64,000 nucleotides of DNA, taken from a virus (taxonomy: Duplodnaviria > Caudoviricetes). Positions 1 through 64,000 of the stretch are shown in pieces. The notes below the pieces were generated by a model, which worked only from the letters and a program-made list of their open reading frames with translations, did not search any database and was not told the origin of the DNA. The position numbers and the translations under genes are program-made. How positions within the stretch are numbered: position 1 is the stretch's first letter; every line of letters starts with the position of its first letter. Where the stretch lies: IMG/VR virus record IMGVR_UViG_3300034061_004620. One strand, 5' to 3'.

Positions 1-2
1 CG

Positions 3-149
3 GGTATTATTAGTATTATCTGCGACGGTGTAAACGCACCAGCAGCAAGTGCCTTACAAACAGCACTCCAAGCACTTGGAACCAAAAAAGGTTCTGTTAA
101 CTTGGGTAGTGCAACTGTAACAGCAGGGACAAGTTTTGTAGTATCGTAA
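3..149 (+). CDS. 3' end of a gene truncated by the window edge (small Ala/Gly/Thr-rich, possibly virion protein)
   Basis: Open frame GIISIICDGVNAPAAS...TSFVVS* ending at TAA 147-149, followed by a terminator. Confidence 0.6.
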   Translation, partial: GIISIICDGVNAPAASALQTALQALGTKKGSVNLGSATVTAGTSFVVS

Positions 150-165
150 TTTTTTAAATTACAAT

Positions 166-192
166 AAAAGCAGACTTCGGTCTGCTTTTTTT
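166..192 (+). terminator. Intrinsic terminator
   Basis: AAAAGCAGAC-TTCG-GTCTGCTTTT stem with UUCG loop and T-run. Confidence 0.9.
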
Positions 193-197
193 ATGAC

Positions 198-205
198 TAT
201 AAATA
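198..205 (+). promoter_or_regulatory. T4-type late promoter TATAAATA
   Basis: Exact T4 late consensus; ATG at 211. Variants (C/T/A)TAAATA recur before many genes (e.g. 2779, 5907, 18660, 21099, 23680, 49341, 56235, 57135, 63838). Confidence 0.7.
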
Positions 206-210
206 CTTGT

Positions 211-645
211 ATGAAATTTTACACTGGAGTTACCTTGGTTGATATCACAGCTACTGGAATGACAAGACATCAGGCCGGGTACGAGACACAACGTGATCAA
301 CAACGTAATTGGGAAACTGTATTACAAGTTATAGGATTAAGGTCACAACCACAACTGATTGAAGGTCCAGTATCAGCTGAGTTTGATATAGACGAATTAA
401 GTGAATTTGGCGAGATGTATTATGGTAAACACCGTGCATGGATTTTTTGTTTTGGGGTAGAGCACGAAGATGTATTCTTGGAAAACAGTGATCCAGTTGG
501 TGGACTGGATAAAGACTTTGCACAGGTGCCAATCATTTGCGGTTTAGAAGAAACAGCAAGATTTATATTACCAATTTTTTATCCTTATGGTGCAATTAAA
601 AACATATACTTTAAAACTGGCAGAATTAACTTAAATACAGTTTAA
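211..645 (+). CDS. Hypothetical phage protein
   Basis: ORF 193-645; start moved to ATG 211, just downstream of the late promoter. Confidence 0.7.
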   Translation: MKFYTGVTLVDITATGMTRHQAGYETQRDQQRNWETVLQVIGLRSQPQLIEGPVSAEFDIDELSEFGEMYYGKHRAWIFCFGVEHEDVFLENSDPVGGLDKDFAQVPIICGLEETARFILPIFYPYGAIKNIYFKTGRINLNTV

Positions 646-733
646 ATCACCGGCAATTTAAGGCACTTTTCTTTATGGCACATTTTCTAAATCATTTTAC
701 AGACCCCTACATTTTTATAGAAAGAAGTAAAAA

Positions 734-1000
734 ATGGCAGCAAGCGAAAGAACAAGCCTTGAAGCGCACGTGGATTTATGCGCCGAAAGATACAAGGCTT
801 TGGAAGATAAATTAGATAAATTAGAACAGCGTATGACCAATATGGAAGAACATATTATAATCATACGCACGAAACTATCAGAATCAGCAGCCGAGGCTAC
901 AAGTAAAAGTAGTGGGCAATTGATTACAGTAGGCACCGCTTTTGGCGTAGCATTGCTAACAGGCTTAATTATGGTTATGGTACAACTAATTCTAAAATAA
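734..1000 (+). CDS. Coiled-coil protein with C-terminal TM helix (holin/XhlA-like architecture)
   Basis: Heptad region LEDKLDKLEQRMTNME then hydrophobic LITVGTAFGVALLTGLIMVMVQLIL. Confidence 0.45.
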   Translation: MAASERTSLEAHVDLCAERYKALEDKLDKLEQRMTNMEEHIIIIRTKLSESAAEATSKSSGQLITVGTAFGVALLTGLIMVMVQLILK

Positions 1001-1002
1001 AA

Positions 1003-1209
1003 ATGAAGATTGTAGAACTATTAAATAAAGTTAGATTACCAATTACAAACGAAGAATCGGACATTTTAGGAAAATTCGTAGAGTCGCAAGAAATTTCTAA
1101 GAAAGATTTAACACCAAGAGAAGTACTACTTGCAAATCAATTGGTTAATAAAGATATATTATATAGAAAAAATGATGAAGGGCGCATCTATTACAAAAAG
1201 AAAATTTGA
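1003..1209 (+). CDS. Hypothetical protein (MKIVEL N-terminus)
   Basis: 68 aa ORF tightly packed in operon. Confidence 0.65.
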   Translation: MKIVELLNKVRLPITNEESDILGKFVESQEISKKDLTPREVLLANQLVNKDILYRKNDEGRIYYKKKI

Positions 1210-1735
1210 CGATGCAAGAGATGCGTTTACAGATTTTGGGCTTAATTATATACAATCATGGACCAAGCAAGAATTAGCAAAATATAGATCGGAACCTGTA
1301 GTTATTCCAGTAGGAGACTACAGGTTTTTTGTTGGCCCATTTCAGATTCAGGGAGTACATCAGCAATGTTGGAAAGTCAGTCAAATTGACGATAAACACA
1401 CCCATGACTTTGTGGACAAAATTACTGCAATTTTATATTGTTTGTACGAAACAAGAGGACAATATGCACACTCTTCTTATCTATTAGAATTAGATAAAAA
1501 AATTGGAAAACTAAGTTCTGATATCGCATATTACGAAAACGCTCTGTACGCAAAAAAGACTGATAACTTCAAAAAAGATGTTGCATTCAATCGACTGTCA
1601 CATGCAAAAATGCAACGAAAAGATACAGTTAAGATTTTGAAAAAAACTTTAATTTCGGCTAAATACTTTAACTTTAGGAACAACAGCTATGAGACTAACA
1701 GAAATGGGCACCAAGCCCACAGCAAAAAAAATTAA
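1172..1735 (+). CDS. Hypothetical protein (start uncertain)
   Basis: Long ORF 1130-1735 filling the operon; first plausible ATG at 1172. Confidence 0.6.
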   Translation: MMKGASITKRKFDDARDAFTDFGLNYIQSWTKQELAKYRSEPVVIPVGDYRFFVGPFQIQGVHQQCWKVSQIDDKHTHDFVDKITAILYCLYETRGQYAHSSYLLELDKKIGKLSSDIAYYENALYAKKTDNFKKDVAFNRLSHAKMQRKDTVKILKKTLISAKYFNFRNNSYETNRNGHQAHSKKN

Positions 1736-2372
1736 CAAAGTAATGGAAAGCCGTTTTGGCGTAAAGATTGACTATGCTAATTTAGATTTTAAACGTGCGT
1801 ATGTGCTTGCAAGAGGACTAACAGAAAGTCTTAACAAAATCAAGCAAAGCCACGGCGTACATGTAGCAGAGAAGAATCCGAAGTATATGGAACTGCTGAT
1901 GGTACGTGAAGGTTTGCATCGCTGGATGGTAGAGAACAAGCAACAGCTTATTATGGAAAGCGAGATGGGCAAGAGTCAAGCAATTCTTGCTGCCAAAGAC
2001 ATGGTTGATTCGATTCAGGACATGTTAGAAGAAGTCAGCAAGATGCAGAACGAGCAAATGCCGGCGCTACTTGACACCATCCGTGATCAAATTGGTATGG
2101 AACAAGCAGATGCATTCAAAGCAGCAGTAGAACCATTGTTAGCAAATATGTCTCAGCAGTTAAGTTCAGCAAGAGGTACCGCAGATACAGCAGCTCGTGC
2201 GTTAGCCGGTGAACAAGTTGCACAACCAATGGGAATGGGTATGGGAGCTGCTCCAGCCGGTATGCCAGGAGAAATACCACCACCTGATATGGGTAGCGAT
2301 ATGGACACTGATGAATTTGCTGCAACCGATGCAGCGGCAGGTCCAAATGTTGTTGGTAGAGAAAAACGTTAA
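1689..2372 (+). CDS. Putative prohead core/head-associated helical protein
   Basis: MRLTEM N-terminal tag, long helical region, acidic tail; CTAAATA at 1659. Confidence 0.5.
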   Translation: MRLTEMGTKPTAKKINKVMESRFGVKIDYANLDFKRAYVLARGLTESLNKIKQSHGVHVAEKNPKYMELLMVREGLHRWMVENKQQLIMESEMGKSQAILAAKDMVDSIQDMLEEVSKMQNEQMPALLDTIRDQIGMEQADAFKAAVEPLLANMSQQLSSARGTADTAARALAGEQVAQPMGMGMGAAPAGMPGEIPPPDMGSDMDTDEFAATDAAAGPNVVGREKR

Positions 2373-2782
2373 TGCGTATTCGAGAAATTATAGTCGAGGA
2401 TGCTATTGATGAGATCCTCGAAGACGAAGCAGCCGATCCGGTTATCATGGATTTAATGAATATTCTTGAAACTATGAGGAACCGTGCTCACGACACTCAT
2501 GCTGTACCAAGAGTAAGGGCCGATTCACTAATTAATTTGGTACAAATGCAGCACCCACAATTCACTTTAGATACATTAGATCAGGCCATGTCTAATAATG
2601 AAGCATTAAAATCTTTAATTAAAGATATCAAGGATGACGCTACTGGTGTAAAGTATGTGTATCTTACACCATTTGCAGATGACGACGAAGAGGCAGTAAC
2701 CGGTGATCCAAATGCACCACGAACTCCACCAGAACGAACAGTCGACTCAATGGCCAAATCGGCTCTTGCTAAACGCAGTTAA
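2372..2782 (+). CDS. Putative head-associated protein
   Basis: MRIREIIVE N-terminal tag; TAATG coupling to the previous gene. Confidence 0.5.
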   Translation: MRIREIIVEDAIDEILEDEAADPVIMDLMNILETMRNRAHDTHAVPRVRADSLINLVQMQHPQFTLDTLDQAMSNNEALKSLIKDIKDDATGVKYVYLTPFADDDEEAVTGDPNAPRTPPERTVDSMAKSALAKRS

Positions 2783-2811
2783 ATAATATATAATAACACT
2801 AAGGAGAAAAT

Positions 2812-3192
2812 ATGGCTTACTCAGGTCAAGTCTTGGATCATTATGAGAATCCAAGAAACGTTGGTAAACTGGATAAAAATGACCCTGCAGTGGGAACTGG
2901 TCTTGTGGGAGCACCTGCTTGCGGAGATGTTTTACAACTACAAATTAAAGTAAATGACGGAATTATAACTGATGCTAAATTCAAGACATATGGATGCGGT
3001 TCAGCTATTGCCAGCTCTTCACTTGTGTCAGAATGGGTCAAAGGAAAAACTCTCGAAGAAGCAGGGCAAATAAAAAATACTCAAATAGCTGAAGAATTGG
3101 CGCTACCGCCAGTTAAAATACACTGTTCGATTTTGGCAGAAGACGCAATAAAGGCAGCATTAGAAGATTACAAAACCAAGCAGAATGCTTAA
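2812..3192 (+). CDS. iscU: Fe-S cluster scaffold IscU
   Basis: DHYENPRNVG, GAPACGD, FKTYGCGSAIASSS, LPPVKIHCS; SD AAGGAG. Confidence 0.97.
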   Translation: MAYSGQVLDHYENPRNVGKLDKNDPAVGTGLVGAPACGDVLQLQIKVNDGIITDAKFKTYGCGSAIASSSLVSEWVKGKTLEEAGQIKNTQIAEELALPPVKIHCSILAEDAIKAALEDYKTKQNA

Positions 3193-4885
3193 AGTTCTTT
3201 TTTATCACGCCAATGATACTTTAGGAACCAGCAAAGATCCGTTGTTTGTAGGAATAGCCGCTTTATATCTAAAAACACATTTAGATATGACAAATCCTGA
3301 AATCGCTAATCAAATTGAATGGTTACTTCCTATTCAAAAAAGATGTTCTGATGAACAACTTGTTGAATATTGTAATCGTGTCAAACCTGACATTTTATGT
3401 ACCAGCCATTATATATGGAATCACACATTCATAACTGAACAATTACACAGAGTTTATAAAAAATTACCGCAAAGCATGCTCATAGTATCAGGCGGACCGA
3501 GTATTGATGTAAACATTAATGATAAATTTTTTAATATGTATCCGTACATTGATTTTGCAATGTACGGTGCCGGAGAACAATCATTTGCTGATCTTATAGA
3601 AAGTATACTCAAGAAAAAAAAATTGATAGCATTTAATACATCAAACATTGCATGGATTGATAAAGAAAAAAATAAAGTTATAATTGCTGATTTTAAATAT
3701 GTTCCACAGCATAAAGTTAGTCCTTACCTGCACAATAAAGAATTTTTTTCTCAAATGATAAGTGATTTGCACCAAAAAGGCATTGAAGTGGTCATTCCGT
3801 ATGAATTAACCAGAGGTTGTCCTTACTCGTGTACTTTTTGTGATTGGAATAGCGGATTGACTAACAAAGTATCGAGACGCAAAGGAACATATAAAGATGA
3901 AATTGATTTATTTCATCATTTAGAAATAAAAAAAATATACTTGTCAGATGCTAATGTTGGACAATATGACGAAGATGTTGATATGATATCGTATCTTGCT
4001 AACAAAAATATAAATGAAAGCGCCGGATTTCAGATAGACGGTAACTTTAGTAAATTAAGAAAAGAAAATAATTTAAAGATATATAACCTAATAGGCGAAG
4101 CCAATCTTTCAACCGAACACGCAGGGTTTACACTTTCAGTTCAAGATATAAATGTTAATGTACTACAAAATATTGATAGACCAGATGTAGGGTGGGATGT
4201 GCATTTAAACATTATTAATGAGTTACATAAAAAATTTCCAAACAAACACTGTAAAATTCAACTTATACAAGGATTGCCAGGGCAAACAGTGATCTCGTGG
4301 CGAGAAACATTGTCAGAAATATGTAAACACCCTGTGACTATACAACCTTTTATAAGCGAACTTTTATCTGCAAGTCCGGCTGCACGTGATAAAGATTATC
4401 AAAATAACTTTAAATTTGAATACAGTAACAGTGAAAGATCTGAAAATAAACATTTTTTCAGAGGAGCTTTCCCAAAATCTTGTACAAGTTTTAGTCAATT
4501 AGATTTTGTAAAAATGACAATGTACACAATAATATACACCACGCTCCAAGTTTACAAAAAACAAGGTATAGAGTTTAATTTAGAAGGTGTGGTAGATGAG
4601 TTTATTGGTTCCAAAAACTATAATGTGCTTGTTGATAATTTGTATCAAAATTGGAAAGAACATGATAAATTTTATTTTACATTAGACTTAGATTTAAAAG
4701 AAAATATAGTCACTGCGTCAAATTTCACAGAATCTGTTATGGATTGGATGGATAGCGTTCTTCTTTTAAAGTTAGTACTGAACAACAGTTTATTAAAGGA
4801 TAAAAAAGAATTTATTAGAAAAGCTGTTATGATAGATCATAACAAACAATTTAAATTAAACATGAAAAAACTTAAGGCATTTTGA
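3185..4885 (+). CDS. Radical SAM protein with N-terminal B12-binding-like domain
   Basis: TRGCPYSCTFC (CxxxCxxC); GGP and GAGE motifs in the N-terminal domain. Confidence 0.85.
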   Translation: MLKVLFYHANDTLGTSKDPLFVGIAALYLKTHLDMTNPEIANQIEWLLPIQKRCSDEQLVEYCNRVKPDILCTSHYIWNHTFITEQLHRVYKKLPQSMLIVSGGPSIDVNINDKFFNMYPYIDFAMYGAGEQSFADLIESILKKKKLIAFNTSNIAWIDKEKNKVIIADFKYVPQHKVSPYLHNKEFFSQMISDLHQKGIEVVIPYELTRGCPYSCTFCDWNSGLTNKVSRRKGTYKDEIDLFHHLEIKKIYLSDANVGQYDEDVDMISYLANKNINESAGFQIDGNFSKLRKENNLKIYNLIGEANLSTEHAGFTLSVQDINVNVLQNIDRPDVGWDVHLNIINELHKKFPNKHCKIQLIQGLPGQTVISWRETLSEICKHPVTIQPFISELLSASPAARDKDYQNNFKFEYSNSERSENKHFFRGAFPKSCTSFSQLDFVKMTMYTIIYTTLQVYKKQGIEFNLEGVVDEFIGSKNYNVLVDNLYQNWKEHDKFYFTLDLDLKENIVTASNFTESVMDWMDSVLLLKLVLNNSLLKDKKEFIRKAVMIDHNKQFKLNMKKLKAF

Positions 4886-5211
4886 TGATTATACTAACAG
4901 AAATAGCTGCACGTAAAGTTCGACAACATATTGATAAACGTGGTCGAGGACACGGAATCATGATTGGTGTGCGTACCACAGGATGTAGTGGACTGGCATA
5001 TAAATTAGAGTATGTAGATAATCCTCCAATCACAAAAGATTACATGACTTTTGAAAGTAATGGAATAAAAGTATATGTAAATGGTCGCGACTTGCCCTAT
5101 ATTGATGGACTAACTATGGATTATAAACGTCAAGGGCTTAACGAAGGATTTGAGTTTATCAACCCCAAAGAAAAGGATCGCTGTGGATGCGGCGAAAGTT
5201 TTAGAATATAA
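4885..5211 (+). CDS. iscA: A-type Fe-S carrier IscA/HesB
   Basis: GVRTTGCSGLAY and C-terminal RCGCGESF. Confidence 0.95.
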   Translation: MIILTEIAARKVRQHIDKRGRGHGIMIGVRTTGCSGLAYKLEYVDNPPITKDYMTFESNGIKVYVNGRDLPYIDGLTMDYKRQGLNEGFEFINPKEKDRCGCGESFRI

Positions 5212-5910
5212 ATGATCATTCAAAAATACGATTATACACCGTTATCAAGAGAAAGTGTTGAAGGCAAACGACATTATGCTTTACCAGATGGCAGTCGTGT
5301 TCCTTCTGTCACCACTATACTTGACCGAACTAAACCCGAAGAAGCAAAACAAAAACTACGCGAATGGAAAGATCGTGTAGGACATGACCGTGCTCAACAA
5401 ATAACCACAGAAGCAGCCAATCGTGGTACCAGAATGCACACATACTTAGAACGCTATGTGAAGAATAACGACATCGGCGAATTTCCAACAAATCCGTTTG
5501 CACAACCAAGTTGGTTTATGGCAGCACAGGTTATATTAGAAGGGTTACAACATGTGGATGAATATTGGGGTTGCGAGGTACCTTTATACTACTCTGGGCT
5601 TTATGCTGGAACTACTGATTGTGTCGGAATCTGGAAAGGACAGCCTGCGATCATGGATTTTAAACAAACGAATAAGCCTAAAAAAAGAGAATGGATTGAC
5701 GATTATTTTCTACAGCTCGCGGCATATGCGGCAGCTCACAACGACACACACGGAACACAGATCAATACTGGAGTTATTCTCATGTGCGCCCGCCCTGAGA
5801 GCGATCGAGCAACTCCTCAATACCAAGAATTTGTATTAGAGCCCGGTGATTTTGCTTACTGGAGCGATCAGTGGATGCGTAGAGTTGAGCTGTACTATCT
5901 CTCAAGCTAA
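5212..5910 (+). CDS. PD-(D/E)XK exonuclease (Cas4/RecB-like phage exonuclease)
   Basis: PSVTTIL, GTRMH, YAGTTDC, IMDFKQ, QLAAYA motifs. Confidence 0.85.
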   Translation: MIIQKYDYTPLSRESVEGKRHYALPDGSRVPSVTTILDRTKPEEAKQKLREWKDRVGHDRAQQITTEAANRGTRMHTYLERYVKNNDIGEFPTNPFAQPSWFMAAQVILEGLQHVDEYWGCEVPLYYSGLYAGTTDCVGIWKGQPAIMDFKQTNKPKKREWIDDYFLQLAAYAAAHNDTHGTQINTGVILMCARPESDRATPQYQEFVLEPGDFAYWSDQWMRRVELYYLSS

Positions 5911-5934
5911 ATACACAATAATTGAGGATTTAGC

Positions 5935-7302
5935 ATGGCCGTTACGCAGATTAGCAGAATTCAACATCGTAGAGGACTCGAGCAGGATCTCCCGCAGCTG
6001 GCTTCAGCTGAATTAGGTTGGAGTCTTGACACAAGAAAATTATACATAGGAAACGGTACACTTGACGAAGGCGCTCCAAGTCTCGGAATCACAGAAATCT
6101 TAACAGAATATTCTGATCTCACAGCTTTACTTGGAGCATATACATTTGTCGGTAACGTAACGGGTTACACTGTGCAAACTGGCAGCAGTATTTTAAATCC
6201 AGTAACAAGAAGCTTCCAACAAAAATTCGATGATTTTGTTAATGTCCGCGATTTTGGTGCTACCGGTAACGGTATAGATGACGATTACGCAGCTATTAAT
6301 AGAGCAATTACACAGATATACAGAACAACTAATAATCTAACAGATCCGCGCACACGTAGAACTATTTACATTCCAGGCGGAACCTATTTAACTTCAAACA
6401 CGATTCAGATTCCGCCTTTTGCAAGATTGGTTGGCGATGGGATCAACAGTAGTATAATTAAGGCTAAATTTGGTAATATATCTTTAGCAAATTTATGCGA
6501 TTCATCATTTATTTCTGGACCATCAATTGGCACTGGCTCAGCTGTGTTACCGCAAAGTATAGAAATAAATGGAATGAAATTTTTAAATGATAATGCCACT
6601 GTGACCGCACCAATGTTCAATATTGACAGTGCAAGTAATATCAAAATCACAAACACCAATTTTTCATCTAATGTAGGTAATGGCGTTTATTCAAATATTA
6701 TACACATTAAAAGTCATGCATCTTCAACAAAATTTGTCGTAATAGATTCGTGTCAATTGGCAGGTGGTGGCAATGGTATTGTTAATTTTGGGTCAGATAC
6801 TGCTGCAATTAATATTGTTCAAAGTACATTTGACCGCTTCGCTAATGTTGTTTTAGTATTAAACGACATCGATAGTATATCTCTCTTTAATAATTACTAT
6901 GGACCGCAATCCGGGGCTATTAGTTCAAAAGATTCAGCAATTTCATTTGTCAGTATTGGTGAGGTTTTTGGTTCAGGGGCGAGCCTGTTAGACGGTCTAT
7001 TTTTAGGAAACTTGATTCAATCAACTGCAAGAGGTGTAAGTGTCAGTACCACGCCCGCAGTTATCTCCGCTTTAGTAGCTAACACAGCAGCGGCTTTGCG
7101 TTATGAAATAAGCAATAGTTCAGCTCGAAGGTTTGGCATATTTACATTTACTACAGATGGAGTTGATAATGTTTTTTCAGATTCTTATACCGAAACTGTG
7201 ATTCCTATTAAAGCAAATTTATTTGCAAATGGAAACAGTCTTATATGTTCGATTGATTCAGGAACAGGGACTTTAAAATTAAATTACACACAGTTTATTT
7301 AA
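5935..7302 (+). CDS. Tail/virion protein with pectate-lyase-like beta-helix
   Basis: N-terminal RIQHRRG...ELGWSLDTRKLYIGNG tail-fibre-type motif; VNVRDFGATGNGIDDDYAAINRAI and IYIPGGTY. Confidence 0.7.
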   Translation: MAVTQISRIQHRRGLEQDLPQLASAELGWSLDTRKLYIGNGTLDEGAPSLGITEILTEYSDLTALLGAYTFVGNVTGYTVQTGSSILNPVTRSFQQKFDDFVNVRDFGATGNGIDDDYAAINRAITQIYRTTNNLTDPRTRRTIYIPGGTYLTSNTIQIPPFARLVGDGINSSIIKAKFGNISLANLCDSSFISGPSIGTGSAVLPQSIEINGMKFLNDNATVTAPMFNIDSASNIKITNTNFSSNVGNGVYSNIIHIKSHASSTKFVVIDSCQLAGGGNGIVNFGSDTAAINIVQSTFDRFANVVLVLNDIDSISLFNNYYGPQSGAISSKDSAISFVSIGEVFGSGASLLDGLFLGNLIQSTARGVSVSTTPAVISALVANTAAALRYEISNSSARRFGIFTFTTDGVDNVFSDSYTETVIPIKANLFANGNSLICSIDSGTGTLKLNYTQFI

Positions 7303-7305
7303 TTA

Positions 7306-7755
7306 ATGTTTAAATTATCTGCCAGTGGGCGTTTGATCCACTGGAGAACATTTCGTAATCAGTTAGATATGATGCCGTTGCCACAGGCATTAAAAATGAC
7401 TCAACAATTGTGGCAAACTTGTCCTTTTACTCCTTTTTATCTTGACGTTGAACAACCTGATTCTTGGCCTAATCCTTGGGATTTAATTCTTGAAAATTAC
7501 TATTGTGATCTTGCTAAGTGTTTAGGAATAGTGTATACTTTACATTTGTCCAATCATAGACACGTTCTGGATCCAGAAATAAGAGTATATAAAGACATGA
7601 GATCACAGCATCAATATCATATAGCTTACTTTGCTCATGGAAAATATGTACTTAATTTGATTGACAATGAGGTAGTAAATAAAGAACACATTAATCAAGA
7701 ATTAAAATTAAAACACCGCTATATCGCGGCAGATTTAAGATTAGAATTATACTAA
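7306..7755 (+). CDS. Hypothetical protein
   Basis: 149 aa ORF in operon before nrdA. Confidence 0.7.
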   Translation: MFKLSASGRLIHWRTFRNQLDMMPLPQALKMTQQLWQTCPFTPFYLDVEQPDSWPNPWDLILENYYCDLAKCLGIVYTLHLSNHRHVLDPEIRVYKDMRSQHQYHIAYFAHGKYVLNLIDNEVVNKEHINQELKLKHRYIAADLRLELY

Positions 7756-7763
7756 GGCGAGAT

Positions 7764-10061
7764 ATGCAAATTCAAGTTACTAAAAGAGACGGGCGTCGAG
7801 AATTATTAGATTTAGAAAAGTTACACAAGGTAGTTTTTTGGGCTACAGAAGGAATTACCGGAGTTAGTGCAAGTGAAGTAGAAATAAAAAGCCATATACA
7901 GTTTTATAACGGTATCAAAACAGCCGACATACAAGAAACCTTAATTAAATCAGCAGCTGATCTAATCAGCGAAGAAACTCCTAACTATCAATATGTAGCG
8001 GGCAGACTGATTAACTATCATTTACGAAAACAAGTATACGGAGATTATACACCTTGTGTACTGATAGATTTGGTTAAAAAAAACGTAGATTTGGGTTTTT
8101 ACGATCGAGGATTATTGGATGCGTATTCTGAAGATGAATGGGCAAAATTAAATAGTTTTGTACACCACGAAAGAGATGAAAGTTTTACCTATGTTGCCAT
8201 GGAGCAGTGGCGAGGCAAGTATCTCGTACAAAATCGTGTGAGTGGTGACATTTATGAAACTCCGCAGGTGGCGTATATTTTGATTGCAGCCACACTGTTT
8301 CAAACCTATCCACAAGAAACACGATTGAAATGGATCAAGGAATACTACGATGCTATCAGCTTACATGATATTAGTTTGCCTACTCCTGTCATGGCCGGTG
8401 TTCGCACACCGCAAAAACAATTCAGTAGCTGTGTGCTTATTGAAACAGACGATAGTCTTGACAGTATTAATGCTACTACCAGCAGTATTGTTAAGTACGT
8501 CAGTCAAAAAGCCGGAATCGGAATTGGTGCAGGTAGAATACGAGCACTTGGGAGCCCAATACGAAACGGAGATGCTTACCACACCGGGGTTATACCTTTT
8601 TACAAGTTGTTCCAAAGCGCAACGCGGAGTTGTAGCCAAGGGGGTGTCCGTAATGGCGCCGCTACATTGTACTACCCAATCTGGCACCTCGAGATTGAGG
8701 ACTTGATTGTATTAAAGAATAACAAAGGCACTGAGGATAATCGTGTGCGTCACATGGATTATGGGGTGCAATTTAACAAATTAATGTACGAAAGACTAAT
8801 TACAGGTGGTGATATTACCTGTTTTAGTCCTCATGATGTACCCGAGCTGTACTCTGCTTTTTTCACGGATCAAGATCGATTCAAAGAGCTTTATGAGCGA
8901 GCAGAGCGTAATACCAAGCTAAGAAAGAAAACTTTCAAAGCAAGTGATTTGTTTAGTAGATTCATGCAGGAACGCAAAGATACGGGAAGAATATATTTGC
9001 AGAATGTAGATCATGCCAATACCCATAGTCCGTTTGACGAGTCTGTGGCCCCTATTAAGATGAGTAATCTTTGCGCCGAAATAGATTTGCCAACTGTGCC
9101 GTTACGAGATGTCAACGACGAGGATGGTAGGATCGCCCTGTGTACTCTGTCAGCGATCAATTGGGGCAATGTAAAAAGCCCACATGACTTCGAGAAGATG
9201 TGTAGGTTGGCGGTAAGAGGATTGGATGCATTACTATCATATCAAAATTATCCAATTCTTGCAGCACAATTAGCCACTGAAGAGTTTAGACCATTAGGCA
9301 TTGGTATCATTAATTTTGCCTACTTCTTGGCTAAGAATGATGTCAGTTACAGTGATCCGCGAGCATTAACAATAGTAGATGAGTATGCAGAGGCTTGGAG
9401 TTATTATTTGATCAAAGCCTCTGCAGATCTCGCCGAGGAACAAGGCGCTTGCACTCGTTGGAAGGATTTAAAGAGTGCCGGTGGCGTATTGCCTATTGAT
9501 ACAAGAAAACGAGACGTGGACGAACTTGTGCCCTACCAAGAGCGTATGCCTTGGCAATCACTTCGAGAACAAATCCAACGTACTGGTCAGCGCAATGCAA
9601 CATTGATGGCTTTGATGCCAGCAGAAACAAGCGCACAAATTAGTAATGCTACCAATGGAATTGAGCCACCACGTTCGTATGTGAGTATAAAAGGCAGCAA
9701 ACACGGACAACTAAAACAAGTAGTACCTGAATACAAACGATTAAAAAACAAGTACGAATTACTCTGGGACCAAATCAGTCCAGAAGGATACCTCAAACTT
9801 TGTGCTGTGTTACAAAAATACATCGACCAAGGTGTTAGCGTAAATACTTCCTACAATCCACAATACTACGACGACGAGAAGATTCCTATGAGTGAAATGC
9901 TACAACACTTGCTATTGTGTTATAAGTATGGTTTAAAACAGTTGTATTATTTCAATACTTTTGATGGCCAAGGCGAAATTAATGTTGATAAGTTAATGGA
10001 AAGCAAATCTATAGAGGCCGAATTGGTAGATCAAGACAATTGCGATAGTTGTGTAATCTAA
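7764..10061 (+). CDS. nrdA: Ribonucleotide reductase class Ia alpha subunit
   Basis: ATP cone VTKRDG, FSSCVL, SNLCAEI, LCTLSAIN, LYY and C-terminal CDSC; no intein or intron. Confidence 0.97.
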   Translation: MQIQVTKRDGRRELLDLEKLHKVVFWATEGITGVSASEVEIKSHIQFYNGIKTADIQETLIKSAADLISEETPNYQYVAGRLINYHLRKQVYGDYTPCVLIDLVKKNVDLGFYDRGLLDAYSEDEWAKLNSFVHHERDESFTYVAMEQWRGKYLVQNRVSGDIYETPQVAYILIAATLFQTYPQETRLKWIKEYYDAISLHDISLPTPVMAGVRTPQKQFSSCVLIETDDSLDSINATTSSIVKYVSQKAGIGIGAGRIRALGSPIRNGDAYHTGVIPFYKLFQSATRSCSQGGVRNGAATLYYPIWHLEIEDLIVLKNNKGTEDNRVRHMDYGVQFNKLMYERLITGGDITCFSPHDVPELYSAFFTDQDRFKELYERAERNTKLRKKTFKASDLFSRFMQERKDTGRIYLQNVDHANTHSPFDESVAPIKMSNLCAEIDLPTVPLRDVNDEDGRIALCTLSAINWGNVKSPHDFEKMCRLAVRGLDALLSYQNYPILAAQLATEEFRPLGIGIINFAYFLAKNDVSYSDPRALTIVDEYAEAWSYYLIKASADLAEEQGACTRWKDLKSAGGVLPIDTRKRDVDELVPYQERMPWQSLREQIQRTGQRNATLMALMPAETSAQISNATNGIEPPRSYVSIKGSKHGQLKQVVPEYKRLKNKYELLWDQISPEGYLKLCAVLQKYIDQGVSVNTSYNPQYYDDEKIPMSEMLQHLLLCYKYGLKQLYYFNTFDGQGEINVDKLMESKSIEAELVDQDNCDSCVI

Positions 10062-10062
10062 A

Positions 10063-10506
10063 ATGAATATAAGAACATATCTAAATTTGTTTGAGGATGT
10101 TGGTATTAGTGAAGAATGGTTTACCAATGGATCATTTAAAACATACAAACAGCCGAATCCTGAACGCTATGAAATAGCAGAGGAAGATGGAGTTATTCAA
10201 ACGCTGGAAGGTCCTGTAAATTATAAACGAGGGTTTTATATTCTAACAGGGCCAAAAGGTGAACGGTATCCTATTCCGCCAGAGAAGTTTCGTGAGTTGA
10301 AAGACGACGCAGGTAATGGCATTTGTTATCCTAAAAAAATTATCAAAATTGCCAAACTTGCCGATCACGATGGTAGTGTTGCTACCAGCTGGGGCGAAAC
10401 ACTAAACTACCGAGCAGGTGAAGATTATATAGTGAGACACGGTCCCGGAGACTATGGCGTAGTAAAACAAGATATATTTGCAAAAACATATGTACAGGAA
10501 AAGTAA
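10063..10506 (+). CDS. PGDYG-family-like protein
   Basis: [13 protein letters not shown] and GPGDYGVV motifs. Confidence 0.6.
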
Positions 10507-11633
10507 TGAGCGTATTTAATATTAACAACAAGAACAAACACACAGAATCGTTGGCATTCTTGGATGCATCCGGTGCACAACCTATTCAACGATACGATAC
10601 ACTAAAGTATAGACAGTTTGACAAACTCACCGACAAGCAGTTGGGCTTCTTTTGGAGACCAGAAGAAGTTGATGTACTTCGAGACAGCAAAGATTTCAAA
10701 GAACTTACCGAACATGAACAACATATTTTTACAAGCAATCTTAAGCGACAAATCCTTCTTGATAGTGTTCAAGGCCGTAGTCCTAACCTTGCTTTCCTTC
10801 CCATTGCTACTATTCCTGAGTTGGAAACTTGGATTCAAACTTGGGCATTTAATGAGACTATTCATAGCCGCAGTTACACTCACATTATTAGGAATGTTTA
10901 TAGTGATCCTTCTGTTGTTTTTGATGAGTTGACTGACATAGAAGAAATTGTAAATTGTGCCAAAGACATATCAAAATACTACGACGATCTTATAAGTTCC
11001 GTACAATACTACAACTTGTTGGGTCTTGGAACACATACAGTTAACGACAAACAAGTAACAGTTGACATGTATGACCTCAAGAAAAAACTATGGCTTTGTT
11101 TGAATAGTGTTAACGCTCTTGAAGGAATTCGCTTCTATGTTAGCTTTGCCTGTTCATGGGCATTTGCAGAACTAAAGAAGATGGAAGGCAATGCCAAGAT
11201 CATCAAACTGATTGCACGAGATGAAAATGTACACTTAGGGTCCACGCAAACCCTACTAAAATTGCTACCTCAGGATGATCCCGATTACATTCGCATCAAA
11301 GAAGAAACTCGTGCCGAATGTGAAGCAATGTTCTTATCAGCAGCAGCACAGGAAAAAGCCTGGGCACACTATTTGTTTAAAGATGGCAGCATGATTGGTC
11401 TCAATGAACAACTGTTGAGTCAGTATGTTGATTGGCTGACTTGCAAACGCATGACAGCCGTAGGATTGAATTGTGGTATGAAGCCGGGATCGAACCCTTT
11501 ACCATGGACTGCCAAATGGATTGCTGGTGCCGAAGTACAAGTGGCTCCACAAGAAACCGAAATTTCCAGTTATGTCATCGGCGGCACAAAACAGGATGTG
11601 GATAACAACACCTTCAAAGGATTCAGCCTTTGA
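10506..11633 (+). CDS. nrdB: Ribonucleotide reductase class Ia beta subunit
   Basis: [22 protein letters not shown] (radical Tyr), LEGIRFY, RDENVH. Confidence 0.97.
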
Positions 11634-12472
11634 CAGCAAGGGCAGTATTTGTTGGTGGTTATAGAATGGGTCATGCATTAATGGCCTTTCAATTTGATCA
11701 TTTCCTTGAAGGATTAGATCTTACTTATATTGTGACCAATATCGCAGAAAAGCATTACCGTGCAGCACTATCCAAGTACAATCTTGACCCTAATAGATTT
11801 CAATATGTTAATGATCAGGAACTAATTGATCGGTATCCTCAAATTTTAAATTGGGATCAGCCGGGTGACTACCGAGGTACATGGTTAAGACAACAAGCAC
11901 TAAAAATTGCAAGTCTTGATTATTTTGATTTTGAAACCATTCTTATACAAGATCCAGACACATTTGCTGTACAACCTTATCGCTGCTTTGATGGATTAGT
12001 GCCAAACTTTTTTATTTTACCACGCATAACTCAAAGTAATGGATACTATTGGGCAATTGAAAAAGGATTAGGCATCAAAAGACAAACAAAAGACTGTTTT
12101 GTAAGTGAATTTATGCCTTTCTTGAAACAAGATTGGTATAGTATGCGAGAACTGTTAGAAACAAAACATAATAAACATTTCTTAGATGGCATTATTGACA
12201 ATTGCCAGAGAGAAAGTGGTACCAATTTAATTTGGTTCAGCGAATACGAATACCTCGCCAATTATGTTTTGACATGCAGACCAATCAACACAACTGTCCA
12301 GAAACGCTTTGAAATACGAAAACTGTCGGACATAGAACAACTTAATTCTCATGATTACAACTGTTATGTTGATGCGTGTCCAAGTCTTGATGACAGTATT
12401 ATGTATGAATTTACAACTGATACAGTGGTTGATTTTGACAAAATATATCATAGTATTGCATCAAGGATATGA
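11630..12472 (+). CDS. Nucleotide-diphospho-sugar transferase-like protein (DUF6492-like)
   Basis: [12 protein letters not shown] (DxD) and FSEYE motifs; TTG start. Confidence 0.5.
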
Positions 12473-13632
12473 AACAGTTTAAATATAAGATATTTACTTT
12501 CTTACCTCCTCGTGGAGCTATTGATGTTATTCCAGACTGGCAGGGAGAAGATTATCCGCAATTTCAAATCACAGATAATTTACAAGAATGTTTGGACCAA
12601 CCATATCGTGTGGCCGCTGTTCCGGCTATGTTTAATCAACCTGGTGGTTATGCTTACAACAAAGAATTATGTGACATAGATTGGTCAAAGTTTGATCTTG
12701 TAATTTTATCAGATATTGAATACACTGATAATGATCTAATATTAAATTACTGTATCAAACGAAGCGGTATAAAAAATTATTTGATAGCACTTGGCGGTAT
12801 CAAAGACGATGTTGTAGATAGCAATTTTATTTACAGACCATGGTGGATGTTTCAACATATGCGGCTAAATCAATATCAAGAGGTAGGACACGAAAATAAA
12901 TTGTACAAATTTGATGCCTTACTTGGTGCAAGAAAAGCGCACAGATCTTATGTAATGGCAAGATTCCAAAACAATCAAGAACTATTGGATAACTCTATTG
13001 TAACTTACCGAGATATATTCCATGGACCGGGAGATAATTGGATATCAGATTTAGATCCTGGCAGGAATAATTCTATTATAAAAGAAGCCAACGATATTGC
13101 TAATAATAAAATTGCTTGGCCATATGTGTCACCAAACATGAATCCTGACTGGGAAGTGGCCAAACAGTTGTATAGAGAAATCAGCGAAATAACTCCCTGG
13201 AATATTTACAAGCACACATGGTTTAGCATATGCTGTGAAACTTTATATTCCAATCCTGCACCTACTGCTAAAGATAGGCCAGGTCCGCATTTTATTACTG
13301 AAAAAACTACCAAGTTACTTTTAGCAAAACGTCTGTTTGTAATGTTTGGCCCCATGCACACACTCAAGTTTCTAAAAAGTCTTGGATTTCAGACCTTTGA
13401 ATCAGTAATAGATGAAAGTTACGATGATTGTGACAATGCTTTAGAGAGATTTAAACGTGCATTTGATCAAGTGGAATATCTTGCTTCTTTATCACCTGCT
13501 TGTGTTTTAGAGATGACCAAAGATATTAGAGAACACAATCATAATCATTTGTATACATATAGAAAACAAATCAAGAACAAAATGCACCAAATGATACTTG
13601 ATAAAATACCCGAGCAACATAAATTTGATTAA
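12469..13632 (+). CDS. Glycosyltransferase-like protein, paralogue 1 of 3
   Basis: C-terminal ET...TEK...GFQTF...IDESYD block shared with 31932-33167 and 43704-44828. Confidence 0.5.
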   Translation: MKQFKYKIFTFLPPRGAIDVIPDWQGEDYPQFQITDNLQECLDQPYRVAAVPAMFNQPGGYAYNKELCDIDWSKFDLVILSDIEYTDNDLILNYCIKRSGIKNYLIALGGIKDDVVDSNFIYRPWWMFQHMRLNQYQEVGHENKLYKFDALLGARKAHRSYVMARFQNNQELLDNSIVTYRDIFHGPGDNWISDLDPGRNNSIIKEANDIANNKIAWPYVSPNMNPDWEVAKQLYREISEITPWNIYKHTWFSICCETLYSNPAPTAKDRPGPHFITEKTTKLLLAKRLFVMFGPMHTLKFLKSLGFQTFESVIDESYDDCDNALERFKRAFDQVEYLASLSPACVLEMTKDIREHNHNHLYTYRKQIKNKMHQMILDKIPEQHKFD

Positions 13633-13658
13633 ATACAGAATTACAATTAAAATATATC

Positions 13659-13910
13659 ATGATTACAATTTATTCTAAAAACAATTGTCCTTTTTGTGAC
13701 AGAGCAAAACAATTATTAGAAAGCAAGGCAGTTCCTTTTAACGAAATTAACATCGAGAACGATGCAGAATCGAGGCAGATGTTGTTAGATAAAGGCCTAA
13801 GAAGTGTACCACAAATATTTCACGGTTATGAATTAATCCCTGGAGGATTTAATGGTTTACAAAAACAATCAGCAGACTTTTTTGAAAAGGTAAAAAATGT
13901 TAGTAACTAA
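13659..13910 (+). CDS. Glutaredoxin
   Basis: CPFC active site, RSVPQIF, GGF. Confidence 0.93.
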   Translation: MITIYSKNNCPFCDRAKQLLESKAVPFNEINIENDAESRQMLLDKGLRSVPQIFHGYELIPGGFNGLQKQSADFFEKVKNVSN

Positions 13911-14208
13911 AGGTTATCAAGCAGGCGACATTGTGAGTTTTAAATTGATCACAGGCGACGAAGTGGTCGCTAAAGTGGTTGATGCCGGCACACTGGGTTT
14001 TGAAGTGTCTAAACCTTGCACAGTCATGCCCGGAGCACAAGGCATTGGGTTGATTCAAAGTTTATTTACTGCCGATGCAGATGTAAATGTTGTTTTAAAT
14101 AAAGATCATGTGATCATGCATGCGCCAGCAATAGACGCTATGCAAAAACACTATATCAAAACTACAACAGGCATAGAACCTGTCACAAGAGGCAGCATAG
14201 TTGTATGA
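13897..14208 (+). CDS. Small beta-rich protein, possibly Sm-like fold
   Basis: IVSFKLITGDEVVAKV pattern. Confidence 0.45.
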   Translation: MLVTKGYQAGDIVSFKLITGDEVVAKVVDAGTLGFEVSKPCTVMPGAQGIGLIQSLFTADADVNVVLNKDHVIMHAPAIDAMQKHYIKTTTGIEPVTRGSIVV

Positions 14209-14417
14209 CGCACAAATTCGTAATCATGGTAAATGGTCAACTTAACACTTACTCTAATTACGAGGATATTCCCGACAAGTTTGATCATGTGATTGAGTTT
14301 CGCCCAGAAATTTCAGCAGGTCCACATACCGAGGACGAACATGAACAAATTGCCACGTGGAACGATAAATTGCAACTATTGATACAAAAGGAGACTGCGA
14401 GATTTGGCAACAATTAG
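14205..14417 (+). CDS. Hypothetical protein
   Basis: 70 aa ORF with ATGA overlap. Confidence 0.6.
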   Translation: MTHKFVIMVNGQLNTYSNYEDIPDKFDHVIEFRPEISAGPHTEDEHEQIATWNDKLQLLIQKETARFGNN

Positions 14418-14865
14418 TCCAACAGTGCTTACTGCTGTAGATTTTAATCAAACGTTCAGTCAAACAGTAAACGTTAACCCTGGCATGCTTGAAACTATCA
14501 CGTCGGTGACTGCAACACTGGTTGGAGCTCCATTGGAACCTAATATCAGTATAAGTGTAAATGCCAATGTGGTCACAATCAGCGGCAAATATATGGCCAC
14601 CTTTACGGATGAGTTCAGTTACCTGGAACCAGGTGCAACAGGAGTGGGTTTGACACCCACAGTAGTCACTGGACTGTTTAATATGCCACCTGATAAAAAT
14701 CTATTCAAATTGGATCAAGACAGCCGACAATCTGAAACCAGAACCTACAATATTGTGGTCAACAGTTCCAGTGGATCAAACACCATTCCAATTACGCAAT
14801 TGGTCTTAAATACATTAGAAACCATGAGATTGTTTATGGATACATACAATTATAAAGCGAGTTAA
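14404..14865 (+). CDS. Putative virion/baseplate-associated protein
   Basis: Thr/Val-rich beta protein directly before PAAR gene; TTG start. Confidence 0.5.
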   Translation: MATISPTVLTAVDFNQTFSQTVNVNPGMLETITSVTATLVGAPLEPNISISVNANVVTISGKYMATFTDEFSYLEPGATGVGLTPTVVTGLFNMPPDKNLFKLDQDSRQSETRTYNIVVNSSSGSNTIPITQLVLNTLETMRLFMDTYNYKAS

Positions 14866-14868
14866 ACT

Positions 14869-15159
14869 ATGCCGGCAGTGACACGAATTGGAGACGCAGA
14901 TGTAACCCATTGTTCCGACATGGTGAGAGCACAAGGGTCGTCTGATGTATTTGTTAATAACATACCTGTGAGCAGACAAGGAGATGTAAACACTGTTCAT
15001 TTGGTGCCGGGTAGCCCATGTCCATCCCATGCAGCGGCCATTACAATAGGATCAACTACAGTATTTGTAAATGGAAAAGGTATTGGAAGAGTAGGTGATG
15101 CTATCACAGGTTGTACCTCTGTAGCACAAGGATCACCAGATTTTTTTTCTGGGCCTTGA
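14869..15159 (+). CDS. PAAR spike-tip protein (T4 gp5.4-like)
   Basis: PAVTRIGD...HC, VFVNNIPVSRQGD, VFVNGKGIGRVGD repeats with His/Cys ligands. Confidence 0.92.
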   Translation: MPAVTRIGDADVTHCSDMVRAQGSSDVFVNNIPVSRQGDVNTVHLVPGSPCPSHAAAITIGSTTVFVNGKGIGRVGDAITGCTSVAQGSPDFFSGP

Positions 15160-15180
15160 ACCATAAACTGCCCATTTAAC

Positions 15181-15209
15181 TTGTAAAAAACCAATAAAAT
15201 TGTTATAAT
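15181..15209 (+). promoter_or_regulatory. Sigma70-type promoter
   Basis: TTGTAA-17 bp-TATAAT. Confidence 0.65.
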
Positions 15210-15295
15210 ATACCTTTATTATGGGGTTATAGCAGTTGTTTTCTTCAAAATATCAACGTTATATAAAACTACAACCTTATAAAGGAGGAAAAAAG

Positions 15296-15850
15296 ATGAG
15301 ACAACATTTGCCTAACATAGCAAAATTTGTATCAATCGTTTTTGGTATGTGGCTTGCTACATACACCTTGGTAGAGGTCACCAAAAACAAATTTGAATCA
15401 CTCAAGGCCGAAAAGGCCGAGATGGCTGCTGTGCATCCGGTAACTGGAGAAGAAAGATCTCGCCAGCTACGATGCCTTACGCAGAACATTTATTGGGAAG
15501 CCGCCAGCGAACCATTTGAAGGTAAAGTCGCTGTGGCTCAAGTAACAATCAATCGCGCTAATAGTAGCCAGTTTCCCAATGATATCTGTGCAGTCGTATA
15601 TCAGAAAAATGTATTCTACTCACGAGTAGTTTGCCAGTTCTCTTGGTACTGCGATGGTACTCACAGAGTACGTCCTGTTTATCAACCCTTGTACAACGAA
15701 AGTGCAGAAGTTGCTAAAAAAGTATTACTGGAAAATTTTAGACTACCCAGTCTCAAAAATGCAATGTATTATCATGCTGACTATGTTCAACCAGGGTGGG
15801 GTAAAAAACCCATTGCCAAAATTGGGCGCCATATCTTTTATGGTAGTTAA
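15296..15850 (+). CDS. Cell wall hydrolase, SleB/Hydrolase_2 family, with N-terminal TM anchor
   Basis: CLTQNIYWEAASEPFEGKVAVAQVTINR, CQFSWYCD, YYHADYV, IGRHIFY; SD AGGAGG at 15283. Confidence 0.9.
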   Translation: MRQHLPNIAKFVSIVFGMWLATYTLVEVTKNKFESLKAEKAEMAAVHPVTGEERSRQLRCLTQNIYWEAASEPFEGKVAVAQVTINRANSSQFPNDICAVVYQKNVFYSRVVCQFSWYCDGTHRVRPVYQPLYNESAEVAKKVLLENFRLPSLKNAMYYHADYVQPGWGKKPIAKIGRHIFYGS

Positions 15851-15864
15851 GCAGGATAGTGTAA

Positions 15865-16242
15865 ATGCCAATTTTAACTTCAACAACAAAATCTAAAACA
15901 ATGGAAACTTCAAATAAAACTGATTCGAAAAAAATTGATTTTGATCGCGTTAAGCAAAGTGTGGTAGAGTTCTTCTCTACCCACTTTAGCAAAATCTCCG
16001 CAGAAACAATGGGATGGTTGGCGGCTATTGCTTTACATGCTGCCACTGTACCTACTTTACTTGCATTACTAACCGGACTAACAGATTCTACACCAAGTGT
16101 GGATGTTATTTTGTTTATGTGGTTAGGACTTGTGTTACTTTTTGGTCGAGCTGTAATTCTAAAAGATTTACTCAATATCGTAACAATTGGGCTGGGTTTT
16201 GTAATCCAGGCTGTACTAATGGCCTTGATCCTGTTCAAATAA
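15865..16242 (+). CDS. 3-TM membrane protein, possibly SemiSWEET/PQ-loop-like
   Basis: Three hydrophobic helices with Pro after TM1. Confidence 0.45.
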   Translation: MPILTSTTKSKTMETSNKTDSKKIDFDRVKQSVVEFFSTHFSKISAETMGWLAAIALHAATVPTLLALLTGLTDSTPSVDVILFMWLGLVLLFGRAVILKDLLNIVTIGLGFVIQAVLMALILFK

Positions 16243-16273
16243 TCCATAAATACTCGTAGAACAGGAGGCAGCG

Positions 16274-16498
16274 ATGACCAAACGTGCCGAAATTGAAATC
16301 GAAGAAGTAGCATACAGCATAGAAGACGAAATTGGAGAAGAAGACTACGGTTTCGTCTTTGATGCAGACGGTAATTTAAAGTTTGCATTTATTCCTGAAA
16401 TCGTTCCTGACAAACCACCTAAAAACATCACCAAAATAATGAAGATCTTGGGTGTTATTGATTTAGCACAATTCCACGAAGACTTAACAATTCATTAA
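16274..16498 (+). CDS. Acidic hypothetical protein
   Basis: SD AGGAGG; ATAAATA upstream. Confidence 0.7.
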   Translation: MTKRAEIEIEEVAYSIEDEIGEEDYGFVFDADGNLKFAFIPEIVPDKPPKNITKIMKILGVIDLAQFHEDLTIH

Positions 16499-16510
16499 CA
16501 TTTTGTTCGC

Positions 16511-16539
16511 TTGACCAAAAAGATCCTTTTTGCTATACT
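16511..16539 (+). promoter_or_regulatory. Sigma70-type promoter, probably leaderless
   Basis: TTGACC-17-TATACT; ATG 7 nt after the -10 box. Confidence 0.7.
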
Positions 16540-16545
16540 AAGAGC

Positions 16546-16773
16546 ATGAAAAAGGACATGACATTTTATCTTAAGTGGCTTGCAACTTTAGTAACAATTG
16601 CAGGAGCCATTTGCACTTCTATTAACCTTTACCCATTGGGCCCGGCCCTGCTTAACTTTGGCGCCTTACTGTGGCTCATTGTTGCAATAAAATGGCGAGA
16701 GTGGAGTCTTATTGTTATAAATGCAACACTTCTTGCAATTTATACAATAGGACTTGTTATTAAATTGTTATGA
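16546..16773 (+). CDS. 3-TM membrane protein
   Basis: Three hydrophobic segments in 75 aa. Confidence 0.65.
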   Translation: MKKDMTFYLKWLATLVTIAGAICTSINLYPLGPALLNFGALLWLIVAIKWREWSLIVINATLLAIYTIGLVIKLL

Positions 16774-16850
16774 TTTGGATAGTTATAATTTTTGCAATAC
16801 TGGCTATTTGGGCTTACTTTGCCCACAACGACGACAACAATCATTACTAA
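16770..16850 (+). CDS. 26-aa single-TM peptide (not in ORF track)
   Basis: MIWIVIIFAILAIWAYFAHNDDNNHY*; ATGA overlap with previous stop. Confidence 0.45.
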   Translation: MIWIVIIFAILAIWAYFAHNDDNNHY

Positions 16851-16854
16851 AATA

Positions 16855-16934
16855 GCAACAGATCTTTTGGTAGACCAAAAATACCCATTTCTGTATAATA
16901 TAGGTATAGTAACTAATAAGGAGCGTAACAAATG
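16855..16934 (+). repeat. Early promoter/RBS cassette, copy A
   Basis: GCAACA..TTTTGGTAGACC-17-TATAAT..GGTATAGTAACTAATAAGGAGCGTAA; near-identical to 57885-57965 and 61821-61898. Confidence 0.85.
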
Positions 16935-17204
16935 AGAACAGCATTCGAAGGTCTTACTACTCAAGAAATCCGCCAAGTTTCAATGTACGGTTGCACCGAA
17001 GCGCAGATGCGCGAAGCAGTAGAGAGCAGCAGCACTTTCAAGTTCAGCGGCCCTGCAATGATCGCTGCCAGTATGATGAGCGATGCACAAGAAATGATTA
17101 GCACCGAATACGGTGAAGTTGATTTCAACCGTGCCGAAGATGCACGCCAACAGCTGAATCGTGCCAAGTGGGTTCTGTTCACTTATGTTATGGACAAGGA
17201 GTAA
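16932..17204 (+). CDS. Early hypothetical protein
   Basis: First ORF after cassette A; SD AAGGAG. Confidence 0.75.
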   Translation: MRTAFEGLTTQEIRQVSMYGCTEAQMREAVESSSTFKFSGPAMIAASMMSDAQEMISTEYGEVDFNRAEDARQQLNRAKWVLFTYVMDKE

Positions 17205-17208
17205 TTGT

Positions 17209-17358
17209 ATGGCTGACCAAACTTTGCTTGATGTATTGTACAACGAGCTGATCAATCTTGACGAGATGGCCGGATGTTTTGACGAGATGACAAATATTGC
17301 CATAGACTTTCAGCGAGAGAAACTTTTTAAACAGATCAGAGAGTTGGAGGCAGCATGA
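17209..17358 (+). CDS. Early hypothetical protein
   Basis: MADQTLLD... start at 17209 after SD AAGGAG. Confidence 0.65.
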   Translation: MADQTLLDVLYNELINLDEMAGCFDEMTNIAIDFQREKLFKQIRELEAA

Positions 17359-17747
17359 TGCTTGACCGTAAAGTAAATTTTATTACCAAAACCGACGGTC
17401 GAGGCTACTGGTCTAACACAGTCAAGACCGTACCAATCAATCGTGTGCGTTTGGCCTACATTGATGAAGACGGCACATTTGGTGAGCTCAGGGCATACTT
17501 TGATACTAAAGAATGGGACGTTGATGCAGATGGTCTAATTTACACTGACATGATGTGGAAGCACAGTTTCCTGACTTGCATGGAAAATGTCATGGGATTC
17601 AGCCCGGACGCTATCCTTGATGTTAGTTACAGCGAGATGGGCATGCAAGGTGAAAATTATGTGAGCATGGACGTAGGCGCACAGTTTCTATTAGAGTGCA
17701 ATGCACTGTATCGATTCACAGTACACAAAGAAGCAGTAAATAGCTAA
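17355..17747 (+). CDS. Early acidic hypothetical protein
   Basis: 130 aa; SD GGAGG. Confidence 0.7.
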   Translation: MMLDRKVNFITKTDGRGYWSNTVKTVPINRVRLAYIDEDGTFGELRAYFDTKEWDVDADGLIYTDMMWKHSFLTCMENVMGFSPDAILDVSYSEMGMQGENYVSMDVGAQFLLECNALYRFTVHKEAVNS

Positions 17748-17749
17748 TC

Positions 17750-17896
17750 ATGAAAAAGATTGTAAAAATACCGTATCAAAAGACTCGAGCACATCGTGTG
17801 TTGTTCGAAGCTGGCTCACCATTCAAGAGCCGTACGGTAGAAAACAAACGGCAGTTCAAACGACAACCCAAGCATCGCAAGCAGGAGGCAGCATGA
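17750..17896 (+). CDS. ArfA-like basic peptide, 48 aa (not in ORF track)
   Basis: MKKIVKIPYQKTRAHRVLFEAGSPFKSRTVENKRQFKRQPKHRKQEAA*; F-x-x-R-x3-N-K-R...R-x-x-K-H as in ArfA. Confidence 0.5.
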   Translation: MKKIVKIPYQKTRAHRVLFEAGSPFKSRTVENKRQFKRQPKHRKQEAA

Positions 17897-18099
17897 CCGC
17901 AGGCTGGATCTTGATTATTGCATTGCATACCACCAGTGGTCAATTTGTTGACAAGTTTGAACTTGGGCCTTTTGCTACCAAGAAAGCCTGTATGGCTACT
18001 AAAATTTCTGGACTTAATCAGTTCAAGAAAAATAAAGTGTGTGTCACAGTAGCCCACTGGGAAGGACGTGATATTGATTCTGGTGTAGCACCCGACTAA
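17893..18099 (+). CDS. Small two-Cys protein, family copy 1
   Basis: WILII...F-x-T-x3-C...VC. Confidence 0.6.
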   Translation: MTAGWILIIALHTTSGQFVDKFELGPFATKKACMATKISGLNQFKKNKVCVTVAHWEGRDIDSGVAPD

Positions 18100-18109
18100 G
18101 GAGATCAAA

Positions 18110-18322
18110 ATGGAACCCAAAGACTTTAGTAATACTTTTAACCGAGCGCGACAAGAAATACGTTATGCTCAAGGGTTAGGACGCAAGCGTCAGATTATCA
18201 ATCGACAACTTGAGGAACTGCATTCTATACATATGGAAATGATAGAAGGTGCAGTGCAGGCAAAAGAAGCTCAAGGTTTTCCGGAAGCTAATCAACTTAT
18301 TGATCATATTAGGGCACTGTAA
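18110..18322 (+). CDS. Hypothetical protein
   Basis: SD AAGGAG. Confidence 0.7.
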   Translation: MEPKDFSNTFNRARQEIRYAQGLGRKRQIINRQLEELHSIHMEMIEGAVQAKEAQGFPEANQLIDHIRAL

Positions 18323-18606
18323 TGGATATTGATAAATTGGTAGATAATATTCTCGAAGATCGTATTGCTATTACAGATCTGGATATTCCGCAAATGGAAG
18401 CTGTGATTGATTTCATGCGCGAGCACGTAGCTAACATCGACAATGATGAGTATAGAGAAGCACTAATGTGTCTGGTTGATGCAATAGAAATTTCAGCCGA
18501 AAACAGATTTGTTAACGAAGCAGCAGGTGCCTGGGACGAAACCATTGAAGCCAGTGTTGCCCGCGGCAATAGCTATTTTGAACTTGAAAATTATGTAGTA
18601 CAGTAG
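18322..18606 (+). CDS. Acidic hypothetical protein
   Basis: TAATG coupling; followed by terminator. Confidence 0.7.
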   Translation: MDIDKLVDNILEDRIAITDLDIPQMEAVIDFMREHVANIDNDEYREALMCLVDAIEISAENRFVNEAAGAWDETIEASVARGNSYFELENYVVQ

Positions 18607-18633
18607 TATGTGGTGCTCCTTAGGCAGTATTTT

Positions 18634-18658
18634 AACCCGCTTCGGCGGGTTTCTTTTT
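18634..18658 (+). terminator. Intrinsic terminator
   Basis: AACCCGC-TTCG-GCGGGTT then TCTTTTT; CTAAATA late promoter follows at 18660. Confidence 0.9.
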
Positions 18659-18671
18659 GCTAAATACTCTT

Positions 18672-18971
18672 ATGAAGATCACAGATATTATCCGCAGCGT
18701 ATTAGATGTTATAGATAATGCAGAAGCTCCTGCAGAACCTGCTCTGGCCATTACCGTACAAGTTGATCCTGAACAAGAAATGCAGGACATGCAGCGTTTG
18801 GCTGGAATTTTAGATCTCGAAGATGCAGAATTTGCCAACGAACCAAACACTATTGTAGCACCAATGGGTGCTGCTTTCCCAGCCGGGGATGATGTACATC
18901 ACAGCAAAAACCCTGCAGACATTAGAACTAATGCACCCAGCATGTTTCCCGGATATCAGGCAAGGATGTAA
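18672..18971 (+). CDS. Late hypothetical protein (MKITDII N-terminus)
   Basis: ATG 6 nt after CTAAATA. Confidence 0.65.
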   Translation: MKITDIIRSVLDVIDNAEAPAEPALAITVQVDPEQEMQDMQRLAGILDLEDAEFANEPNTIVAPMGAAFPAGDDVHHSKNPADIRTNAPSMFPGYQARM

Positions 18972-18973
18972 CC

Positions 18974-19393
18974 GTGGCTAATATTACAATCACAGTTCAG
19001 AGTTTACTTAATACAGCAGTATATAATAGCTATACCATTGACAATGGTCAAACCATTGACCAGCTTAAAACAGCCGTCAATTCAGCGCGAGGTTTTAATA
19101 GTAGTTGGTATAATATAGTTCTAAATGAACATGTGGTATCGGGATCAGCTACCTTGGCAAGTTTGGGCATTGTGTCTGGGACCAGGCTCAGAACAGCAAA
19201 TGTCATTGATAGGTTAGCTACAAAAGAATTACGACAAAAAGCCAAATTAGACTTATCGGAACTTGACCGAACAGCAGACGGTAATCCAAGATCAACTTAT
19301 GATATAACAGAGTTGCCCACACAATACAGCGGCAATAACATTGTTGATAATCCACAACCCAACGGATTGATTTTGGGAAGACCTTGGATATAA
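18974..19393 (+). CDS. Ubiquitin-like (beta-grasp) domain protein
   Basis: I-x-V-x-S-L...TIDQLK...G...IV...TLASLGI..T-x-L spacing mirrors ubiquitin; GTG start. Confidence 0.5.
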   Translation: MANITITVQSLLNTAVYNSYTIDNGQTIDQLKTAVNSARGFNSSWYNIVLNEHVVSGSATLASLGIVSGTRLRTANVIDRLATKELRQKAKLDLSELDRTADGNPRSTYDITELPTQYSGNNIVDNPQPNGLILGRPWI

Positions 19394-19396
19394 TTT

Positions 19397-21046
19397 ATGG
19401 CCTATGTTAAACCCAGCGCCGGCCGAGGCGATCGAAGACAAAATACTACCAACTACGAGCACCCACAAGAAACTAATCTATTAGATCTCCATCGTGCCAT
19501 GGAGTATGACCTTGCAGGCAAACCTATAATTCGTGTAATCTCCAAATTGGCAGGTCCCGAAGTTGCAGGGCAAGTTACTGCATTTGGCGAACCTTTAGCT
19601 ATATCGCCTACTGCTGTTATTCAGTTAGATGCTATCTACGGAACCACAACAGATGTAATACAAACATACACCAGTGGCACAGGATCGTCAGCTGGATCAA
19701 ACGCACAGATATTTAGAGTACAATCTGGTACCACACAAGGTGGCTATGGCGTATTACGATCAAAACGATTCATGCGATATCGCCCGGGACAGGGTGTGGT
19801 CACAAGATTTACCGCAGCCTTTACACAGGGTGTAGCAGGTAGCCTACAGTTTGCCGGCTTGGCCAATCAAGAAAACAGATTGATATTTGGGTTTGATGGA
19901 GATAGATTTGGCATTTGTCGTAGCACTGGTGGCAAAGCCACTATCTTGTTAATGACCATGACTGTGGCTCCCAATGCCACACAAACTGCCACCATTACCT
20001 TGAACGGTGTGGCCTACACAGTGGTATTAAGCAACACCACTGCTGAAGTTGCCATACAGACCATTACCAATCGTGCGGGCGGATACGGCGGATGGTTATT
20101 CCAACAAACAGACGGGGCTATGTTGTGGTTGGCACCAACACTGGGACCAATGACGGGTACTTTCAGTTTTACCAGCACCGGTAATGCACAAGCCACCTTT
20201 GAAGTCAAACAAGCAGGTATAGCACAGACCGACTACTGGACCTATCAAGAAGATTGGAATGTGGACCGATTGGATGGCAGCAACACCATTGCTACCAACC
20301 CCAGCGGCATGTTGCTTGATCCTACCAAATTGAATGTGTATCAAATCAACATGCGATGGTTGGGAGTAGGAGCCATCAGTTACGCAATAGAAGATCAAGC
20401 ATCGGGAACACTGATCTATGTGCATAGAGAACACTATACTAACCAATATACCGTTCCGCATATTGATAACCCCAGCTTTAAAATTACCTATGCCGCAGTC
20501 AACACTACCAACGCCACCAATCTTGCAGTGATTGGTGCCAGCATGTATGGTGCAATAGAAGGCACCATAAATCAAAATGAGTTGACTCGTAGCAAAAACA
20601 CCAGTAAATCAAATTTGGCACAAAACCAAGTGCATCACTGCTTGACTATCAAAAACAGTGTGGTCACCAATGGCCTGGCCGGAGCCAACAATGGCAATTA
20701 TGTTATCAATGCCAAAGAAGCCATCGTCAAACAGTTGAGTTTTAGTATACAAGGACAGGATCCAGCTGATGTGTATCTATTTTTTGACCCCACCAGTTTG
20801 TCAGCGCCACACTTGTACAACAATATCAACTACAACAATGAAGTGTTTAGCACTGTCACAGGCACATTCAATCTTGCCATAGATACTGCTATTTGGTCCG
20901 GCATTGTGGGTATCAATGGCACAATCAATATTGATCTCAGTGCTTATCGTATTACCATACCACCCGGTAGTCAAGTCAGCATTGCTGTAGAAAGTACCGG
21001 GTCAATAAGTCGCATGGACTGTTCGCTAACTTGGTCAGAAGATTAA
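19397..21046 (+). CDS. Putative virion structural protein (beta-rich, lectin-like)
   Basis: 549 aa Gly/Thr/Ala-rich protein in a late operon. Confidence 0.55.
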   Translation: MAYVKPSAGRGDRRQNTTNYEHPQETNLLDLHRAMEYDLAGKPIIRVISKLAGPEVAGQVTAFGEPLAISPTAVIQLDAIYGTTTDVIQTYTSGTGSSAGSNAQIFRVQSGTTQGGYGVLRSKRFMRYRPGQGVVTRFTAAFTQGVAGSLQFAGLANQENRLIFGFDGDRFGICRSTGGKATILLMTMTVAPNATQTATITLNGVAYTVVLSNTTAEVAIQTITNRAGGYGGWLFQQTDGAMLWLAPTLGPMTGTFSFTSTGNAQATFEVKQAGIAQTDYWTYQEDWNVDRLDGSNTIATNPSGMLLDPTKLNVYQINMRWLGVGAISYAIEDQASGTLIYVHREHYTNQYTVPHIDNPSFKITYAAVNTTNATNLAVIGASMYGAIEGTINQNELTRSKNTSKSNLAQNQVHHCLTIKNSVVTNGLAGANNGNYVINAKEAIVKQLSFSIQGQDPADVYLFFDPTSLSAPHLYNNINYNNEVFSTVTGTFNLAIDTAIWSGIVGINGTINIDLSAYRITIPPGSQVSIAVESTGSISRMDCSLTWSED

Positions 21047-21056
21047 ACCAAAACAG

Positions 21057-21106
21057 TTGACATACTTCTCTTAGTATACTATACTCAACACACAATTCTA
21101 TAAATA
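21057..21106 (+). promoter_or_regulatory. Tandem sigma70 and late promoter
   Basis: TTGACA(21057)-17-TATACT(21080) and TATAAATA (21099-21106). Confidence 0.75.
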
Positions 21107-21112
21107 CACGCT

Positions 21113-22819
21113 ATGTTATTTGGATCACTAATCATGTTGGTGGCCATTACCATTTCGGCAATTGCTGCTTGGTATTCGGTCGCTGGTCTTACTGCCATAT
21201 TCAGTGCAGCAGTCATCCCTGTTATCATCATGGGAGGCGCACTGGAAGCCGGTAAATTGGTTGCCACGGTTTGGCTACACAACAATTGGCGTAGAGCCGG
21301 TTGGGCATTTAAAACATATCTGATTCCTGCCATTGTGTTTCTCATGCTGTTGACCAGTATGGGTATATTTGGTTTCTTGAGCAAGGCACATTCGGATCAA
21401 AGCCTGGTAACCGGTGATGCCACCAGCCGGGTTGCCATCTATGATGAAAAGATTGCCACCGAACGAGAAAACATAGCACAAGCAAAGAAGGCACTTGAGC
21501 AAATGAATGCACAAGTAGATCAAATGCTTGGTAGAACAGATACAGAGCGTGGAACAGAGAGAGCAGTTGTTATTCGTAAACAACAGGCCAAAGAACGAGC
21601 CGCGTTACAAACAGAAATTGCAAAAAGTCAAAAAAACATACAACAGTTACAGGCTGAACGAGCACCATTTGCTGCTGAAGCCAGAAAAGTAGAGGCCGAA
21701 GTAGGACCAATAAAATATATTGCTGCTCTTATATACGGCGACAATCCTGACCAAAACGTTCTTGAGCGGGCTGTACGTTGGGTTATTATTCTTATTGTTG
21801 TTGTATTTGATCCATTGGCTCTAACACTTATTCTTGCTGCCAACAAACAGTTCGAATGGGCAAGAGCCGGTAAGGGTGGTTGGGTACATGATGAGGAAGA
21901 AAAAACGGTTTCAGCAGTTACCGCGACAGAAGAACCAAAAGAAGAGTCGCCACCTCAACCTGATTATCCGGCCGATGATGGACCTCTCACCGAGGATCAA
22001 TTGAAACAAATTCAAACTACTGTAGATTGTGGCAACTGTCCTAAGTGTGAAACAAAACTAACATACGCACCAGGTATTGGTCCATTCTGTCCCAACAAAC
22101 AATGTGATGTTGTAGACGGGATCAACACAGTTGGTAGTACTGAGGAATTTTTTGAACAAGCACATTTTGCAGCACAAACAGCAGACATGTTAGATGAACA
22201 GCAACGTGCCGAGTATGCCAACCAAGAAATAAGCAAGATTGAACCCGAACATGATCTTGATATACCGGTACTGGAAAATGAAGAAATGTGGGCCAGTAGG
22301 GTAATAGACGAACAGGCAAAAGGTCTGCTCGAGCCGCCGCCTTCACCGCCGAATGTACCAATGGCCAAAATAGAGCCCGAGCCTGCCACACCTGCGGTTG
22401 ATGAATTTAACACTCCGATACGTAGGGGAAATGACTACGCAGTAAGATACAAGGGCAAAGTTTATAACCTGGATGCATTCAATAAACTGTATCCCAGCAT
22501 GGCCATCAGCGCCGATAACGACAGATTAGAAGAAGCCAGCCAGTGTGGATTTGGAGATAGATTTCCTGAATCTCCCATGAAAGGCGATATGTTTATAAGA
22601 ACAGACTATTTACCAGATCGCTTATTTAAATGGAATGGCACCAAGTGGATAGAAGTTGACAAAAACTCTACTGACAGCTATACTTACAATCAAGCCTATA
22701 TACAGCATCTTATTAGCAAGCTCGAAGCAGGCGAATATGAAATTGAGGATTTGAGTGATGCTGAGCAGGCACAGGTAGAACAACAAATTGAAGAAATTTT
22801 AAAAACCAAACGTGTATAG
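21113..22819 (+). CDS. Multi-TM membrane protein with coiled coil and internal Zn-ribbon-like segment
   Basis: N-terminal TMs, coiled coil, further TM, CGNCPKC...FCPNKQC. Confidence 0.7.
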   Translation: MLFGSLIMLVAITISAIAAWYSVAGLTAIFSAAVIPVIIMGGALEAGKLVATVWLHNNWRRAGWAFKTYLIPAIVFLMLLTSMGIFGFLSKAHSDQSLVTGDATSRVAIYDEKIATERENIAQAKKALEQMNAQVDQMLGRTDTERGTERAVVIRKQQAKERAALQTEIAKSQKNIQQLQAERAPFAAEARKVEAEVGPIKYIAALIYGDNPDQNVLERAVRWVIILIVVVFDPLALTLILAANKQFEWARAGKGGWVHDEEEKTVSAVTATEEPKEESPPQPDYPADDGPLTEDQLKQIQTTVDCGNCPKCETKLTYAPGIGPFCPNKQCDVVDGINTVGSTEEFFEQAHFAAQTADMLDEQQRAEYANQEISKIEPEHDLDIPVLENEEMWASRVIDEQAKGLLEPPPSPPNVPMAKIEPEPATPAVDEFNTPIRRGNDYAVRYKGKVYNLDAFNKLYPSMAISADNDRLEEASQCGFGDRFPESPMKGDMFIRTDYLPDRLFKWNGTKWIEVDKNSTDSYTYNQAYIQHLISKLEAGEYEIEDLSDAEQAQVEQQIEEILKTKRV

Positions 22820-23171
22820 TAACTTTATAACCCCTCCGGATTTTGTTGAAGATCAATTCCACACTGTGACTGTGGTCAATGCCACTGACCAGGAAGTTGA
22901 ATTGTTAGGTCGTATGTGCAAAGGCAGCGACGATCAATTCAACATTTATCTTTACAAAGCAGCCATGAATGACTTGCCATGGTTAAAAAAGGCCGTGGAT
23001 TTGAGTGATGCTGTGATAGTCAACACCGACGGCTTAGACAGTGTTCTCGAGGATCTGCTGGTTTTAGACAAAACACATTATTATGGCCAGCGTGACTTTT
23101 TGGTCAAAGCTCAGCAAGTGCAAAATGTGTTTCAGTATTTTGCTGTAAGATATCACGAACAAAATAAATAA
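22812..23171 (+). CDS. Hypothetical protein
   Basis: 119 aa, GTG start overlapping the previous stop. Confidence 0.65.
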   Translation: MYSNFITPPDFVEDQFHTVTVVNATDQEVELLGRMCKGSDDQFNIYLYKAAMNDLPWLKKAVDLSDAVIVNTDGLDSVLEDLLVLDKTHYYGQRDFLVKAQQVQNVFQYFAVRYHEQNK

Positions 23172-23411
23172 ATGATGTTTGATAAATCTAATAAAGTTAC
23201 CGGTAACCGAGTTGTAGTTGTAAACGACAACGTTGAAAAAGCTCTACGCAAATTCAAAAAGAAAGTGGCCGAAAGCGGACTGCTGCAAGAATTGCGCGAG
23301 CGCGAACACTACGAAAAACCCACCACTGCACGTAAAAAGGCCAAAGGTGCAGCGCGACGCCGCTGGAAAAAACGTTTGGCTGACGAGCAGCTACCCAAAA
23401 AACTATTCTAA
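23172..23411 (+). CDS. rpsU: Ribosomal protein bS21
   Basis: [12 protein letters not shown]...[19 protein letters not shown]. Confidence 0.92.
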
Positions 23412-23656
23412 TGTACGTGGAGTTTCGCTTGCCAATGGGTGCAGGCGGAGCAGCCGCGGGCACAGCTCTTGCTCAAATCAATATAGACATAGATAATTGG
23501 GTAAGGAACAACAATATAAAACACTGGAAATGTAAACTTCACAAGTACACATATAGATTGTGTTTGAGCGGTGCTGAAGATTACACACATTTTGCGTTGA
23601 CCTGGGATCCTGAATATGCAGCATCACGAAATTTTGAATTTAAAAATCCAAAATAG
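23411..23656 (+). CDS. Small protein, distant member of the F..L.W family
   Basis: C-terminal LCLSGAEDYTHFALTW. Confidence 0.6.
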   Translation: MYVEFRLPMGAGGAAAGTALAQINIDIDNWVRNNNIKHWKCKLHKYTYRLCLSGAEDYTHFALTWDPEYAASRNFEFKNPK

Positions 23657-23691
23657 TTGCAATCAATCACAAAATCGTGTATAAATATACA

Positions 23692-23745
23692 TGTAGCGCC
23701 GACAGGGCTACACAGTCATACTTGCTTATTTGAAAGGAGAAAATT
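23692..23745 (+). promoter_or_regulatory. Putative ROSE-like RNA thermometer in hsp20 5' UTR
   Basis: 5' hairpin TGTAGC..GCTACA, then TTGCT (23722) opposite SD AAGGAG (23734). Confidence 0.5.
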
Positions 23746-24198
23746 ATGACACAATTCAGTATCAACACCCTTGACCTTCCACAACTATCTGCACAAATCC
23801 ATCGTCATGCGATTGGTTTTGATCGCTTGTTTGACGAGTTAGGCCGTACCTGGGCTAACAGCGCCAAAGCAGAAAACTATCCTCCATACAACATCATTAA
23901 AGTTGATGAAAACAACTGGGCTATCCAAGTTGCAGTTGCCGGCTTTGGAGAGGATGAGTTAGACATTGAACGCAAGGACAATGTTTTATACATCAAGGGC
24001 GAGCGTAAAGCCAAAGACGAACAAGAGTATATCCACCGTGGTATCAGTGCTCGTACTTTCAATCGCTCATTTACTCTTAATGAAAATGTTGAAGTAAAAG
24101 GTGCCACAGTAATTAACGGCATCTTGGCAATCAGTCTTGAGCATATTGTTCCTGAAGAACAAAAGCCCAAAAAGATTGCAATCACTTTTGCTAAGTAA
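23746..24198 (+). CDS. Small heat shock protein Hsp20 (IbpA-like)
   Basis: IGFDRLF, NYPPYNI, AVAGF, HRGISARTF, NGILAI. Confidence 0.95.
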   Translation: MTQFSINTLDLPQLSAQIHRHAIGFDRLFDELGRTWANSAKAENYPPYNIIKVDENNWAIQVAVAGFGEDELDIERKDNVLYIKGERKAKDEQEYIHRGISARTFNRSFTLNENVEVKGATVINGILAISLEHIVPEEQKPKKIAITFAK

Positions 24199-24210
24199 TA
24201 TAGTGTAATA

Positions 24211-24235
24211 CAGTAGGAGCATCCTGCTCCTACTG
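24211..24235 (+). terminator. Stem-loop after hsp20 (terminator or stabiliser)
   Basis: CAGTAGGAGCA-TCC-TGCTCCTACTG perfect 11-bp stem; weak U tract. Confidence 0.55.
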
Positions 24236-24239
24236 AAAT

Positions 24240-24563
24240 TTGAATACTACAATGAGTAAAGCCGAAACTATTAACAAACCTAAAATTGCAGTAAAACAAA
24301 CTATCCAACCTCCAAGTTTGTTTAACGTTATCTATATGAACGATAATGTAACAACCATGGAATTTGTTATAGAAAGCTTGAAAAGTATTTTTCATCATGA
24401 TGAAAATACTGCATATGAACTAACCAAAAAAATACACGAGGATGGTAGCAGTATAGTAAAAACTCTGCCATACGAAATTGCTGAGCAAAAAGGTGTCGAA
24501 GCAACCTTGTTGGCTCGTACAAATGGATTTCCTCTTTCAATTAAACTCGAACCAGCCAATTAA
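24240..24563 (+). CDS. clpS: ATP-dependent Clp protease adaptor ClpS
   Basis: VIYMNDNVTTMEFV, IHEDG, YEIAEQK, FPL. Confidence 0.9.
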   Translation: MNTTMSKAETINKPKIAVKQTIQPPSLFNVIYMNDNVTTMEFVIESLKSIFHHDENTAYELTKKIHEDGSSIVKTLPYEIAEQKGVEATLLARTNGFPLSIKLEPAN

Positions 24564-25036
24564 TGATATTCAATAAAATTCGTGAGCTTAAGGACAAGGG
24601 ACTTAAGATTGGGATTACTTTTTCGACTTTTGATTTATTTCACGCCGGACATGTGGCAATGTTGGCTGAGGCTAAGAATCACTGCGATTATCTTATCGCC
24701 GGGCTCCAGACAGACCCAACAATTGACCGTCCGGATACAAAAAATAGACCAGTCCAGAGTATTGTGGAAAGACAAATTCAACTGGCAGCATGCCGTTATG
24801 TTGATGAAGTTGTTGTTTACCAGACCGAACAAGATCTGATTGACATTATCTTGACTTTACCAATTGATGTGCGTATACTTGGTGTTGAATACGAAGGTAA
24901 ACCATTTACTGGTGAAGAAGAAGGTTACAATAGAGGTATTGAGTTAGTATTCAACAAACGCGATCATTCTTTTAGTTCAAGCAGTTTACGACGTAGAGTA
25001 GCAGCAGCCGAAGCTGATCGAGCCCTAAGGAGTTAG
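24563..25036 (+). CDS. Cytidylyltransferase-like nucleotidyltransferase (TagD/RfaE-C-like)
   Basis: FDLFHAGH (HxGH), ER..QLAACRYVDEV, SSSSLR. Confidence 0.88.
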   Translation: MIFNKIRELKDKGLKIGITFSTFDLFHAGHVAMLAEAKNHCDYLIAGLQTDPTIDRPDTKNRPVQSIVERQIQLAACRYVDEVVVYQTEQDLIDIILTLPIDVRILGVEYEGKPFTGEEEGYNRGIELVFNKRDHSFSSSSLRRRVAAAEADRALRS

Positions 25037-25038
25037 CA

Positions 25039-25593
25039 ATGGATATAATGCTTGACATAGAAACACTAAGCACTCGCCCATGGTCGGTTATTCTTACTTT
25101 GGGTGCAGTCAAATTCAGTCCTTGGGAGTCAGATGTTGACACAGAGTCTGGGTTGTATGTTCGTCCCGATGTGGATGAACAACTGAATATGAACAGGCAT
25201 GTTCAAGATGAAACAGTGACCTGGTGGGGCACTCAACCCGACGAAGTCAGAGAAGAAGCTTTAGGCACCAATGGTCGAATCAGCATCAATGAAATGTTGG
25301 ATCAATTGAATCGCTTCTTGGTTGGAGCAGACAACATTTGGTGCCAAGGTCCGGCATTTGATATTGTAATCTTAGAAGATTTATATAGACAAATGGGACG
25401 CCCAACTCCGTGGCAGTTTTGGCAAATCAGAGACAGTCGCACATTGTTTAGTGTACACGGTGATCCAAGAGAAAAAGGTCGTCATGGTGCTCATAACGCT
25501 TTAATAGATTGTTATTATCAGGCACGTGCCGTACAACAGATATACAAAGATGCAGGTATCAAAAAACGTACATATGAAAGCGTAACCAAATAA
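25039..25593 (+). CDS. DEDDh 3'-5' exonuclease (Rv2179c-like)
   Basis: MLDIETL, FDIVIL, RDSRT, HNALIDC. Confidence 0.85.
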   Translation: MDIMLDIETLSTRPWSVILTLGAVKFSPWESDVDTESGLYVRPDVDEQLNMNRHVQDETVTWWGTQPDEVREEALGTNGRISINEMLDQLNRFLVGADNIWCQGPAFDIVILEDLYRQMGRPTPWQFWQIRDSRTLFSVHGDPREKGRHGAHNALIDCYYQARAVQQIYKDAGIKKRTYESVTK

Positions 25594-25904
25594 TGGACAT
25601 AATTTTTTCAAGGAAAGTAGCCGAGGAATTGTCGGAAAGATACACAGTCTTAGAGTTAGAACCACACATAGTAGAAGACAAAGTATTAGAAACATTTTGT
25701 GTTATTGAAAGCGATAAAATTCCTTTAAACGAAGTTACAATGTTAGAGCACTGGAAAAAACTACATAGAGAATTCGTACAGGCCAACAAAGAAAAAAATG
25801 GAAAGTTATGTAATGATCTTGCTGTATATCTAACAGGTAAGTTTGGTGGCGAATTAGATGAATTCTATGATATAGTTCGTAATCGTTATTTAGACCAACA
25901 GTAA
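25593..25904 (+). CDS. Hypothetical protein
   Basis: 103 aa, TAATG coupling. Confidence 0.7.
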   Translation: MDIIFSRKVAEELSERYTVLELEPHIVEDKVLETFCVIESDKIPLNEVTMLEHWKKLHREFVQANKEKNGKLCNDLAVYLTGKFGGELDEFYDIVRNRYLDQQ

Positions 25905-25921
25905 GCATTTAATTTTTTCTC

Positions 25922-26012
25922 AAAGCTCCTTAAATAATATAAAAGGAGCTTTTTCTATTAAAAAAATTCTATAACAGCTCCGTAATAAAAAGGTCACGAA
26001 AGACCAGGAGCT
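25922..26012 (+). promoter_or_regulatory. Terminator hairpin enclosing a late promoter, plus an RBS-sequestering hairpin
   Basis: AAAGCTCCTT/AAGGAGCTTT stem around TTAAATA; second AGCTCC (25976) complementary to SD-containing GGAGCT (26007). Confidence 0.6.
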
Positions 26013-26015
26013 AAA

Positions 26016-26480
26016 ATGAAAAAAGTATTACTTGCAGTTGTATTATTAACATCATCGACAGTTTATGCTGTTGATCCTATCATTACAGATTCTACATCTC
26101 GTAGCGTAACAGAATCTACATCTACTACCACAGTTAAATCTCCACCACCTACAGCAGTAGCACCCGCTATCACAACACTCAACAATGATCTTTGTGCAGT
26201 TGCGGCTTCTGGTGCTGTACAGACACAAATTTTTGGTATCTCTGTTGGTAAAACGTTTGTAGATAAAAACTGTGAACGTCTAAAATTATCTAAAACACTA
26301 TTTGACATGGGCATGAAGGTTGCTGCGGTTGCTGTAATGTGTCAAGACGAGCGGGTGTTTACTGCTATGATGAATGCCGGTACGCCATGTCCAGTTGATG
26401 GCAAAATTGGTGAAGCAGCAAGAGAAATATGGGATGCTGATCCAAAGCGGCAACCACAAAATGTAAAGAGCAAGGATTAA
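26016..26480 (+). CDS. Secreted Cys-containing protein
   Basis: Signal peptide MKKVLLAVVLLTSSTVYA; four Cys. Confidence 0.75.
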   Translation: MKKVLLAVVLLTSSTVYAVDPIITDSTSRSVTESTSTTTVKSPPPTAVAPAITTLNNDLCAVAASGAVQTQIFGISVGKTFVDKNCERLKLSKTLFDMGMKVAAVAVMCQDERVFTAMMNAGTPCPVDGKIGEAAREIWDADPKRQPQNVKSKD

Positions 26481-28747
26481 TGAAACAGGTCCTGGCATTG
26501 GTATTGTTAGGTCTTTTGAATTTAGCTAACGCTCAAAGTGTAGAAACAACACCTAACCAAATTACTTCCGGTAATACACATACTTGGACGGGTGTGACCA
26601 CAGGTACATTACCGTCGACCTACATGCCAGGTGGTCCGCAACCTATATACGATCCGGCCACTAACACTATTAGTTTCAGTTACGGGCAAGCGACAGCGGC
26701 ACAAACTTTTGCTATTAACCAGGCATTACAAAATGCTGGTGCAGGCATTACTGTACAAGGATACAGTTATTCCTGGGACATTCGTAATATGAATGGTGAT
26801 AACAGACAACCAACTACTGATACATTGACCGCTACTGTCAATACCTATGCCGCAAATAACACTACTATTCGAAGAACTGATACATGGACTTATAACACTA
26901 AAATTGACTGGACTACATTTAGTGGTATTATAAATTACAACAATCCTGGAGCACCAAGTACTTTCGGAAACCTAACTGTTCAGTTCAGTGGTACAGATGT
27001 AGGATTCTGGGCAGGATATTTTGGTCCACAGATTCGTAATGTTAGTATTGGATTGAATTATACCGTTGATCCTTGCTTTAGTAATCCAGCATATTCGCCG
27101 ACCTGTGCAAATTATAACACGGTAAGTATTAGTGAAAATTTATTATCCGGTATCACTGGACCACAAGCCTATGCTATTAATCAGGCACTATCTTTTGCCG
27201 GCGCCGGCGCAACTATACATGGATTCAACTACGGATACAATTATAGCGTTGCCGGAAGATCATGCGCTGTATGGGATTTTTTCGGACTTTGTTTATCTGG
27301 GTACAATTATTCCGATGCCGGAGTCAACATTTCTTTAACAAATAGTAGTGGTGCTACCATATATTCAGAAAGCAACACACACAACGGTGGTGACAATGGT
27401 ACCAGCGGCACATATTCTAAACAGTACAGATTAAGTGCAAGTGTTCCTATGTCTACTCTGGGAACATTTAGCATGAATCCATGGACTTCGGGTTCCGCAA
27501 GTATTACCAATATGTATAGTAGTGCAGTATACACAGCAGATCCATGTGTATCTAATCCTTTATCAAGCAATACTTGTTCGGGCTACGCAGCAGCGTATTA
27601 CAATCAACAATGTAGTTTAAATGCATTGTACGATTCTGGTTGTCCTGGCTATGCTCAGGCGGTGTTCGCACAACAATGCAATATCAATCAATTATCAGAT
27701 CCTGCTTGTCCAGGGTATGCGGTTGCATATTTAAATTACCAATGCTCGTTGAATTCTCTATACAGCACAACATGTTCTGGGTATTCGACTGCATTGAGCC
27801 AGTGTAATGTAAATCCATTGGGTAATTCAATGTGTCCGGCGTATCAAACTGCAACCACTCAATGTAGTTTAAATCCTTTGTACGGTTCTTATTGTCCTGG
27901 ATATACCGCAGCACAGAACACCTGCACAACAAATCCGTTGAGCAATTCTTTATGTACAAATTATCAAACTGCAACTACCAGTTGCTCTGCAGATCCTTTA
28001 TATGGAGCATATTGCCCAGGATATGCTTTTGCTTATTCTTGTAGTCAAGATGGGTTGTATAGCAATCAATGTCCTAACTACGCAGAGGCTTACGCTAAAA
28101 AGAATATTTTGAATATTGGATCATCAACCACAACAACGACTAATACAACTTCGTCTACAATTGTGTTAGCACAAGCATCGGATCCTGTTGCACAAGCAGC
28201 ACCTGTAGTTGCAGATCCGGTAGTTAATAGTGTTGTTACCACAAGAAGTACAGCCGCCACCAGTGAAACAAATCCTGCTGCGGCAGTTAAATTAACTGCA
28301 CCATCAACAACAACTGCTACCGCTGTACAAGAATCGGCCACTAAAGAAAATAAAAAATCTGAAACTACTACTACCGCTGCTACTTCAAAGGATGGAGTAA
28401 GACCTGACAGGCCTACTACTGCCAGAGAAGCTGTTGCAGAACAAAGACGTGAAGCAGCTAAGAAAGAAGCGGTACAAAAAGGTAAAGATTTAGCCAATGA
28501 AATGGGCAAGGCAGCAGATATGCAGGCGCAAATGGAAGTACAAAATGTAGTTATTCAGGCTATGGGATATAGTCCAGGGTTCGATAATTACGGTAGATTT
28601 ATACTACCGGACGGTCAAGCATATCGACCATATACCATTTATAACAATCAGCGTACTGTAGATACACCAGCAGGGCGAGGATTATTTGGGGGCAGCGATG
28701 GTGTCCATCAAAGAATGGTCGATTCACAATATAACTTAGGAAATTAA
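26480..28747 (+). CDS. Large secreted protein with ten C-x9-C-x2-Y repeats
   Basis: Signal peptide, two beta-rich domains, repeats such as CSLNPLYGSYCPGY, Thr/Ala linker. Confidence 0.8.
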   Translation: MKQVLALVLLGLLNLANAQSVETTPNQITSGNTHTWTGVTTGTLPSTYMPGGPQPIYDPATNTISFSYGQATAAQTFAINQALQNAGAGITVQGYSYSWDIRNMNGDNRQPTTDTLTATVNTYAANNTTIRRTDTWTYNTKIDWTTFSGIINYNNPGAPSTFGNLTVQFSGTDVGFWAGYFGPQIRNVSIGLNYTVDPCFSNPAYSPTCANYNTVSISENLLSGITGPQAYAINQALSFAGAGATIHGFNYGYNYSVAGRSCAVWDFFGLCLSGYNYSDAGVNISLTNSSGATIYSESNTHNGGDNGTSGTYSKQYRLSASVPMSTLGTFSMNPWTSGSASITNMYSSAVYTADPCVSNPLSSNTCSGYAAAYYNQQCSLNALYDSGCPGYAQAVFAQQCNINQLSDPACPGYAVAYLNYQCSLNSLYSTTCSGYSTALSQCNVNPLGNSMCPAYQTATTQCSLNPLYGSYCPGYTAAQNTCTTNPLSNSLCTNYQTATTSCSADPLYGAYCPGYAFAYSCSQDGLYSNQCPNYAEAYAKKNILNIGSSTTTTTNTTSSTIVLAQASDPVAQAAPVVADPVVNSVVTTRSTAATSETNPAAAVKLTAPSTTTATAVQESATKENKKSETTTTAATSKDGVRPDRPTTAREAVAEQRREAAKKEAVQKGKDLANEMGKAADMQAQMEVQNVVIQAMGYSPGFDNYGRFILPDGQAYRPYTIYNNQRTVDTPAGRGLFGGSDGVHQRMVDSQYNLGN

Positions 28748-28748
28748 A

Positions 28749-29381
28749 ATGTCAGACAAAAACAAAAACATCGACGAAAAAGTCGAAGAACTCGAAGCTG
28801 CTAAGGAAAAATATCTTAGCGAAAATACTGTTATCAGCATTGGTGGATATGCGTTTACTCCGGCCAAATTAATGATAGCGGCCACTATTGTTAGTACCGT
28901 ATTAGGTGGTCTGTATGGGGCCTTTGAAATATACAAAGACTACATGGACATGAAAGACAAAATAGCCAATTATGTAACACCAGATCTTGGCGAAATTTAC
29001 AAGAAATTAGAAGTACTTGAAGCAAGCACAAATAAAACAGTAGAATACAGTCAAGACATCAAGAATGATCTCAAAGGCGATATTCGTAGATTAGAAAACG
29101 TGGTTGAAAGCGTAGAACGTGACAGCAAGGTAGCACAACGCGAAACAGATAAAAGTGTACAGGATGCTCGTAAAGATGTAAGAGAAACCAAGGTCGAGGT
29201 TGATAAGATTACTCGTCAACTTGAAAAAGACACAACTCAACAAAACAAAGAATTACAGCGTCAAGTTGATGCAGCAGTGAGACAACTGCAAAAGGAAAAT
29301 GAGGCTGAAATAAAACAATTACGTCGAGAACTGGACGATAAAATCAAAAAAGCATTAGATAATCCATTGGCCAACAAATGA
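28749..29381 (+). CDS. Single-TM coiled-coil protein
   Basis: TM LMIAATIVSTVLGGLYGAF then long heptad region. Confidence 0.75.
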   Translation: MSDKNKNIDEKVEELEAAKEKYLSENTVISIGGYAFTPAKLMIAATIVSTVLGGLYGAFEIYKDYMDMKDKIANYVTPDLGEIYKKLEVLEASTNKTVEYSQDIKNDLKGDIRRLENVVESVERDSKVAQRETDKSVQDARKDVRETKVEVDKITRQLEKDTTQQNKELQRQVDAAVRQLQKENEAEIKQLRRELDDKIKKALDNPLANK

Positions 29382-29391
29382 TATATACTAT

Positions 29392-29733
29392 ATGAAGAAC
29401 ATTTTAGCTGCCATCTTACTGGCCACTATAGCTTTGGCAGCTACAGCTGAGCCGAGGCCACGAAAAATACAAATGATGTGTGGCAGCTTTGAAGATGTTG
29501 AAGCTACTATGGAAAAGTATGGTGAAAAGCTAATCATGGCTACTCAGTCACCAAATGAACAAACTGTTAATTTGGTGTATGCTAATTTTGAAACAGAAAC
29601 TACAAGTTGGTTTATTCATGATTTGCAAACCGACGAATATTGTATGGTAGGAGTTGGTAAACAAATTTATATACCAGACGATAGTGTGCTTAAAAAAGGC
29701 ATAGGAATTGGATTAAAAGCTGCTTACAAATAA
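29392..29733 (+). CDS. Secreted hypothetical protein
   Basis: Signal peptide ending ATA; two Cys. Confidence 0.7.
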   Translation: MKNILAAILLATIALAATAEPRPRKIQMMCGSFEDVEATMEKYGEKLIMATQSPNEQTVNLVYANFETETTSWFIHDLQTDEYCMVGVGKQIYIPDDSVLKKGIGIGLKAAYK

Positions 29734-29756
29734 ACCTGGAATTTCCAGGTTTTTTT
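29732..29756 (+). terminator. Intrinsic terminator
   Basis: AAACCTGG-AATTT-CCAGGTTT plus T-run. Confidence 0.85.
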
Positions 29757-29778
29757 GTGATTATAAAAGGAGAATGAT

Positions 29779-29853
29779 ATGAGTTGGTTCTCGCATAAAC
29801 CCCCAAAAAATCCCCCAACCCCAACCCCAGTAACACCACCGCATAGAATGTAA
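29779..29853 (+). CDS. 24-aa Pro-rich peptide (not in ORF track)
   Basis: MSWFSHKPPKNPPTPTPVTPPHRM*; SD AAAGGAG upstream. Confidence 0.5.
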   Translation: MSWFSHKPPKNPPTPTPVTPPHRM

Positions 29854-30004
29854 CATCTGTCCCTCTTGAACTTTTTACTTCAATCAAAATAAGTAATAAT
29901 AAGTTCGATTACTATTGGTCCATCAAAAAAAAACAAGAACAAGGATCAACGATGTTTAGCCCAATCTATAGGGTTATAATAGTATCACGTAAGGAGCGGG
30001 GGCA

Positions 30005-30775
30005 ATGGATCCGTTAACCCTCTTTGCCCTTGCTAATGGTGCTGTCCAAGCTGTCAAAAAAGGTTGTGCTCTGTACAAAGAAATACAGAGTGCTGCTGGC
30101 GACGTCAAAGGCATCATTGCAGACCTTGATGCTCAATTTGGCGAAAAGTTCAAAGACCGACGACCCACTGTAGCTGAAAAAAATCAGTTTATAGAAGAAA
30201 AAAATCGAATTATTGAACTTAGCAAAAAGCAACCCGATGACATATTTACTACCATTGGCGAAGAGTTAGGCACCTACTTTGAAAACTATGCTTATTGTAA
30301 AGCTATTTTTGAAGAAGAAGAAAAACATGCATTTGATGTATACACCGGCAAAGACAGTATTGGCAAACGGGCACTACAACGTGTTCTCATGCTCAGTAGA
30401 TTGGAGGCCATGCAAACAGAACTGCGTGAAATCATGGTCTATCAGTGCCCACCTGAATTGGGAGATCTCTATACCCGAACTGAAGCCATGATGAAACGCA
30501 TACAGGAAGAACAGTCTGTCGCTATAAAACTCAAAAGAGAACGAGACAAGGTGGCTGCACAAAGAAATGCCAGACGTATCAAAGCTATAAAAAAGAGAAT
30601 TACTGCATGGAGTCTGACATCAGTGGCAATTCTCTATCTGATTGCACTGGTATGGAGTGTAGTAGAAATACGTAAAACCAACCGTCCTGAGTTAGGCACC
30701 TGTTTGATACCAAAAGGGCAGTGGCCATACGATCATTATAATAATTTAAAATGGGTAGAGTGTGAACCAAAATAA
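30005..30775 (+). CDS. Helical protein with C-terminal TM
   Basis: MDPLTLFALA N-terminus, coiled coil, TM near C-terminus; SD AAGGAG. Confidence 0.75.
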   Translation: MDPLTLFALANGAVQAVKKGCALYKEIQSAAGDVKGIIADLDAQFGEKFKDRRPTVAEKNQFIEEKNRIIELSKKQPDDIFTTIGEELGTYFENYAYCKAIFEEEEKHAFDVYTGKDSIGKRALQRVLMLSRLEAMQTELREIMVYQCPPELGDLYTRTEAMMKRIQEEQSVAIKLKRERDKVAAQRNARRIKAIKKRITAWSLTSVAILYLIALVWSVVEIRKTNRPELGTCLIPKGQWPYDHYNNLKWVECEPK

Positions 30776-30951
30776 TGAGTAAATATGTAGCCAGTGACAA
30801 AACTAAGATTGATCTTATAACACGGATGTATCAGGACCATGGGTATACTGTAGATGAAATATGTTCAAGATTAAGGTACTCGGAAGAATTGGTACTACAT
30901 ATTATAAAAAAATGTAATTTACAACCGGGAAACAAATCCTGGCGCTATTGA
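30775..30951 (+). CDS. 58-aa possible HTH protein (not in ORF track)
   Basis: MSKYVASDKTKIDLITRMYQDHGYTVDEICSRLRYSEELVLHIIKK...; TAATG coupling. Confidence 0.5.
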   Translation: MSKYVASDKTKIDLITRMYQDHGYTVDEICSRLRYSEELVLHIIKKCNLQPGNKSWRY

Positions 30952-31025
30952 TATAATTCTTGTATGTTATTGGTTGTTATGTTAGCATAATAACTTAAAA
31001 GTTTACACATAATATTAAATACATT

Positions 31026-31181
31026 ATGATAGATTTGCTAAAATGGGGGTTAAGATTATTTTTCTGGGTCGCAGTTACAGTAACCATTAGGCAAGGTAAT
31101 TTGTTTGCTATGGGTATGTGTCTCACAGTATTCCTGATTATGGAACATTTCATTGAAGATTTAGAAAACAATCATCCCTAA
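31026..31181 (+). CDS. 51-aa 2-TM protein (not in ORF track)
   Basis: MIDLLKWGLRLFFWVAVTV...; TTAAATA 5 nt upstream; coupled to the next gene. Confidence 0.5.
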   Translation: MIDLLKWGLRLFFWVAVTVTIRQGNLFAMGMCLTVFLIMEHFIEDLENNHP

Positions 31182-31939
31182 TGTTTATAAAATTAATTCT
31201 ATCCGCAATCCTTTTGATTGCGAGCTATCCTGTTTTTTCTACGAATATCTTAGCTAAATCTTGGTTAATTGCCGATGGGGATGGTACAGTTTTAGAGTCA
31301 CAAAATATCGAAATTCAACAACCCATTGCCAGCATAACAAAATTGATGACCGCCATGGTGATTCTTGATGCGAACGAAAATTTACAACAGCCATTAAACA
31401 AAAAGTTTAGAGGGCTTACTGTCACCCGGGAGCAACTTATCAATCTTACAGTTATTAGATCGGACAATCAGGCTGCTCGAATGTTGTGCGAAGTGTATCA
31501 TAGAGGATATAAAACATGCATTGATGATATGAATTATAAGGCCCAAATATTAGGTATGATAGATACCAGATTTGAAGATAGTAGTGGCCTTGACAATAGA
31601 AATGTTAGTACTCCGAGAGATTTAATTAAATTACTTTTAGCAGCAGAAAAATATAGAGAAATAGTGCATGCAAGTAATCAGGCCGTCGGCGAACTGGTCA
31701 AAAAGAAAAAAAAGAAGCTGATAAAATATCGTTACTCAAATACTAATCCTTTGGTAGCAAAATACAATGTTATAGTTAGCAAGACAGGTTATGTACGTGC
31801 CAGTGGCGGATGTTTAGTTATGAGTGTTAGTATAAATGGAAAGAAAAAACTTTTTATAGTATTAAACAGTAATACTACCAGAACCCGAATACGTGACATG
31901 GAAACATTGATTATAGAAACACTACAAAAATCTAATTAG
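31181..31939 (+). CDS. D-alanyl-D-alanine carboxy/endopeptidase (peptidase S11)
   Basis: Signal peptide; ASITKLMT (SxxK), SDN (SxN), KTG triad. Confidence 0.92.
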   Translation: MFIKLILSAILLIASYPVFSTNILAKSWLIADGDGTVLESQNIEIQQPIASITKLMTAMVILDANENLQQPLNKKFRGLTVTREQLINLTVIRSDNQAARMLCEVYHRGYKTCIDDMNYKAQILGMIDTRFEDSSGLDNRNVSTPRDLIKLLLAAEKYREIVHASNQAVGELVKKKKKKLIKYRYSNTNPLVAKYNVIVSKTGYVRASGGCLVMSVSINGKKKLFIVLNSNTTRTRIRDMETLIIETLQKSN

Positions 31940-33167
31940 CTATGAAATTATAAATGTGTTCTAAGTCAAGATTGTCAACTGGCAACATTTTATGCTGAGA
32001 TAAATGTAAATTATATTGTTTCATGCATGAATCAAAATTGTCAATCAACTCTTTTATGATTATGTTTTTAAAATCTCCATAAAAATGATTAAAGTTATAT
32101 TCCAATATTTCCTGCATTTCCAAATGCATCTGAATTAGTTCATGCTTTGGTAATTTACAAAGCTTTTCAAGTTCGGCAACAATCATTGATATTCTTCGGT
32201 CATGGTCTCTTTCGTTGTCATAACTTTCGTCTATCCACCTGTCAAATGTTTTAAAACCATAACTTTTAATATAATTTAAGTTACCCGAAGACGAAACCAA
32301 AATAAATGGTCGTTTGGTTACTATTGGTTTAAAAATTTTTTCTGTGAGATGTAATTTATCCTCGTAAAAGATTGTTTCGGTTACCACGTTCCATAAAGAA
32401 TCATACATAAATTGTTCGTTTATTTTGGAACTTGCGTCGTTGTAGTTGATGTTATCTAATATTAAAGGAGCACTATCGGGATATAAGTATCTAAAAATAT
32501 GTTTTTTTGCATCACTACTTAACTTTGAATTAAAATTCGTTACTTCTTCTTTTACTAAATCTCGTGATAACAACGGGCAAGAAACATGGCCATATGGAAG
32601 TAAGTTTTTTTCCTTCAAATGTGATAGTAGATTTAGTCTGTAACTTCTATTATTTGTAATCAAGTGATTTAGGCAAATAAATACTTTATCAAAACTGTAG
32701 TGTGAAAAATTGAGATACTTGTAATCTTTAAACCAACTTAACGCCGCAAATCCGTGGAAGAAAAAATACCAGTCATAGATTTGCCATTTTTTGAGAAATT
32801 GTTTTTTATCGTCGCTTATTTCAGAATTGGCAAGAATCGTTATGTTACAGTCGTTTAAAAAAAATGAGTCTAAATTTTTTTCTAATAGAGTCCGTTGTGC
32901 GTTAGATTCTGAGAGCTTAGAATAGGTTATATAATGATCGCTATATTGTATAGTTTCCATATCAAATTTATTCAATGGTTCTTCGTGCCACCATATACAT
33001 TTTCCGTTTGATTTACCTAAACTTGCTGAAGAATATGGATTGGTAAAGAGTAGAGCATAATCTAATATTTTTATGGACCACCTTGGATTGAATCCCCAAG
33101 ACTCGATTAGTAAAGGATTTAAAAATAACTCATGTATTACATTAATAAATTTTTCAGCGGAGATCAT
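31932..33167 (-). CDS. Glycosyltransferase-like protein, paralogue 2 of 3
   Basis: VTET...LTEKIFKP...GFKTF...IDESYD. Confidence 0.55.
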   Translation of the reverse strand: MISAEKFINVIHELFLNPLLIESWGFNPRWSIKILDYALLFTNPYSSASLGKSNGKCIWWHEEPLNKFDMETIQYSDHYITYSKLSESNAQRTLLEKNLDSFFLNDCNITILANSEISDDKKQFLKKWQIYDWYFFFHGFAALSWFKDYKYLNFSHYSFDKVFICLNHLITNNRSYRLNLLSHLKEKNLLPYGHVSCPLLSRDLVKEEVTNFNSKLSSDAKKHIFRYLYPDSAPLILDNINYNDASSKINEQFMYDSLWNVVTETIFYEDKLHLTEKIFKPIVTKRPFILVSSSGNLNYIKSYGFKTFDRWIDESYDNERDHDRRISMIVAELEKLCKLPKHELIQMHLEMQEILEYNFNHFYGDFKNIIIKELIDNFDSCMKQYNLHLSQHKMLPVDNLDLEHIYNFIAN

Positions 33168-33172
33168 AAATT

Positions 33173-34399
33173 ATGAAAGTAGGTTTTATTGGTTTAGGTA
33201 AATTAGGATTGCTTTGTGCAGAAACTATAGCATTAAATTTTGATGTGACTGGCTATGATATTTACCCAAAACAAAGTGATAAAATAAAAATTTCTGATAA
33301 TCTTAGAGGGGCAGTTGTAGATAAGGACATTATATTTGTTGCGGTACAAACTCCGCACGATCCAGATTATGACGGATCCAAGCCCATAACGCATTTACCC
33401 AATAAAGATTTTGATTATACTATTGTTAAAAATGTTCTGAAAGAAATTGATGTTTGGGCACAACCTGACCAATTGGTTGTTCTTATTTCTACGGTGTTAC
33501 CAGGTACAGTTCGTCGAGAATTGAGAGATTGTATTACTATACCTCGTTTTATTTATAATCCGTACCTAATTGCAATGGGATCTGTAGAGTGGGATATGGT
33601 CAATCCTGAAATGGTAATTATTGGTACCGAGGATGGCAGTGAAACTGGTGATGCTAAACAACTTATAGATTTTTATCGTCCCCTTATGCAAAACGATCCA
33701 CGCTATGTAGTAGGCACATGGGACGAAGCAGAAAGTATAAAAATATTTTATAATACATTTATCAGTACCAAAGTTGGATTAGTTAATATGATTCAAGACG
33801 TTGCAATGGCAAATGGTAATATCAATGTTGATGTTGTAACTGATGCACTTGCCAGTAGCACTATAAGAATTATTAGTAAAAAATATATGACAGCTGGTAT
33901 GGGTGATGCTGGCCCTTGTCATCCGAGAGATAATATAGCATTACGTTGGTTAGCCGAAAAGCTTAATCTTGGATATGATATCTTTGATACTGTAATGCAT
34001 GCCAGAGAACAACAAGCACGTAACATTGCAAAGTATTTAGGCAAAATACAAAGAAAGTACAATTTGCCAATTTTTATTATGGGTAAGGCATATAAACCTG
34101 ATGTTGATTTTGTTGATGGCAGTTACAGTTTACTAATTGGGCATTATCTCGAGTCTTCACAAGTCAAGTTTTATTATGTGGATCCTCTTACTGGTGATGA
34201 TCCACCTTTTAGTGGAATACCGGTAATTGCATTTCTCGCACACAATAGAAATATCACATACGGATATACAGGTGAGCAATCAGAACAAGAATTATATGTA
34301 GATCTTGAACCTGGAAGTATCATAATTGATCCCTGGAGACAGTACAAAACAAATAAGGACTATCAAGTAATATACTATGGTAACACACGTATCGTTTAA
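33173..34399 (+). CDS. UDP-glucose/GDP-mannose dehydrogenase family protein
   Basis: GFIGLGKLG, STVLPGT, AESIKIFYN, GMGDAGPCHPRD, GKAYKP. Confidence 0.9.
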   Translation: MKVGFIGLGKLGLLCAETIALNFDVTGYDIYPKQSDKIKISDNLRGAVVDKDIIFVAVQTPHDPDYDGSKPITHLPNKDFDYTIVKNVLKEIDVWAQPDQLVVLISTVLPGTVRRELRDCITIPRFIYNPYLIAMGSVEWDMVNPEMVIIGTEDGSETGDAKQLIDFYRPLMQNDPRYVVGTWDEAESIKIFYNTFISTKVGLVNMIQDVAMANGNINVDVVTDALASSTIRIISKKYMTAGMGDAGPCHPRDNIALRWLAEKLNLGYDIFDTVMHAREQQARNIAKYLGKIQRKYNLPIFIMGKAYKPDVDFVDGSYSLLIGHYLESSQVKFYYVDPLTGDDPPFSGIPVIAFLAHNRNITYGYTGEQSEQELYVDLEPGSIIIDPWRQYKTNKDYQVIYYGNTRIV

Positions 34400-34892
34400 T
34401 ATTGCTAAATTTTGGGATGATGAATTCAAGCATCTTGATTACGTAAAAGAAAATTTCAATGATCCTGCCGCTCTAATAGAATGGGAAGATTCGGGATTTC
34501 GTGGACCGTTTGGTGGAATGATGTGTGACATGCGTAATACGCAGCCAACATGGAATCAGAAAATTATTGATTTTTTTACCACTTATGAAAAATGGAAAAA
34601 CATTGGAACATCATATTATATGATGACTCCGGGAAGTAGTTTACCTCGTCATGTTGACACCTATAAAAAATATATTGAATTGTACAATTTGCAGGGCAAA
34701 GAACATCTCATACGTAGAGCAATAGTTTTTTTAGAGGATCGCAAACCTGGACACTTTGCTGAATGTGAGGATATTGGCTATGCCAATTGGTCAGCAGGAT
34801 TTACTTTGGTGTGGAACTGGAACAGCCCGCACGGAGCTTACAATATGGGTTTTGATCCAAGATACACGTTACAGATTACAGGGCATCTATGA
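34377..34892 (+). CDS. 2OG-Fe(II)/cupin-type oxygenase
   Basis: LPRHVD (HxD), distal HGAYN, RYTLQITG. Confidence 0.7.
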   Translation: MVTHVSFNIAKFWDDEFKHLDYVKENFNDPAALIEWEDSGFRGPFGGMMCDMRNTQPTWNQKIIDFFTTYEKWKNIGTSYYMMTPGSSLPRHVDTYKKYIELYNLQGKEHLIRRAIVFLEDRKPGHFAECEDIGYANWSAGFTLVWNWNSPHGAYNMGFDPRYTLQITGHL

Positions 34893-35815
34893 TATATTCA
34901 GTTAATGAATGGGATCCAATCAAGGAAATTGTAGTTGGCAGAGCAGACTATGCCAATTGGCCCGGCAATGATCCGGTATTTTCTAAAGAGTCGAATAAGA
35001 CCACTTGGAAGGCAACTCCTGTACCAAATGGTCCTGTACCGGACTGGATCATTGACGAAGCCAACCAAGATCTTGACATATTAGCGAACACACTCGAACA
35101 GTATGGTGCAGTAGTTCACAGACCAAAGGCAATTAACTATCAAGCACGCAGTGGCATGTATGGATACTGTCCACGAGATAGACTGTTTATTTACGGTAGC
35201 ACTATAGTTGATCCTGCAATGATGTATCCCTGCAGAGACATGGAAATAGAAGCATTAGACGATGTGGTTTACAAGGCAGATACAGTATATCGAATGCCGC
35301 GCAATGATAGATATGTAATGGATGCAGCAAATGCATTGAGACTAAATGATAAAATTTTATACTTAGAAAGTGTAAGTGGCAATTACCAAGCAGCACATTG
35401 GTTGATGAGAAAGTTTCCTGAAGTAAAATTTGAAATTTGTAATTTTTATTCTGGAGTACACATTGACAGTACAATCGTGCCACTACGCGAAGGTTTAGTA
35501 TTAGTAAACGCCAGTAGAGTAAATGCTGAAGATAATTTACCCAACATATTTAATTCGTGGGATGTTATATGGGCAACGGAGGACGACATTGTCGAACAGG
35601 ATTTTTATCAATATCCTTATGCCAGCAAATGGATAGCCTTGAATATGTTGGTAGTTGATCCAAACACAGTCATAGTAGACAAACACCAGGCCAAATTGAT
35701 AAAAATATTAGAAAAACGTAAATTTACTGTTATTCCGTTAGAACTGCGTCATAGTAGGACGTTAGGCGGTGGGTTTCACTGTGTTACCTTGGATCTAATA
35801 AGACAAACTCAATAA
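34889..35815 (+). CDS. Amidinotransferase (Gly/inosamine-phosphate amidinotransferase family)
   Basis: NEWDPIKEIVVG, CPRD, HID, GGGFHC. Confidence 0.9.
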   Translation: MIYSVNEWDPIKEIVVGRADYANWPGNDPVFSKESNKTTWKATPVPNGPVPDWIIDEANQDLDILANTLEQYGAVVHRPKAINYQARSGMYGYCPRDRLFIYGSTIVDPAMMYPCRDMEIEALDDVVYKADTVYRMPRNDRYVMDAANALRLNDKILYLESVSGNYQAAHWLMRKFPEVKFEICNFYSGVHIDSTIVPLREGLVLVNASRVNAEDNLPNIFNSWDVIWATEDDIVEQDFYQYPYASKWIALNMLVVDPNTVIVDKHQAKLIKILEKRKFTVIPLELRHSRTLGGGFHCVTLDLIRQTQ

Positions 35816-35842
35816 ATAACTACATAATAATAAAAGGTTATC

Positions 35843-36583
35843 ATGAGTTTTGAAAGTTATACGGATTGTGTATTCCGGGCGTTTGACCTGCACCAAAAAC
35901 AATTAGACATAATAAAACGTAAAAAAGAAATTTTGGACGAAGTGTCAAGGTTTCATAATTTCGCGCCAACAAGCATATTATTTGTAGGATTCAGCCCTGC
36001 TATCTTGGCGGCAACATCCAAAGATATATTTGTTACAAGGATAAGCAAAGAATCACGGAATTTACTTGATTCTTATAATGTCAAGTATTTGTATATTTCA
36101 GATGATAACTTACTCGCTTACCATAAAAAGTTTGATGTAGTTGTTGCGCTTGATGAATATTTTACCTATGCAGAATCTGACAATCAACAACGTGACATGG
36201 TGTCGGAAATTTGTAACCTGGCCAAGGAATATGTGATAACTACTTGTAAGGATTATAAAAATCAAGAATTCAAAGATAGAGAATTTTCGGTACCTGCCTT
36301 GGTCCGAGGAAATAAAAATAATAACATATATTTAGAATTTCATGACTACGACTTGCAGGATCGAAATAACTGGATCTCAATGATTTATGAAATAAAAAAT
36401 GATGTGTTAAACAAAGTAGGGCCTTTTTTGAGGCGCACCATGTACTTCAAGCAATTGGCCAAATTTTCACATGACGCAGGAGCAGTTGGATTTAGTGTAC
36501 ACAAAAACTCAATGTATAAAAGTTTAATCAAAAAAAATTACGAACATGTAATTAGTATTCGATTTGATAATAATGGATCTTAA
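35843..36583 (+). CDS. Possible degenerate SAM-dependent methyltransferase fold
   Basis: ILFVGF (motif I-like) and FDVVVAL (motif IV-like); no canonical GxGxG. Confidence 0.4.
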   Translation: MSFESYTDCVFRAFDLHQKQLDIIKRKKEILDEVSRFHNFAPTSILFVGFSPAILAATSKDIFVTRISKESRNLLDSYNVKYLYISDDNLLAYHKKFDVVVALDEYFTYAESDNQQRDMVSEICNLAKEYVITTCKDYKNQEFKDREFSVPALVRGNKNNNIYLEFHDYDLQDRNNWISMIYEIKNDVLNKVGPFLRRTMYFKQLAKFSHDAGAVGFSVHKNSMYKSLIKKNYEHVISIRFDNNGS

Positions 36584-37832
36584 CGAACATATAGGAAAAA
36601 TTGTAGAAGGTTTACTTGATGAAATATCAGCAAACGTACTTGTAAGAGTGGATTCGCTGATATCTGCAACTATTTCTGACAGACTACAACATTATAACTA
36701 CGAAGCACATATTCAGGCAGCAGCCACAGAGGCTCTTGACCGCAAAGCATCGGAATATACCATTGATTCCAAACGATTAGAAAAACGTATAGCAGACCGT
36801 ATAGAGTTGGTGCTGCAAGATACTCAATCAACTACGACCGACTTAATTAACACTCAAATTGCTCAAAAAGTAGCCGCTGTAAATTTTAATCAAATGTTTG
36901 TTGATGCCATGAGTGGTCTTATTGCAGATAGATTACAAGAGTTTACATTTCCAGAACAAAGTATTAATGCCACCGCTATTCAATTTGATAATTTTACTCT
37001 CTCTGGTGATAACATACGCGGCGGTTTGATTGAAGATTTTAGCAGCACTGGTATAGATGATCGAGCAACAGGAGTTGCTATTACTGTGCTCGACAATGCC
37101 ACAGTTATAGAAAACAACTTGTATACTAAGGATTTAACCGTAGAGGGCACAGCAGTCATCAGCGGTAATCTCAGTATTACTGGAACTATGGATAAAGAAA
37201 CAAACTTTTTCCAAGACTTAGTACGAAGCACTGCTTCGTCCACGCTATCTACTATCAATTCCAACTTATTCGATAACTACAGTTCGCTGATATTTAACAA
37301 AATCAAAAACGAAGGTATCAATCTCAGTAAGATCCTATTAAATGATAGTGAAGTTATCACTGACAATGAGTTAGGCCCAACCATAATAAACAGTAACTTG
37401 CAACGACTGGGCTTGATAAAAGAACTACAGGTGAGTGGTGAAACACTACTGGCCGAAACACTGTATGTAACGCCAAAAAGAGTCGGCATCAACACTATTG
37501 AACCAAGTGGTGCACTTTCTATATGGGACCAAGAAGTTGAAATAGTGGCTGCAAAAAAAGCAGCTGATACTGCCAGTTTTGGTACACCAAGACAACAAAG
37601 AATGGTGTTGACATCAAATAACAAAGAAAATATAGTGTTAGAACCAAATGGATCTACTGTTATAAACGACCTACGTATAGGCACAATGAGATTTACTACA
37701 GCATCACAACCTCCAAATTATGTGAGCGAGCCAGGACATGTGGTATGGAATACCAATCCCAGTTTGGGCGGACCCATGGGGTGGATTTGTTTGGGTGCAG
37801 CCAATTGGGCCAACTTTGGCATCATAGATTAA
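36573..37832 (+). CDS. Putative tail-fibre/virion protein
   Basis: Helical N-terminus, beta-rich body, C-terminal GWIC..A.W..FG motif. Confidence 0.55.
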   Translation: MDLNEHIGKIVEGLLDEISANVLVRVDSLISATISDRLQHYNYEAHIQAAATEALDRKASEYTIDSKRLEKRIADRIELVLQDTQSTTTDLINTQIAQKVAAVNFNQMFVDAMSGLIADRLQEFTFPEQSINATAIQFDNFTLSGDNIRGGLIEDFSSTGIDDRATGVAITVLDNATVIENNLYTKDLTVEGTAVISGNLSITGTMDKETNFFQDLVRSTASSTLSTINSNLFDNYSSLIFNKIKNEGINLSKILLNDSEVITDNELGPTIINSNLQRLGLIKELQVSGETLLAETLYVTPKRVGINTIEPSGALSIWDQEVEIVAAKKAADTASFGTPRQQRMVLTSNNKENIVLEPNGSTVINDLRIGTMRFTTASQPPNYVSEPGHVVWNTNPSLGGPMGWICLGAANWANFGIID

Positions 37833-39142
37833 TGTTCGAAAAAACTTTCTGTTCAAGCCCGTGGTTTCACGTTAGGTTAAGCTACGATGGCGGATTTGAA
37901 TCTTGCCGATGGGCCAAGAATCCACAAAGACTCTACAATTTTAAAAACACAACTATTATGCAGTATTATAATAGCGACCAAATGCAACAGTTACGACAAC
38001 AGTTACTTGATGGTGAAAAACCTTTGCATTGTGACACCTGTTATTACGAAGAATCTTTTGGCAAATTAAATGGTAGAATTAGGCAGTTGAACAAGAGTGC
38101 TGTAGATGTCAATAACTTTGATTTAACTTTACGTAGTAGTCCGCATTACAATAATTTTAAATACAGTTTAGATAATAATGGCCTGGCTAATTTAGAACCA
38201 GTAGACTTACAAATTGAACTGGGGAACAAATGTAATAGCGCATGTATCATGTGTAATCCGGAGGCCAGCAGTCGTCTTGAACCGGATTACAAAAAACTTC
38301 ATAAAATTAATGCGGAGCTTTTTGCACAGCCAGCCACTTATACTTCATGGACACGAGACCACAACAACGTCAAACGTTTTGTTGAACAAATATCAAGTAT
38401 TAAAAATCTACGTTATGTACATTTTTTAGGTGGCGAAACACTGTACGAAGAAGCGTTTTACACCATATGTGATAGACTAATAGAATCAGGGAAATCAAAA
38501 AATATCATTATAGGAACAACCACCAATGGTACAATTTACAATGACAATATCAAAAAATACGTACAGAATTTTAAACAATTTCATCTTGGGATAAGCATAG
38601 AATCAGTAACTGATCTGAACGACTACATAAGATGGCCAGGAAAAATTGATAGTATATTGCCAAACATAGATAAATTTTTACAACTTCGTGACAGTAATCC
38701 TGAACTGTTTATTTCTTTACGTATCACTCCAAACGTGTTTACTATTTCGGAGATTGATAAATTGTTTACTTACATGATAGAAAATAAAGTAATAGCAGAA
38801 AGCTGTAATATTTTGCATAAACCAGATTGCTTGCGTATTGAATTAATTCCGGATGATATAAGGAAAGAAATAGTAACCAAAATTCAAGGCTTAATTGATT
38901 ATTATGAATTGGATAAACAGGATTTGGTGAATATACGTAGAAGTGATACAATCAATCAAGTAATTGCAAACGTCGTTCTTGATTATTATCATTTTTTATG
39001 CAATTACGAAACTCCTATTGATGTAGAGCAGTCAAGATATCAGCTGATTGATTTTGTTAAAGCATTTGAATCAATTAGGAATAATTCAATTTTAAATCAT
39101 GTACCAAGATATGAAAAATTTCTTAGACTTTATGGCTATTGA
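37832..39142 (+). CDS. Radical SAM protein with N-terminal SPASM/twitch-like Cys cluster
   Basis: KCNSACIMC (CxxxCxxC), GGE, N-terminal FC...CR...CDTC; start moved to the TAATG overlap. Confidence 0.88.
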   Translation: MFEKTFCSSPWFHVRLSYDGGFESCRWAKNPQRLYNFKNTTIMQYYNSDQMQQLRQQLLDGEKPLHCDTCYYEESFGKLNGRIRQLNKSAVDVNNFDLTLRSSPHYNNFKYSLDNNGLANLEPVDLQIELGNKCNSACIMCNPEASSRLEPDYKKLHKINAELFAQPATYTSWTRDHNNVKRFVEQISSIKNLRYVHFLGGETLYEEAFYTICDRLIESGKSKNIIIGTTTNGTIYNDNIKKYVQNFKQFHLGISIESVTDLNDYIRWPGKIDSILPNIDKFLQLRDSNPELFISLRITPNVFTISEIDKLFTYMIENKVIAESCNILHKPDCLRIELIPDDIRKEIVTKIQGLIDYYELDKQDLVNIRRSDTINQVIANVVLDYYHFLCNYETPIDVEQSRYQLIDFVKAFESIRNNSILNHVPRYEKFLRLYGY

Positions 39143-39458
39143 TCTTAAAGATCAAATTGAAGTTAAAATTAAATTGATAGAGCATCATAATCCAGTCTAT
39201 ACATTTACAGTCAACGATTTGCCAGTAACAGATGTACTAAGAATTGGATTGCTTGATGATTTGCATTTTAGTTGTAATATAAGCAAAGGAGCTGTTGAAA
39301 TTAGTAACATAACGGTAAATGGAAATCAAGTTATGCCCGTTTATCAACATTTATCGCACCCGCCTACCAATTGGATTACCCAAAATTGGTGCCTAACTAT
39401 TCCCGGGCCATTTTACCCTTGGTATCACCAAATAACCGGTCAAGGTTGGACGGCTTGA
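39132..39458 (+). CDS. Hypothetical protein (start uncertain)
   Basis: ORF 39099-39458 overlapping the radical SAM stop. Confidence 0.6.
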   Translation: MAIDLKDQIEVKIKLIEHHNPVYTFTVNDLPVTDVLRIGLLDDLHFSCNISKGAVEISNITVNGNQVMPVYQHLSHPPTNWITQNWCLTIPGPFYPWYHQITGQGWTA

Positions 39459-39483
39459 CCTAATCAAAATATACTGCTATAAT
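39455..39483 (+). promoter_or_regulatory. Sigma70-type promoter, probably leaderless
   Basis: TTGACC-17-TATAAT; ATG 6 nt after the -10 box. Confidence 0.75.
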
Positions 39484-39488
39484 GCAGT

Positions 39489-39716
39489 ATGACTACCTTA
39501 ATAATTGAAAAGGAACAGTGGAAGTTGGTACGTGACCGCATTGAAAATGATCACGGCCAAAATTTCTTTTTGATTTCTTGGCGGGTTAAAAGAGAATTGG
39601 GGTTCACTGTTAGAACTTACTTTTTTTATGATAAAAACAAAGAACGTACTTCTGACATAAGACTGGATTTTGATGATCCGGCTCGTGCAACTTATTTTCA
39701 GTTAAAATATCTATGA
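39489..39716 (+). CDS. Small paralogue family member
   Basis: C-terminal LDFDDPARATYFQLKY. Confidence 0.7.
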   Translation: MTTLIIEKEQWKLVRDRIENDHGQNFFLISWRVKRELGFTVRTYFFYDKNKERTSDIRLDFDDPARATYFQLKYL

Positions 39717-40063
39717 CTACTAATGCATATCTTGTTTATTGGTGTGAGGAAGGTCTGGAAAGTGTGGTTCCTATCACGGAATACGAACAGTGGGATAGAG
39801 ATAACACTTTTAAAGTGTTAAATAATCAAGAGACGGCACGTAATCCACTTAATCAGCTGATACAAAACATGTTGCTTAGAGCTCGTGTTAATGGTCAGAG
39901 ACACTATGAACTTTATGCCATTGATTGCCAAGACGCGATTAGTAAAGAAGATATAGCACAAATGTTTGAGGATGATCCACAAGCAGCAGCAGATTTGTTT
40001 AGATCACGCGGCCATCGACTGTACAGCGACCGTGCAGAAAAGAATCGTGTTCGAATCACATGA
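39713..40063 (+). CDS. Hypothetical protein
   Basis: 116 aa, ATGA overlap. Confidence 0.7.
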   Translation: MTTNAYLVYWCEEGLESVVPITEYEQWDRDNTFKVLNNQETARNPLNQLIQNMLLRARVNGQRHYELYAIDCQDAISKEDIAQMFEDDPQAAADLFRSRGHRLYSDRAEKNRVRIT

Positions 40064-40377
40064 ACATACAAGAGATCGTTATACAAAAAGCAGCAAAAGA
40101 AATACAACTGGCGATTGATTTAGAAGTATTTCAATCGTTTTTTAATAATAAATCCATGAAGATAGTTTGGGAAAGAGATACAGCATATCCGTTAATAGTA
40201 GTTGCCAGAATTGCCTACGATCACGGACCCATTACTCAAACTGGATTAAGGGAACATGACCTTGAACCGATTCAACTATGGTGCATGCACAATAGATGTG
40301 GTAGGAGAACAAGTTTTGATACATTTAAATTTCGCAACGAAGCAGAGTTGTCATTGTTTTTGCTGAAGTGGGGATAG
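40060..40377 (+). CDS. Small paralogue family member
   Basis: C-terminal FKFRNEAELSLFLLKW. Confidence 0.7.
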   Translation: MNIQEIVIQKAAKEIQLAIDLEVFQSFFNNKSMKIVWERDTAYPLIVVARIAYDHGPITQTGLREHDLEPIQLWCMHNRCGRRTSFDTFKFRNEAELSLFLLKWG

Positions 40378-40378
40378 T

Positions 40379-40630
40379 ATGCAATTTGCTTTTAGAGATG
40401 CACCTGAGTGGTTTTATGCTCATATAATAAAATGTTATATCGACGAACTTCACAGTATTCAGATGGCAGGTAAAAAAAATTCAGAATACAACGACGAACA
40501 ATTTAAGCGGATAGCAGTAGAATTTTTTACCAACAAAGGGTTCACTGTTTGGCTGAATCAAGCAGGACAATTATGGTTTGATGTAGATCCAAATAGTACC
40601 AAATGGACTTTTGAAATTTTAAGGACATGA
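40379..40630 (+). CDS. Small protein, divergent family member
   Basis: C-terminal LWFDVDPNSTKWTFEILR. Confidence 0.6.
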   Translation: MQFAFRDAPEWFYAHIIKCYIDELHSIQMAGKKNSEYNDEQFKRIAVEFFTNKGFTVWLNQAGQLWFDVDPNSTKWTFEILRT

Positions 40631-40631
40631 C

Positions 40632-40823
40632 ATGTTAGATTTGATGCCTTGGATACTTGTAGTACAATTGTGGACAGATCCACCGCCCAAAATGAAATTT
40701 GTTTACAGTAAAGTCTACCCAAATTACGCCGAATGCATGGATGCAAGAAAAGAATGGGACAACAAAGGATTTGTTGCTATCTGTTCAGTCAAACCCGTTA
40801 AAGAAAACGATAAAAAACCGTGA
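40632..40823 (+). CDS. Small two-Cys protein, family copy 2
   Basis: WILVV...YPNYAEC...AIC. Confidence 0.6.
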   Translation: MLDLMPWILVVQLWTDPPPKMKFVYSKVYPNYAECMDARKEWDNKGFVAICSVKPVKENDKKP

Positions 40824-41059
40824 GTGTGGTGTTTCCAGCAGAAAAAGGTAGATTTATTCATACTGGCCCTTTCGATGAGGACATGCCTTATCACTACATT
40901 ATCATATGCGATTATCGTTGGTGGGCCAACAATGAAACAGAGATATATACTTGGATGGATCAGTGTTTGCCCAAAGGAAGAAAACATCAACAGGGCATGG
41001 TTGTAGTAATAGAAAACGAATCTGATGCAAGTAACTTTTTATTAAAATGGCAACTGTAA
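40820..41059 (+). CDS. Small paralogue family member
   Basis: C-terminal VVIENESDASNFLLKW; GTG start. Confidence 0.7.
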   Translation: MSVVFPAEKGRFIHTGPFDEDMPYHYIIICDYRWWANNETEIYTWMDQCLPKGRKHQQGMVVVIENESDASNFLLKWQL

Positions 41060-41271
41060 TTCTATACGATGTTGAAGAAATACCAATAACAGAATGGGCA
41101 AGAAATCACTGTCTCAGTTTTGTCGGATGGATGATTTATGAAAACGAAGCCACTATAGGTTGGATAGATGATGACCCAGACTGGTGGGCAAGATACGAAT
41201 TTGAATTTACTAATGAACAAGAAGCTCTAATATTTCAAATGCGCTGGCAAGGACAATCTCATGCAACATAA
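41047..41271 (+). CDS. Small paralogue family member
   Basis: C-terminal FEFTNEQEALIFQMRW. Confidence 0.7.
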   Translation: MATVILYDVEEIPITEWARNHCLSFVGWMIYENEATIGWIDDDPDWWARYEFEFTNEQEALIFQMRWQGQSHAT

Positions 41272-41683
41272 TTTAGAACGTGACATGAAAGATGCTCGAT
41301 GGTTCGTAGATAAAGTGCGAGCAAGTGAAAGTTATTCTCAAAATTTATACGCTGCACTTTGTAATAATGCTTTTCAAAAATTAGAACTCATGCCCGTGCT
41401 CAAGGATGAAGTATGGTCATGTACTTGGCGCTACGCTGGAGGTATAGTAGCAGATATTCGCTGCGAAGGTGATTACATGGACTGGTATTGTTCGGGCATT
41501 CATGACACCGGTCTTTACAACGAAGATGGTTTAACTATGGAACTGTCAGAAGAACAATTGGCACAGATGACCATGACAGCAAAGTATGTTCCTGAAAGCA
41601 TAATTACCCAAGAAATACGTGAAGATTTTAAACAACTTGGATGGGTTGTGGTGGAAGATTATTATGACGACGACGGTATCTAA
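41261..41683 (+). CDS. Hypothetical protein
   Basis: 140 aa with YAALCN, SCTWRYAGG, DWYC. Confidence 0.7.
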   Translation: MQHNLERDMKDARWFVDKVRASESYSQNLYAALCNNAFQKLELMPVLKDEVWSCTWRYAGGIVADIRCEGDYMDWYCSGIHDTGLYNEDGLTMELSEEQLAQMTMTAKYVPESIITQEIREDFKQLGWVVVEDYYDDDGI

Positions 41684-41954
41684 ACACTTACAAGATGTCC
41701 CGCCACTGGAGAATCATCCATACGAGTGGGCATGGAATCTGCATCCAACAGACAAAATGAGCATAGTGATTTATCATTGGAGTAAACCGGTTATGCGTTT
41801 TTCATTGTGTGAAGCAATTGAATCCAGCAGTCGAAATGAAGTATTAAAACACATTGTTGAATGCGACAATACACCTTGGCTTAAATCTTGGCAAGAAGAA
41901 AAACATACATGCCTAATCAATTTACTCGCAGCAGATTACAATGCAAACCTATAA
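41664..41954 (+). CDS. Hypothetical protein (start uncertain)
   Basis: ORF 41619-41954; ATG 41664 minimises overlap. Confidence 0.55.
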   Translation: MTTTVSKHLQDVPPLENHPYEWAWNLHPTDKMSIVIYHWSKPVMRFSLCEAIESSSRNEVLKHIVECDNTPWLKSWQEEKHTCLINLLAADYNANL

Positions 41955-42138
41955 CAAACTACACTGGCCATATCAATACCGTATGCTGCCTGAACCAGAT
42001 GCTTGGGAACAAGCCTGTAGATTAGAAGCCTATTGTATAGATAACTTTGATAGAGGTGCATGGCGGAACAATGGTCTATATTTTGCATTTAAAAACCAAG
42101 CAGATGCTACTATATTTTTACTAAGATGGGGTGGTTAA
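41941..42138 (+). CDS. Small paralogue family member
   Basis: C-terminal FAFKNQADATIFLLRW. Confidence 0.7.
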   Translation: MQTYNKLHWPYQYRMLPEPDAWEQACRLEAYCIDNFDRGAWRNNGLYFAFKNQADATIFLLRWGG

Positions 42139-42402
42139 GTGCCGAGCGAAATAAGAATACCATATCCTAAATTAGAAAAAAACCTAAACGAAATCGAAGA
42201 GTGGTTGAGGACCAATGCTGGCACAGGATCGGTAAGATATGGTGGACGCGAAGGAGAAATTCGTCATTGGTTAAATGGTGACGATTGGTTGTATTATGTG
42301 CAATATACATTAGGGGATCAGGCCTCGTTGGAGGATTCGACTACGGTTTACATTTTCAAAAATGAAAAGGTTGCAACCGAATTTGCACTAAGATTCGTGT
42401 AA
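42139..42402 (+). CDS. Small paralogue family member
   Basis: C-terminal YIFKNEKVATEFALRF; GTG start. Confidence 0.65.
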   Translation: MPSEIRIPYPKLEKNLNEIEEWLRTNAGTGSVRYGGREGEIRHWLNGDDWLYYVQYTLGDQASLEDSTTVYIFKNEKVATEFALRFV

Positions 42403-42455
42403 TTGACTTTATATTGGATTGCTGTTAAAATATACTTTTTACCTAACTTACTTCT

Positions 42456-42704
42456 ATGCACACTGACGCTCTCGGCAAAGATATTGTGGTTGATGATTAT
42501 GTGGCTTTCCCGCAGGCCAACCGGCTCATGATAGGTAAAGTTGCTCGATTGAGTAACAAAATGATTATTATAGAAGCAGTGGTCAAGAAAAGAATCAATC
42601 GGCGCACGGGCGAATTTGTTGAAACCTATCGCAAATATCCCAAGGATAGCGTTATAGTAGATCGAGATGCTGGGCTTACAATGTACGTTATAAGGAACTC
42701 ATGA
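42456..42704 (+). CDS. Small SH3/KOW-like hypothetical protein
   Basis: DALGKDIVVDDYVAF...IGKV; TTGACT/TAAAAT promoter upstream. Confidence 0.6.
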   Translation: MHTDALGKDIVVDDYVAFPQANRLMIGKVARLSNKMIIIEAVVKKRINRRTGEFVETYRKYPKDSVIVDRDAGLTMYVIRNS

Positions 42705-43717
42705 TTAAACGAATTGGCTTTGCTTGTAAATGGCTGAATGATCCGAGCGAATGTGGCGGCATGAAAGTGAATGCTGTGGATAGGGATCTCAATGGCCGAT
42801 CGACTACTATGCGTTGGTTGCGAGAGCATCCTGGTGAGGCTGAACAGCGTCAGTGGGACATAATGAATCACAACGCTGCTGCGGCAGTAAAGATGGTTGA
42901 GCGTGTGGCTACCTTGCCTGCTGAGCGTAGAATGGTACGTTTAGGTAGCGAAATGTTGCAAGGCTACACTGAACCCAATTGGATTGAATGGTGGCAACAA
43001 GCAGATGTACAACGCCATTTAGAAAAGATCTTTGCACCTATTGGTGAAACTGCACGCCGCCTGGATGTACGGCTAAGTTTTCATCCCGGGCAATTTTGTG
43101 TGTTGGCCAGTGAGAATGACAACATCGTAAATAGAAGTATAGAGGAGTTTGAATATCATGCAGATATGGCAAGATGGATGGGCTACGGCGCTTCGTTTCA
43201 GGACTTTAAAATCAATGTCCACATCTCGGGTAAACGCGGTCCAGCCGGTATCCGCAGTGCGCTCCAGCGCCTCAGCCCCGAAGCAAGAAATTGCATCACG
43301 ATCGAAAACGACGAAATGTCATGGGGACTTGAAGCCAGTCTTGAATTGGCGAATGACGTCGCTTTGGTATTAGATCTACATCATCATTGGATTGCCACAG
43401 GAGAATACATTGAGCATAGAGATGATCGTATCAAGAGGGTCATTGATAGTTGGCGCGGTGTGCGCCCTGTCGTTCATTATAGCATTAGTCGTGAAGATGT
43501 TCTTGTGGGTTATGACCCTACCTGCCGTCCGCAACTTGATACACTTTTAGCACAGGGTTACAAAAAACAAAAACTGCGAGCGCACAGTGACTTTGCGTGG
43601 AATCAAGCGTGTAACGAGTGGGCATTAGAACACAATGAGTGGGCTGATATCATGGTCGAAGCCAAAGGAAAGAATTTGGCCAGCCAACAATTATACGAAC
43701 AATCTAAACTTCTCTGA
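42701..43717 (+). CDS. uvsE: UV damage endonuclease UvsE/UVDE
   Basis: IGFACK, RLSFHPGQF, IENDE, LDLHHHW, AHSD, MVEAKGK. Confidence 0.93.
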   Translation: MIKRIGFACKWLNDPSECGGMKVNAVDRDLNGRSTTMRWLREHPGEAEQRQWDIMNHNAAAAVKMVERVATLPAERRMVRLGSEMLQGYTEPNWIEWWQQADVQRHLEKIFAPIGETARRLDVRLSFHPGQFCVLASENDNIVNRSIEEFEYHADMARWMGYGASFQDFKINVHISGKRGPAGIRSALQRLSPEARNCITIENDEMSWGLEASLELANDVALVLDLHHHWIATGEYIEHRDDRIKRVIDSWRGVRPVVHYSISREDVLVGYDPTCRPQLDTLLAQGYKKQKLRAHSDFAWNQACNEWALEHNEWADIMVEAKGKNLASQQLYEQSKLL

Positions 43718-44828
43718 GATTGAGATCCTGTAACAAGGGCCTTATTTCTTGATCTAACAGGGAAGAAAATTCTCCGTACCAATCGCGTTCAATCATGACA
43801 TGATAGTTGTGTTCCACTATATCTTTGACCTGTGTCAACACAGTTTCAGGATCTTGTTTACACAGCCATGACACTTGATCCATGGCCATGGTCCAACGAT
43901 GATGGGAATCTGGTTCGTTATCGTAACTTTCGTCAATGATGCTATCAAAGGTTCGAAAACCAAAATCTCGTAGATTTTTCAAATAATGCTGACCAGCAAC
44001 AGCTACAAACAATCTCTTTGATATAATGGGCTTGACAATTTTTTCTGTATAAAAATTGTAATGATTCTCAAAGTTGGTTTCTGCAACAATGGAATAATTT
44101 GTTTGATTATAGACAGTCAATGGCACAACACAGCTAATTCCCAGTCTATGTCCATAATATAACACTTGATCTATGCTATGCGAAAACTTCAAATCGGGAA
44201 TAATTTCCACACCTTCTGTTTCCATAATAAAATTAGGATTGTTATCTAACCTGGTTTGTATATTATGATAATAAGTCATAATGACTTGATCTTCAATTGA
44301 TCTGGTTTTAACCCAATCATATACAAAATCTCTATGTATTCGTTGAGCACCGAGCAAAGCATCAAATGCAATTGGTTTTACTCCTGGTAATAATTTATTA
44401 TCTAAAAATCCTGGATGTAACTCTTTATAAAAATACAATGTTTGGGTAAACCAATCCATCCAGGGGTACACACGAGCTGTATTAAACTTGTCTCTAAAGG
44501 CACCATTAACAAAAATAGTAATCTTGGGTCTGTCTAATAGACGTAATTGTTCTTCGGTTCGAATATGTAATTCGCTACAGAATACAAATATTCTGTCGGT
44601 ACAATCGTAAATTTGATCCAAGCGATCTAACCAGCCTGTTTCGGCAGGAAACGGCACATGAAAGCCGGCAAATTTTATCTTATATTCGCGTTCTATAAAT
44701 TTATCAAGAGAATCGGCACCATAATAGTGCCGATGTCCATCAAACCTAATGTGCTTTAACATGTTGAAATGATATTGACTTGCACCGCTTCCTTCATGGT
44801 AGACGCCAACATCCTCAACTATAATCAT
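43704..44828 (-). CDS. Glycosyltransferase-like protein, paralogue 3 of 3
   Basis: VAET...YTEKIVKP...GFRTF...IDESYD. Confidence 0.55.
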   Translation of the reverse strand: MIIVEDVGVYHEGSGASQYHFNMLKHIRFDGHRHYYGADSLDKFIEREYKIKFAGFHVPFPAETGWLDRLDQIYDCTDRIFVFCSELHIRTEEQLRLLDRPKITIFVNGAFRDKFNTARVYPWMDWFTQTLYFYKELHPGFLDNKLLPGVKPIAFDALLGAQRIHRDFVYDWVKTRSIEDQVIMTYYHNIQTRLDNNPNFIMETEGVEIIPDLKFSHSIDQVLYYGHRLGISCVVPLTVYNQTNYSIVAETNFENHYNFYTEKIVKPIISKRLFVAVAGQHYLKNLRDFGFRTFDSIIDESYDNEPDSHHRWTMAMDQVSWLCKQDPETVLTQVKDIVEHNYHVMIERDWYGEFSSLLDQEIRPLLQDLNLREV

Positions 44829-45211
44829 TTTGATTTTGGTTTTTTTGTTGCAGTTTTCTTAACAGCAGCTTTGGCCTTGGTTGCAGTTTCTTTCACTTTG
44901 GCTTTGGCTTTGGTAGCTGTTTTCTTTGTTTTTTCAACAACTACTTCGGCTGCGGCCACGGCGTCCTTGAGATCAACCTTACCATCTTTGTTTACGTCTA
45001 AGACCGAGGTAAGTGTAGGTACGCTTTCGTGTCCAATTCCATCCGGTTTGGTTGTTGTTTCTGTTGGACGTGAAGTGGGAAATGGCCATGCTTCTGATGG
45101 TTTGGTTGCACCATCTAATGGATGTGATCCGGATTCTTCGAATTTGCGATCCTTCCATAAGAAATATGCTACAACAGCAACCGCTGCTACTATGATAATA
45201 AGTAATTCCAT
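44825..45211 (-). CDS. Membrane-anchored protein with EF-hand-like loop and Lys/Ala-rich tail
   Basis: N-terminal TM, DVNKDGKVDLKD, KATAKAKAK repeats; reverse-strand SD and CTAAATA upstream. Confidence 0.75.
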   Translation of the reverse strand: MELLIIIVAAVAVVAYFLWKDRKFEESGSHPLDGATKPSEAWPFPTSRPTETTTKPDGIGHESVPTLTSVLDVNKDGKVDLKDAVAAAEVVVEKTKKTATKAKAKVKETATKAKAAVKKTATKKPKSK

Positions 45212-45288
45212 TTGATTTCTCCTTGAATGTATTCTAATATTTAGTGGTACAAAATGGTAAAATTAAATTCAAATAGTAGCATATTAAT

Positions 45289-45319
45289 TGTTGCGTTGCA
45301 GCATAAATTACTGTATAAT
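45289..45319 (+). promoter_or_regulatory. Sigma70 promoter overlapped by a PhaR-like inverted repeat
   Basis: TGTTGC-GTT-GCAGCA (45289-45303) over -35 TTGCGT; -10 TATAAT at 45314. Confidence 0.5.
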
Positions 45320-45347
45320 ACACAAACATTAACTAAAGGAGATTATA

Positions 45348-45575
45348 ATGTTTACAGTTGATACAGTGGTCGACAATGCAGTAAAAACAAGTAAAGCAGT
45401 TCTTATCCATGTTCCAAATGAAGATGTTCGTACCAGTATGGAAAAATTGGTAGAGGCCAATGCCACATTCGCCAAGACAGTTTACAACACCAGTTTTGAG
45501 TTGGCTAAAAATGTTGCTGATTCTGCAATTGCTTTCTTTCCCAAGCAACCTGCTGCTACCAGCAAAAGCAAATAA
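45348..45575 (+). CDS. Phasin-like amphipathic helical protein
   Basis: 75 aa, Ala/Lys/Thr-rich amphipathic helices, SD AAGGAG, PhaR-like box upstream. Confidence 0.45.
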   Translation: MFTVDTVVDNAVKTSKAVLIHVPNEDVRTSMEKLVEANATFAKTVYNTSFELAKNVADSAIAFFPKQPAATSKSK

Positions 45576-45597
45576 TTGCTAAAATAGCAAGATCCGT

Positions 45598-45637
45598 AAA
45601 AGCCCTGCTTGACAGGGCTTTTTTTATGTGTTAGTAT
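45598..45637 (+). terminator. Intrinsic terminator containing the -35 box of the next promoter
   Basis: AAAAGCCCTG-CTTGA-CAGGGCTTTT; TTGACA (45609)-17-TAGTAT (45632). Confidence 0.75.
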
Positions 45638-45664
45638 ATAGATCCTACTAACTTACATTCATTT

Positions 45665-45958
45665 ATGTCGATGAATAAATTACTACTTAATTGTAGACCA
45701 GCCACGGTTTTTGATCCGTCCAACAAGGATCATCGTAGAGCATACTACAAATTTATTAAACTGTCCACTTGGGGTCGTAGTCCTTACCAGTTTTTGCTTG
45801 ATCCTGGATTTGAAGATGTGCCCACCATGTGTCGTCACAGACTGTGCGAATACTATGTGGGACGTGAATTTGGTGACAAACTGCTGGATCCACCACCTAC
45901 CGGTAAAAATACCAAGCTAACTGTAGTCAAACTCAAACCCAAACAAATGCTTGACTAA
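45665..45958 (+). CDS. Hypothetical protein
   Basis: 97 aa ORF after promoter. Confidence 0.65.
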   Translation: MSMNKLLLNCRPATVFDPSNKDHRRAYYKFIKLSTWGRSPYQFLLDPGFEDVPTMCRHRLCEYYVGREFGDKLLDPPPTGKNTKLTVVKLKPKQMLD

Positions 45959-46013
45959 AATACTCATTTCTAATATAATTAACTCATCTTTTAATTTTAC
46001 TGGAGATAGCACA

Positions 46014-46388
46014 ATGGGTTTGGATATGTATGCCTACGCCGCTGCAAAAGCAAATGAAGACTGGGGTACCGGATCACAACGAGAAATAGCCTATTGGCGC
46101 AAACACCCTAATCTACACGGATGGATGGAACAGCTATGGCACCAAAAAGGCTTTCCACTTCCTAATTCAGACGAGCCTATGTTTAACGGTGTAGAAGTAG
46201 AGCTCACCTGGGAAGATTTAGATCAACTCGAGGAGGATGTTAAAAATGGGCGGCTCCCATCTACTTCTGGTTTTTTCTTTGGTAGTGATAGCGATGATTA
46301 TTATCGGCTACAAGATTTAGAATTTATTAGACAAGCTCGCGCTGAGCTTTTTACTGGACTCAAAGTTTTTTACAACTCCTCTTGGTAA
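46014..46388 (+). CDS. Conserved-type phage hypothetical (MGLDMY...YWRKH)
   Basis: Start at ATG 46014 after SD GGAG. Confidence 0.75.
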   Translation: MGLDMYAYAAAKANEDWGTGSQREIAYWRKHPNLHGWMEQLWHQKGFPLPNSDEPMFNGVEVELTWEDLDQLEEDVKNGRLPSTSGFFFGSDSDDYYRLQDLEFIRQARAELFTGLKVFYNSSW

Positions 46389-46397
46389 GGAAATTAT

Positions 46398-46553
46398 ATG
46401 TCACAAGTAGAACGTTTTGCTAACGAAGCAGTTTTTATTCTTCAACTTAACACTCGCGAGGCCACTCGTTATACCCGGCGTAATGCCGGTTGTACCGAGA
46501 TAGTGGCCGAAACTGCTATTAAACAGGCCCTCACATGGTATCGTCAAAAGTAA
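46398..46553 (+). CDS. 51-aa hypothetical (not in ORF track)
   Basis: MSQVERFANEAVFILQLNTREATRY...; SD AAGGA. Confidence 0.55.
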   Translation: MSQVERFANEAVFILQLNTREATRYTRRNAGCTEIVAETAIKQALTWYRQK

Positions 46554-46807
46554 TAGTGATTGGCACGGTGATGCTGAGTGGGTGTGCTTTGTTGCCGCCT
46601 ACTGAGCATCCTACTCCCAATGCCACCATATCACGATGGGGTGTAAACTGTGCCAATCCTGCTGTTGAACGAAGTTTGTTTGAACGCAATCTCAAACTGA
46701 TTGATAAAACTCAACTGGAGCAAAATACAGTGGCAAGAGAAAAGGTCGCTATCATTAACGATAAAATATTAGAATCAGACGACAAATGCGGATCACGTTC
46801 ACGATAA
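46535..46807 (+). CDS. Lipoprotein
   Basis: Lipobox LSGC. Confidence 0.6.
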   Translation: MVSSKVIVIGTVMLSGCALLPPTEHPTPNATISRWGVNCANPAVERSLFERNLKLIDKTQLEQNTVAREKVAIINDKILESDDKCGSRSR

Positions 46808-47106
46808 TCTGTTTGTGCTTGTTTGGTGGTTGTTCGTCTATGACCACCGAAACAAGATTGACAACAAAAGATCTCAATCATTATCAAATTGATTGCAGTG
46901 CCGAAGGCCAAAAGCAATTTCTTGAAAGTCAGCGTGTGAGCGAACGCGATGAGATCGTTAATGCACTGTTAATTCGCAGCTGGTTTGGATATATTGCATC
47001 TATCAACGACGGCACGTATCAAGAACGTAGAAACATAGACGAAGGTCGGCGCAGTGCAGTACAGCGCATGGCCGAATATGACAGGCGTAAAACATGCAGA
47101 GATTGA
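46786..47106 (+). CDS. Lipoprotein
   Basis: Lipobox FGGC after hydrophobic stretch. Confidence 0.65.
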   Translation: MRITFTIICLCLFGGCSSMTTETRLTTKDLNHYQIDCSAEGQKQFLESQRVSERDEIVNALLIRSWFGYIASINDGTYQERRNIDEGRRSAVQRMAEYDRRKTCRD

Positions 47107-47693
47107 TTGCTACCTTATTAATTGCCACAGCAGCCACAGCTTCAGCTGAGTGTTATCAGCGGCGCGAAATATTGAGTGTTGGCGGCTTGCCAATTGACAG
47201 TCGACGTGAAAGTCATGTACAGGTTCAACCCAATCACTACAAATGTACCTATTCATTTAGAGTTTTGGTAGATCGTACCTGGACCTGGGCCGAAAAGTAC
47301 GGTGAAGCTAACACAGCAGTTCGTGCTTGTTTGGCCGCACATGATGCTGCCAGTACCTGGCTCATGACTGCCGTTCCTGAACATGACATTAGTGTACAGC
47401 AAAATGTGGAAACTGTATGCGACACTGCCAAAAAACAGCCCAGACTTGTGCGAATCGGGCAAGAAGTCAATCTCAGCGATTTGACCATTGATCCAAAATT
47501 TGTCAACGCGGATGGTTCGATTCGTTTTGTTCGTCCGGTTGATGCACCTGAGCTCACATGCAGTATCTTCTTGGAAACGGTAATTAGACCCGACGGTGTT
47601 GCTGTTCAAAACAAAGGTTATGTGTGTAAGACTGGATCCACTTGGACTGTTTGGAAGAAATGGGAAAACAGCCGAATTGACAATAAACAATAA
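47094..47693 (+). CDS. Secreted Cys-containing protein
   Basis: Signal peptide ending ASA; six Cys. Confidence 0.7.
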   Translation: MQRLIATLLIATAATASAECYQRREILSVGGLPIDSRRESHVQVQPNHYKCTYSFRVLVDRTWTWAEKYGEANTAVRACLAAHDAASTWLMTAVPEHDISVQQNVETVCDTAKKQPRLVRIGQEVNLSDLTIDPKFVNADGSIRFVRPVDAPELTCSIFLETVIRPDGVAVQNKGYVCKTGSTWTVWKKWENSRIDNKQ

Positions 47694-47735
47694 TTATCTT
47701 ATACTTTAATCATGTTAGATTTTATAGGTGACGTT

Positions 47736-47855
47736 ATGAAAGCAGTAATTTTTGCAGTTGTGATTGGCCTCACTGGTTGTGGTACAGTGGGTGGAGCAGT
47801 AAGTGGTGCCGGCACCGATTTACAAAAGGCCGGCGATTGGATTAAATCTAAATAA
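47736..47855 (+). CDS. Entericidin EcnA/B-like lipopeptide (not in ORF track)
   Basis: MKAVIFAVVIGLTGCGTVGGAVSGAGTDLQKAGDWIKSK*; C-x-T...G-x-G-x-D-x4-G. Confidence 0.7.
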   Translation: MKAVIFAVVIGLTGCGTVGGAVSGAGTDLQKAGDWIKSK

Positions 47856-47865
47856 GAGGTAAATT

Positions 47866-48429
47866 ATGTATAAAGTAATTCCAGTAATTCTTGCAGTAAT
47901 GTTGACAGCCTGTAGCAGCACCAAGGATCCTGGTGTCAAGATGGCCGAAGAAGCTCGCGAGCGTAGAGTGGATGCTGCCAGAACTGTGATCAAGAGTCAA
48001 CCCAAGTGGTACCGTGAAGGTTGCCCTGCTACCACCGAAATTGCCTGTGCTATGTCTACCGAAACATCAGACAATATGCAAGCAGCTTTGGACAATGCTG
48101 TTGAATTTGCCAAAGGCCAAATTTGTGACACAGCCGGTGGACAAGTAGACAAGGTTAGTAAAACTTTTAGAACACAGGAAGGTAAAAATTCCAGCACTAA
48201 TACTAAGACTGCGATTCGCAGCAAGTGTCCAAGTGTAGATATTACTGGTGCCTATCTTGCCGAACGTGAAGTGATTGCACTAAACGATGGTACATTTCAG
48301 GCTTATGTAAAAGTGGTGCTGCCAATTGGTGAGAATCCATTGAAAGACCGCAAGGATCGTATGATTCTCAATCGAGCCAACGAAGTGGAAGGCGAGAAAC
48401 TGCTACGAGAGTTAGACAACAAGCAATAA
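47866..48429 (+). CDS. Lipoprotein (LPP20-like)
   Basis: Lipobox LTAC, PKWY motif. Confidence 0.6.
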   Translation: MYKVIPVILAVMLTACSSTKDPGVKMAEEARERRVDAARTVIKSQPKWYREGCPATTEIACAMSTETSDNMQAALDNAVEFAKGQICDTAGGQVDKVSKTFRTQEGKNSSTNTKTAIRSKCPSVDITGAYLAEREVIALNDGTFQAYVKVVLPIGENPLKDRKDRMILNRANEVEGEKLLRELDNKQ

Positions 48430-48449
48430 GTTTTTTTATCACGCATTTG

Positions 48450-48484
48450 ACCCGGACTGGTTAAATACCTCGTCCGGGTTTTAT
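48450..48484 (+). terminator. Terminator hairpin enclosing a late promoter
   Basis: ACCCGGAC..GTCCGGGT plus TTTT; GTTAAATA in the loop. Confidence 0.7.
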
Positions 48485-48485
48485 T

Positions 48486-49337
48486 ATGAATTTCAAATAC
48501 CTACATATAACATACTGCGGTGCCGATCAAAACGACGTATTAGAAGTTAAATATCGGCTACGCAATACTCCAATTACACATAAATGGGTAGAACGAGTGC
48601 TTCGGGCCCAAGAACTCGGCTATCCCATTGATGATCCTGGTAGATTTTACGGATTTGGAAGCATAGAGCAACAAACCAATAATGCACTTAAAGATATCAA
48701 TGATTTAATAGGCCAATTGAATCAATGGACCACAATTGATTATTATTTACAGTCTGTCTATGACCAAGACACACTAAACCGACTACACCATATATTTGAA
48801 ATAGAACATGGATTATTAGATAAAAAAGATACAAATCACGAATACAAACAAGCATTGTGCAATCTCAACTTGTTAGTGCATCGCTGCGAAAGTATAGCAA
48901 GAGGCGCTTATCAAAGGCACGTAGTCACTTACTATGGATTACCTAAAACCGAAGTTTTAAATGATCTTGATTATCAGTATTTTGACGCCAAAGTAACTTT
49001 TGGCACAGTTTATATTAACTATGTAGAAATTGGTAAAACATTGTTTGACCTAATGATGGATAATGACTCTTATATAGATTCAACTGCATTTCAACCTTTT
49101 TATCACTATTCTGCAGATTTTGTTGTGCGTTTTTGGAATGATGACGACAATAATTTACATGATAAACTTAGAGTGTATTATGATAAACATCAAGACTTTT
49201 TTATGTCCCTTGGTTATACTTGGGAAAACTTGTCCCGGAGTATAGGCAGCATTCCAGTGGCTGATTTAGATTATTCCGGGGATATTATTCAACAATTAGA
49301 ACACAGACAATTTGTAAAAGCTGTCCAATTCTGTTAA
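48486..49337 (+). CDS. Hypothetical protein
   Basis: 283 aa ORF; LNRLHHIFE and LVHRCE His motifs. Confidence 0.75.
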   Translation: MNFKYLHITYCGADQNDVLEVKYRLRNTPITHKWVERVLRAQELGYPIDDPGRFYGFGSIEQQTNNALKDINDLIGQLNQWTTIDYYLQSVYDQDTLNRLHHIFEIEHGLLDKKDTNHEYKQALCNLNLLVHRCESIARGAYQRHVVTYYGLPKTEVLNDLDYQYFDAKVTFGTVYINYVEIGKTLFDLMMDNDSYIDSTAFQPFYHYSADFVVRFWNDDDNNLHDKLRVYYDKHQDFFMSLGYTWENLSRSIGSIPVADLDYSGDIIQQLEHRQFVKAVQFC

Positions 49338-49351
49338 ACAATAAATACAAA

Positions 49352-50005
49352 ATGCGCTTATACGAACTTGAACAACAATCCCACGGTCGTCCAGAAATCT
49401 TCTTGGACATGGACGGCGTTTTAGCAGACTTTTTTTCAGAATATGCAAAATTGGCCGGTGTGCCTGCTGATGTCCAAAGCGGACGAGCTGATTACCGTAA
49501 TATCCCTGCAGAACTACGTGAACCTGTAATTGCACAGATGCGTGGTACAGACTTCTTTTATAGACTGCCCAAATTTGCAAGTGCTGATAGACTGGTAGCA
49601 ATGGCGATACAAGTGTTTGGCTACTACAACATCTGCAGCAGTCCTCTACGTGGAGACAATCAAAACAGTGAAGCCATGAAACGAGCTTGGATAGCTGAAA
49701 ACCTAAATCCACAGCCCCGGGTGATTCGTATTACGGGTCGCAAGGGCAAGTATGCAAAACAAGCAGATGGCACACCCAATATCTTGGTCGATGATCGTAA
49801 TAGTGTGCTAACAGAATGGGAACAAAGTGGCGGTATTGGTATCAAGTATCAAGCAGACGAAGACAGCCTGGATGTGGTTGCAAAGGGATTACGTCGAGCA
49901 TTAGAAATAGTCAAGGGCAAAAGAGAACATGTTCCGCAAGATATACAAAGTCGAGACTATGGTAAGATGATTGCTGGGCCACAGGATAAACAAGATGCGA
50001 GCTAA
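49352..50005 (+). CDS. HAD-family 5'(3')-deoxyribonucleotidase-like protein with N-terminal tag
   Basis: MRLYELE; FLDMDGVLADF, K..W, LVDD. Confidence 0.8.
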   Translation: MRLYELEQQSHGRPEIFLDMDGVLADFFSEYAKLAGVPADVQSGRADYRNIPAELREPVIAQMRGTDFFYRLPKFASADRLVAMAIQVFGYYNICSSPLRGDNQNSEAMKRAWIAENLNPQPRVIRITGRKGKYAKQADGTPNILVDDRNSVLTEWEQSGGIGIKYQADEDSLDVVAKGLRRALEIVKGKREHVPQDIQSRDYGKMIAGPQDKQDAS

Positions 50006-50384
50006 AGAATTTGTAGTAGAAAGTACCTTTCGTGATCACGAATCGCAACTGCGTGACTTTGTGGTATGGTGCGTAAAAGAATTGAACATTGAACAAGCTT
50101 TGCCAAAGATTCGTTTTCAAGATGCTAAGGAAGGTCCAGATCAACATAGAACAGGTTATTATGATGATGCCGAAGACATCATGTGGATTTACACCGGCAA
50201 CAGAAACTTGATTGATATCATGCGTACAGTGGCGCACGAATTGGCTCACAGAAAGCAATACGAGGACAACATGGTTGATGGCGATCAGGCTTACCCTGGG
50301 TCACCAATTGAACAACAAGCCGATGCAGTGGCTGGATATCTAATGAAGCTGTATGGCAAGGCCAATCCGGAGATCATTGAGTGA
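49995..50384 (+). CDS. HExxH metallopeptidase-like protein with N-terminal tag
   Basis: MRAKEFVVE; VAHELAHRKQ and downstream EQQADA. Confidence 0.7.
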   Translation: MRAKEFVVESTFRDHESQLRDFVVWCVKELNIEQALPKIRFQDAKEGPDQHRTGYYDDAEDIMWIYTGNRNLIDIMRTVAHELAHRKQYEDNMVDGDQAYPGSPIEQQADAVAGYLMKLYGKANPEIIE

Positions 50385-50959
50385 GAGCAAGAGAGTTTAT
50401 AAAAGAAGAACGCGAAGAGTGGTATAGTATGAATACTCCTCTGATGCAACAACAATTTGATCAGTGGGATCAACAAAAACGCGGCCGTAATGCTCTAACC
50501 ACTATGCCGTTGCCAAAAACCGATTCCAGATACACGGTAGGACCTGATTTTGTTAAAGACCCAGCGGCGCCAAGTGATCTGATAAGAAACCCGCAGGTGG
50601 CCAAAGAATTAGGCTTTCCTGGTGGTTGGACTGACAACAAGCCCGTACGAATGACACGAAAAATGCTTGACCCTGCTACAGGCAATGTTCAATTGGGTCC
50701 TGATAAACTTGTACAACCAGGCACGGAAGAATACGCAGAATTACAACAACGAGTCAATCCCATAACAGGCAGAATTCGTAATGCTGTCAATGCACGAATA
50801 CCAAAGGGACCATCTGAACCGCCCAGTCCGGAACACGAGCTACGATCAAATGTGTTCAGAAATCAAACCCAGGATAAAGGCAAAGAAGCAACATTTCCAA
50901 GTGATCAGCCCAGAGGCTATCGCATAGGCGATCCTTTTAGACAGAAATACAGAACATGA
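50381..50959 (+). CDS. Tagged hypothetical protein
   Basis: MRAREFIKE (GTG start). Confidence 0.7.
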   Translation: MRAREFIKEEREEWYSMNTPLMQQQFDQWDQQKRGRNALTTMPLPKTDSRYTVGPDFVKDPAAPSDLIRNPQVAKELGFPGGWTDNKPVRMTRKMLDPATGNVQLGPDKLVQPGTEEYAELQQRVNPITGRIRNAVNARIPKGPSEPPSPEHELRSNVFRNQTQDKGKEATFPSDQPRGYRIGDPFRQKYRT

Positions 50960-53664
50960 GATACAAAGAATTTAACTTAACCGAAGACGAACTGTTTGAG
51001 CTCAACATGAGCCCAACCAATCTGGCCAAGATGGTCAAAGGCATTGATGCCCGAGTGGGCATGGAGTTTGAACTGATTGTGCCCAATGTTGATAATCCCG
51101 ACGAAGATGAATATGAAAGCGAACCTGACTATGATGCCGATGAAAGTTTCCCTACTGGTCCCGGGTGGACAAGAGATGTAATTGATTTCTTCCGCGGTGG
51201 CGACATGGGCAACAGTAGAGCCCTTATACAACGCCAAATTGATGAATTAAATGAAAACTTTTATGCGTGGGTAGACGAAGATCAAGAAGAATTTATAAAT
51301 TCCGTTGAAGGACAAGATCGCATCACAGAAATTGCAGGCAGCAATGTAGATAGATCAGATTATGACACTGATGAAGAGTATGTAGCGGCCATTCAAGCCT
51401 ACATCGACGAAAATGAGGACTACATTCGTGATGAGTTGATTGACGAATACAACGACAATCTTGACAGTAAATTTGAAGAATGGTTAGATGACCAAGGCAT
51501 CAACACCATGGCTGACTTTGCCAACGAGTACGATTTAGAATGGCCGTATTGGACCCAGCCGGATTACAACAGCGGTGGTGGTGCCAGTATTGATGCAGTA
51601 GCTGATGACTTTAGTCAAGCCATTGGTCGTCCAGTAAATGCAGCCAGCAGTTATCATGGCGCCACAAGACGCCCCGGACACTATGTGGTAGAACCTGACG
51701 GTAGCTTGCAGGGAGACCAGGGCGAAACAGGACTGGAGTTTGTTAGTCCTGTGCTGACCGTAGATGAAATGCTGTCTGACATAGACAAGGTGGTGGCGTG
51801 GGCTGAGCGAGCAGGCGCCTATACCAACAGCAGCACAGGCTTGCACATGAATGTTAGTGTGCCCAATCAGAAAAATCTTGACTATGTGAAATTGGCCATG
51901 TTCCTGGGCGACAACTACATCCTGGAACAGTTTGGTAGAGAAGGTAATACCTATTGTAAATCTGCTCTAAAGAAAATTGTCACCATGGGTCGCGGTGATC
52001 CCAGTCGTGTTGAAGAAATGATGCGTCAGTTCCAGGGCGGACTAAGTGAATTGGCCAGCAAAATATTACATACAGGTAGCACAGAAAAATTTACCAGCAT
52101 AAACAATCGTGATCAGTGGGTGGAATTCCGTGGCCCGGGCGGTGATTGGATGACTGGCGACGCCGGTATAACCACTGTGAAAAACACCTTGCTCAGAGCA
52201 GTGGCAGCACTTAGTGTGGCTACTAAGCCCGAAGAGTTCAAACAAGAATACTACAAGAAATTGTACAAAACTCTAACACAAGGCCGGGAAGATGATACCA
52301 TCCAATACTTTGCCAAGTATGCAGCCGGTGAATTACCACAAAGTGCATTGAAAGCATTTGTAAGAAACATTCAGGGCAAGAGAAAAGCTAATAAACTTGC
52401 ACTTGGTGCCAAAGACATCTTGTTGGTATGGAAGGTTATTGGTAGCCAAAACAGCCCTTATCAAAGCCAAGGCGTAGAAGTTGTGGCCATGGATGAGTTG
52501 GGTGCATACAAAGAAGCTATTAAAAAATGGAGCCTAAACTTGGGTGGTAATAGTATAGAAGATTACACTCAGCAAAATGGTTGGCGAGCTCAACCCGTAC
52601 GAGCAGCTACCAGCAATGATATGAACATGGCTTCGAACAAGTTTTATCGTGTGGCAGTAGGTGGCAGACCTGACCGGAAAGTATATGTAAGAGCAATGAG
52701 TGAATACCAGGCAAAAACTTTAGCTGTTCAAAGACACGCTGATGTATTTGCCAATGTGACCTTTGATGACATGGTAGCAATTCATGATCCGGACTATCAA
52801 GGTGAAGAAACTGCTGTAGCTGCGATGCGAGCCAGATCAGGAGAACCTATACCAGCTGGCGCTGTAGGTGGAGAACAAAGCACAGATGCCAACTATGAAA
52901 TCTATAACACAGAAACTAATCGTAGTATGTTTAGATTTATTGCTAACACCGATCCTGAAGCCGAAAGAAAGTATCAAGATTGGTTATCTGGCTCCAACAG
53001 TAGTCCAGAATTATTCAAGTGGCGTAGAATAGAAAACCGTGGCATACCTGGATCAACTGCTGAATTACAGAGACAACGAACTGCACAAACACCAAGTCGT
53101 GATCAAGAATTTACCGGGCACTGGGAAGTAGTTAGTAGAAACACCAATGAGGTTGTATCCGTAATAAGCGGTATCGGAAACGCAGTAGCGGACGCCGAAA
53201 GACACGCAGCAAGATGGCAACAACAAACAGGGTTTGATGATCCTATTTACGTGAGACCACTCATGCGACCAAGAGACAATCTGTCACGCAATCAAGGTGA
53301 AGTTCAACAACGATTCACAGTTGATTACACTATACGTCAGTACGGAGATATTATGAACAATAGGGTCACTGTTCCTGCGGCCAATGCCGACGCTGCTATG
53401 GCCAACGTTAGAAATCAACTTGAAGCCAGTAGAGCTGAGGTTCTCAGAATTGAAGCTGATCCTGTGACACAGGCACCAGCTCGAGGTACTGAAAGCCTAC
53501 CACCAGGCAATACTCGTTGGTTGGTATTAGATCAAAATGATCGTGAAGTGTATAGTTTTGTTCATCGCAGCAACCAAGGCGAAGCAAATCAGTATGCTGC
53601 GAATTGGTTAAGAGGAAACAACATGGTTGGACAAGGTGAATTTACTGTGGTGCCAGCAAGATGA
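50956..53664 (+). CDS. Amidoligase (COOH-NH2 ligase type 2) with acidic insert and C-terminal repeats
   Basis: MRYKEFNLTE; GMEFE, EPDGSL, GLEFVSP, TNSSTGLHMNVS, SIN, VEFR. Confidence 0.8.
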   Translation: MRYKEFNLTEDELFELNMSPTNLAKMVKGIDARVGMEFELIVPNVDNPDEDEYESEPDYDADESFPTGPGWTRDVIDFFRGGDMGNSRALIQRQIDELNENFYAWVDEDQEEFINSVEGQDRITEIAGSNVDRSDYDTDEEYVAAIQAYIDENEDYIRDELIDEYNDNLDSKFEEWLDDQGINTMADFANEYDLEWPYWTQPDYNSGGGASIDAVADDFSQAIGRPVNAASSYHGATRRPGHYVVEPDGSLQGDQGETGLEFVSPVLTVDEMLSDIDKVVAWAERAGAYTNSSTGLHMNVSVPNQKNLDYVKLAMFLGDNYILEQFGREGNTYCKSALKKIVTMGRGDPSRVEEMMRQFQGGLSELASKILHTGSTEKFTSINNRDQWVEFRGPGGDWMTGDAGITTVKNTLLRAVAALSVATKPEEFKQEYYKKLYKTLTQGREDDTIQYFAKYAAGELPQSALKAFVRNIQGKRKANKLALGAKDILLVWKVIGSQNSPYQSQGVEVVAMDELGAYKEAIKKWSLNLGGNSIEDYTQQNGWRAQPVRAATSNDMNMASNKFYRVAVGGRPDRKVYVRAMSEYQAKTLAVQRHADVFANVTFDDMVAIHDPDYQGEETAVAAMRARSGEPIPAGAVGGEQSTDANYEIYNTETNRSMFRFIANTDPEAERKYQDWLSGSNSSPELFKWRRIENRGIPGSTAELQRQRTAQTPSRDQEFTGHWEVVSRNTNEVVSVISGIGNAVADAERHAARWQQQTGFDDPIYVRPLMRPRDNLSRNQGEVQQRFTVDYTIRQYGDIMNNRVTVPAANADAAMANVRNQLEASRAEVLRIEADPVTQAPARGTESLPPGNTRWLVLDQNDREVYSFVHRSNQGEANQYAANWLRGNNMVGQGEFTVVPAR

Positions 53665-54116
53665 GAGCAGTAGATTTCTTAGGTGAATTATTTGATCCCG
53701 CTACAGCGTTTGAGATAGAGTGGGATGAAACATTTGCACCTGATGAATTACATGCCACATCCTACGATAGGCAAGGTCGTGAGATCAATATTAGCTTTGT
53801 GCCAATCAGCGGCGATGCAGTAGACATAGAGTTTAAGCGAGGTGGCAGTTTTGATGTTACTGGTAGAGGTGATGCAGAAAGAGTGTTTGGCACGGTTATT
53901 CAGGCAGTTGCAACATATCTTAGTAAGTATCGTAGACCTGAATACATATTGTTCAGCGGTAAAGAAACCAGCAGAAACAAATTGTATCTACGCTTGGTGG
54001 CAAGATATGCGGCAAGATACGGTTATCAAGAAATTGGCATAAATGATTTGCCCGATGAACTGTTTTCTATGTCATTGCCTGCAGATATTTTTATTTTACA
54101 GCGAGTGGGTCAATGA
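53661..54116 (+). CDS. Tagged hypothetical protein
   Basis: MRAVDFLGE; TGRGDA..VF.TV...ILFSG...SRNKLY. Confidence 0.7.
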   Translation: MRAVDFLGELFDPATAFEIEWDETFAPDELHATSYDRQGREINISFVPISGDAVDIEFKRGGSFDVTGRGDAERVFGTVIQAVATYLSKYRRPEYILFSGKETSRNKLYLRLVARYAARYGYQEIGINDLPDELFSMSLPADIFILQRVGQ

Positions 54117-55219
54117 GAGCAGATGATTTTTTAAACGAAGGTGGTCTTAGAAGCTGGTTATGGAAACTGGGCAAAGATGCCTTTGACTATGCAGCCGGTC
54201 AAGCTCCTCGTGTAAAAAATACCATAGATCAACCCAAAGGCGGCATGTTTGGTGGCCGGGTTCCTGGTAGCCCTGATGATGTTTCGCATGTGTATAGAAA
54301 CATGAGCCCAGAAGAATTAGCGGCAGCTCGCAAGTCCGGCTACTTTGAAAAGAATCCAGCCCCCGGTCGTACCACATGGGATACAGATAAAAAGTATTGG
54401 AGCCAAGGTGATACCGAAGGTTATTTTGGTCGAGCCTGGAAAGACACTCCAGACAACGCACAAGTAAGATTACCGCAAGAAAAGCTGCCTCGCTGGACAG
54501 CAGGCAGAACTGGAGATGCCGAAGTAATTGATAAAACTACAGGTACATGGGGACCAGTCAAGGAAGACGATCTTGATGAAATGGCTGGCAAAATAAATGT
54601 TGGTATCAGCCAATATCTTGCAAAAAAAGGCTACAAATATCTTGGTGGCGGTATAGACAAACAGGCCTATCTGGAACCCGGTGGACAAGTATTGATTGTG
54701 TTTGGCTATCGTCAAGGCACAATATTTGACTTTAGTCCGGATCAAAGAATGTTTGTAAACTGGATCAACTATTGTAATAAAAATTCAAACAATCCGCACT
54801 TGCCCAAGTTCTCAGGCTTTGAAAGTTTTGAATTTCAAGGCAGACGATACATCCAGGCCAGAATGGAAGCACTACGAGAATTACCCGGCGAAGTAGGTAA
54901 TCTGGTCGGTAACATTGAAGAAGCTGTTCGGAAATTAAGAAAAAACAATTATGATACTGCATTCAACACCCTAATCAATTATGCTCAACACAGCAGTTAT
55001 GAAGACGAAGATCCCTACTACTACGAAATTGAGAATACAATGGAATTACTGGGCGGAGCAGAGGCAGCAAAGAATTTATTAAAGACTGTAAAGACAGTGC
55101 AACAATTTGCAAGAAAACACAACTACAGCATAGATCTACATCGTGGTAATTATATGCAACGACCAGACGGTACTATTGTGGTCAATGATCCTTTTGTGAT
55201 CTGGGAAAGAAATCTATGA
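54113..55219 (+). CDS. Tagged two-domain protein: possible ART-like domain plus kinase-like domain
   Basis: MRADDFLNE; VYRNMSPEE; LGGGIDKQAY, MEAL, DLHRGNYM, VNDPF. Confidence 0.65.
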   Translation: MRADDFLNEGGLRSWLWKLGKDAFDYAAGQAPRVKNTIDQPKGGMFGGRVPGSPDDVSHVYRNMSPEELAAARKSGYFEKNPAPGRTTWDTDKKYWSQGDTEGYFGRAWKDTPDNAQVRLPQEKLPRWTAGRTGDAEVIDKTTGTWGPVKEDDLDEMAGKINVGISQYLAKKGYKYLGGGIDKQAYLEPGGQVLIVFGYRQGTIFDFSPDQRMFVNWINYCNKNSNNPHLPKFSGFESFEFQGRRYIQARMEALRELPGEVGNLVGNIEEAVRKLRKNNYDTAFNTLINYAQHSSYEDEDPYYYEIENTMELLGGAEAAKNLLKTVKTVQQFARKHNYSIDLHRGNYMQRPDGTIVVNDPFVIWERNL

Positions 55220-56238
55220 GAGCCGACGAGTTTGTAACTGAACGTAAAAAGAAAAAACGTAAACGCAGCAACAAATATTTCGGCGGTTACTGGTATCCCG
55301 GCTACGGTTATTACGGCAGTGGTGCGTACGGCGGCGAGTCAGGCGATGGTGGTGGAGATGGTGGCGGTGGAGAAAGTGTCACAGAAGCCAAAACCAGCAA
55401 GGTGCTTTTTATAGGCAACGATACTGCTATTGTGGGACAAGAACATGGCAAGCGATTACAGTTGTCAGATTCTGACGCTGAAAGAGTACAAGCCATTGCC
55501 CAACGTCACGGTGCCTGGTACGAAGGCAATGGTATGGATCGCAAACTTACCCAAGGCATCATTGACGATTATGAAGGTAGTTGGGATGACGATTTGTTAT
55601 CTCCGGCCATCAAAGGATATCCTGCACCATTCTTATATGTTCTATTCTCTAATATAAAAGAGAATGATACGGTAGAAGGCAAGATTGGATCGGATCCTGA
55701 ATCTACAATATTTGATAGAATAATTGACACACAACCCAGCACAAACTATTTTCCAGATAGAAAGTTTGATGCTGAAACATTACAAAAGTTTTTACAGGCT
55801 GTCAGCGAAGGACCGTATGATTTTGTTCAAATGAGTCAAGCACCTGCTACAGAAAGTAATGTTAGACGATTTTTTACCATGGGTGAACAGCTGATGTGGC
55901 CTGATAATTGGGAACAATATCCTAACCGTGCAGGTCGCGTGGCAAAATCAGTAAATGACTTACGTGACAAGTTTTTAGCTTCCCGAAAACAGGGAGTGTA
56001 TGTGGCCGGCAGTGACCATCTCCAAGCGGTAAAACAGTTTTTAGATCAAACAGTAAATGAAAATTTTGCCGATGGCAAGATTAAGAGCAAAAGCCGTCCT
56101 GGGCGTGTGAAGAGAGCAGGAGCCAGCTGCAACGGCTCTGTCACAGACTTACGCCAACGTGCCAAGAATGCCAGCGGCGAAAAAGCCAAGATGTATCACT
56201 GGTGTGCAAACATGAAAAGCGGCCGCAGTAAAAAATAA
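55216..56238 (+). CDS. Tagged multi-segment protein with possible TIKI/ChaN-like domain and basic C-terminal domain
   Basis: MRADEFVTE; Gly/Tyr linker; GQEHG, WYEG, AGSDH; C-terminal K/R-rich two-Cys segment. Confidence 0.6.
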   Translation: MRADEFVTERKKKKRKRSNKYFGGYWYPGYGYYGSGAYGGESGDGGGDGGGGESVTEAKTSKVLFIGNDTAIVGQEHGKRLQLSDSDAERVQAIAQRHGAWYEGNGMDRKLTQGIIDDYEGSWDDDLLSPAIKGYPAPFLYVLFSNIKENDTVEGKIGSDPESTIFDRIIDTQPSTNYFPDRKFDAETLQKFLQAVSEGPYDFVQMSQAPATESNVRRFFTMGEQLMWPDNWEQYPNRAGRVAKSVNDLRDKFLASRKQGVYVAGSDHLQAVKQFLDQTVNENFADGKIKSKSRPGRVKRAGASCNGSVTDLRQRAKNASGEKAKMYHWCANMKSGRSKK

Positions 56239-56246
56239 ATAAATTT

Positions 56247-57146
56247 ATGCCTAATATAGACCGTGTTCTCAATTTAATAGATCAGTGCGACTTTTCTGCA
56301 GATAATCCTTTTGAGCTTCGTGAAAATTTATTTCCTGTTCTCGGCGAAATAGCTTCTCCCACAATCGTAAAACTATTCGAAAAAACTTGTTATAACGGTT
56401 GGCTTGTTTTTGGGTTCGAAGCTGAAAATGCTGTAGTACTACGGTACGACAATATTTTATCAAAATTCAATGACGGATCATTAGATGTATATTTTGGACA
56501 CTTGTCAGAATCTGAACGTAATCAAATAAAATCAAAGTTCAAAGAAGTTATAGACGATGAAGTAAAACACAGTGAAATGTTTAGTGCCATTATTGGCAAG
56601 ATGAAAGCTATCAAAGACTATAGACCAGAATTTGTCTCACCTACTTGTTTGGAATTTATACAATCAGAAAACGATCTTTGGCACACAAATAGTTTTATTG
56701 AACTATTACCAAACATTGTAACTGGCGAAAGCTATTTGTATGCGGCATTTGTTTTGTTTTCTAAGTATAGCAAAAATCCTATCAAACAACAAATTTTTAA
56801 AGAATTTATTAGAGATGAGTCAAGACATGTAGCGCACTTTATGAATATAATGAAAAAAGCTTATATAGATGATGTTGAACAAAAAAGATACGATAGAAAG
56901 TTTTTCCAATTTGCCAAAGATAGGTCACAATTTGAAGATGCAAAATTTAAAAATTTTTTAGACACGTTATCTATAAGTGCCGAAATAAAAAAAAATATCG
57001 TCAATAAAGCTTATACTACAGAATTTCACCAAACTTTCAGAAAGTTGTATGCTAAGAAAACCTGGCAATTTTACAACATAGTGTTTCCTGACGTTGATCA
57101 AGAAACATATGAAAAGATGTTGTATCCAAATTTAATAAATAGTTAA
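56247..57146 (+). CDS. Ferritin-like di-iron protein
   Basis: Paired E...DExxH motifs: FEAE/DDEVKH and GES/RDESRH. Confidence 0.65.
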   Translation: MPNIDRVLNLIDQCDFSADNPFELRENLFPVLGEIASPTIVKLFEKTCYNGWLVFGFEAENAVVLRYDNILSKFNDGSLDVYFGHLSESERNQIKSKFKEVIDDEVKHSEMFSAIIGKMKAIKDYRPEFVSPTCLEFIQSENDLWHTNSFIELLPNIVTGESYLYAAFVLFSKYSKNPIKQQIFKEFIRDESRHVAHFMNIMKKAYIDDVEQKRYDRKFFQFAKDRSQFEDAKFKNFLDTLSISAEIKKNIVNKAYTTEFHQTFRKLYAKKTWQFYNIVFPDVDQETYEKMLYPNLINS

Positions 57147-57511
57147 TGCGTTCTCATGAATTCGACAACAAACAAACTGCTGTTAGATATTTTAGCCGAC
57201 GACCTGAAGTGGTTGGTAAAGTGGATGCAGGCGACTACACTTTTTTCTTAGACGAACACCTATTAGACCAAGCCCAAGACCGGCGAGTAGATGATTTTGT
57301 GCTTACCAAAGTAATACCAAAAATACCACAAGCCAAAGCCAAAATACGTCAACTGGGCGCAGGCCAGCATTTTTGGCTTTACGATAATACCAATCAAATT
57401 GCACTTGGCGTGCAAATATGGCACACAGATTACAAAATTTTTATTATAAGAACCGTATGGAATGGCATGCCCTCAAGCGATGCTAATTATCCAATCTTTA
57501 ATGTTGCATAA
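57146..57511 (+). CDS. Tagged small protein, possibly BECR/DUF4258-like RNase fold
   Basis: MRSHEF; H-x3-Q-x3-R-x-V and C-terminal IIRTVW. Confidence 0.5.
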   Translation: MRSHEFDNKQTAVRYFSRRPEVVGKVDAGDYTFFLDEHLLDQAQDRRVDDFVLTKVIPKIPQAKAKIRQLGAGQHFWLYDNTNQIALGVQIWHTDYKIFIIRTVWNGMPSSDANYPIFNVA

Positions 57512-57549
57512 AAACAACAATTGACTTAAATTCGCCCGTTTGCTATACT
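57502..57549 (+). promoter_or_regulatory. Sigma70 promoter with upstream inverted repeat
   Basis: TGTTGC-N6-ACAACA then TTGACT-17-TATACT. Confidence 0.75.
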
Positions 57550-57579
57550 CTTATTACTGTAACTAATTAGGAGTTAGCA

Positions 57580-57864
57580 ATGTCGCAACTTTCAATCCAG
57601 GATGTTAATTCAGCAATCATGTTTGGTTCGTTTACAAATGAGCAACTGGAAAGCATCACCTGTGCTATCAAGTACCGACGCGGCCAAATTAACCGAGAAA
57701 CCAAACGTGCCTTGATGCTGGGCGATGTTGTTAAATTTACACATCCCAAGACTGGGCGCACTCACCGAGGAAATGTTGTTAAAATTAACATAAAAAACAT
57801 CAAGGTGCGTGAGAATAACACTACCTGGAACGTTCCTGCTAATATGCTAACTGTTGCTGAATAA
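57580..57864 (+). CDS. Early hypothetical protein with SH3-like C-terminus
   Basis: LGDVVKF...GNVVKINIKNIKV...WNVP; SD AGGAG. Confidence 0.75.
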   Translation: MSQLSIQDVNSAIMFGSFTNEQLESITCAIKYRRGQINRETKRALMLGDVVKFTHPKTGRTHRGNVVKINIKNIKVRENNTTWNVPANMLTVAE

Positions 57865-57965
57865 GCAACAATGTTGCAAAAAAAGCAACATTTTATTTTG
57901 GTAGACCATAAAGACCCATTTTGCTATACTATTGGTATAGTAACTAATAAGGAGCGTAATAAATG
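57852..57965 (+). repeat. Early promoter/RBS cassette, copy B, with tandem palindromic operators
   Basis: Two TGTTGC-N7-GCAACA (57852, 57872); TAGACC-17-TATACT; GGTATAGTAACTAATAAGGAGCGTAA. Confidence 0.85.
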
Positions 57966-58262
57966 AGCAAGCTTACCGAATACACTTTTGAAATCTTCAA
58001 AGCCGACAAGCGTATCAAAAAAGATGAACGCTATGGTCGCAACAAGATGGGTCTGCGTTTTGTGGAAGTCAAAGACTTCGCACCACTTACTCGCAGTCAT
58101 GCAGAAGTATTAGCCGACGGCATCCGTAAAGAAGGCCTGGTTGTTCATGTGTATGAAACTTTTGTCACCCGCAAGAACATGATGTCGGGCAAAGAGTACC
58201 AGGAGCGTTATGACACTCCGTACTACTGCTCGCCCAGTTCCGAATCTTACTTTAGCATGTAA
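57963..58262 (+). CDS. Early hypothetical protein
   Basis: First ORF after cassette B. Confidence 0.75.
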   Translation: MSKLTEYTFEIFKADKRIKKDERYGRNKMGLRFVEVKDFAPLTRSHAEVLADGIRKEGLVVHVYETFVTRKNMMSGKEYQERYDTPYYCSPSSESYFSM

Positions 58263-58279
58263 TTGTCAAGGAGACAGCA

Positions 58280-58423
58280 ATGACCAAATTTGAAAAACAA
58301 GTTAGACAATTGGCCCAAGTAGTGGGCGACCCTGAGGGCAAGTTAGAAGAAACTGTAGATTACATTGCCTGTGAAATGCAGGTATCGCTGAGTGACGTGC
58401 GTCGAGTATTCAAGGAGAAATAA
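58280..58423 (+). CDS. 47-aa hypothetical (not in ORF track)
   Basis: MTKFEKQVRQLAQ...; SD AAGGAG. Confidence 0.6.
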   Translation: MTKFEKQVRQLAQVVGDPEGKLEETVDYIACEMQVSLSDVRRVFKEK

Positions 58424-58424
58424 A

Positions 58425-58601
58425 ATGGAAATTTCTTGTGCGAATGTTCCTGGTGGTTGGCAGACCGTAGTATATACTGCCGATGGCGGAGAATACTCGT
58501 TTGGTCCTGTATACAATCGTGTAACGGACTTATGGACCTGGCAGCGGGCTAACTTGTTTGATGTAGCCCAGGGTTATCGTTTAATGAAGGAGGCAGCGTG
58601 A
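58425..58601 (+). CDS. Hypothetical protein
   Basis: MEISCANVPGGWQ...; SD AAGGAG. Confidence 0.65.
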   Translation: MEISCANVPGGWQTVVYTADGGEYSFGPVYNRVTDLWTWQRANLFDVAQGYRLMKEAA

Positions 58602-58828
58602 TGATAGATTCCACTCTAATTGCTGAAAAATTTACTCGCCACGGTGGTGCATTTGATCGTGGCAGCGCCGATAGCTATTATGGCCGCGGTCCTCGCCCGC
58701 ATTACTTTGTGGGTGGTACATATCAAAGTGCCGAGATTGTGGCTGAAGAAGGTACCCCCGAATATGAAGCTTATATGATGGGATACGAATACAATGAGAC
58801 GCATGGCGACAAGAAGGATTGGGGTTAA
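58598..58828 (+). CDS. Hypothetical protein (GxADxYY type)
   Basis: FDRGSADSYYGR..PHY, Y..GY. Confidence 0.7.
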   Translation: MMIDSTLIAEKFTRHGGAFDRGSADSYYGRGPRPHYFVGGTYQSAEIVAEEGTPEYEAYMMGYEYNETHGDKKDWG

Positions 58829-58982
58829 TTATGCCTAAACAATTTTTACGAAATATAATTGACGCTATTCCTACACCCACTCCTGAACAAGGAGATTGTG
58901 CAGTCAATTTGATGTTGGCTTTTGTGTCAGGGTTTATTTTTGCTATATTGGTATTTGGACATTAATTGTAAAGGAAACTGAC

Positions 58983-59324
58983 ATGGATTTTACTCAAGAC
59001 CAAATCAACGATATTGTACGTGAAGCAAGAGATGCTGCCTATGCGGCTTCGGATGAATTCTTCCGTGTGAAATTGGGCGGTGTGGATCAGTATGCGTGTG
59101 GCTTTGCTTGGACCAATATTTACAAGGTCAAAGGCAATAGCAAATTGGGACGTATGCTGAAGGCAGCTGGCATTCGTCAAGACTACAACCGCACATTCCA
59201 ACTTTGGAATCCAGCCGGTTATCCGGTGCAGAACATTGACACCTTGGAAACCGGTGCCAGGGCTGCGGCTGATGTGTTTCGTAAATACGGCTTCGATGCA
59301 TACGCAGGGTCAAGGTTGGATTGA
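58983..59324 (+). CDS. Hypothetical protein
   Basis: MDFTQDQ...CGFAW...SRLD; SD AAGGA. Confidence 0.75.
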   Translation: MDFTQDQINDIVREARDAAYAASDEFFRVKLGGVDQYACGFAWTNIYKVKGNSKLGRMLKAAGIRQDYNRTFQLWNPAGYPVQNIDTLETGARAAADVFRKYGFDAYAGSRLD

Positions 59325-59557
59325 TGTCTGAACTGATTCAACAGTTAGCAGATCAAGCACGAGCAGAGGTGCCCAAAGGCATCCTTGCTCCGGATCTCTG
59401 GATTGAGCAGTATAATCTAATTTTAGGTAGACTAATAATAGACGAATGCGTTAAAGTTATGCATGAGCAAGAAAGAATTCCAGCAGGATTCTTGTATGCC
59501 AAAAGTGCAGAAACGCACAAGTTAGCGATACAACAACATTTTGGAGTTGATGAATGA
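59321..59557 (+). CDS. Small helical paralogue (LADQA family) copy 1
   Basis: LADQA...LIIDEC...HFGV. Confidence 0.7.
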   Translation: MMSELIQQLADQARAEVPKGILAPDLWIEQYNLILGRLIIDECVKVMHEQERIPAGFLYAKSAETHKLAIQQHFGVDE

Positions 59558-59769
59558 TTTATGCTTTGATTTTGATTACAGCCGCCGGTGTACCTCAGCC
59601 ACCTGTTGGGTTCTATCCAAGCAAGACTGAGTGTCAAGAAACAGCCAAAGAACTTGCTACCAAAGAATACCGGGCAGTCTGTGTTAGGCAGCAGTCGCAA
59701 GAAGAAAGTATGGCTCAAGCACAGAACATGATGAAAAGTTTTATGCAGCTGATTCCGGCTCAAAAATAA
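59554..59769 (+). CDS. Small two-Cys protein, family copy 3
   Basis: YALILI...YPSKTEC...AVC. Confidence 0.65.
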   Translation: MIYALILITAAGVPQPPVGFYPSKTECQETAKELATKEYRAVCVRQQSQEESMAQAQNMMKSFMQLIPAQK

Positions 59770-59780
59770 CAGGAGGCCAT

Positions 59781-59984
59781 ATGGGTTATACTGTGTTAGG
59801 TGAACGCGATGCACGTTGGCAACCACGCAAGGGTTTGGAAGGTCCTTTCTTTTATGCCAATGGTCGTGTGCTGTACTATGATCCCAAAGAAGGTCAATAC
59901 TATGACCCTTTAACAGACTATTATGTGGAGCAGGATGAGATCAACGAACTCCACGCTCACCTTGCCAGGATGCTGTCACGATAA
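59781..59984 (+). CDS. Hypothetical protein
   Basis: GLEGPF...LYYDPKEGQYYDP; SD GGAGG. Confidence 0.75.
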   Translation: MGYTVLGERDARWQPRKGLEGPFFYANGRVLYYDPKEGQYYDPLTDYYVEQDEINELHAHLARMLSR

Positions 59985-60169
59985 TGACTGCCTTTTATAT
60001 TTTATTTCTCGCGTTCCATTTCTTTATGAGTGGCATGCTGACCAGTGCTATACTTACAAATCGTGCGGAACACAAACCTAACCCGTTGCGATTGTATGTG
60101 GTTGCTGTATTGTGTTTTTTGTTTGGACTTTACTTTACAATAGCATTGATAGGATATAGCTCACTGTGA
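59984..60169 (+). CDS. 2-TM membrane protein
   Basis: Two hydrophobic helices; TAATG coupling. Confidence 0.65.
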   Translation: MTAFYILFLAFHFFMSGMLTSAILTNRAEHKPNPLRLYVVAVLCFLFGLYFTIALIGYSSL

Positions 60170-60429
60170 ATAAGCGATATTATAATAATGATAGCACCGT
60201 TATCTCTCGTTTGGCTGACCAGGCTCATGAAACAAGTTGCTTGATTTATGACGAAAGACTTAAAAAAGAACGAGCTGATGCGGTTATCTTTTATGATATT
60301 TTCAATCAAAAGTTCGCCGAGTTGATTGTTAAAGAATGTTTGGAATGGTGTGATGCTCATGCTACGATTAATGGAACGGCACAGCAGATCCGTGATTCTA
60401 TAAAGAACCATTTTGGAGTTGAATCATAG
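60166..60429 (+). CDS. Small helical paralogue (LADQA family) copy 2
   Basis: LADQA...FAELIVKEC...HFGV. Confidence 0.7.
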   Translation: MNKRYYNNDSTVISRLADQAHETSCLIYDERLKKERADAVIFYDIFNQKFAELIVKECLEWCDAHATINGTAQQIRDSIKNHFGVES

Positions 60430-60587
60430 ACATTTGGATTTTAGTTTTAATTACCGCTATTGCACCAAATAAGATATTGTATGATCCTTATTTGGAAACT
60501 GTCAGCGAACAGGCGTGTCTCAAGCAAGCAGAATTCGTTAGACAAAGACAACCCGAAGCTCGAACTTTTTGTGTAAAGAAACGATAA
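60426..60587 (+). CDS. Small two-Cys protein, family copy 4, without canonical start (ATA start or pseudogene)
   Basis: (I)DIWILVLI...EQAC...TFC* fills the gap exactly and is TAATG-coupled to pal. Confidence 0.4.
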   Translation: MDIWILVLITAIAPNKILYDPYLETVSEQACLKQAEFVRQRQPEARTFCVKKR

Positions 60588-61138
60588 TGAATATAAAAAT
60601 AATTGCACTATCTTTTTTACTTGCTGCTTGCTCCTCTACCAGCTTGCAAGATACACCGACCAAAGATCCGCCTACGATCGATAACAGAACAAAACAAAAC
60701 ACCAATGGCACCCGTAATACAGATGTAATTGTAAATGCCAATCCTGAACCTGTTGTTGAAGTTCGTAAAAACAAGATCCCAGATAGGGCGGATCCCAACA
60801 CCTTATTTCAAGAAAGTTCAATATATTTTGATTTGGACGAATACACTGTTAAAGAATCGTTTATACCTTTACTAAAACAACATGCAGAGTTCTTGATAAA
60901 AAATCCCAACGAATTTGTATTCATACAAGGACACACTGACGAACGCGGCGGCACTGAATACAACTTGGCACTGGGACAACGGCGAGCCAATGCAGTCAAA
61001 ATGGCTTTGTCAAGACTGGGTGTAAGCGATCAACAGATGGAAGCATTTTCGTATGGTAGTACCAAACCTCGAGCTGCGGGCAGTACCGAAGAGGCCTGGG
61101 CTGAGAATCGTCGTGTGGACTTAGATTACAGGAACTAA
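60587..61138 (+). CDS. pal: Peptidoglycan-associated lipoprotein Pal (OmpA-like domain)
   Basis: Lipobox LAAC; IYFD, GHTDERG, YNLALGQRRANAVK, AENRR. Confidence 0.9.
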   Translation: MNIKIIALSFLLAACSSTSLQDTPTKDPPTIDNRTKQNTNGTRNTDVIVNANPEPVVEVRKNKIPDRADPNTLFQESSIYFDLDEYTVKESFIPLLKQHAEFLIKNPNEFVFIQGHTDERGGTEYNLALGQRRANAVKMALSRLGVSDQQMEAFSYGSTKPRAAGSTEEAWAENRRVDLDYRN

Positions 61139-61141
61139 ATT

Positions 61142-61399
61142 ATGACAGACCCTTTCAAAGACATAGCCGATCAAGCGCACTTCAACATCTACCACAGCAA
61201 CTTGTGGAATGGTACGGGTCGTAGATTTGCTGAAATGATTGTGGAACGATGCGCCAGCATGTGTGGCAGTCAGGCCGACCGCAAAAATCTTCGCCAGGCA
61301 TTTGGTCTGCCTGTGGAGAGTGATGTCAAGTACCCAGGTCCTGATGCACATTGGAGTATTACGTCGCAGTATGACAGAGACTACAACTTACCCAAGTAA
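61142..61399 (+). CDS. Small helical paralogue (LADQA family) copy 3
   Basis: IADQA...FAEMIVERC...AFGL. Confidence 0.65.
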   Translation: MTDPFKDIADQAHFNIYHSNLWNGTGRRFAEMIVERCASMCGSQADRKNLRQAFGLPVESDVKYPGPDAHWSITSQYDRDYNLPK

Positions 61400-61800
61400 T
61401 GCTACCAGAAAAATACAAAGAAGATCTCGTAGGTGCCGGCATTGGTTTTATGCAGACCATTGCCGAAATCTATGGCGCCGATAAAGGAATGGAACTTTGG
61501 ATCACAATAGCCGACACCATCGATCCCGAGCTTAAAGGTGCTGTGTTCATGGCCATGTTGACCGGCAACTATCGCAGAGACAAGATACATGTGAAGAATC
61601 CGTTTGTGAGCAAGATAGGAGACAAAATTGCTGTAATCAAGTGCATTCGTACCTACGATCGAAGACGACTCGGACTCAAAGAAGCCAAAGATATTGCGGA
61701 TAGATTGGATATGGCTGGTTCTGAAATCCTGGAAGTTGATCCTAATATTAGACCTACTTTTGCTGTAGAATTACGCAAGTTAGGGCTGGTTGCTAATTAA
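61399..61800 (+). CDS. Protein with ribosomal L7/L12 C-terminal-domain-like module
   Basis: KIAVIKCIR....LGLKEAKDIAD matches bL12 KVAVIKAVR...GLGLKEAKDLVE. Confidence 0.7.
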   Translation: MLPEKYKEDLVGAGIGFMQTIAEIYGADKGMELWITIADTIDPELKGAVFMAMLTGNYRRDKIHVKNPFVSKIGDKIAVIKCIRTYDRRRLGLKEAKDIADRLDMAGSEILEVDPNIRPTFAVELRKLGLVAN

Positions 61801-61898
61801 GCAACTTATGTTACTTTTTTGCAACATTTTATTTTGGTAGACCATAATTCGCCATTTTGCTATAATATTGGTATAGTAATTAATTAGGAGAATAAATG
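61789..61898 (+). repeat. Early promoter/RBS cassette, copy C, with tandem operators
   Basis: GTTGC-N7-GCAAC (61789), TGTTAC-N6-GCAACA (61809); TAGACC-17-TATAAT; GGTATAGTAATTAATTAGGAG. Confidence 0.85.
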
Positions 61899-62183
61899 GA
61901 AAAACACACTTGTCCGGAATGCAATGGCACTACCCGTAAGCCCTATAATCTAAATCCAAGTTGGAAGCGGGTCATTGCTGGTTATGATGAGGCCACAGAC
62001 ACCTTGCCCTGCACCAATTGCGGTGGGCAGTATATGTTCGGTCGTCCTACGGGTCAAGTCCAGCTGAACAAAGAAGGTCAACCTTGTACGCACGTCTACA
62101 AGGGTCGTAACGCAGGCCGCTGTGTAACTGAATACACCTGCGAACATTGTAGTGACAGATATCAAATTGACTCAGGAGATTAA
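61896..62183 (+). CDS. Zinc-finger protein
   Basis: CPECNG, CTNCGG, CTH...C...CEHC. Confidence 0.75.
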   Translation: MEKHTCPECNGTTRKPYNLNPSWKRVIAGYDEATDTLPCTNCGGQYMFGRPTGQVQLNKEGQPCTHVYKGRNAGRCVTEYTCEHCSDRYQIDSGD

Positions 62184-62184
62184 T

Positions 62185-62385
62185 ATGGGATATTTTAAAG
62201 ATTTGGAAATTGAAATTCGTGAAATGGATTTCAAAGGCTACACACCGCAACGGATTGCTGATGCTGTGGGTTTGAGTGTGGCTCAGATTGTTGAGCTGCT
62301 CGAAAGCGACTTTGACGAGGATCCACAGGAGTATGCGGAGCAGGCAGCAGATCTTGATGCTAATTTTTATGGGAATATACAATGA
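62185..62385 (+). CDS. Acidic protein with possible HTH
   Basis: YTPQRIADAVGLSVAQIVELL; SD AGGAG. Confidence 0.65.
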   Translation: MGYFKDLEIEIREMDFKGYTPQRIADAVGLSVAQIVELLESDFDEDPQEYAEQAADLDANFYGNIQ

Positions 62386-62549
62386 CGAAAGAAGATTACG
62401 AAAAGGCTATAGCAGAGTTTCTTGCTAATGGTGGCGAAATCCAACAAATTCCTACAGGCAAAAGCTCCCCAGATGCGGGTGCAAGTGCATGGGGTCGTCC
62501 CCAAGCCAAACCCAAAGACATCACTGACATTAACGTGGACGAATTATGA
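62382..62549 (+). CDS. SutA-like 55-aa protein (not in ORF track)
   Basis: AIAEFLANGGEIQQI resembles SutA EFLxxGGxVQ motif. Confidence 0.55.
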   Translation: MTKEDYEKAIAEFLANGGEIQQIPTGKSSPDAGASAWGRPQAKPKDITDINVDEL

Positions 62550-62713
62550 ACCGACTCGAAATACTTGCCAATGAATTAGCTTTGCTGAGCAACCAAAGCA
62601 TGATGGAACTTGCCCAGATCTTGGTTGCAGATTACCCAACAAGAGCTGATGTACTTGAAACTCAATTAGGCGCAGCATTTTTTTACAATGACAAGGAGAC
62701 TGTGAATGAGTAA
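62546..62713 (+). CDS. 55-aa hypothetical (not in ORF track)
   Basis: MNRLEILANELALLSN...; ATGA overlap. Confidence 0.55.
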   Translation: MNRLEILANELALLSNQSMMELAQILVADYPTRADVLETQLGAAFFYNDKETVNE

Positions 62714-62870
62714 TTTTCTGATTTCAATTGACTACGATCCGGTTTCGGGTGGATACATGGCATCTTATTTTAATGGCCAAACCGTCATGTTGGGTGCTAC
62801 CACATATCAAGACGCTGTACTCGAAGCCGATATGTTGGAACCTGAAAACTTTGAAGTAGGCTATAACTAA
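62706..62870 (+). CDS. 54-aa hypothetical (not in ORF track)
   Basis: MSNFLISIDYDPVSGGY...; SD AAGGAG. Confidence 0.6.
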   Translation: MSNFLISIDYDPVSGGYMASYFNGQTVMLGATTYQDAVLEADMLEPENFEVGYN

Positions 62871-63097
62871 TGCAGGCGCAACCGGTTACCGGAGATCTTG
62901 GTCCGAAGCAGTTCGAAGCTGTAAACGGACCGATTGACTCAAATGAACCAGAAATGCTAACATTTGAATGTAAAGGATGTGGGCAACGGTTTCCGGATAC
63001 TGGATTGTATTTTTATGGTGTCAGTTCTGTTCGTTGCACATGGTGCAGTAAATTTCCAAAGGTAAAAAATGAACGAAAAATCACAACAACTGAATGA
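62870..63097 (+). CDS. Small zinc-finger protein
   Basis: CKGC and CTWC. Confidence 0.6.
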   Translation: MQAQPVTGDLGPKQFEAVNGPIDSNEPEMLTFECKGCGQRFPDTGLYFYGVSSVRCTWCSKFPKVKNERKITTTE

Positions 63098-63236
63098 CGC
63101 TGTAGTACAATTGCATGATATTGCTCGCTTGATTGAACAGAGCATTGGCTCCGGACAATTAAGCATGGACATTCGATCCGCTGCGGATCGTCTTAACGTG
63201 TTAATTAATCCAGTTAAACCGGAGAGTACAAGATGA
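63069..63236 (+). CDS. 55-aa hypothetical (not in ORF track)
   Basis: MNEKSQQLNDAVVQLHDIARLIE... Confidence 0.55.
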   Translation: MNEKSQQLNDAVVQLHDIARLIEQSIGSGQLSMDIRSAADRLNVLINPVKPESTR

Positions 63237-63361
63237 GAACCTTTGTTTACGGAACCATTTTTGGTATCGTTGTAGCAACAATTGGCTTCACGGGCATTGC
63301 TCGTATGCTGGACAAGGCTGTGGTCAAAACCAAAGAGACTGCAACTGAACTGAGTAAATGA
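63233..63361 (+). CDS. 42-aa single-TM peptide (not in ORF track)
   Basis: MRTFVYGTIFGIVVATIGFTGIARMLDK...; SD GGAG. Confidence 0.55.
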   Translation: MRTFVYGTIFGIVVATIGFTGIARMLDKAVVKTKETATELSK

Positions 63362-63390
63362 TTTTGGTTAAATTGCCGACCAAAAACAGG

Positions 63391-63419
63391 TTGACCTGTA
63401 ATTCGAATGGCAATATAAT
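63391..63419 (+). promoter_or_regulatory. Sigma70-type promoter
   Basis: TTGACC-17-TATAAT. Confidence 0.75.
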
Positions 63420-63477
63420 AGTGGTATGGTTACAAACAGTAATCTAAATTTTCAACTTTACTTGTGGAGAGTAACAA

Positions 63478-63795
63478 ATGACTGACAAAACTTTTATGGT
63501 AGGTGGTGTTTCTAAAACTAAAGGCCAATACAAGGTTCGCTTTGCTGGCGACATGACCCGTGTCAAGATTCTTGCCAAGACTGACACTGACATCAACTTG
63601 GTTGAGTTGCCACGTGCAATGACCAAGGGTGAGCTTGTAACACATCTTAAAACTACGGATCTGTACAAGAATCCTGAGTTTGCTGCTGCAATTGATGCAG
63701 CCGATACCAAGTACAATGCTGCTGGCACTGTCAAGGTTAAAGGTGCCAAGCCAAGTATGGAGGCTATCAAAGCTCGTACCAAACAGCCAGCCTGA
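63478..63795 (+). CDS. Hypothetical protein (own promoter and terminator)
   Basis: SD GGAG; monocistronic unit. Confidence 0.75.
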   Translation: MTDKTFMVGGVSKTKGQYKVRFAGDMTRVKILAKTDTDINLVELPRAMTKGELVTHLKTTDLYKNPEFAAAIDAADTKYNAAGTVKVKGAKPSMEAIKARTKQPA

Positions 63796-63813
63796 GCAAT
63801 TTAAATGTAACAC

Positions 63814-63836
63814 AGCCCGCTTCGGCGGGCTTTTTT
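63814..63836 (+). terminator. Intrinsic terminator
   Basis: AGCCCGC-TTCG-GCGGGC plus T6; CTAAATA follows at 63838. Confidence 0.9.
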
Positions 63837-63848
63837 ACTAAATAGGAT

Positions 63849-63977
63849 ATGGACGAGATAAACCGTTTATATTTTATTGTTGGCTTCTTGTTGGGCGTTT
63901 TACTTATTGGCAGTTTATCAATTGCATTTGGTTTGATTTATTATGAATGGATCAAACCAAATAAAGACGACGAATAA
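63849..63977 (+). CDS. 42-aa single-TM peptide (not in ORF track)
   Basis: MDEINRLYFIVGFLLGVLLIGSL...; ATG 5 nt after CTAAATA. Confidence 0.5.
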   Translation: MDEINRLYFIVGFLLGVLLIGSLSIAFGLIYYEWIKPNKDDE

Positions 63978-64000
63978 ATTCCAAATTGTTTTCATACTAT

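Follow-up and report, generated by a model that had tools for sequence, protein, structure and literature searches.

The locus described here lies in a 64,000-nt stretch of viral DNA, referred to throughout as the window (IMG/VR virus record IMGVR_UViG_3300034061_004620; Duplodnaviria; Caudoviricetes), and centres on a small gene whose product resembles the bacterial ribosome-rescue factor ArfA. The gene sits in a run of small ORFs of no named function, with the gene for a cell-wall hydrolase (15236-15850) on one side of the run and structural genes of the virion, starting at 19397, on the other. Judging from its sequence the window belongs to a phage; it encodes a class Ia ribonucleotide reductase and virion proteins with 37-39% identity to their counterparts in the Synechococcus phages S-T4, S-B43 and S-B05. 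The source is a giant (jumbo) freshwater phage, and the CheckV figures for contigs of its relatives, in which 137 kb corresponds to 37% completeness, together with a contig of 352 kb, point to a genome of about 350-370 kb. Elsewhere the window carries genes for a B12-binding radical SAM protein (3185-4885), a radical SAM/SPASM protein (37745-39142), a 902-aa protein with an Amidoligase_2 domain (50956-53664), a UvdE UV-endonuclease (42701-43717) and a UDP-glucose dehydrogenase (33173-34399). The features that bear on the small gene are collected in Table 1.

Table 1. Features of the ArfA-like gene, its surroundings and the tmRNA genes of relatives (positions refer to the window unless a contig is named).
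Feature	Position	Strand	Remarks
Stop-start junction with upstream 130-aa ORF (17355-17747)	17745-17752	+	sequence TAA-TC-ATG
ArfA-like gene	17750-17896	+	ATG to TGA, 48 codons plus TGA
R13-F19 (R-A-H-R-V-L-F), family N-terminal signature	17786-17806	+	may match ArfA helix N14-L20 (A-x-x-A-L-L)
P24-V30 (P-F-K-S-R-T-V)	17819-17839	+	equivalent of ArfA L24-E30; aligned in every profile comparison
N32-H42 (N-K-R-Q-F-K-R-Q-P-K-H), basic tail with R-x-x-K-H	17843-17875	+	corresponds to ArfA N32-H45 minus G35-K36-G37
AGGAGG and ATGA stop/start overlap with downstream 68-aa ORF (17893-18099)	17883-17896	+	AGGAGG 17883-17888; ATGA 17893-17896
First downstream terminator-like hairpin	18634-18660	+	hairpin 18634-18651; 7-bp GC-rich stem, TTCG loop, T run; outside the gene
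Permuted tmRNA	L162:1553-1993	-	
Permuted tmRNA	L161:1193-1593	-	
Permuted tmRNA	L164:1060-1593	-	
Permuted tmRNA, more distant relative	L043:9694-10189	+	4.6 kb from the ArfA-like gene

The original prediction had singled out a basic ORF at this position by a string of residues reminiscent of ArfA, and the 48-aa translation does contain that string, LFEAGSPFKSRTVENKRQFKRQPKH; with 15 Lys/Arg and 2 His against 3 Glu, its net charge is approximately +12. The elements quoted with it combine into the motif F-x2-R-x3-N-K-[KR]-x(1-6)-R-x2-K-H; in the six-frame translation of the window this has a single match, which lies in the ORF, and no match turned up in 300 shuffled windows.

In JGI/IMG a gene for the identical peptide has been called on 16 contigs, of which the longest is 352,437 bp, and carries no name for its function. 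A word-indexed search returned close relatives in 44 protein clusters (47-50 aa, 72-96% identity to the peptide), and an alignment of 45 close-family sequences, hereafter A1, has 15 invariant positions. Among IMG/VR records the gene is found at 44 loci, and at about 35 of these its position is conserved, directly 3' of a homologue of the 130-aa ORF and 5' of homologues of the ORFs at 17893-18099 or 18110-18322, with the gene itself being better conserved in the relatives' loci than either of its neighbours. Pairwise dN/dS values against relatives (Nei-Gojobori) range from 0.03 to 0.23; for the more distant pairs the synonymous sites are saturated. The 48-aa ORF is a real gene under strong purifying selection.

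One contig departs from this pattern. L034 (IMGVR_UViG_3300008116_001709) matches the window at approximately 100% identity along some 6 kb, and in the equivalent of the gene (L034:4995-5090) it has a 55-nt deletion just after ATGAA, so that a frameshifted stub of 11 codons is left. Either the allele is a natural null or the contig was wrongly assembled at this point, and because a contig so nearly identical has a broken copy the gene may be dispensable, unless L034 is misassembled. The broken copy, along with the tiny size of the ORF, the lack of a Shine-Dalgarno sequence and the overlap with the ribosome-binding site and start of the next gene, could be taken to mean that the ORF is a chance frame or a translated spacer that is kept only so that its neighbours are translationally coupled. 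It is very hard to credit this reading, which is contradicted by the selection analysis, by the 15 residues that do not vary in the close family, by a conservation that exceeds that of the flanking genes and by the occurrence of 119 distant relatives in unrelated contexts.

The arrangement of the gene with its neighbours is compact. The spacing of TAA, two nucleotides and ATG at the 5' junction is retained in most relatives, and translation is probably coupled to that of the upstream ORF as no Shine-Dalgarno sequence precedes the ATG at this stop-start junction. At the other end the AGGAGG of the downstream ORF falls within the 3' end of the ArfA-like gene, and the ATGA overlap is found again in many relatives. 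Neither an internal terminator-like site nor an outstanding fold was found within 17730-17930 (fold z = -1.9). The hairpin at 18634-18651 lies four ORFs downstream of the gene and is likely to mark the end of the transcription unit. The 32 nt that comprise this hairpin and its T run (18629-18660) are identical to intergenic DNA of the Pectobacterium phages MA11 and MA12; in a megablast search of the 2.9-kb region 16500-19400 against phages this was the only match, and MA11 and MA12 are otherwise unrelated to the window there.

In bacteria ArfA accumulates only once tmRNA has been overwhelmed. The bacterial arfA gene is translated from an mRNA that has been cut inside the ORF, such that the product is normally tmRNA-tagged (PMC8012679). 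The phage gene differs in each of the elements on which expression from a non-stop mRNA depends: it ends in an ordinary stop codon, placed six residues past K-H in agreement with the original prediction that the peptide stops just after its motif, it contains no internal RNase III hairpin or terminator, and the 48-aa peptide has no dispensable hydrophobic tail. As it has its own stop codon and lacks both the hairpin or terminator and the tail, this phage-encoded peptide should escape control by tmRNA and be produced each time its operon is expressed.

Searches with the peptide alone were uninformative with regard to function, with no match in Pfam (even at E <= 10), PHROGs or NCBIfam, and a tblastn search of 50,697 phage records from GenBank with the peptide and with a second family member (P0087) yielded chance matches or none. 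The A1 profile did not find ArfA in the PDB. When it was run against 1.84 billion representative proteins it identified 119 proteins at E <= 0.001, and since all of these are 35-91 aa long there are no fused forms among them. These proteins and the peptide together make up a wider-family alignment of 120 sequences (A2), the consensus of which is K-x-R-A-H-x-[VA]-L-F-x-x-[DN]-[STL]-P-F-[KR]-x-[KR]-x-[VE]-x-x-K-x-x-[YF]-x-R-x-x-K-H.

Two Pfam families recur when the members of A2 are scanned singly. DUF7230 (PF23876) is matched by 50 of the 120 sequences (best E 1.8e-8), most of them below its 27-bit cut-off, and ArfA (PF03889) by 14 (best E 3.7e-4), all of them below the curated cut-off (25.5 bits, the best relative reaching 20.3 bits); no other family is matched by more than three. 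DUF7230 thus touches the wider family and is also matched by 3 of the 45 close relatives (best E 0.0016), with the 48-aa peptide itself giving no match. When the A2 profile was compared with all PDB sequences there were six matches at E <= 10, all of which were chains of E. coli ArfA (best E 0.0022), in an alignment that pairs P-F-K-p-K-v-v-e-n-K-k---k-Y-k-R-k-p-K-H with ArfA and places a 3-residue gap at GKG. In the ESM Atlas the peptide lies nearest to DUF7230 and ArfA clusters, DUF7230 being the nearest named cluster, which we take as a lead only, and the members of one A2 cluster are named "stalled ribosome alternative rescue factor ArfA" by JGI.

The relationship was further assessed by profile-profile comparison (hhalign) with bacterial ArfA, using 24 enterobacterial sequences and a more diverse set of 29 sequences that was drawn from the best-scoring of 37 ArfA-positive genomes among 401 Pseudomonadota genomes sampled. 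A2 matched the enterobacterial set at a probability of 90.1% (E 1.6e-6) and the diverse set at 92.4% (P 5e-7, 38 columns). A strict subset of the family (E <= 1e-6 to the A1 profile) still matched diverse ArfA at 91.9% over 29 columns, and A1 plus the hits at E <= 6e-9 at 89.1% over 26 columns. The link between the peptide and ArfA is transitive, as the close-family profile, A1, gives a weak result when used alone (15.6% and 60.7%). Composition does not explain the match, since 150 column shuffles of the diverse ArfA alignment scored 8.9 +/- 2.0 (maximum 16.8) and the reversed alignment 8.8, against 35.1 for the real alignment. The stricter subsets align over a shorter stretch, from P24/F25 through the C-terminus, and on these comparisons homology to ArfA is secure from P24/F25 to the R-x-x-K-H end and suggestive for the N-terminal R-A-H-x-V-L-F segment.

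The original prediction of an ArfA-like peptide is therefore supported as a remote homology over the mid-region and tail, with 14 of the 120 sequences matching Pfam ArfA directly. The profile search that it called for gave ArfA with the wider family (PDB and hhalign at 90-92%) and not with the peptide alone or with its close relatives alone. The core of E. coli ArfA that it quoted agrees with the arfA gene of NC_000913.3, and the GKG(S) loop that it described as missing corresponds to a 3-residue gap at GKG in all alignments, just where it had been placed. What emerges is that the peptide is best described, on the support of these alignments, as a distant, stripped-down relative of ArfA, which falls outside ArfA in the strict sense on four counts, namely a Pfam score below the cut-off, the lack of KGKGS, the lack of the N-terminal motif and a different regulatory design.

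A similarity that is seen at the profile level only, and below the Pfam cut-offs, may also be read in another way, in which the peptide is a descendant of ArfA, or has converged on it, and now serves some other purpose, as a small basic protein that binds RNA or ribosomes, for instance one that is hibernation-like, that modulates initiation or that acts as an RNA or DNA chaperone. The peptide is very basic, short and predicted to lack a fold of its own, and its gene adjoins lysis-like and virion genes rather than genes for translation. The similarity is, against this, colinear over 26-38 columns which include positions that are not basic (P/L-F, V/E and Y/F) and so goes beyond composition, no further family of ribosome-binding proteins recurs in either the Pfam or the PDB searches, and natural intermediates connect the family to canonical ArfA. 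Taking both sides together it would seem unlikely that the peptide has such a different role.

The likeness to ArfA (YhdL, of Gamma- and Betaproteobacteria; PF03889; PDB 5MDV, 5H5U, 5U4I and 5MGP) is that of a small, basic protein with colinear motifs, those in common being [PL]-F-[KR]-x-[KR]-(V/E), N-K-[KR] and [YF]-x-R-x-x-K-H, and the length of the phage peptide is approximately that of active truncated ArfA. The differences are at the loop, where the phage peptide is three residues shorter and has no KGKGS, and at the N-terminus, where R-A-H-x-V-L-F stands in place of Y-x-H-x-[KR]-G-x-I-x-D-N. The loop KGKGS[YF] is invariant in all 29 sampled ArfA sequences and is replaced by N-K-R-Q-F in the phage peptide. 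The N-terminal motif Y-x-H-x-[KR]-G-x-I-x-D-N-A is absent; instead the peptide begins M-K-K-I-V-K-I-P-Y-Q-K-T, a segment that varies within the family and contains no H-x-[KR]-G.

Conservation within the wider family can be given for three segments. In the N-terminal signature R13, H15, L18 and F19 are 90-98% conserved over the 120 representatives, and this segment is aligned to ArfA only in the full-family comparison, not with the stricter subsets. In the mid-region P24 is 97% and F25 89% conserved, and the [KR]-x-[KR] strand region of ArfA is kept in the hhalign alignment. In the tail, which like that of ArfA is basic and ends in R-x-x-K-H (R38-Q-P-K41-H42), R38 is conserved in 100%, K41 in 97% and H42 in 88% of the family, and K33 and Y/F36 are also conserved. 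Residues 31-48 of the phage peptide include seven Lys/Arg and one His.

Structures of ArfA give these segments a context. Residues 31-48 of ArfA, nearly half of which are basic, occupy the vacant mRNA tunnel, where the K-H motif makes conserved contacts; the A site holds residues 21-30, and Q27-E30 extend the beta-sheet of RF2 by a strand (PMC8012679, PMC5378476). L19, L24 and F25 form a hydrophobic patch that binds W319, V198 and F217 of RF2 (PMC8012679, PMC5378476), and in the E. coli structures ArfA's N-terminal minidomain becomes ordered as RF2 opens (PMC5378476). In the full-family alignment the RF2-contact region pairs F25 with F25 and L18 with L19, and has P24 for L24 and V17 for A18; what lies N-terminal of P24 in this region aligns in no comparison but the least strict one. 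Truncated ArfA is still active when it ends at N47, the shortest active form, and is inactive when it ends after M40 (PMC5378476). The phage peptide covers this minimal active core, as the hhalign alignment extends it four residues beyond the position of Asn47. An AlphaFold2 model shows a confident extended coil (pLDDT 85.6, pTM 0.34) for which Foldseek and VIA-align found no fold match, a result which is uninformative, as would be expected of a peptide that folds only on the ribosome.

It is in this anatomy that the case for a decoy or blocker must be weighed, that is a peptide that fills the empty mRNA tunnel, and may recruit RF2, without any release of the nascent peptide, and which would compete with the tmRNA-SmpB, ArfA or ArfB of the host; the effect could be to spare phage proteins from degradation tagging or to contribute to the shut-down of translation in the host. 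Of all parts of the peptide the tail that would bind the tunnel is conserved most securely, the minidomain which drives the opening of RF2 in ArfA is not conserved, and the position aligned with A18 holds a Val, similar in size to the Thr of the E. coli A18T variant, in which RF2 is recruited but not activated (PMC8012679). Across the family, however, that position is V in 59%, A in 16% and I in 14%, so that many members have the Ala of ArfA, and F25 and the RF2-recruiting strand region are conserved too, which a pure tunnel plug would not need. Furthermore a tunnel blocker would also inhibit the tmRNA that relatives of this phage themselves encode (see below), and stalled ribosomes would be of no obvious help to a phage that depends on host translation. 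A decoy is therefore improbable in our estimation, and rather more so than the other basic role considered above.

ArfA has been noted in phages before. Annotated copies are known from Pseudoalteromonas phage J2-1, Citromicrobium phage RXM (g10) and pelagiphage HTVC027P (gp30), and a phage ArfA is not in itself a new idea, a few phage genomes having canonical copies that are annotated as such. Two papers mention a phage "ArfA" without experiments (PMC8953757, PMC12753301), and the literature searched yielded neither experiments on any phage ArfA-like protein nor a description of a GKG-less, unregulated phage family or of a link between DUF7230 and ArfA; DUF7230 itself was not found there. The annotated and canonical phage proteins keep the N-terminus of ArfA, with KGKGSY in Arash, pf16 and RXM, and can be found by BLAST or Pfam, unlike the 48-aa peptide. 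Canonical ArfA occurs in cultured phages of Salmonella, Pseudomonas, Ralstonia, Pseudoalteromonas, Erythrobacter, Roseobacter and Citromicrobium, some of these hosts being Alphaproteobacteria. Bacterial ArfA is said in a review to be confined to subsets of Beta- and Gammaproteobacteria (PMC8012679). In the genome of Salmonella phage Arash, gp99c (L157:1417-1641) is annotated as "ribosomal protein L2" and is actually a canonical ArfA homologue with KGKGSY, and Pseudomonas phage pf16 has an unannotated canonical ArfA frame (L158:1486-1638) on the opposite strand to pf16_199, the end of which it overlaps.

The J2-1 protein, a 51-aa "alternative ribosome-rescue factor A", is of particular relevance. 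Like the phage peptide it has a GKG-less tail and ends soon after K-H, and unlike it has the ArfA type of N-terminus; it matches A2 at 95.1% (hhalign), whilst BLASTP of the 48-aa peptide against it gave no alignment. By these features the J2-1 protein is a bridge between the family and canonical ArfA. BrfA of Bacillus and ArfT of Francisella are likewise small basic peptides that recruit release factors, and BrfA has a K-H motif (PMC8012679), but no sequence relationship to either was detected; BrfA was not among the A2 matches in the PDB at E <= 10, despite being present there as 6SZS (PMC8012679), and no Pfam family of the BrfA or ArfT type recurs among the 120 members, ArfT having been compared through Pfam only.

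Within the 401 Pseudomonadota genomes sampled ArfA was found in 37 and DUF7230 in two, and no close relative of the peptide came up when a single genome of each bacterial or archaeal species was scanned; for these reasons the family appears to be mainly viral or metagenomic in the data searched. The two DUF7230 genes (L166 and L167, of genomes G176 and G320) are not in any of the 37 ArfA genomes. Their N-terminal half is unlike that of the phage peptide, N-P-V-A-K... being closer to the N-K-A-K-S-L-V-A of Pseudomonas-type ArfA than to R-A-H-x-V-L-F.

No tRNA or tmRNA gene was found in the window, but a permuted, two-piece tmRNA is present on the contigs of three relatives (L162, L161 and L164) with peptides that are 81-85% identical, as well as in the more distant relative listed in Table 1. 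The L162 gene scores 144.8 bits with the Rfam model beta_tmRNA and 149.3 bits with tmRNA_permuted, and the beta type of the tmRNA suggests a betaproteobacterial host. The tags encoded on the contigs of the three close relatives are ANAANDEVFALAA and AANDELFEVRLAA, and with L043 included those of the four contigs are ANAANDEVFALAA, AANDELFEVRLAA and ANDDYFYQDLKLAA. On L165, a contig of L019, a 138-aa GGQ protein (1300-1716, minus strand) matches the Pfam RF-1 domain with 43.4 bits; its C-terminus is acidic, whereas the tail of ArfB is basic, and it adjoins a homologue of the window ORF 61399-61800. From the tmRNA and the GGQ protein of relatives it follows that these phages carry other ribosome-rescue genes. 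A search of the window for the GGQ protein found in relative G405 came back empty, and the notion that the peptide acts with a phage GGQ partner was therefore rejected.

Putting the anatomy and the context together, we consider it fairly probable that the gene encodes a minimal, unregulated, release factor-dependent factor of the ArfA type which rescues ribosomes at the 3' end of non-stop mRNA. By analogy with ArfA, the basic C-terminal half of the peptide (N32 to H42 and beyond) would thread into the vacant mRNA tunnel of a stalled ribosome, leaving the mid-region P24-F25-K-S-R-T-V in the A site, where it would pair with the beta-sheet of a release factor of class I, which is most likely the host's RF2. 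Pairs of ArfA and RF2 are adapted to the species in which they work. The release factor would then hydrolyse the peptidyl-tRNA without a stop codon. In concert with the phage's own two-piece tmRNA, as seen in close relatives, such a factor may keep ribosomes available whilst messages are being degraded during infection. In this scheme we infer ribosome binding, the release factor partner, peptide release and the benefit to the phage, and the same is true of the rescue or decoy activity, and of the connection to abortive-infection RNases, that the original prediction put forward.

A bolder extension, which we offer as speculation and regard as rather unlikely, is that jumbo freshwater phages carry a self-contained rescue kit composed of the two-piece tmRNA and an unregulated mini-ArfA. 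Having neither the minidomain nor KGKGS, the mini-ArfA would activate release factors in a different manner and perhaps with less host specificity, for example using RF1 as well as RF2 or working in hosts without ArfA, and its purpose would be survival when mRNA is cleaved, whether through the phage's own shut-off of the host or through abortive-infection defences of the RNase type.

Should the peptide be active as a rescue factor, then phages would go beyond tolerating the stress of stalled ribosomes and supply a rescue factor of their own that is free of the tmRNA-dependent brake which bacteria put on ArfA. The family, which comprises at least 119 clusters at 50% identity and is mostly viral or metagenomic, would in that case give a function to Pfam DUF7230 and its unassigned neighbours. 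It would also constitute a natural minimal ArfA, one that shows which parts of the protein activate a release factor without a stop codon.

Follow-up and report, generated by a model that had tools for sequence, protein, structure and literature searches.

A hypervariable locus of a lake jumbo phage in which unrelated enzymes share a T4-like leader, a candidate capsid cargo set

The stretch of DNA analyzed here (the window, 64,000 nucleotides) belongs to a 346-kb record (346,174 nt) of an uncultured, T4-related jumbo phage from a lake, and contains nine tandem genes on the + strand (49352-57511), eight of which encode proteins beginning with the same short peptide tag. The reading that we rather favor, and consider probable as the best explanation of these data, sees in the block a hypervariable locus for cargo in a jumbo phage of the T4 superfamily, in effect the T4 internal-protein system in an enlarged form that carries enzymes and is related to polyvalent proteins. 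As comparison with relatives places the end of the tag at a cutting site of the head-protease type, the enzymes of the block are probably packed into the head.

The tag had been noticed in an initial annotation of the sequence, and all of the starts quoted there were found; they are of the type M-R-x-x-[E/D]-F, that of gene 1 being divergent. The consensus, M-R-A-x-[E/D]-F-[I/L/V]-x-E, spans 9-10 residues, and six of the eight tags in the window carry I/L/V-x-E at positions 7-9 or 8-10, whereas genes 1 and 9 do not, which speaks against the best explanation. The pattern M[RK]xx[ED][hydrophobic] occurs at 11 of 111 ORF starts in the window as compared to 2 of 385 internal methionines (Fisher p = 2.4e-6), and at 54 of 923 starts as compared to 16 of 3517 internal methionines when five related contigs are added (p = 3e-24). 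In homologue sets gathered through three of the modules, 256 of the 314 proteins starting with Met are tagged; these 256 have R at position 2 (88%), A at position 3 (83%), E or D at position 5 (99%), F at position 6 (85%), I/L/V/T at position 7 (94%) and E at position 9 (83%). The codons at the tag positions vary in the window (Arg CGC/CGA/AGA/CGT, Ala GCT/GCA/GCC, Glu GAA/GAG, Phe TTT/TTC), and since synonymous codons vary where the residues are conserved, the constraint is on the peptide and not on the DNA.

That the tag is portable was a correct reading, as residues 10-30 behind it take 193 distinct forms. So was the statement that the rest of each protein is unrelated: in profile searches the nine block proteins match different families or none, and the tag alone is common to the tagged ones, in a variable locus. 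Scanning about 130 kb of the phage's own record for the motif returned the tag only at this locus and in a three-ORF cluster (1003-2782), metabolic genes being free of it, and the five related contigs (78-166 kb) have it solely in a syntenic locus with variable cargo. The further starts that had been listed outside the block held in part: MRIREIIVE at 2372 is a good fit and MRLTEM at 1689 a partial one, whereas those at 1003 and 18672 are loose only (MK..., no E9). Two extra tagged genes lie beyond the block on the + strand (1689..2782). One (MRLTEM) encodes 227 aa, with a match to PHROG 14154, 'virion structural protein' (E 1.3e-9), and the other (MRIREIIVE) encodes 136 aa.

The nine genes were recovered by ORF listing, by an independent gene call on an identical contig and by a start-codon scan, and their products measure 217, 129, 192, 902, 151, 368, 340, 299 and 121 aa in gene order. 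A T4-late-promoter-like motif, AATAAATA (49340..49347, + strand), stands 4 nt 5' of the ATG of gene 1 and probably heads a unit of seven overlapping or abutting genes (49352-56238); CAATAAATACAAA-ATG is kept before gene 1 in loci L005-L008 and L012 despite different upstream genes. Genes 8 and 9 have AATAAATA motifs of their own (56234-56241 and 57134-57141), so that late-promoter-like NATAAATA motifs are found 4-5 nt ahead of genes 1, 8 and 9. The apparent late timing of the block is read solely from this promoter-like motif.

Gene 1 (49352..50005, +) joins the divergent tag MRLYELE to a predicted HAD-type 5'(3')-deoxyribonucleotidase, an assignment made earlier that agrees with a match to PHROG 2643 (E 1.9e-18) and with a DMDGV motif (DxDG) at residues 19-23; gene 1 itself has no Pfam match at E <= 0.1. 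Among proteins of relatives that have the basic module described below at their end, four carry PF06941 (NT5C). Gene 2 (49995..50384, +) has the tag MRAKEFVVE and a small HExxH metallopeptidase-like domain. The peptidase call stood as far as the motif (HELAH) goes, whereas its family matches are all sub-threshold (DUF3920, 3.4e-5; Peptidase_M78, 0.027; PHROG 87 metalloprotease, 0.0027), and the MPTase-PolyVal family is not among the matches at E <= 0.1. Gene 3 (50381..50959, +; MRAREFIKE) uses a GTG start that overlaps the preceding stop; its body has no family match in Pfam or PHROG and, as no homologue was found in the related loci (tblastn, E <= 1e-5), it is taken to be variable cargo. Gene 4 (50956..53664, +) opens with the leader MRYKEFNLTE-DELFE, and the amidoligase proposed for it is supported as a prediction, with Amidoligase_2 (PF12224) at about residues 210-398 (E 2e-11; 44.7 bits, curated cut-off 22), followed by a long C-terminal extension. 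Gene 5 (53661..54116, +) combines the tag MRAVDFLGE with DUF6934 (PF22028, E 3.2e-7, scoring 30.9 bits where the cut-off is 27), which is also present on five module-bearing proteins of relatives.

Gene 6 (54113..55219, +) consists of the tag MRADDFLNE, an N-domain ending in ...PVKE at residue 151, a junction DDLDE and a protein-kinase-like domain (residues 157-368) beginning MAGKI. The kinase-like half of the earlier reading is sustained by PHROG 15752 (T7-type kinase, E 9e-9) and by a predicted kinase fold: the AlphaFold model (pLDDT about 85, residues 160-364) gives Foldseek matches to many kinases (probability about 1), with MEK1, PknB, APH and FN3K at E 1e-4 to 1e-3, and PF27024 (phage T7 gp0.7-type kinases) is precomputed on homologues. 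The ADP-ribosyltransferase-like (ART) half found no support, the N-domain having no Pfam, PHROG or PDB sequence match and a low-confidence model (residues 1-150, pLDDT < 50). In gene 7 (first three parts at 55216..56061, +), the tag MRADEFVTE is followed by a basic peptide of 48 aa, rich in Gly and Tyr, that ends in SVTE, and then by a globular domain of 225 aa (residues 58-282; model pLDDT 84.9) with two conserved GxxH motifs (GQEH, GSDH). No strong PDB match was found for this domain, and the TIKI-like label given to it survives as a weak lead, from the paired GxxH motifs and about ten weak TraB/GumN/ChaN rows (E 0.07-0.4; ChaN Z 3.8; feature score 0.84). The last part of gene 7 (56062..56238, +), after VNE, is a 58-aa basic C-terminal module, NFADGK...HWCANMKSGR. 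Gene 8 (56247..57146, +) is untagged and ferritin/rubrerythrin-like (PF02915, E 9.7e-7); among the related loci compared it was seen in the window and in G005 only, and its product is probably outside the cargo set. Gene 9 (57146..57511, +) has the divergent tag MRSHEF and no Pfam match at E <= 0.1. The RNase-like domain suggested for it is likewise a weak lead, a DUF4258 cluster ranking sixth in a feature search (score 0.86), and the body is possibly DUF4258-like, with an RNase fold.

The basic module at the end of gene 7 is a widespread, undescribed and concrete new family to characterize. It matches 1,282 protein clusters at E <= 1e-3 (HMMER; library clustered at 50% identity), the top 150 of which are 82-95% identical. 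Pfam, PHROG and GenBank phages gave no match to it, and its NFADGK motif does not occur in the literature searched. The module is 57-58 aa long across relatives and single-copy per contig. Of the 1,282 matches the best 149 were examined, and it lies at the C-terminus in 140 of them; the residue before it is E in all 149, and position -3 is V/L/I/M in 123. The linker ahead of it is disordered in the gene 7 model (pLDDT < 50).

At five unrelated module boundaries, what is an N-terminal tag in one phage is an internal [L/I/V/M]-x-E junction in another, and the first residues following either are the same, an interchangeability that is new here. The basic module is preceded by VNE|NFADGK in the window, by IEE|NFADGK in a G001 fusion and by MRAYEFITE|NFADGK in a 71-aa gene of G005. 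The kinase module begins MAGxI after E in 110 of 110 cases, with L/I/V at -3 in 99; the E belongs to a tag, MRAQDFTTE|MAG, in 12 and to an internal LDE|MAG, behind differing partner domains, in the other 98. For the amidoligase, MRYKEFNLTE|DELFE in the window compares with ...QLDE|DELFELKMS in the fused protein of G001, and for the basic Gly/Tyr-rich peptide FVTE|RKKKK in the window compares with SLSE|RKRKK in G001, whereas the boundary of the GxxH domain reads SVTE|AKTSK, NVWE|NAEYSDR or MRAREFVTE|AKTVD. Across these proteins, [LIVM]xE has a background frequency of 1.6% per position. Junctions common to homologues partly owe their presence to descent, and the conserved E, or ENFADGK, could alternatively be part of the folded modules and not a cleavage site.

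Relatives encode the same modules fused, in agreement with the view that polyvalent proteins have here been split into single genes. G001 has a 1603-aa protein composed of nucleotidyltransferase, basic Gly-Tyr-rich peptide, HExxH peptidase (the segment homologous to gene 2) and amidoligase, and a 365-aa protein composed of HAD, ninth-gene module and basic module; in the window most modules are genes of their own, and genes 4, 6 and 7 combine 2-4 of them. The content of the locus differs between close relatives, and the cargo families of the relatives include kinase, HicA, GNAT, NUDIX, nucleotidase, ParB-like and Cu/Zn superoxide dismutase.

A candidate protease for such junctions exists in the lineage. 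G001 carries, besides the locus, a gp21 prohead protease (PF03420, Peptidase_S77; E 4e-27), whose neighbors are an acidic core protein and, in the position of gp22 (the scaffold), an ORF of 362 aa. A word-indexed search for gp21 relatives gave at least 8000 scored candidates, all at E <= 1e-20, one of which lies within a portal-gp21-gp22-gp23 module whose proteins have leaders ending L-I-E and I-W-E. The phage's own record encodes a T4-type large terminase and a RecA/UvsX-type recombinase within positions 190,435-256,000, and neither gp21 nor a head module was found in the 190-320 kb part of its 346,174 nt. An indirect link to the virion is offered by gene 4, whose homologue in a distant cultured relative, Agrobacterium phage Atu_ph07 (AUZ94978.1; 30.6% identical over roughly 236 residues, E 4e-22) starts MRWQDISSKKLTE-LKMNS and lies one gene away from the portal gene; that of RsoM2USA starts MKLIQKLSE-LKMDMS. 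As gene order and mass agree, we equate the Atu_ph07 protein with gp196, which was identified in purified virions by mass spectrometry (14 peptides, 30% coverage; PMC6102473 Table S5).

We propose that the leader is most likely a counterpart of the T4 capsid targeting sequence (CTS) in function. By binding to the scaffolding core it would carry its protein into the prohead, where a gp21-type head protease would cut after its final Glu and, in multi-module proteins, after the internal [L/I/V/M]-x-E junctions as well. The modules so freed, namely the HAD nucleotidase, HExxH peptidase, amidoligase, kinase, GxxH-GxxH domain, Gly/Tyr-rich peptide and basic module, would stay in the head with the DNA and probably enter the next host alongside the genome, where the enzymes may act.

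The same leaders and [LIV]xE junctions might instead belong to a polyprotein or pro-peptide system of the cytoplasm, in which cutting takes place in the infected cell and nothing is packaged, the enzymes acting in the producing cell and some of them being exported by the twin-arginine (Tat) pathway; we consider this unlikely, though not so unlikely as to be passed over. Its cutter would be the HExxH peptidase of gene 2, which could indeed be the processing enzyme and so counts against the best explanation, or another protease. A homologue of this peptidase is present at the locus in all six contigs compared, and metallopeptidases have been proposed to process polyvalent proteins (PMC5512222), but no known zincin has this junction motif, which belongs to the gp21 serine protease, and the head proteins of the clade itself bear it. 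Tat export signals directly after tags or internal IEE| junctions in relatives, together with the Cu/Zn superoxide dismutase among the cargo, point toward export, and such signals are equally compatible with processing and export in the producing cell; however, the leader resembles the T4 CTS along its whole length, beyond the cut site, a separately translated gene needs no removable 9-residue leader merely to be cut, and an amidoligase homologue is physically in Atu_ph07 virions.

If the proteins are loaded into the capsid as we propose, they may yet serve inside the head and not as host-directed effectors, through condensation of DNA by the basic peptides, clean-up of nucleotides or the chemistry of assembly and maturation. 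In favor of such roles, the only products conserved throughout are basic peptides of a kind fit to bind DNA, and the basic module occurs in single copy per contig. Against this, which we hold to be improbable, stand the hypervariability between close relatives, typical of conflict genes, the match of the cargo families (kinase, HicA, GNAT, NUDIX, nucleotidase, ParB-like) to known host-directed phage effectors, and the ejection of T4 internal proteins and CTS fusions. It is hardly credible that the shared start is functionless at the peptide level and arose as a by-product of translational coupling (ATGA/GTGA overlaps), of a downstream-box effect or of joints at which cassettes recombine, even though five of the eight tagged genes overlap the preceding stop, favoring AGA as second codon, and cargo is clearly shuffled at the tag positions, since synonymous codons vary at every conserved position, non-overlapping genes use CGN for Arg, conservation reaches position 9 with a cleavage-site pattern, and the pattern recurs at internal junctions that have no translation start.

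Returning to a packaged cargo locus, we tentatively entertain, as a possibility well short of probable, that it is an insertion site within an ancestral internal-protein gene whose minimal form was tag plus basic module. Enzyme domains of almost any kind, flanked by head-protease sites, would have been spliced between the two in thousands of uncultured phages, so that one protease in one compartment would make a customized set of injected enzymes out of a modular polyprotein, and in some relatives an exposed Tat signal might re-export the product to the host periplasm. The 71-aa gene of G005 would be a surviving instance of the minimal form.

If the proposal is true, the packaged and probably injected proteins of a large, abundant clade of uncultured freshwater jumbo phages can be read straight from sequence, by tag and junction motif. 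They would be enzymes (nucleotidase, kinase, amidoligase and peptidase, with acetyltransferase, NUDIX and HicA in relatives) and not small inhibitors in the style of T4. The proposal would also join two ideas so far separate, the T4 CTS and the phage polyvalent proteins, and offer a natural design rule for loading foreign enzymes into T4-like heads.

The likeness to T4 seen earlier is real, as the tag resembles the CTS MKTYQEFIAE and ends in a gp21-type site, (L/I)-x-E. In the CTS, Phe7 is important for targeting, as Ile8 and Glu10 are for processing (PMC9026906); each of the three has a counterpart in the tag, whereas Tyr4, also important for targeting, has none, and the tag has one residue fewer. 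It is well established that internal proteins of the T4 type have nothing but a packaging leader in common, cluster in a variable hotspot and are injected (PMC3012670, PMC12373910), and IPI, IPII and IPIII (Mullaney and Black 1996; PMC3012670, PMC9026906) have, as here, a leader of about 10 residues with basic, aromatic and acidic positions and a hydrophobic-x-Glu end. In both cases the leader is the only part shared by unrelated proteins and a gp21-type protease is present in the lineage, and the exchange of leader-sharing genes between relatives was likewise described for the T-even hotspot (Repoila et al. 1994; PMC12373910). T4 Ip1-3 are specific inhibitors of GmrSD restriction enzymes (PMC12373910), whereas the repertoire here is catalytic: nucleotidase, kinase, amidoligase and peptidase in the block, and GNAT, NUDIX, HicA and superoxide dismutase in relatives.

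Unlike the small basic inhibitors of T4, the proteins of the block, known so far from sequence, are mostly enzymes of 120-900 aa, which weighs against the best explanation, and many combine several modules, joined by internal junctions like the end of the leader; the only cargo that qualifies as small, basic and DNA-associated is in gene 7, its 58-aa module and its Lys/Arg-rich peptide. As the cargo is mostly enzyme-sized, the locus is better described as T4-like in its proposed working than as a set of classical internal proteins. The clade is an uncultured freshwater group, in contrast to the T-even phages. In SPN3US, one of the phiKZ-like giant phages, many head-internal propeptide proteins are reportedly cut at x-x-Glu by a prohead protease related to T4 gp21, and phages of this type are said to eject a large mass of protein into the host. 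These giant phages are a different lineage, and we know of no description of a single portable N-terminal tag common to their cargo. Polyvalent proteins are strings of unrelated effector-type domains, a metallopeptidase included, that have been proposed to enter the cell with the DNA and to be cut into units (Iyer et al. 2017, PMC5512222), whereas most modules of the window are separate genes, each with its own leader, and the junction motif points to the head protease and not to an embedded metallopeptidase. Atu_ph07 gp196 differs from gene 4 in being encoded near the portal gene, outside any tagged array, and yet, like gene 4, it is an Amidoligase_2 protein with a short leader, ending L-T-E, before the conserved LKMNS start.

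Eight of the nine tandem genes on the + strand at 49352-57511 begin with M-R-x-x-[E/D]-F, confirming the shared start reported in the initial annotation, and in six of these eight the leader, or tag, reaches [I/L/V]-x-E at positions 7-9 or 8-10. A looser pattern, M[RK]xx[ED][hydrophobic], was found in the window at 11 of 111 ORF starts as compared to 2 of 385 internal methionines (p = 2.4e-6), and in the window together with five related contigs at 54 of 923 starts as compared to 16 of 3517 internal methionines (p = 3e-24). Every conserved tag position is encoded by differing codons within the window, which points to selection at the level of the peptide. The tag is restricted to the syntenic locus in all five related IMG/VR contigs (78-166 kb, complete contigs scanned), and across ~130 kb of the record to which the window belongs it is limited to the block and a three-ORF cluster at 1003-2782 of the window. 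Equal occurrence of the motif in metabolic genes, which had been held to speak against a packaging tag, was not seen: the ribonucleotide reductase, Fe-S cluster and sugar-metabolism genes are without it. The start at 18672, formerly grouped with the tag, is probably different; the protein concerned (18672-18971) begins with MKITDIIRSVLD, has no Glu at position 9 and has a single conserved orthologue in each of G002, G004 and G005, three of the related contigs. Such tags are not discussed in the review of T4-related genomes or in the jumbo-phage review.

The locus is hyperplastic. Relatives whose proteins are 66-92% identical retain the genes for the HAD protein, the peptidase and the amidoligase, together with the basic module that ends gene 7, and the remaining content is gained, lost or fused among them. 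Directly upstream of the block, at window positions 46535-48429, lie four small proteins whose starts are of lipoprotein or signal-peptide type, and which are kept in G005.

The main new evidence is that, at the level of sequence, the tags are interchangeable with internal junctions, the [L/I/V/M]-x-E sites that separate modules within one protein. Cleavage at [L/I/V]-x-Glu is established for the T4 prohead protease gp21, and in T4 a change of the Glu to Asp abolishes it. In the capsid targeting sequence (CTS) of T4 the Phe matters for targeting and the Ile and Glu for processing (PMC9026906), and the tag resembles the CTS at these three residues. Gene 7 ends in the 58-residue basic module (NFADGK...), which is preceded by VNE in the window, stands behind IEE in the related contig G001 within a 365-aa fusion of HAD, gene 9 and the module, and in G005 directly follows the tag MRAYEFITE as part of a gene of 71 aa. 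An exhaustive search with HMMER retrieved the module from 1,282 clusters, the best 150 of which show 82-95% identity in the module and are otherwise unrelated, with protein sizes of 85-1405 aa. The motif was located in 149 of these best 150 clusters: Glu occupies position -1 in all 149, and V, L, I or M position -3 in 123, the background rate of [LIVM]xE in these proteins being 1.6% of positions; the module is C-terminal in 140/149 and the tag stands at the protein start in 99/149. The AlphaFold model places a disordered linker ahead of the module. The NFADGK motif is absent from the literature searched, and this nearly invariant end module is undescribed.

The other modules behave similarly. 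The MAGxI start of the gene 6 kinase domain follows Glu in 110/110 homologues, with L, I or V at -3 in 99/110, and this Glu is part of the tag in 12 cases and of an internal junction in 98. The tag begins 106 of 118 kinase homologues, and the partner domains before the junction vary, HicA, a DNPDYDE-starting domain and the gene 6 N-domain being among them. The N-domain has the same PVKE ending in the window and in fusions that join it straight to the basic module. The amidoligase and the basic Gly/Tyr-rich peptide of gene 7, each found behind a tag in the window, lie behind LDE and LSE junctions, respectively, in a 1603-aa fused protein of G001, and the GxxH domain of gene 7 is preceded by VTE, VWE or MNE junctions or by the tag.

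Several smaller arrangements were observed among the relatives. In proteins of many relatives (P0281-P0283, P0293, P0324 and others) an LDE-MAG junction, with the predicted cut after the Glu, links the kinase domain known from gene 6 to a HicA-type toxin domain (mRNA interferase, PF07927) that lies behind the tag. The Gly/Tyr-rich peptide (48 aa; window 55243-55386, and ~8700-8850 of the DNA stretch L009) is found in many relatives directly behind a tag or an LSE junction; it passes from a Lys/Arg run through a Gly/Tyr-rich stretch (YFGGYWYPGYGYYGSG) to an acidic Gly-rich tail ending in SVTE, and looks like a nucleic-acid-binding or condensate-forming piece. A second small basic piece, containing Cys, follows the tag in P0041, P0055, P0094, P0138 and P0144; it opens with KWSxK in 5/5 and, as read in P0094 only, continues ...YKRSINCSNPKGFSQKAHCAGRKK, recalling the basic end module.

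As for the protease, G001, which carries the locus, encodes gp21 (PF03420, E 4e-27), beside which lie an acidic core protein and, in the position of the scaffold protein gp22, an ORF of 362 aa. Relatives of gp21 are very numerous in metagenomes (at least 8000 candidates at E <= 1e-20). One candidate sits in a portal-gp21-gp22-gp23 module whose proteins start with leaders ending in L-I-E and I-W-E, and whose capsid protein contains an L-K-E site at about residue 42. The gp21 of the window's own record was not found in the 66 kb upstream of the window, within which the T4-type large terminase was reached. A candidate on a 350-kb contig was rejected as the gp21 of this genome, as it comes from other samples.

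The window corresponds to about positions 256,001-320,000 of a 346,174-nt metagenomic contig (GCA_043530955.1, JBFDBT010006480.1), which encodes upstream of it, besides that terminase, a RecA/UvsX-type recombinase and a DnaB-type helicase; the cultured-phage proteins that match the window most closely are virion proteins of T4-like cyanophages. No GenBank phage was matched when the whole block was searched by megablast, or its kinase domain, GxxH domain and basic module by tblastn, so that no cultured close relative is available. A second leader class, MxDPRFFRxYLxILxE, adjoins the terminase gene in this genome. Just upstream of the large terminase gene (L059 199-1883; record ~190,600-192,300), two proteins with a common leader start with MTDPRFFRQYLEILKE and MSDPRFFRRYLDILDE, and the staphylococcal-nuclease-like protein beside them has a Sec-type signal peptide.

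The amidoligase is the sole block protein for which homologues in cultured phages were found. In Agrobacterium phage Atu_ph07 the homologue is separated from the portal gene by one gene, starts with MRWQDISSKKLTE-LKMNS and was identified as gp196 by gene order and mass (57.94 kDa). As gp196 was detected in purified Atu_ph07 virions by 14 peptides at 30% coverage (PMC6102473), the amidoligase family is virion-associated in the one phage tested. The RsoM2USA homologue starts with MKLIQKLSE-LKMDMS; the virion data for this phage comprise ten abundant gel bands only and do not address it. Taken together, the starts in the window, Atu_ph07 and RsoM2USA indicate an amidoligase family with a short L-x-E leader in three distant T4-superfamily jumbo phages.

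Of the cargo identities proposed in the initial annotation, the HAD nucleotidase (PHROG E 1.9e-18), the amidoligase (Amidoligase_2, above the Pfam cut-off) and the kinase-like domain (PHROG E 9e-9, with fold matches) were upheld; a DUF6934 identity is also supported in the block. The HExxH peptidase retains its motif but has only sub-threshold profile matches, and an ADP-ribosyltransferase in gene 6 found no support. For the GxxH domain TIKI/TraB/GumN is a lead only, as is DUF4258 for gene 9. PDB sequence searches with gene 6 and the GxxH domain gave no match, nor did Foldseek and VIA-align return a significant PDB match for the GxxH-domain model. Gene 8 (56247-57146, + strand), ferritin/rubrerythrin-like, lies untagged inside the tagged array behind a promoter-like motif of its own, and besides the window only one relative has it; its sole NCBIfam match, to the EncB-like family of encapsulin ferritin-like cargo, falls far below threshold (E 0.0011). 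Domains fused before the basic module in relatives include GNAT, NT5C, NUDIX, ParB_N, Pol-beta nucleotidyltransferase, Cu/Zn superoxide dismutase, GH19 and dCMP deaminase. Four module-bearing proteins of relatives (P0069, P0010, P0085 and P0094) carry twin-arginine (Tat) export signals immediately after the tag or an internal tag-like/IEE junction. Cleavage there would expose a working Tat signal, and this placement suggests that a phage protein may be re-exported to the periplasm.

Genes 1, 8 and 9 each have a NATAAATA motif 4-5 nt ahead of their ATG (window 49340, 56234 and 57134). The motif recurs at 198, 21099 and 23163, and the whole set stands 4-6 nt before start codons, which leaves no space for a Shine-Dalgarno sequence. 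The motif before gene 1 is kept across relatives irrespective of upstream content. This arrangement would fit T4-type late promoters with almost leaderless mRNAs. As TATAAATA itself shows no enrichment within the window and sigma-70 and terminator scans gave background levels, the late-promoter argument is drawn only from the position and conservation of NATAAATA.

We propose that CTS-type loading together with gp21-type processing is the most likely mechanism, a reading that we hold to be fairly probable. The earlier interpretation, that a portable tag loads enzymes into the head for delivery, is supported in part, delivery of the cargo to the host being less certain. T-even internal proteins have only the packaging leader in common, form a variable hotspot and are injected (PMC3012670, PMC9026906, PMC12373910); other neighbours are the processed ejection proteins of phiKZ-like phages and polyvalent proteins. 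Unlike in these known systems, the cargo here is enzyme-sized, the equivalence of tag and junction ties polyvalent-type fusions to the head protease, an undescribed and nearly invariant basic module closes many of the proteins, and in some relatives Tat signals stand behind the predicted cut sites.
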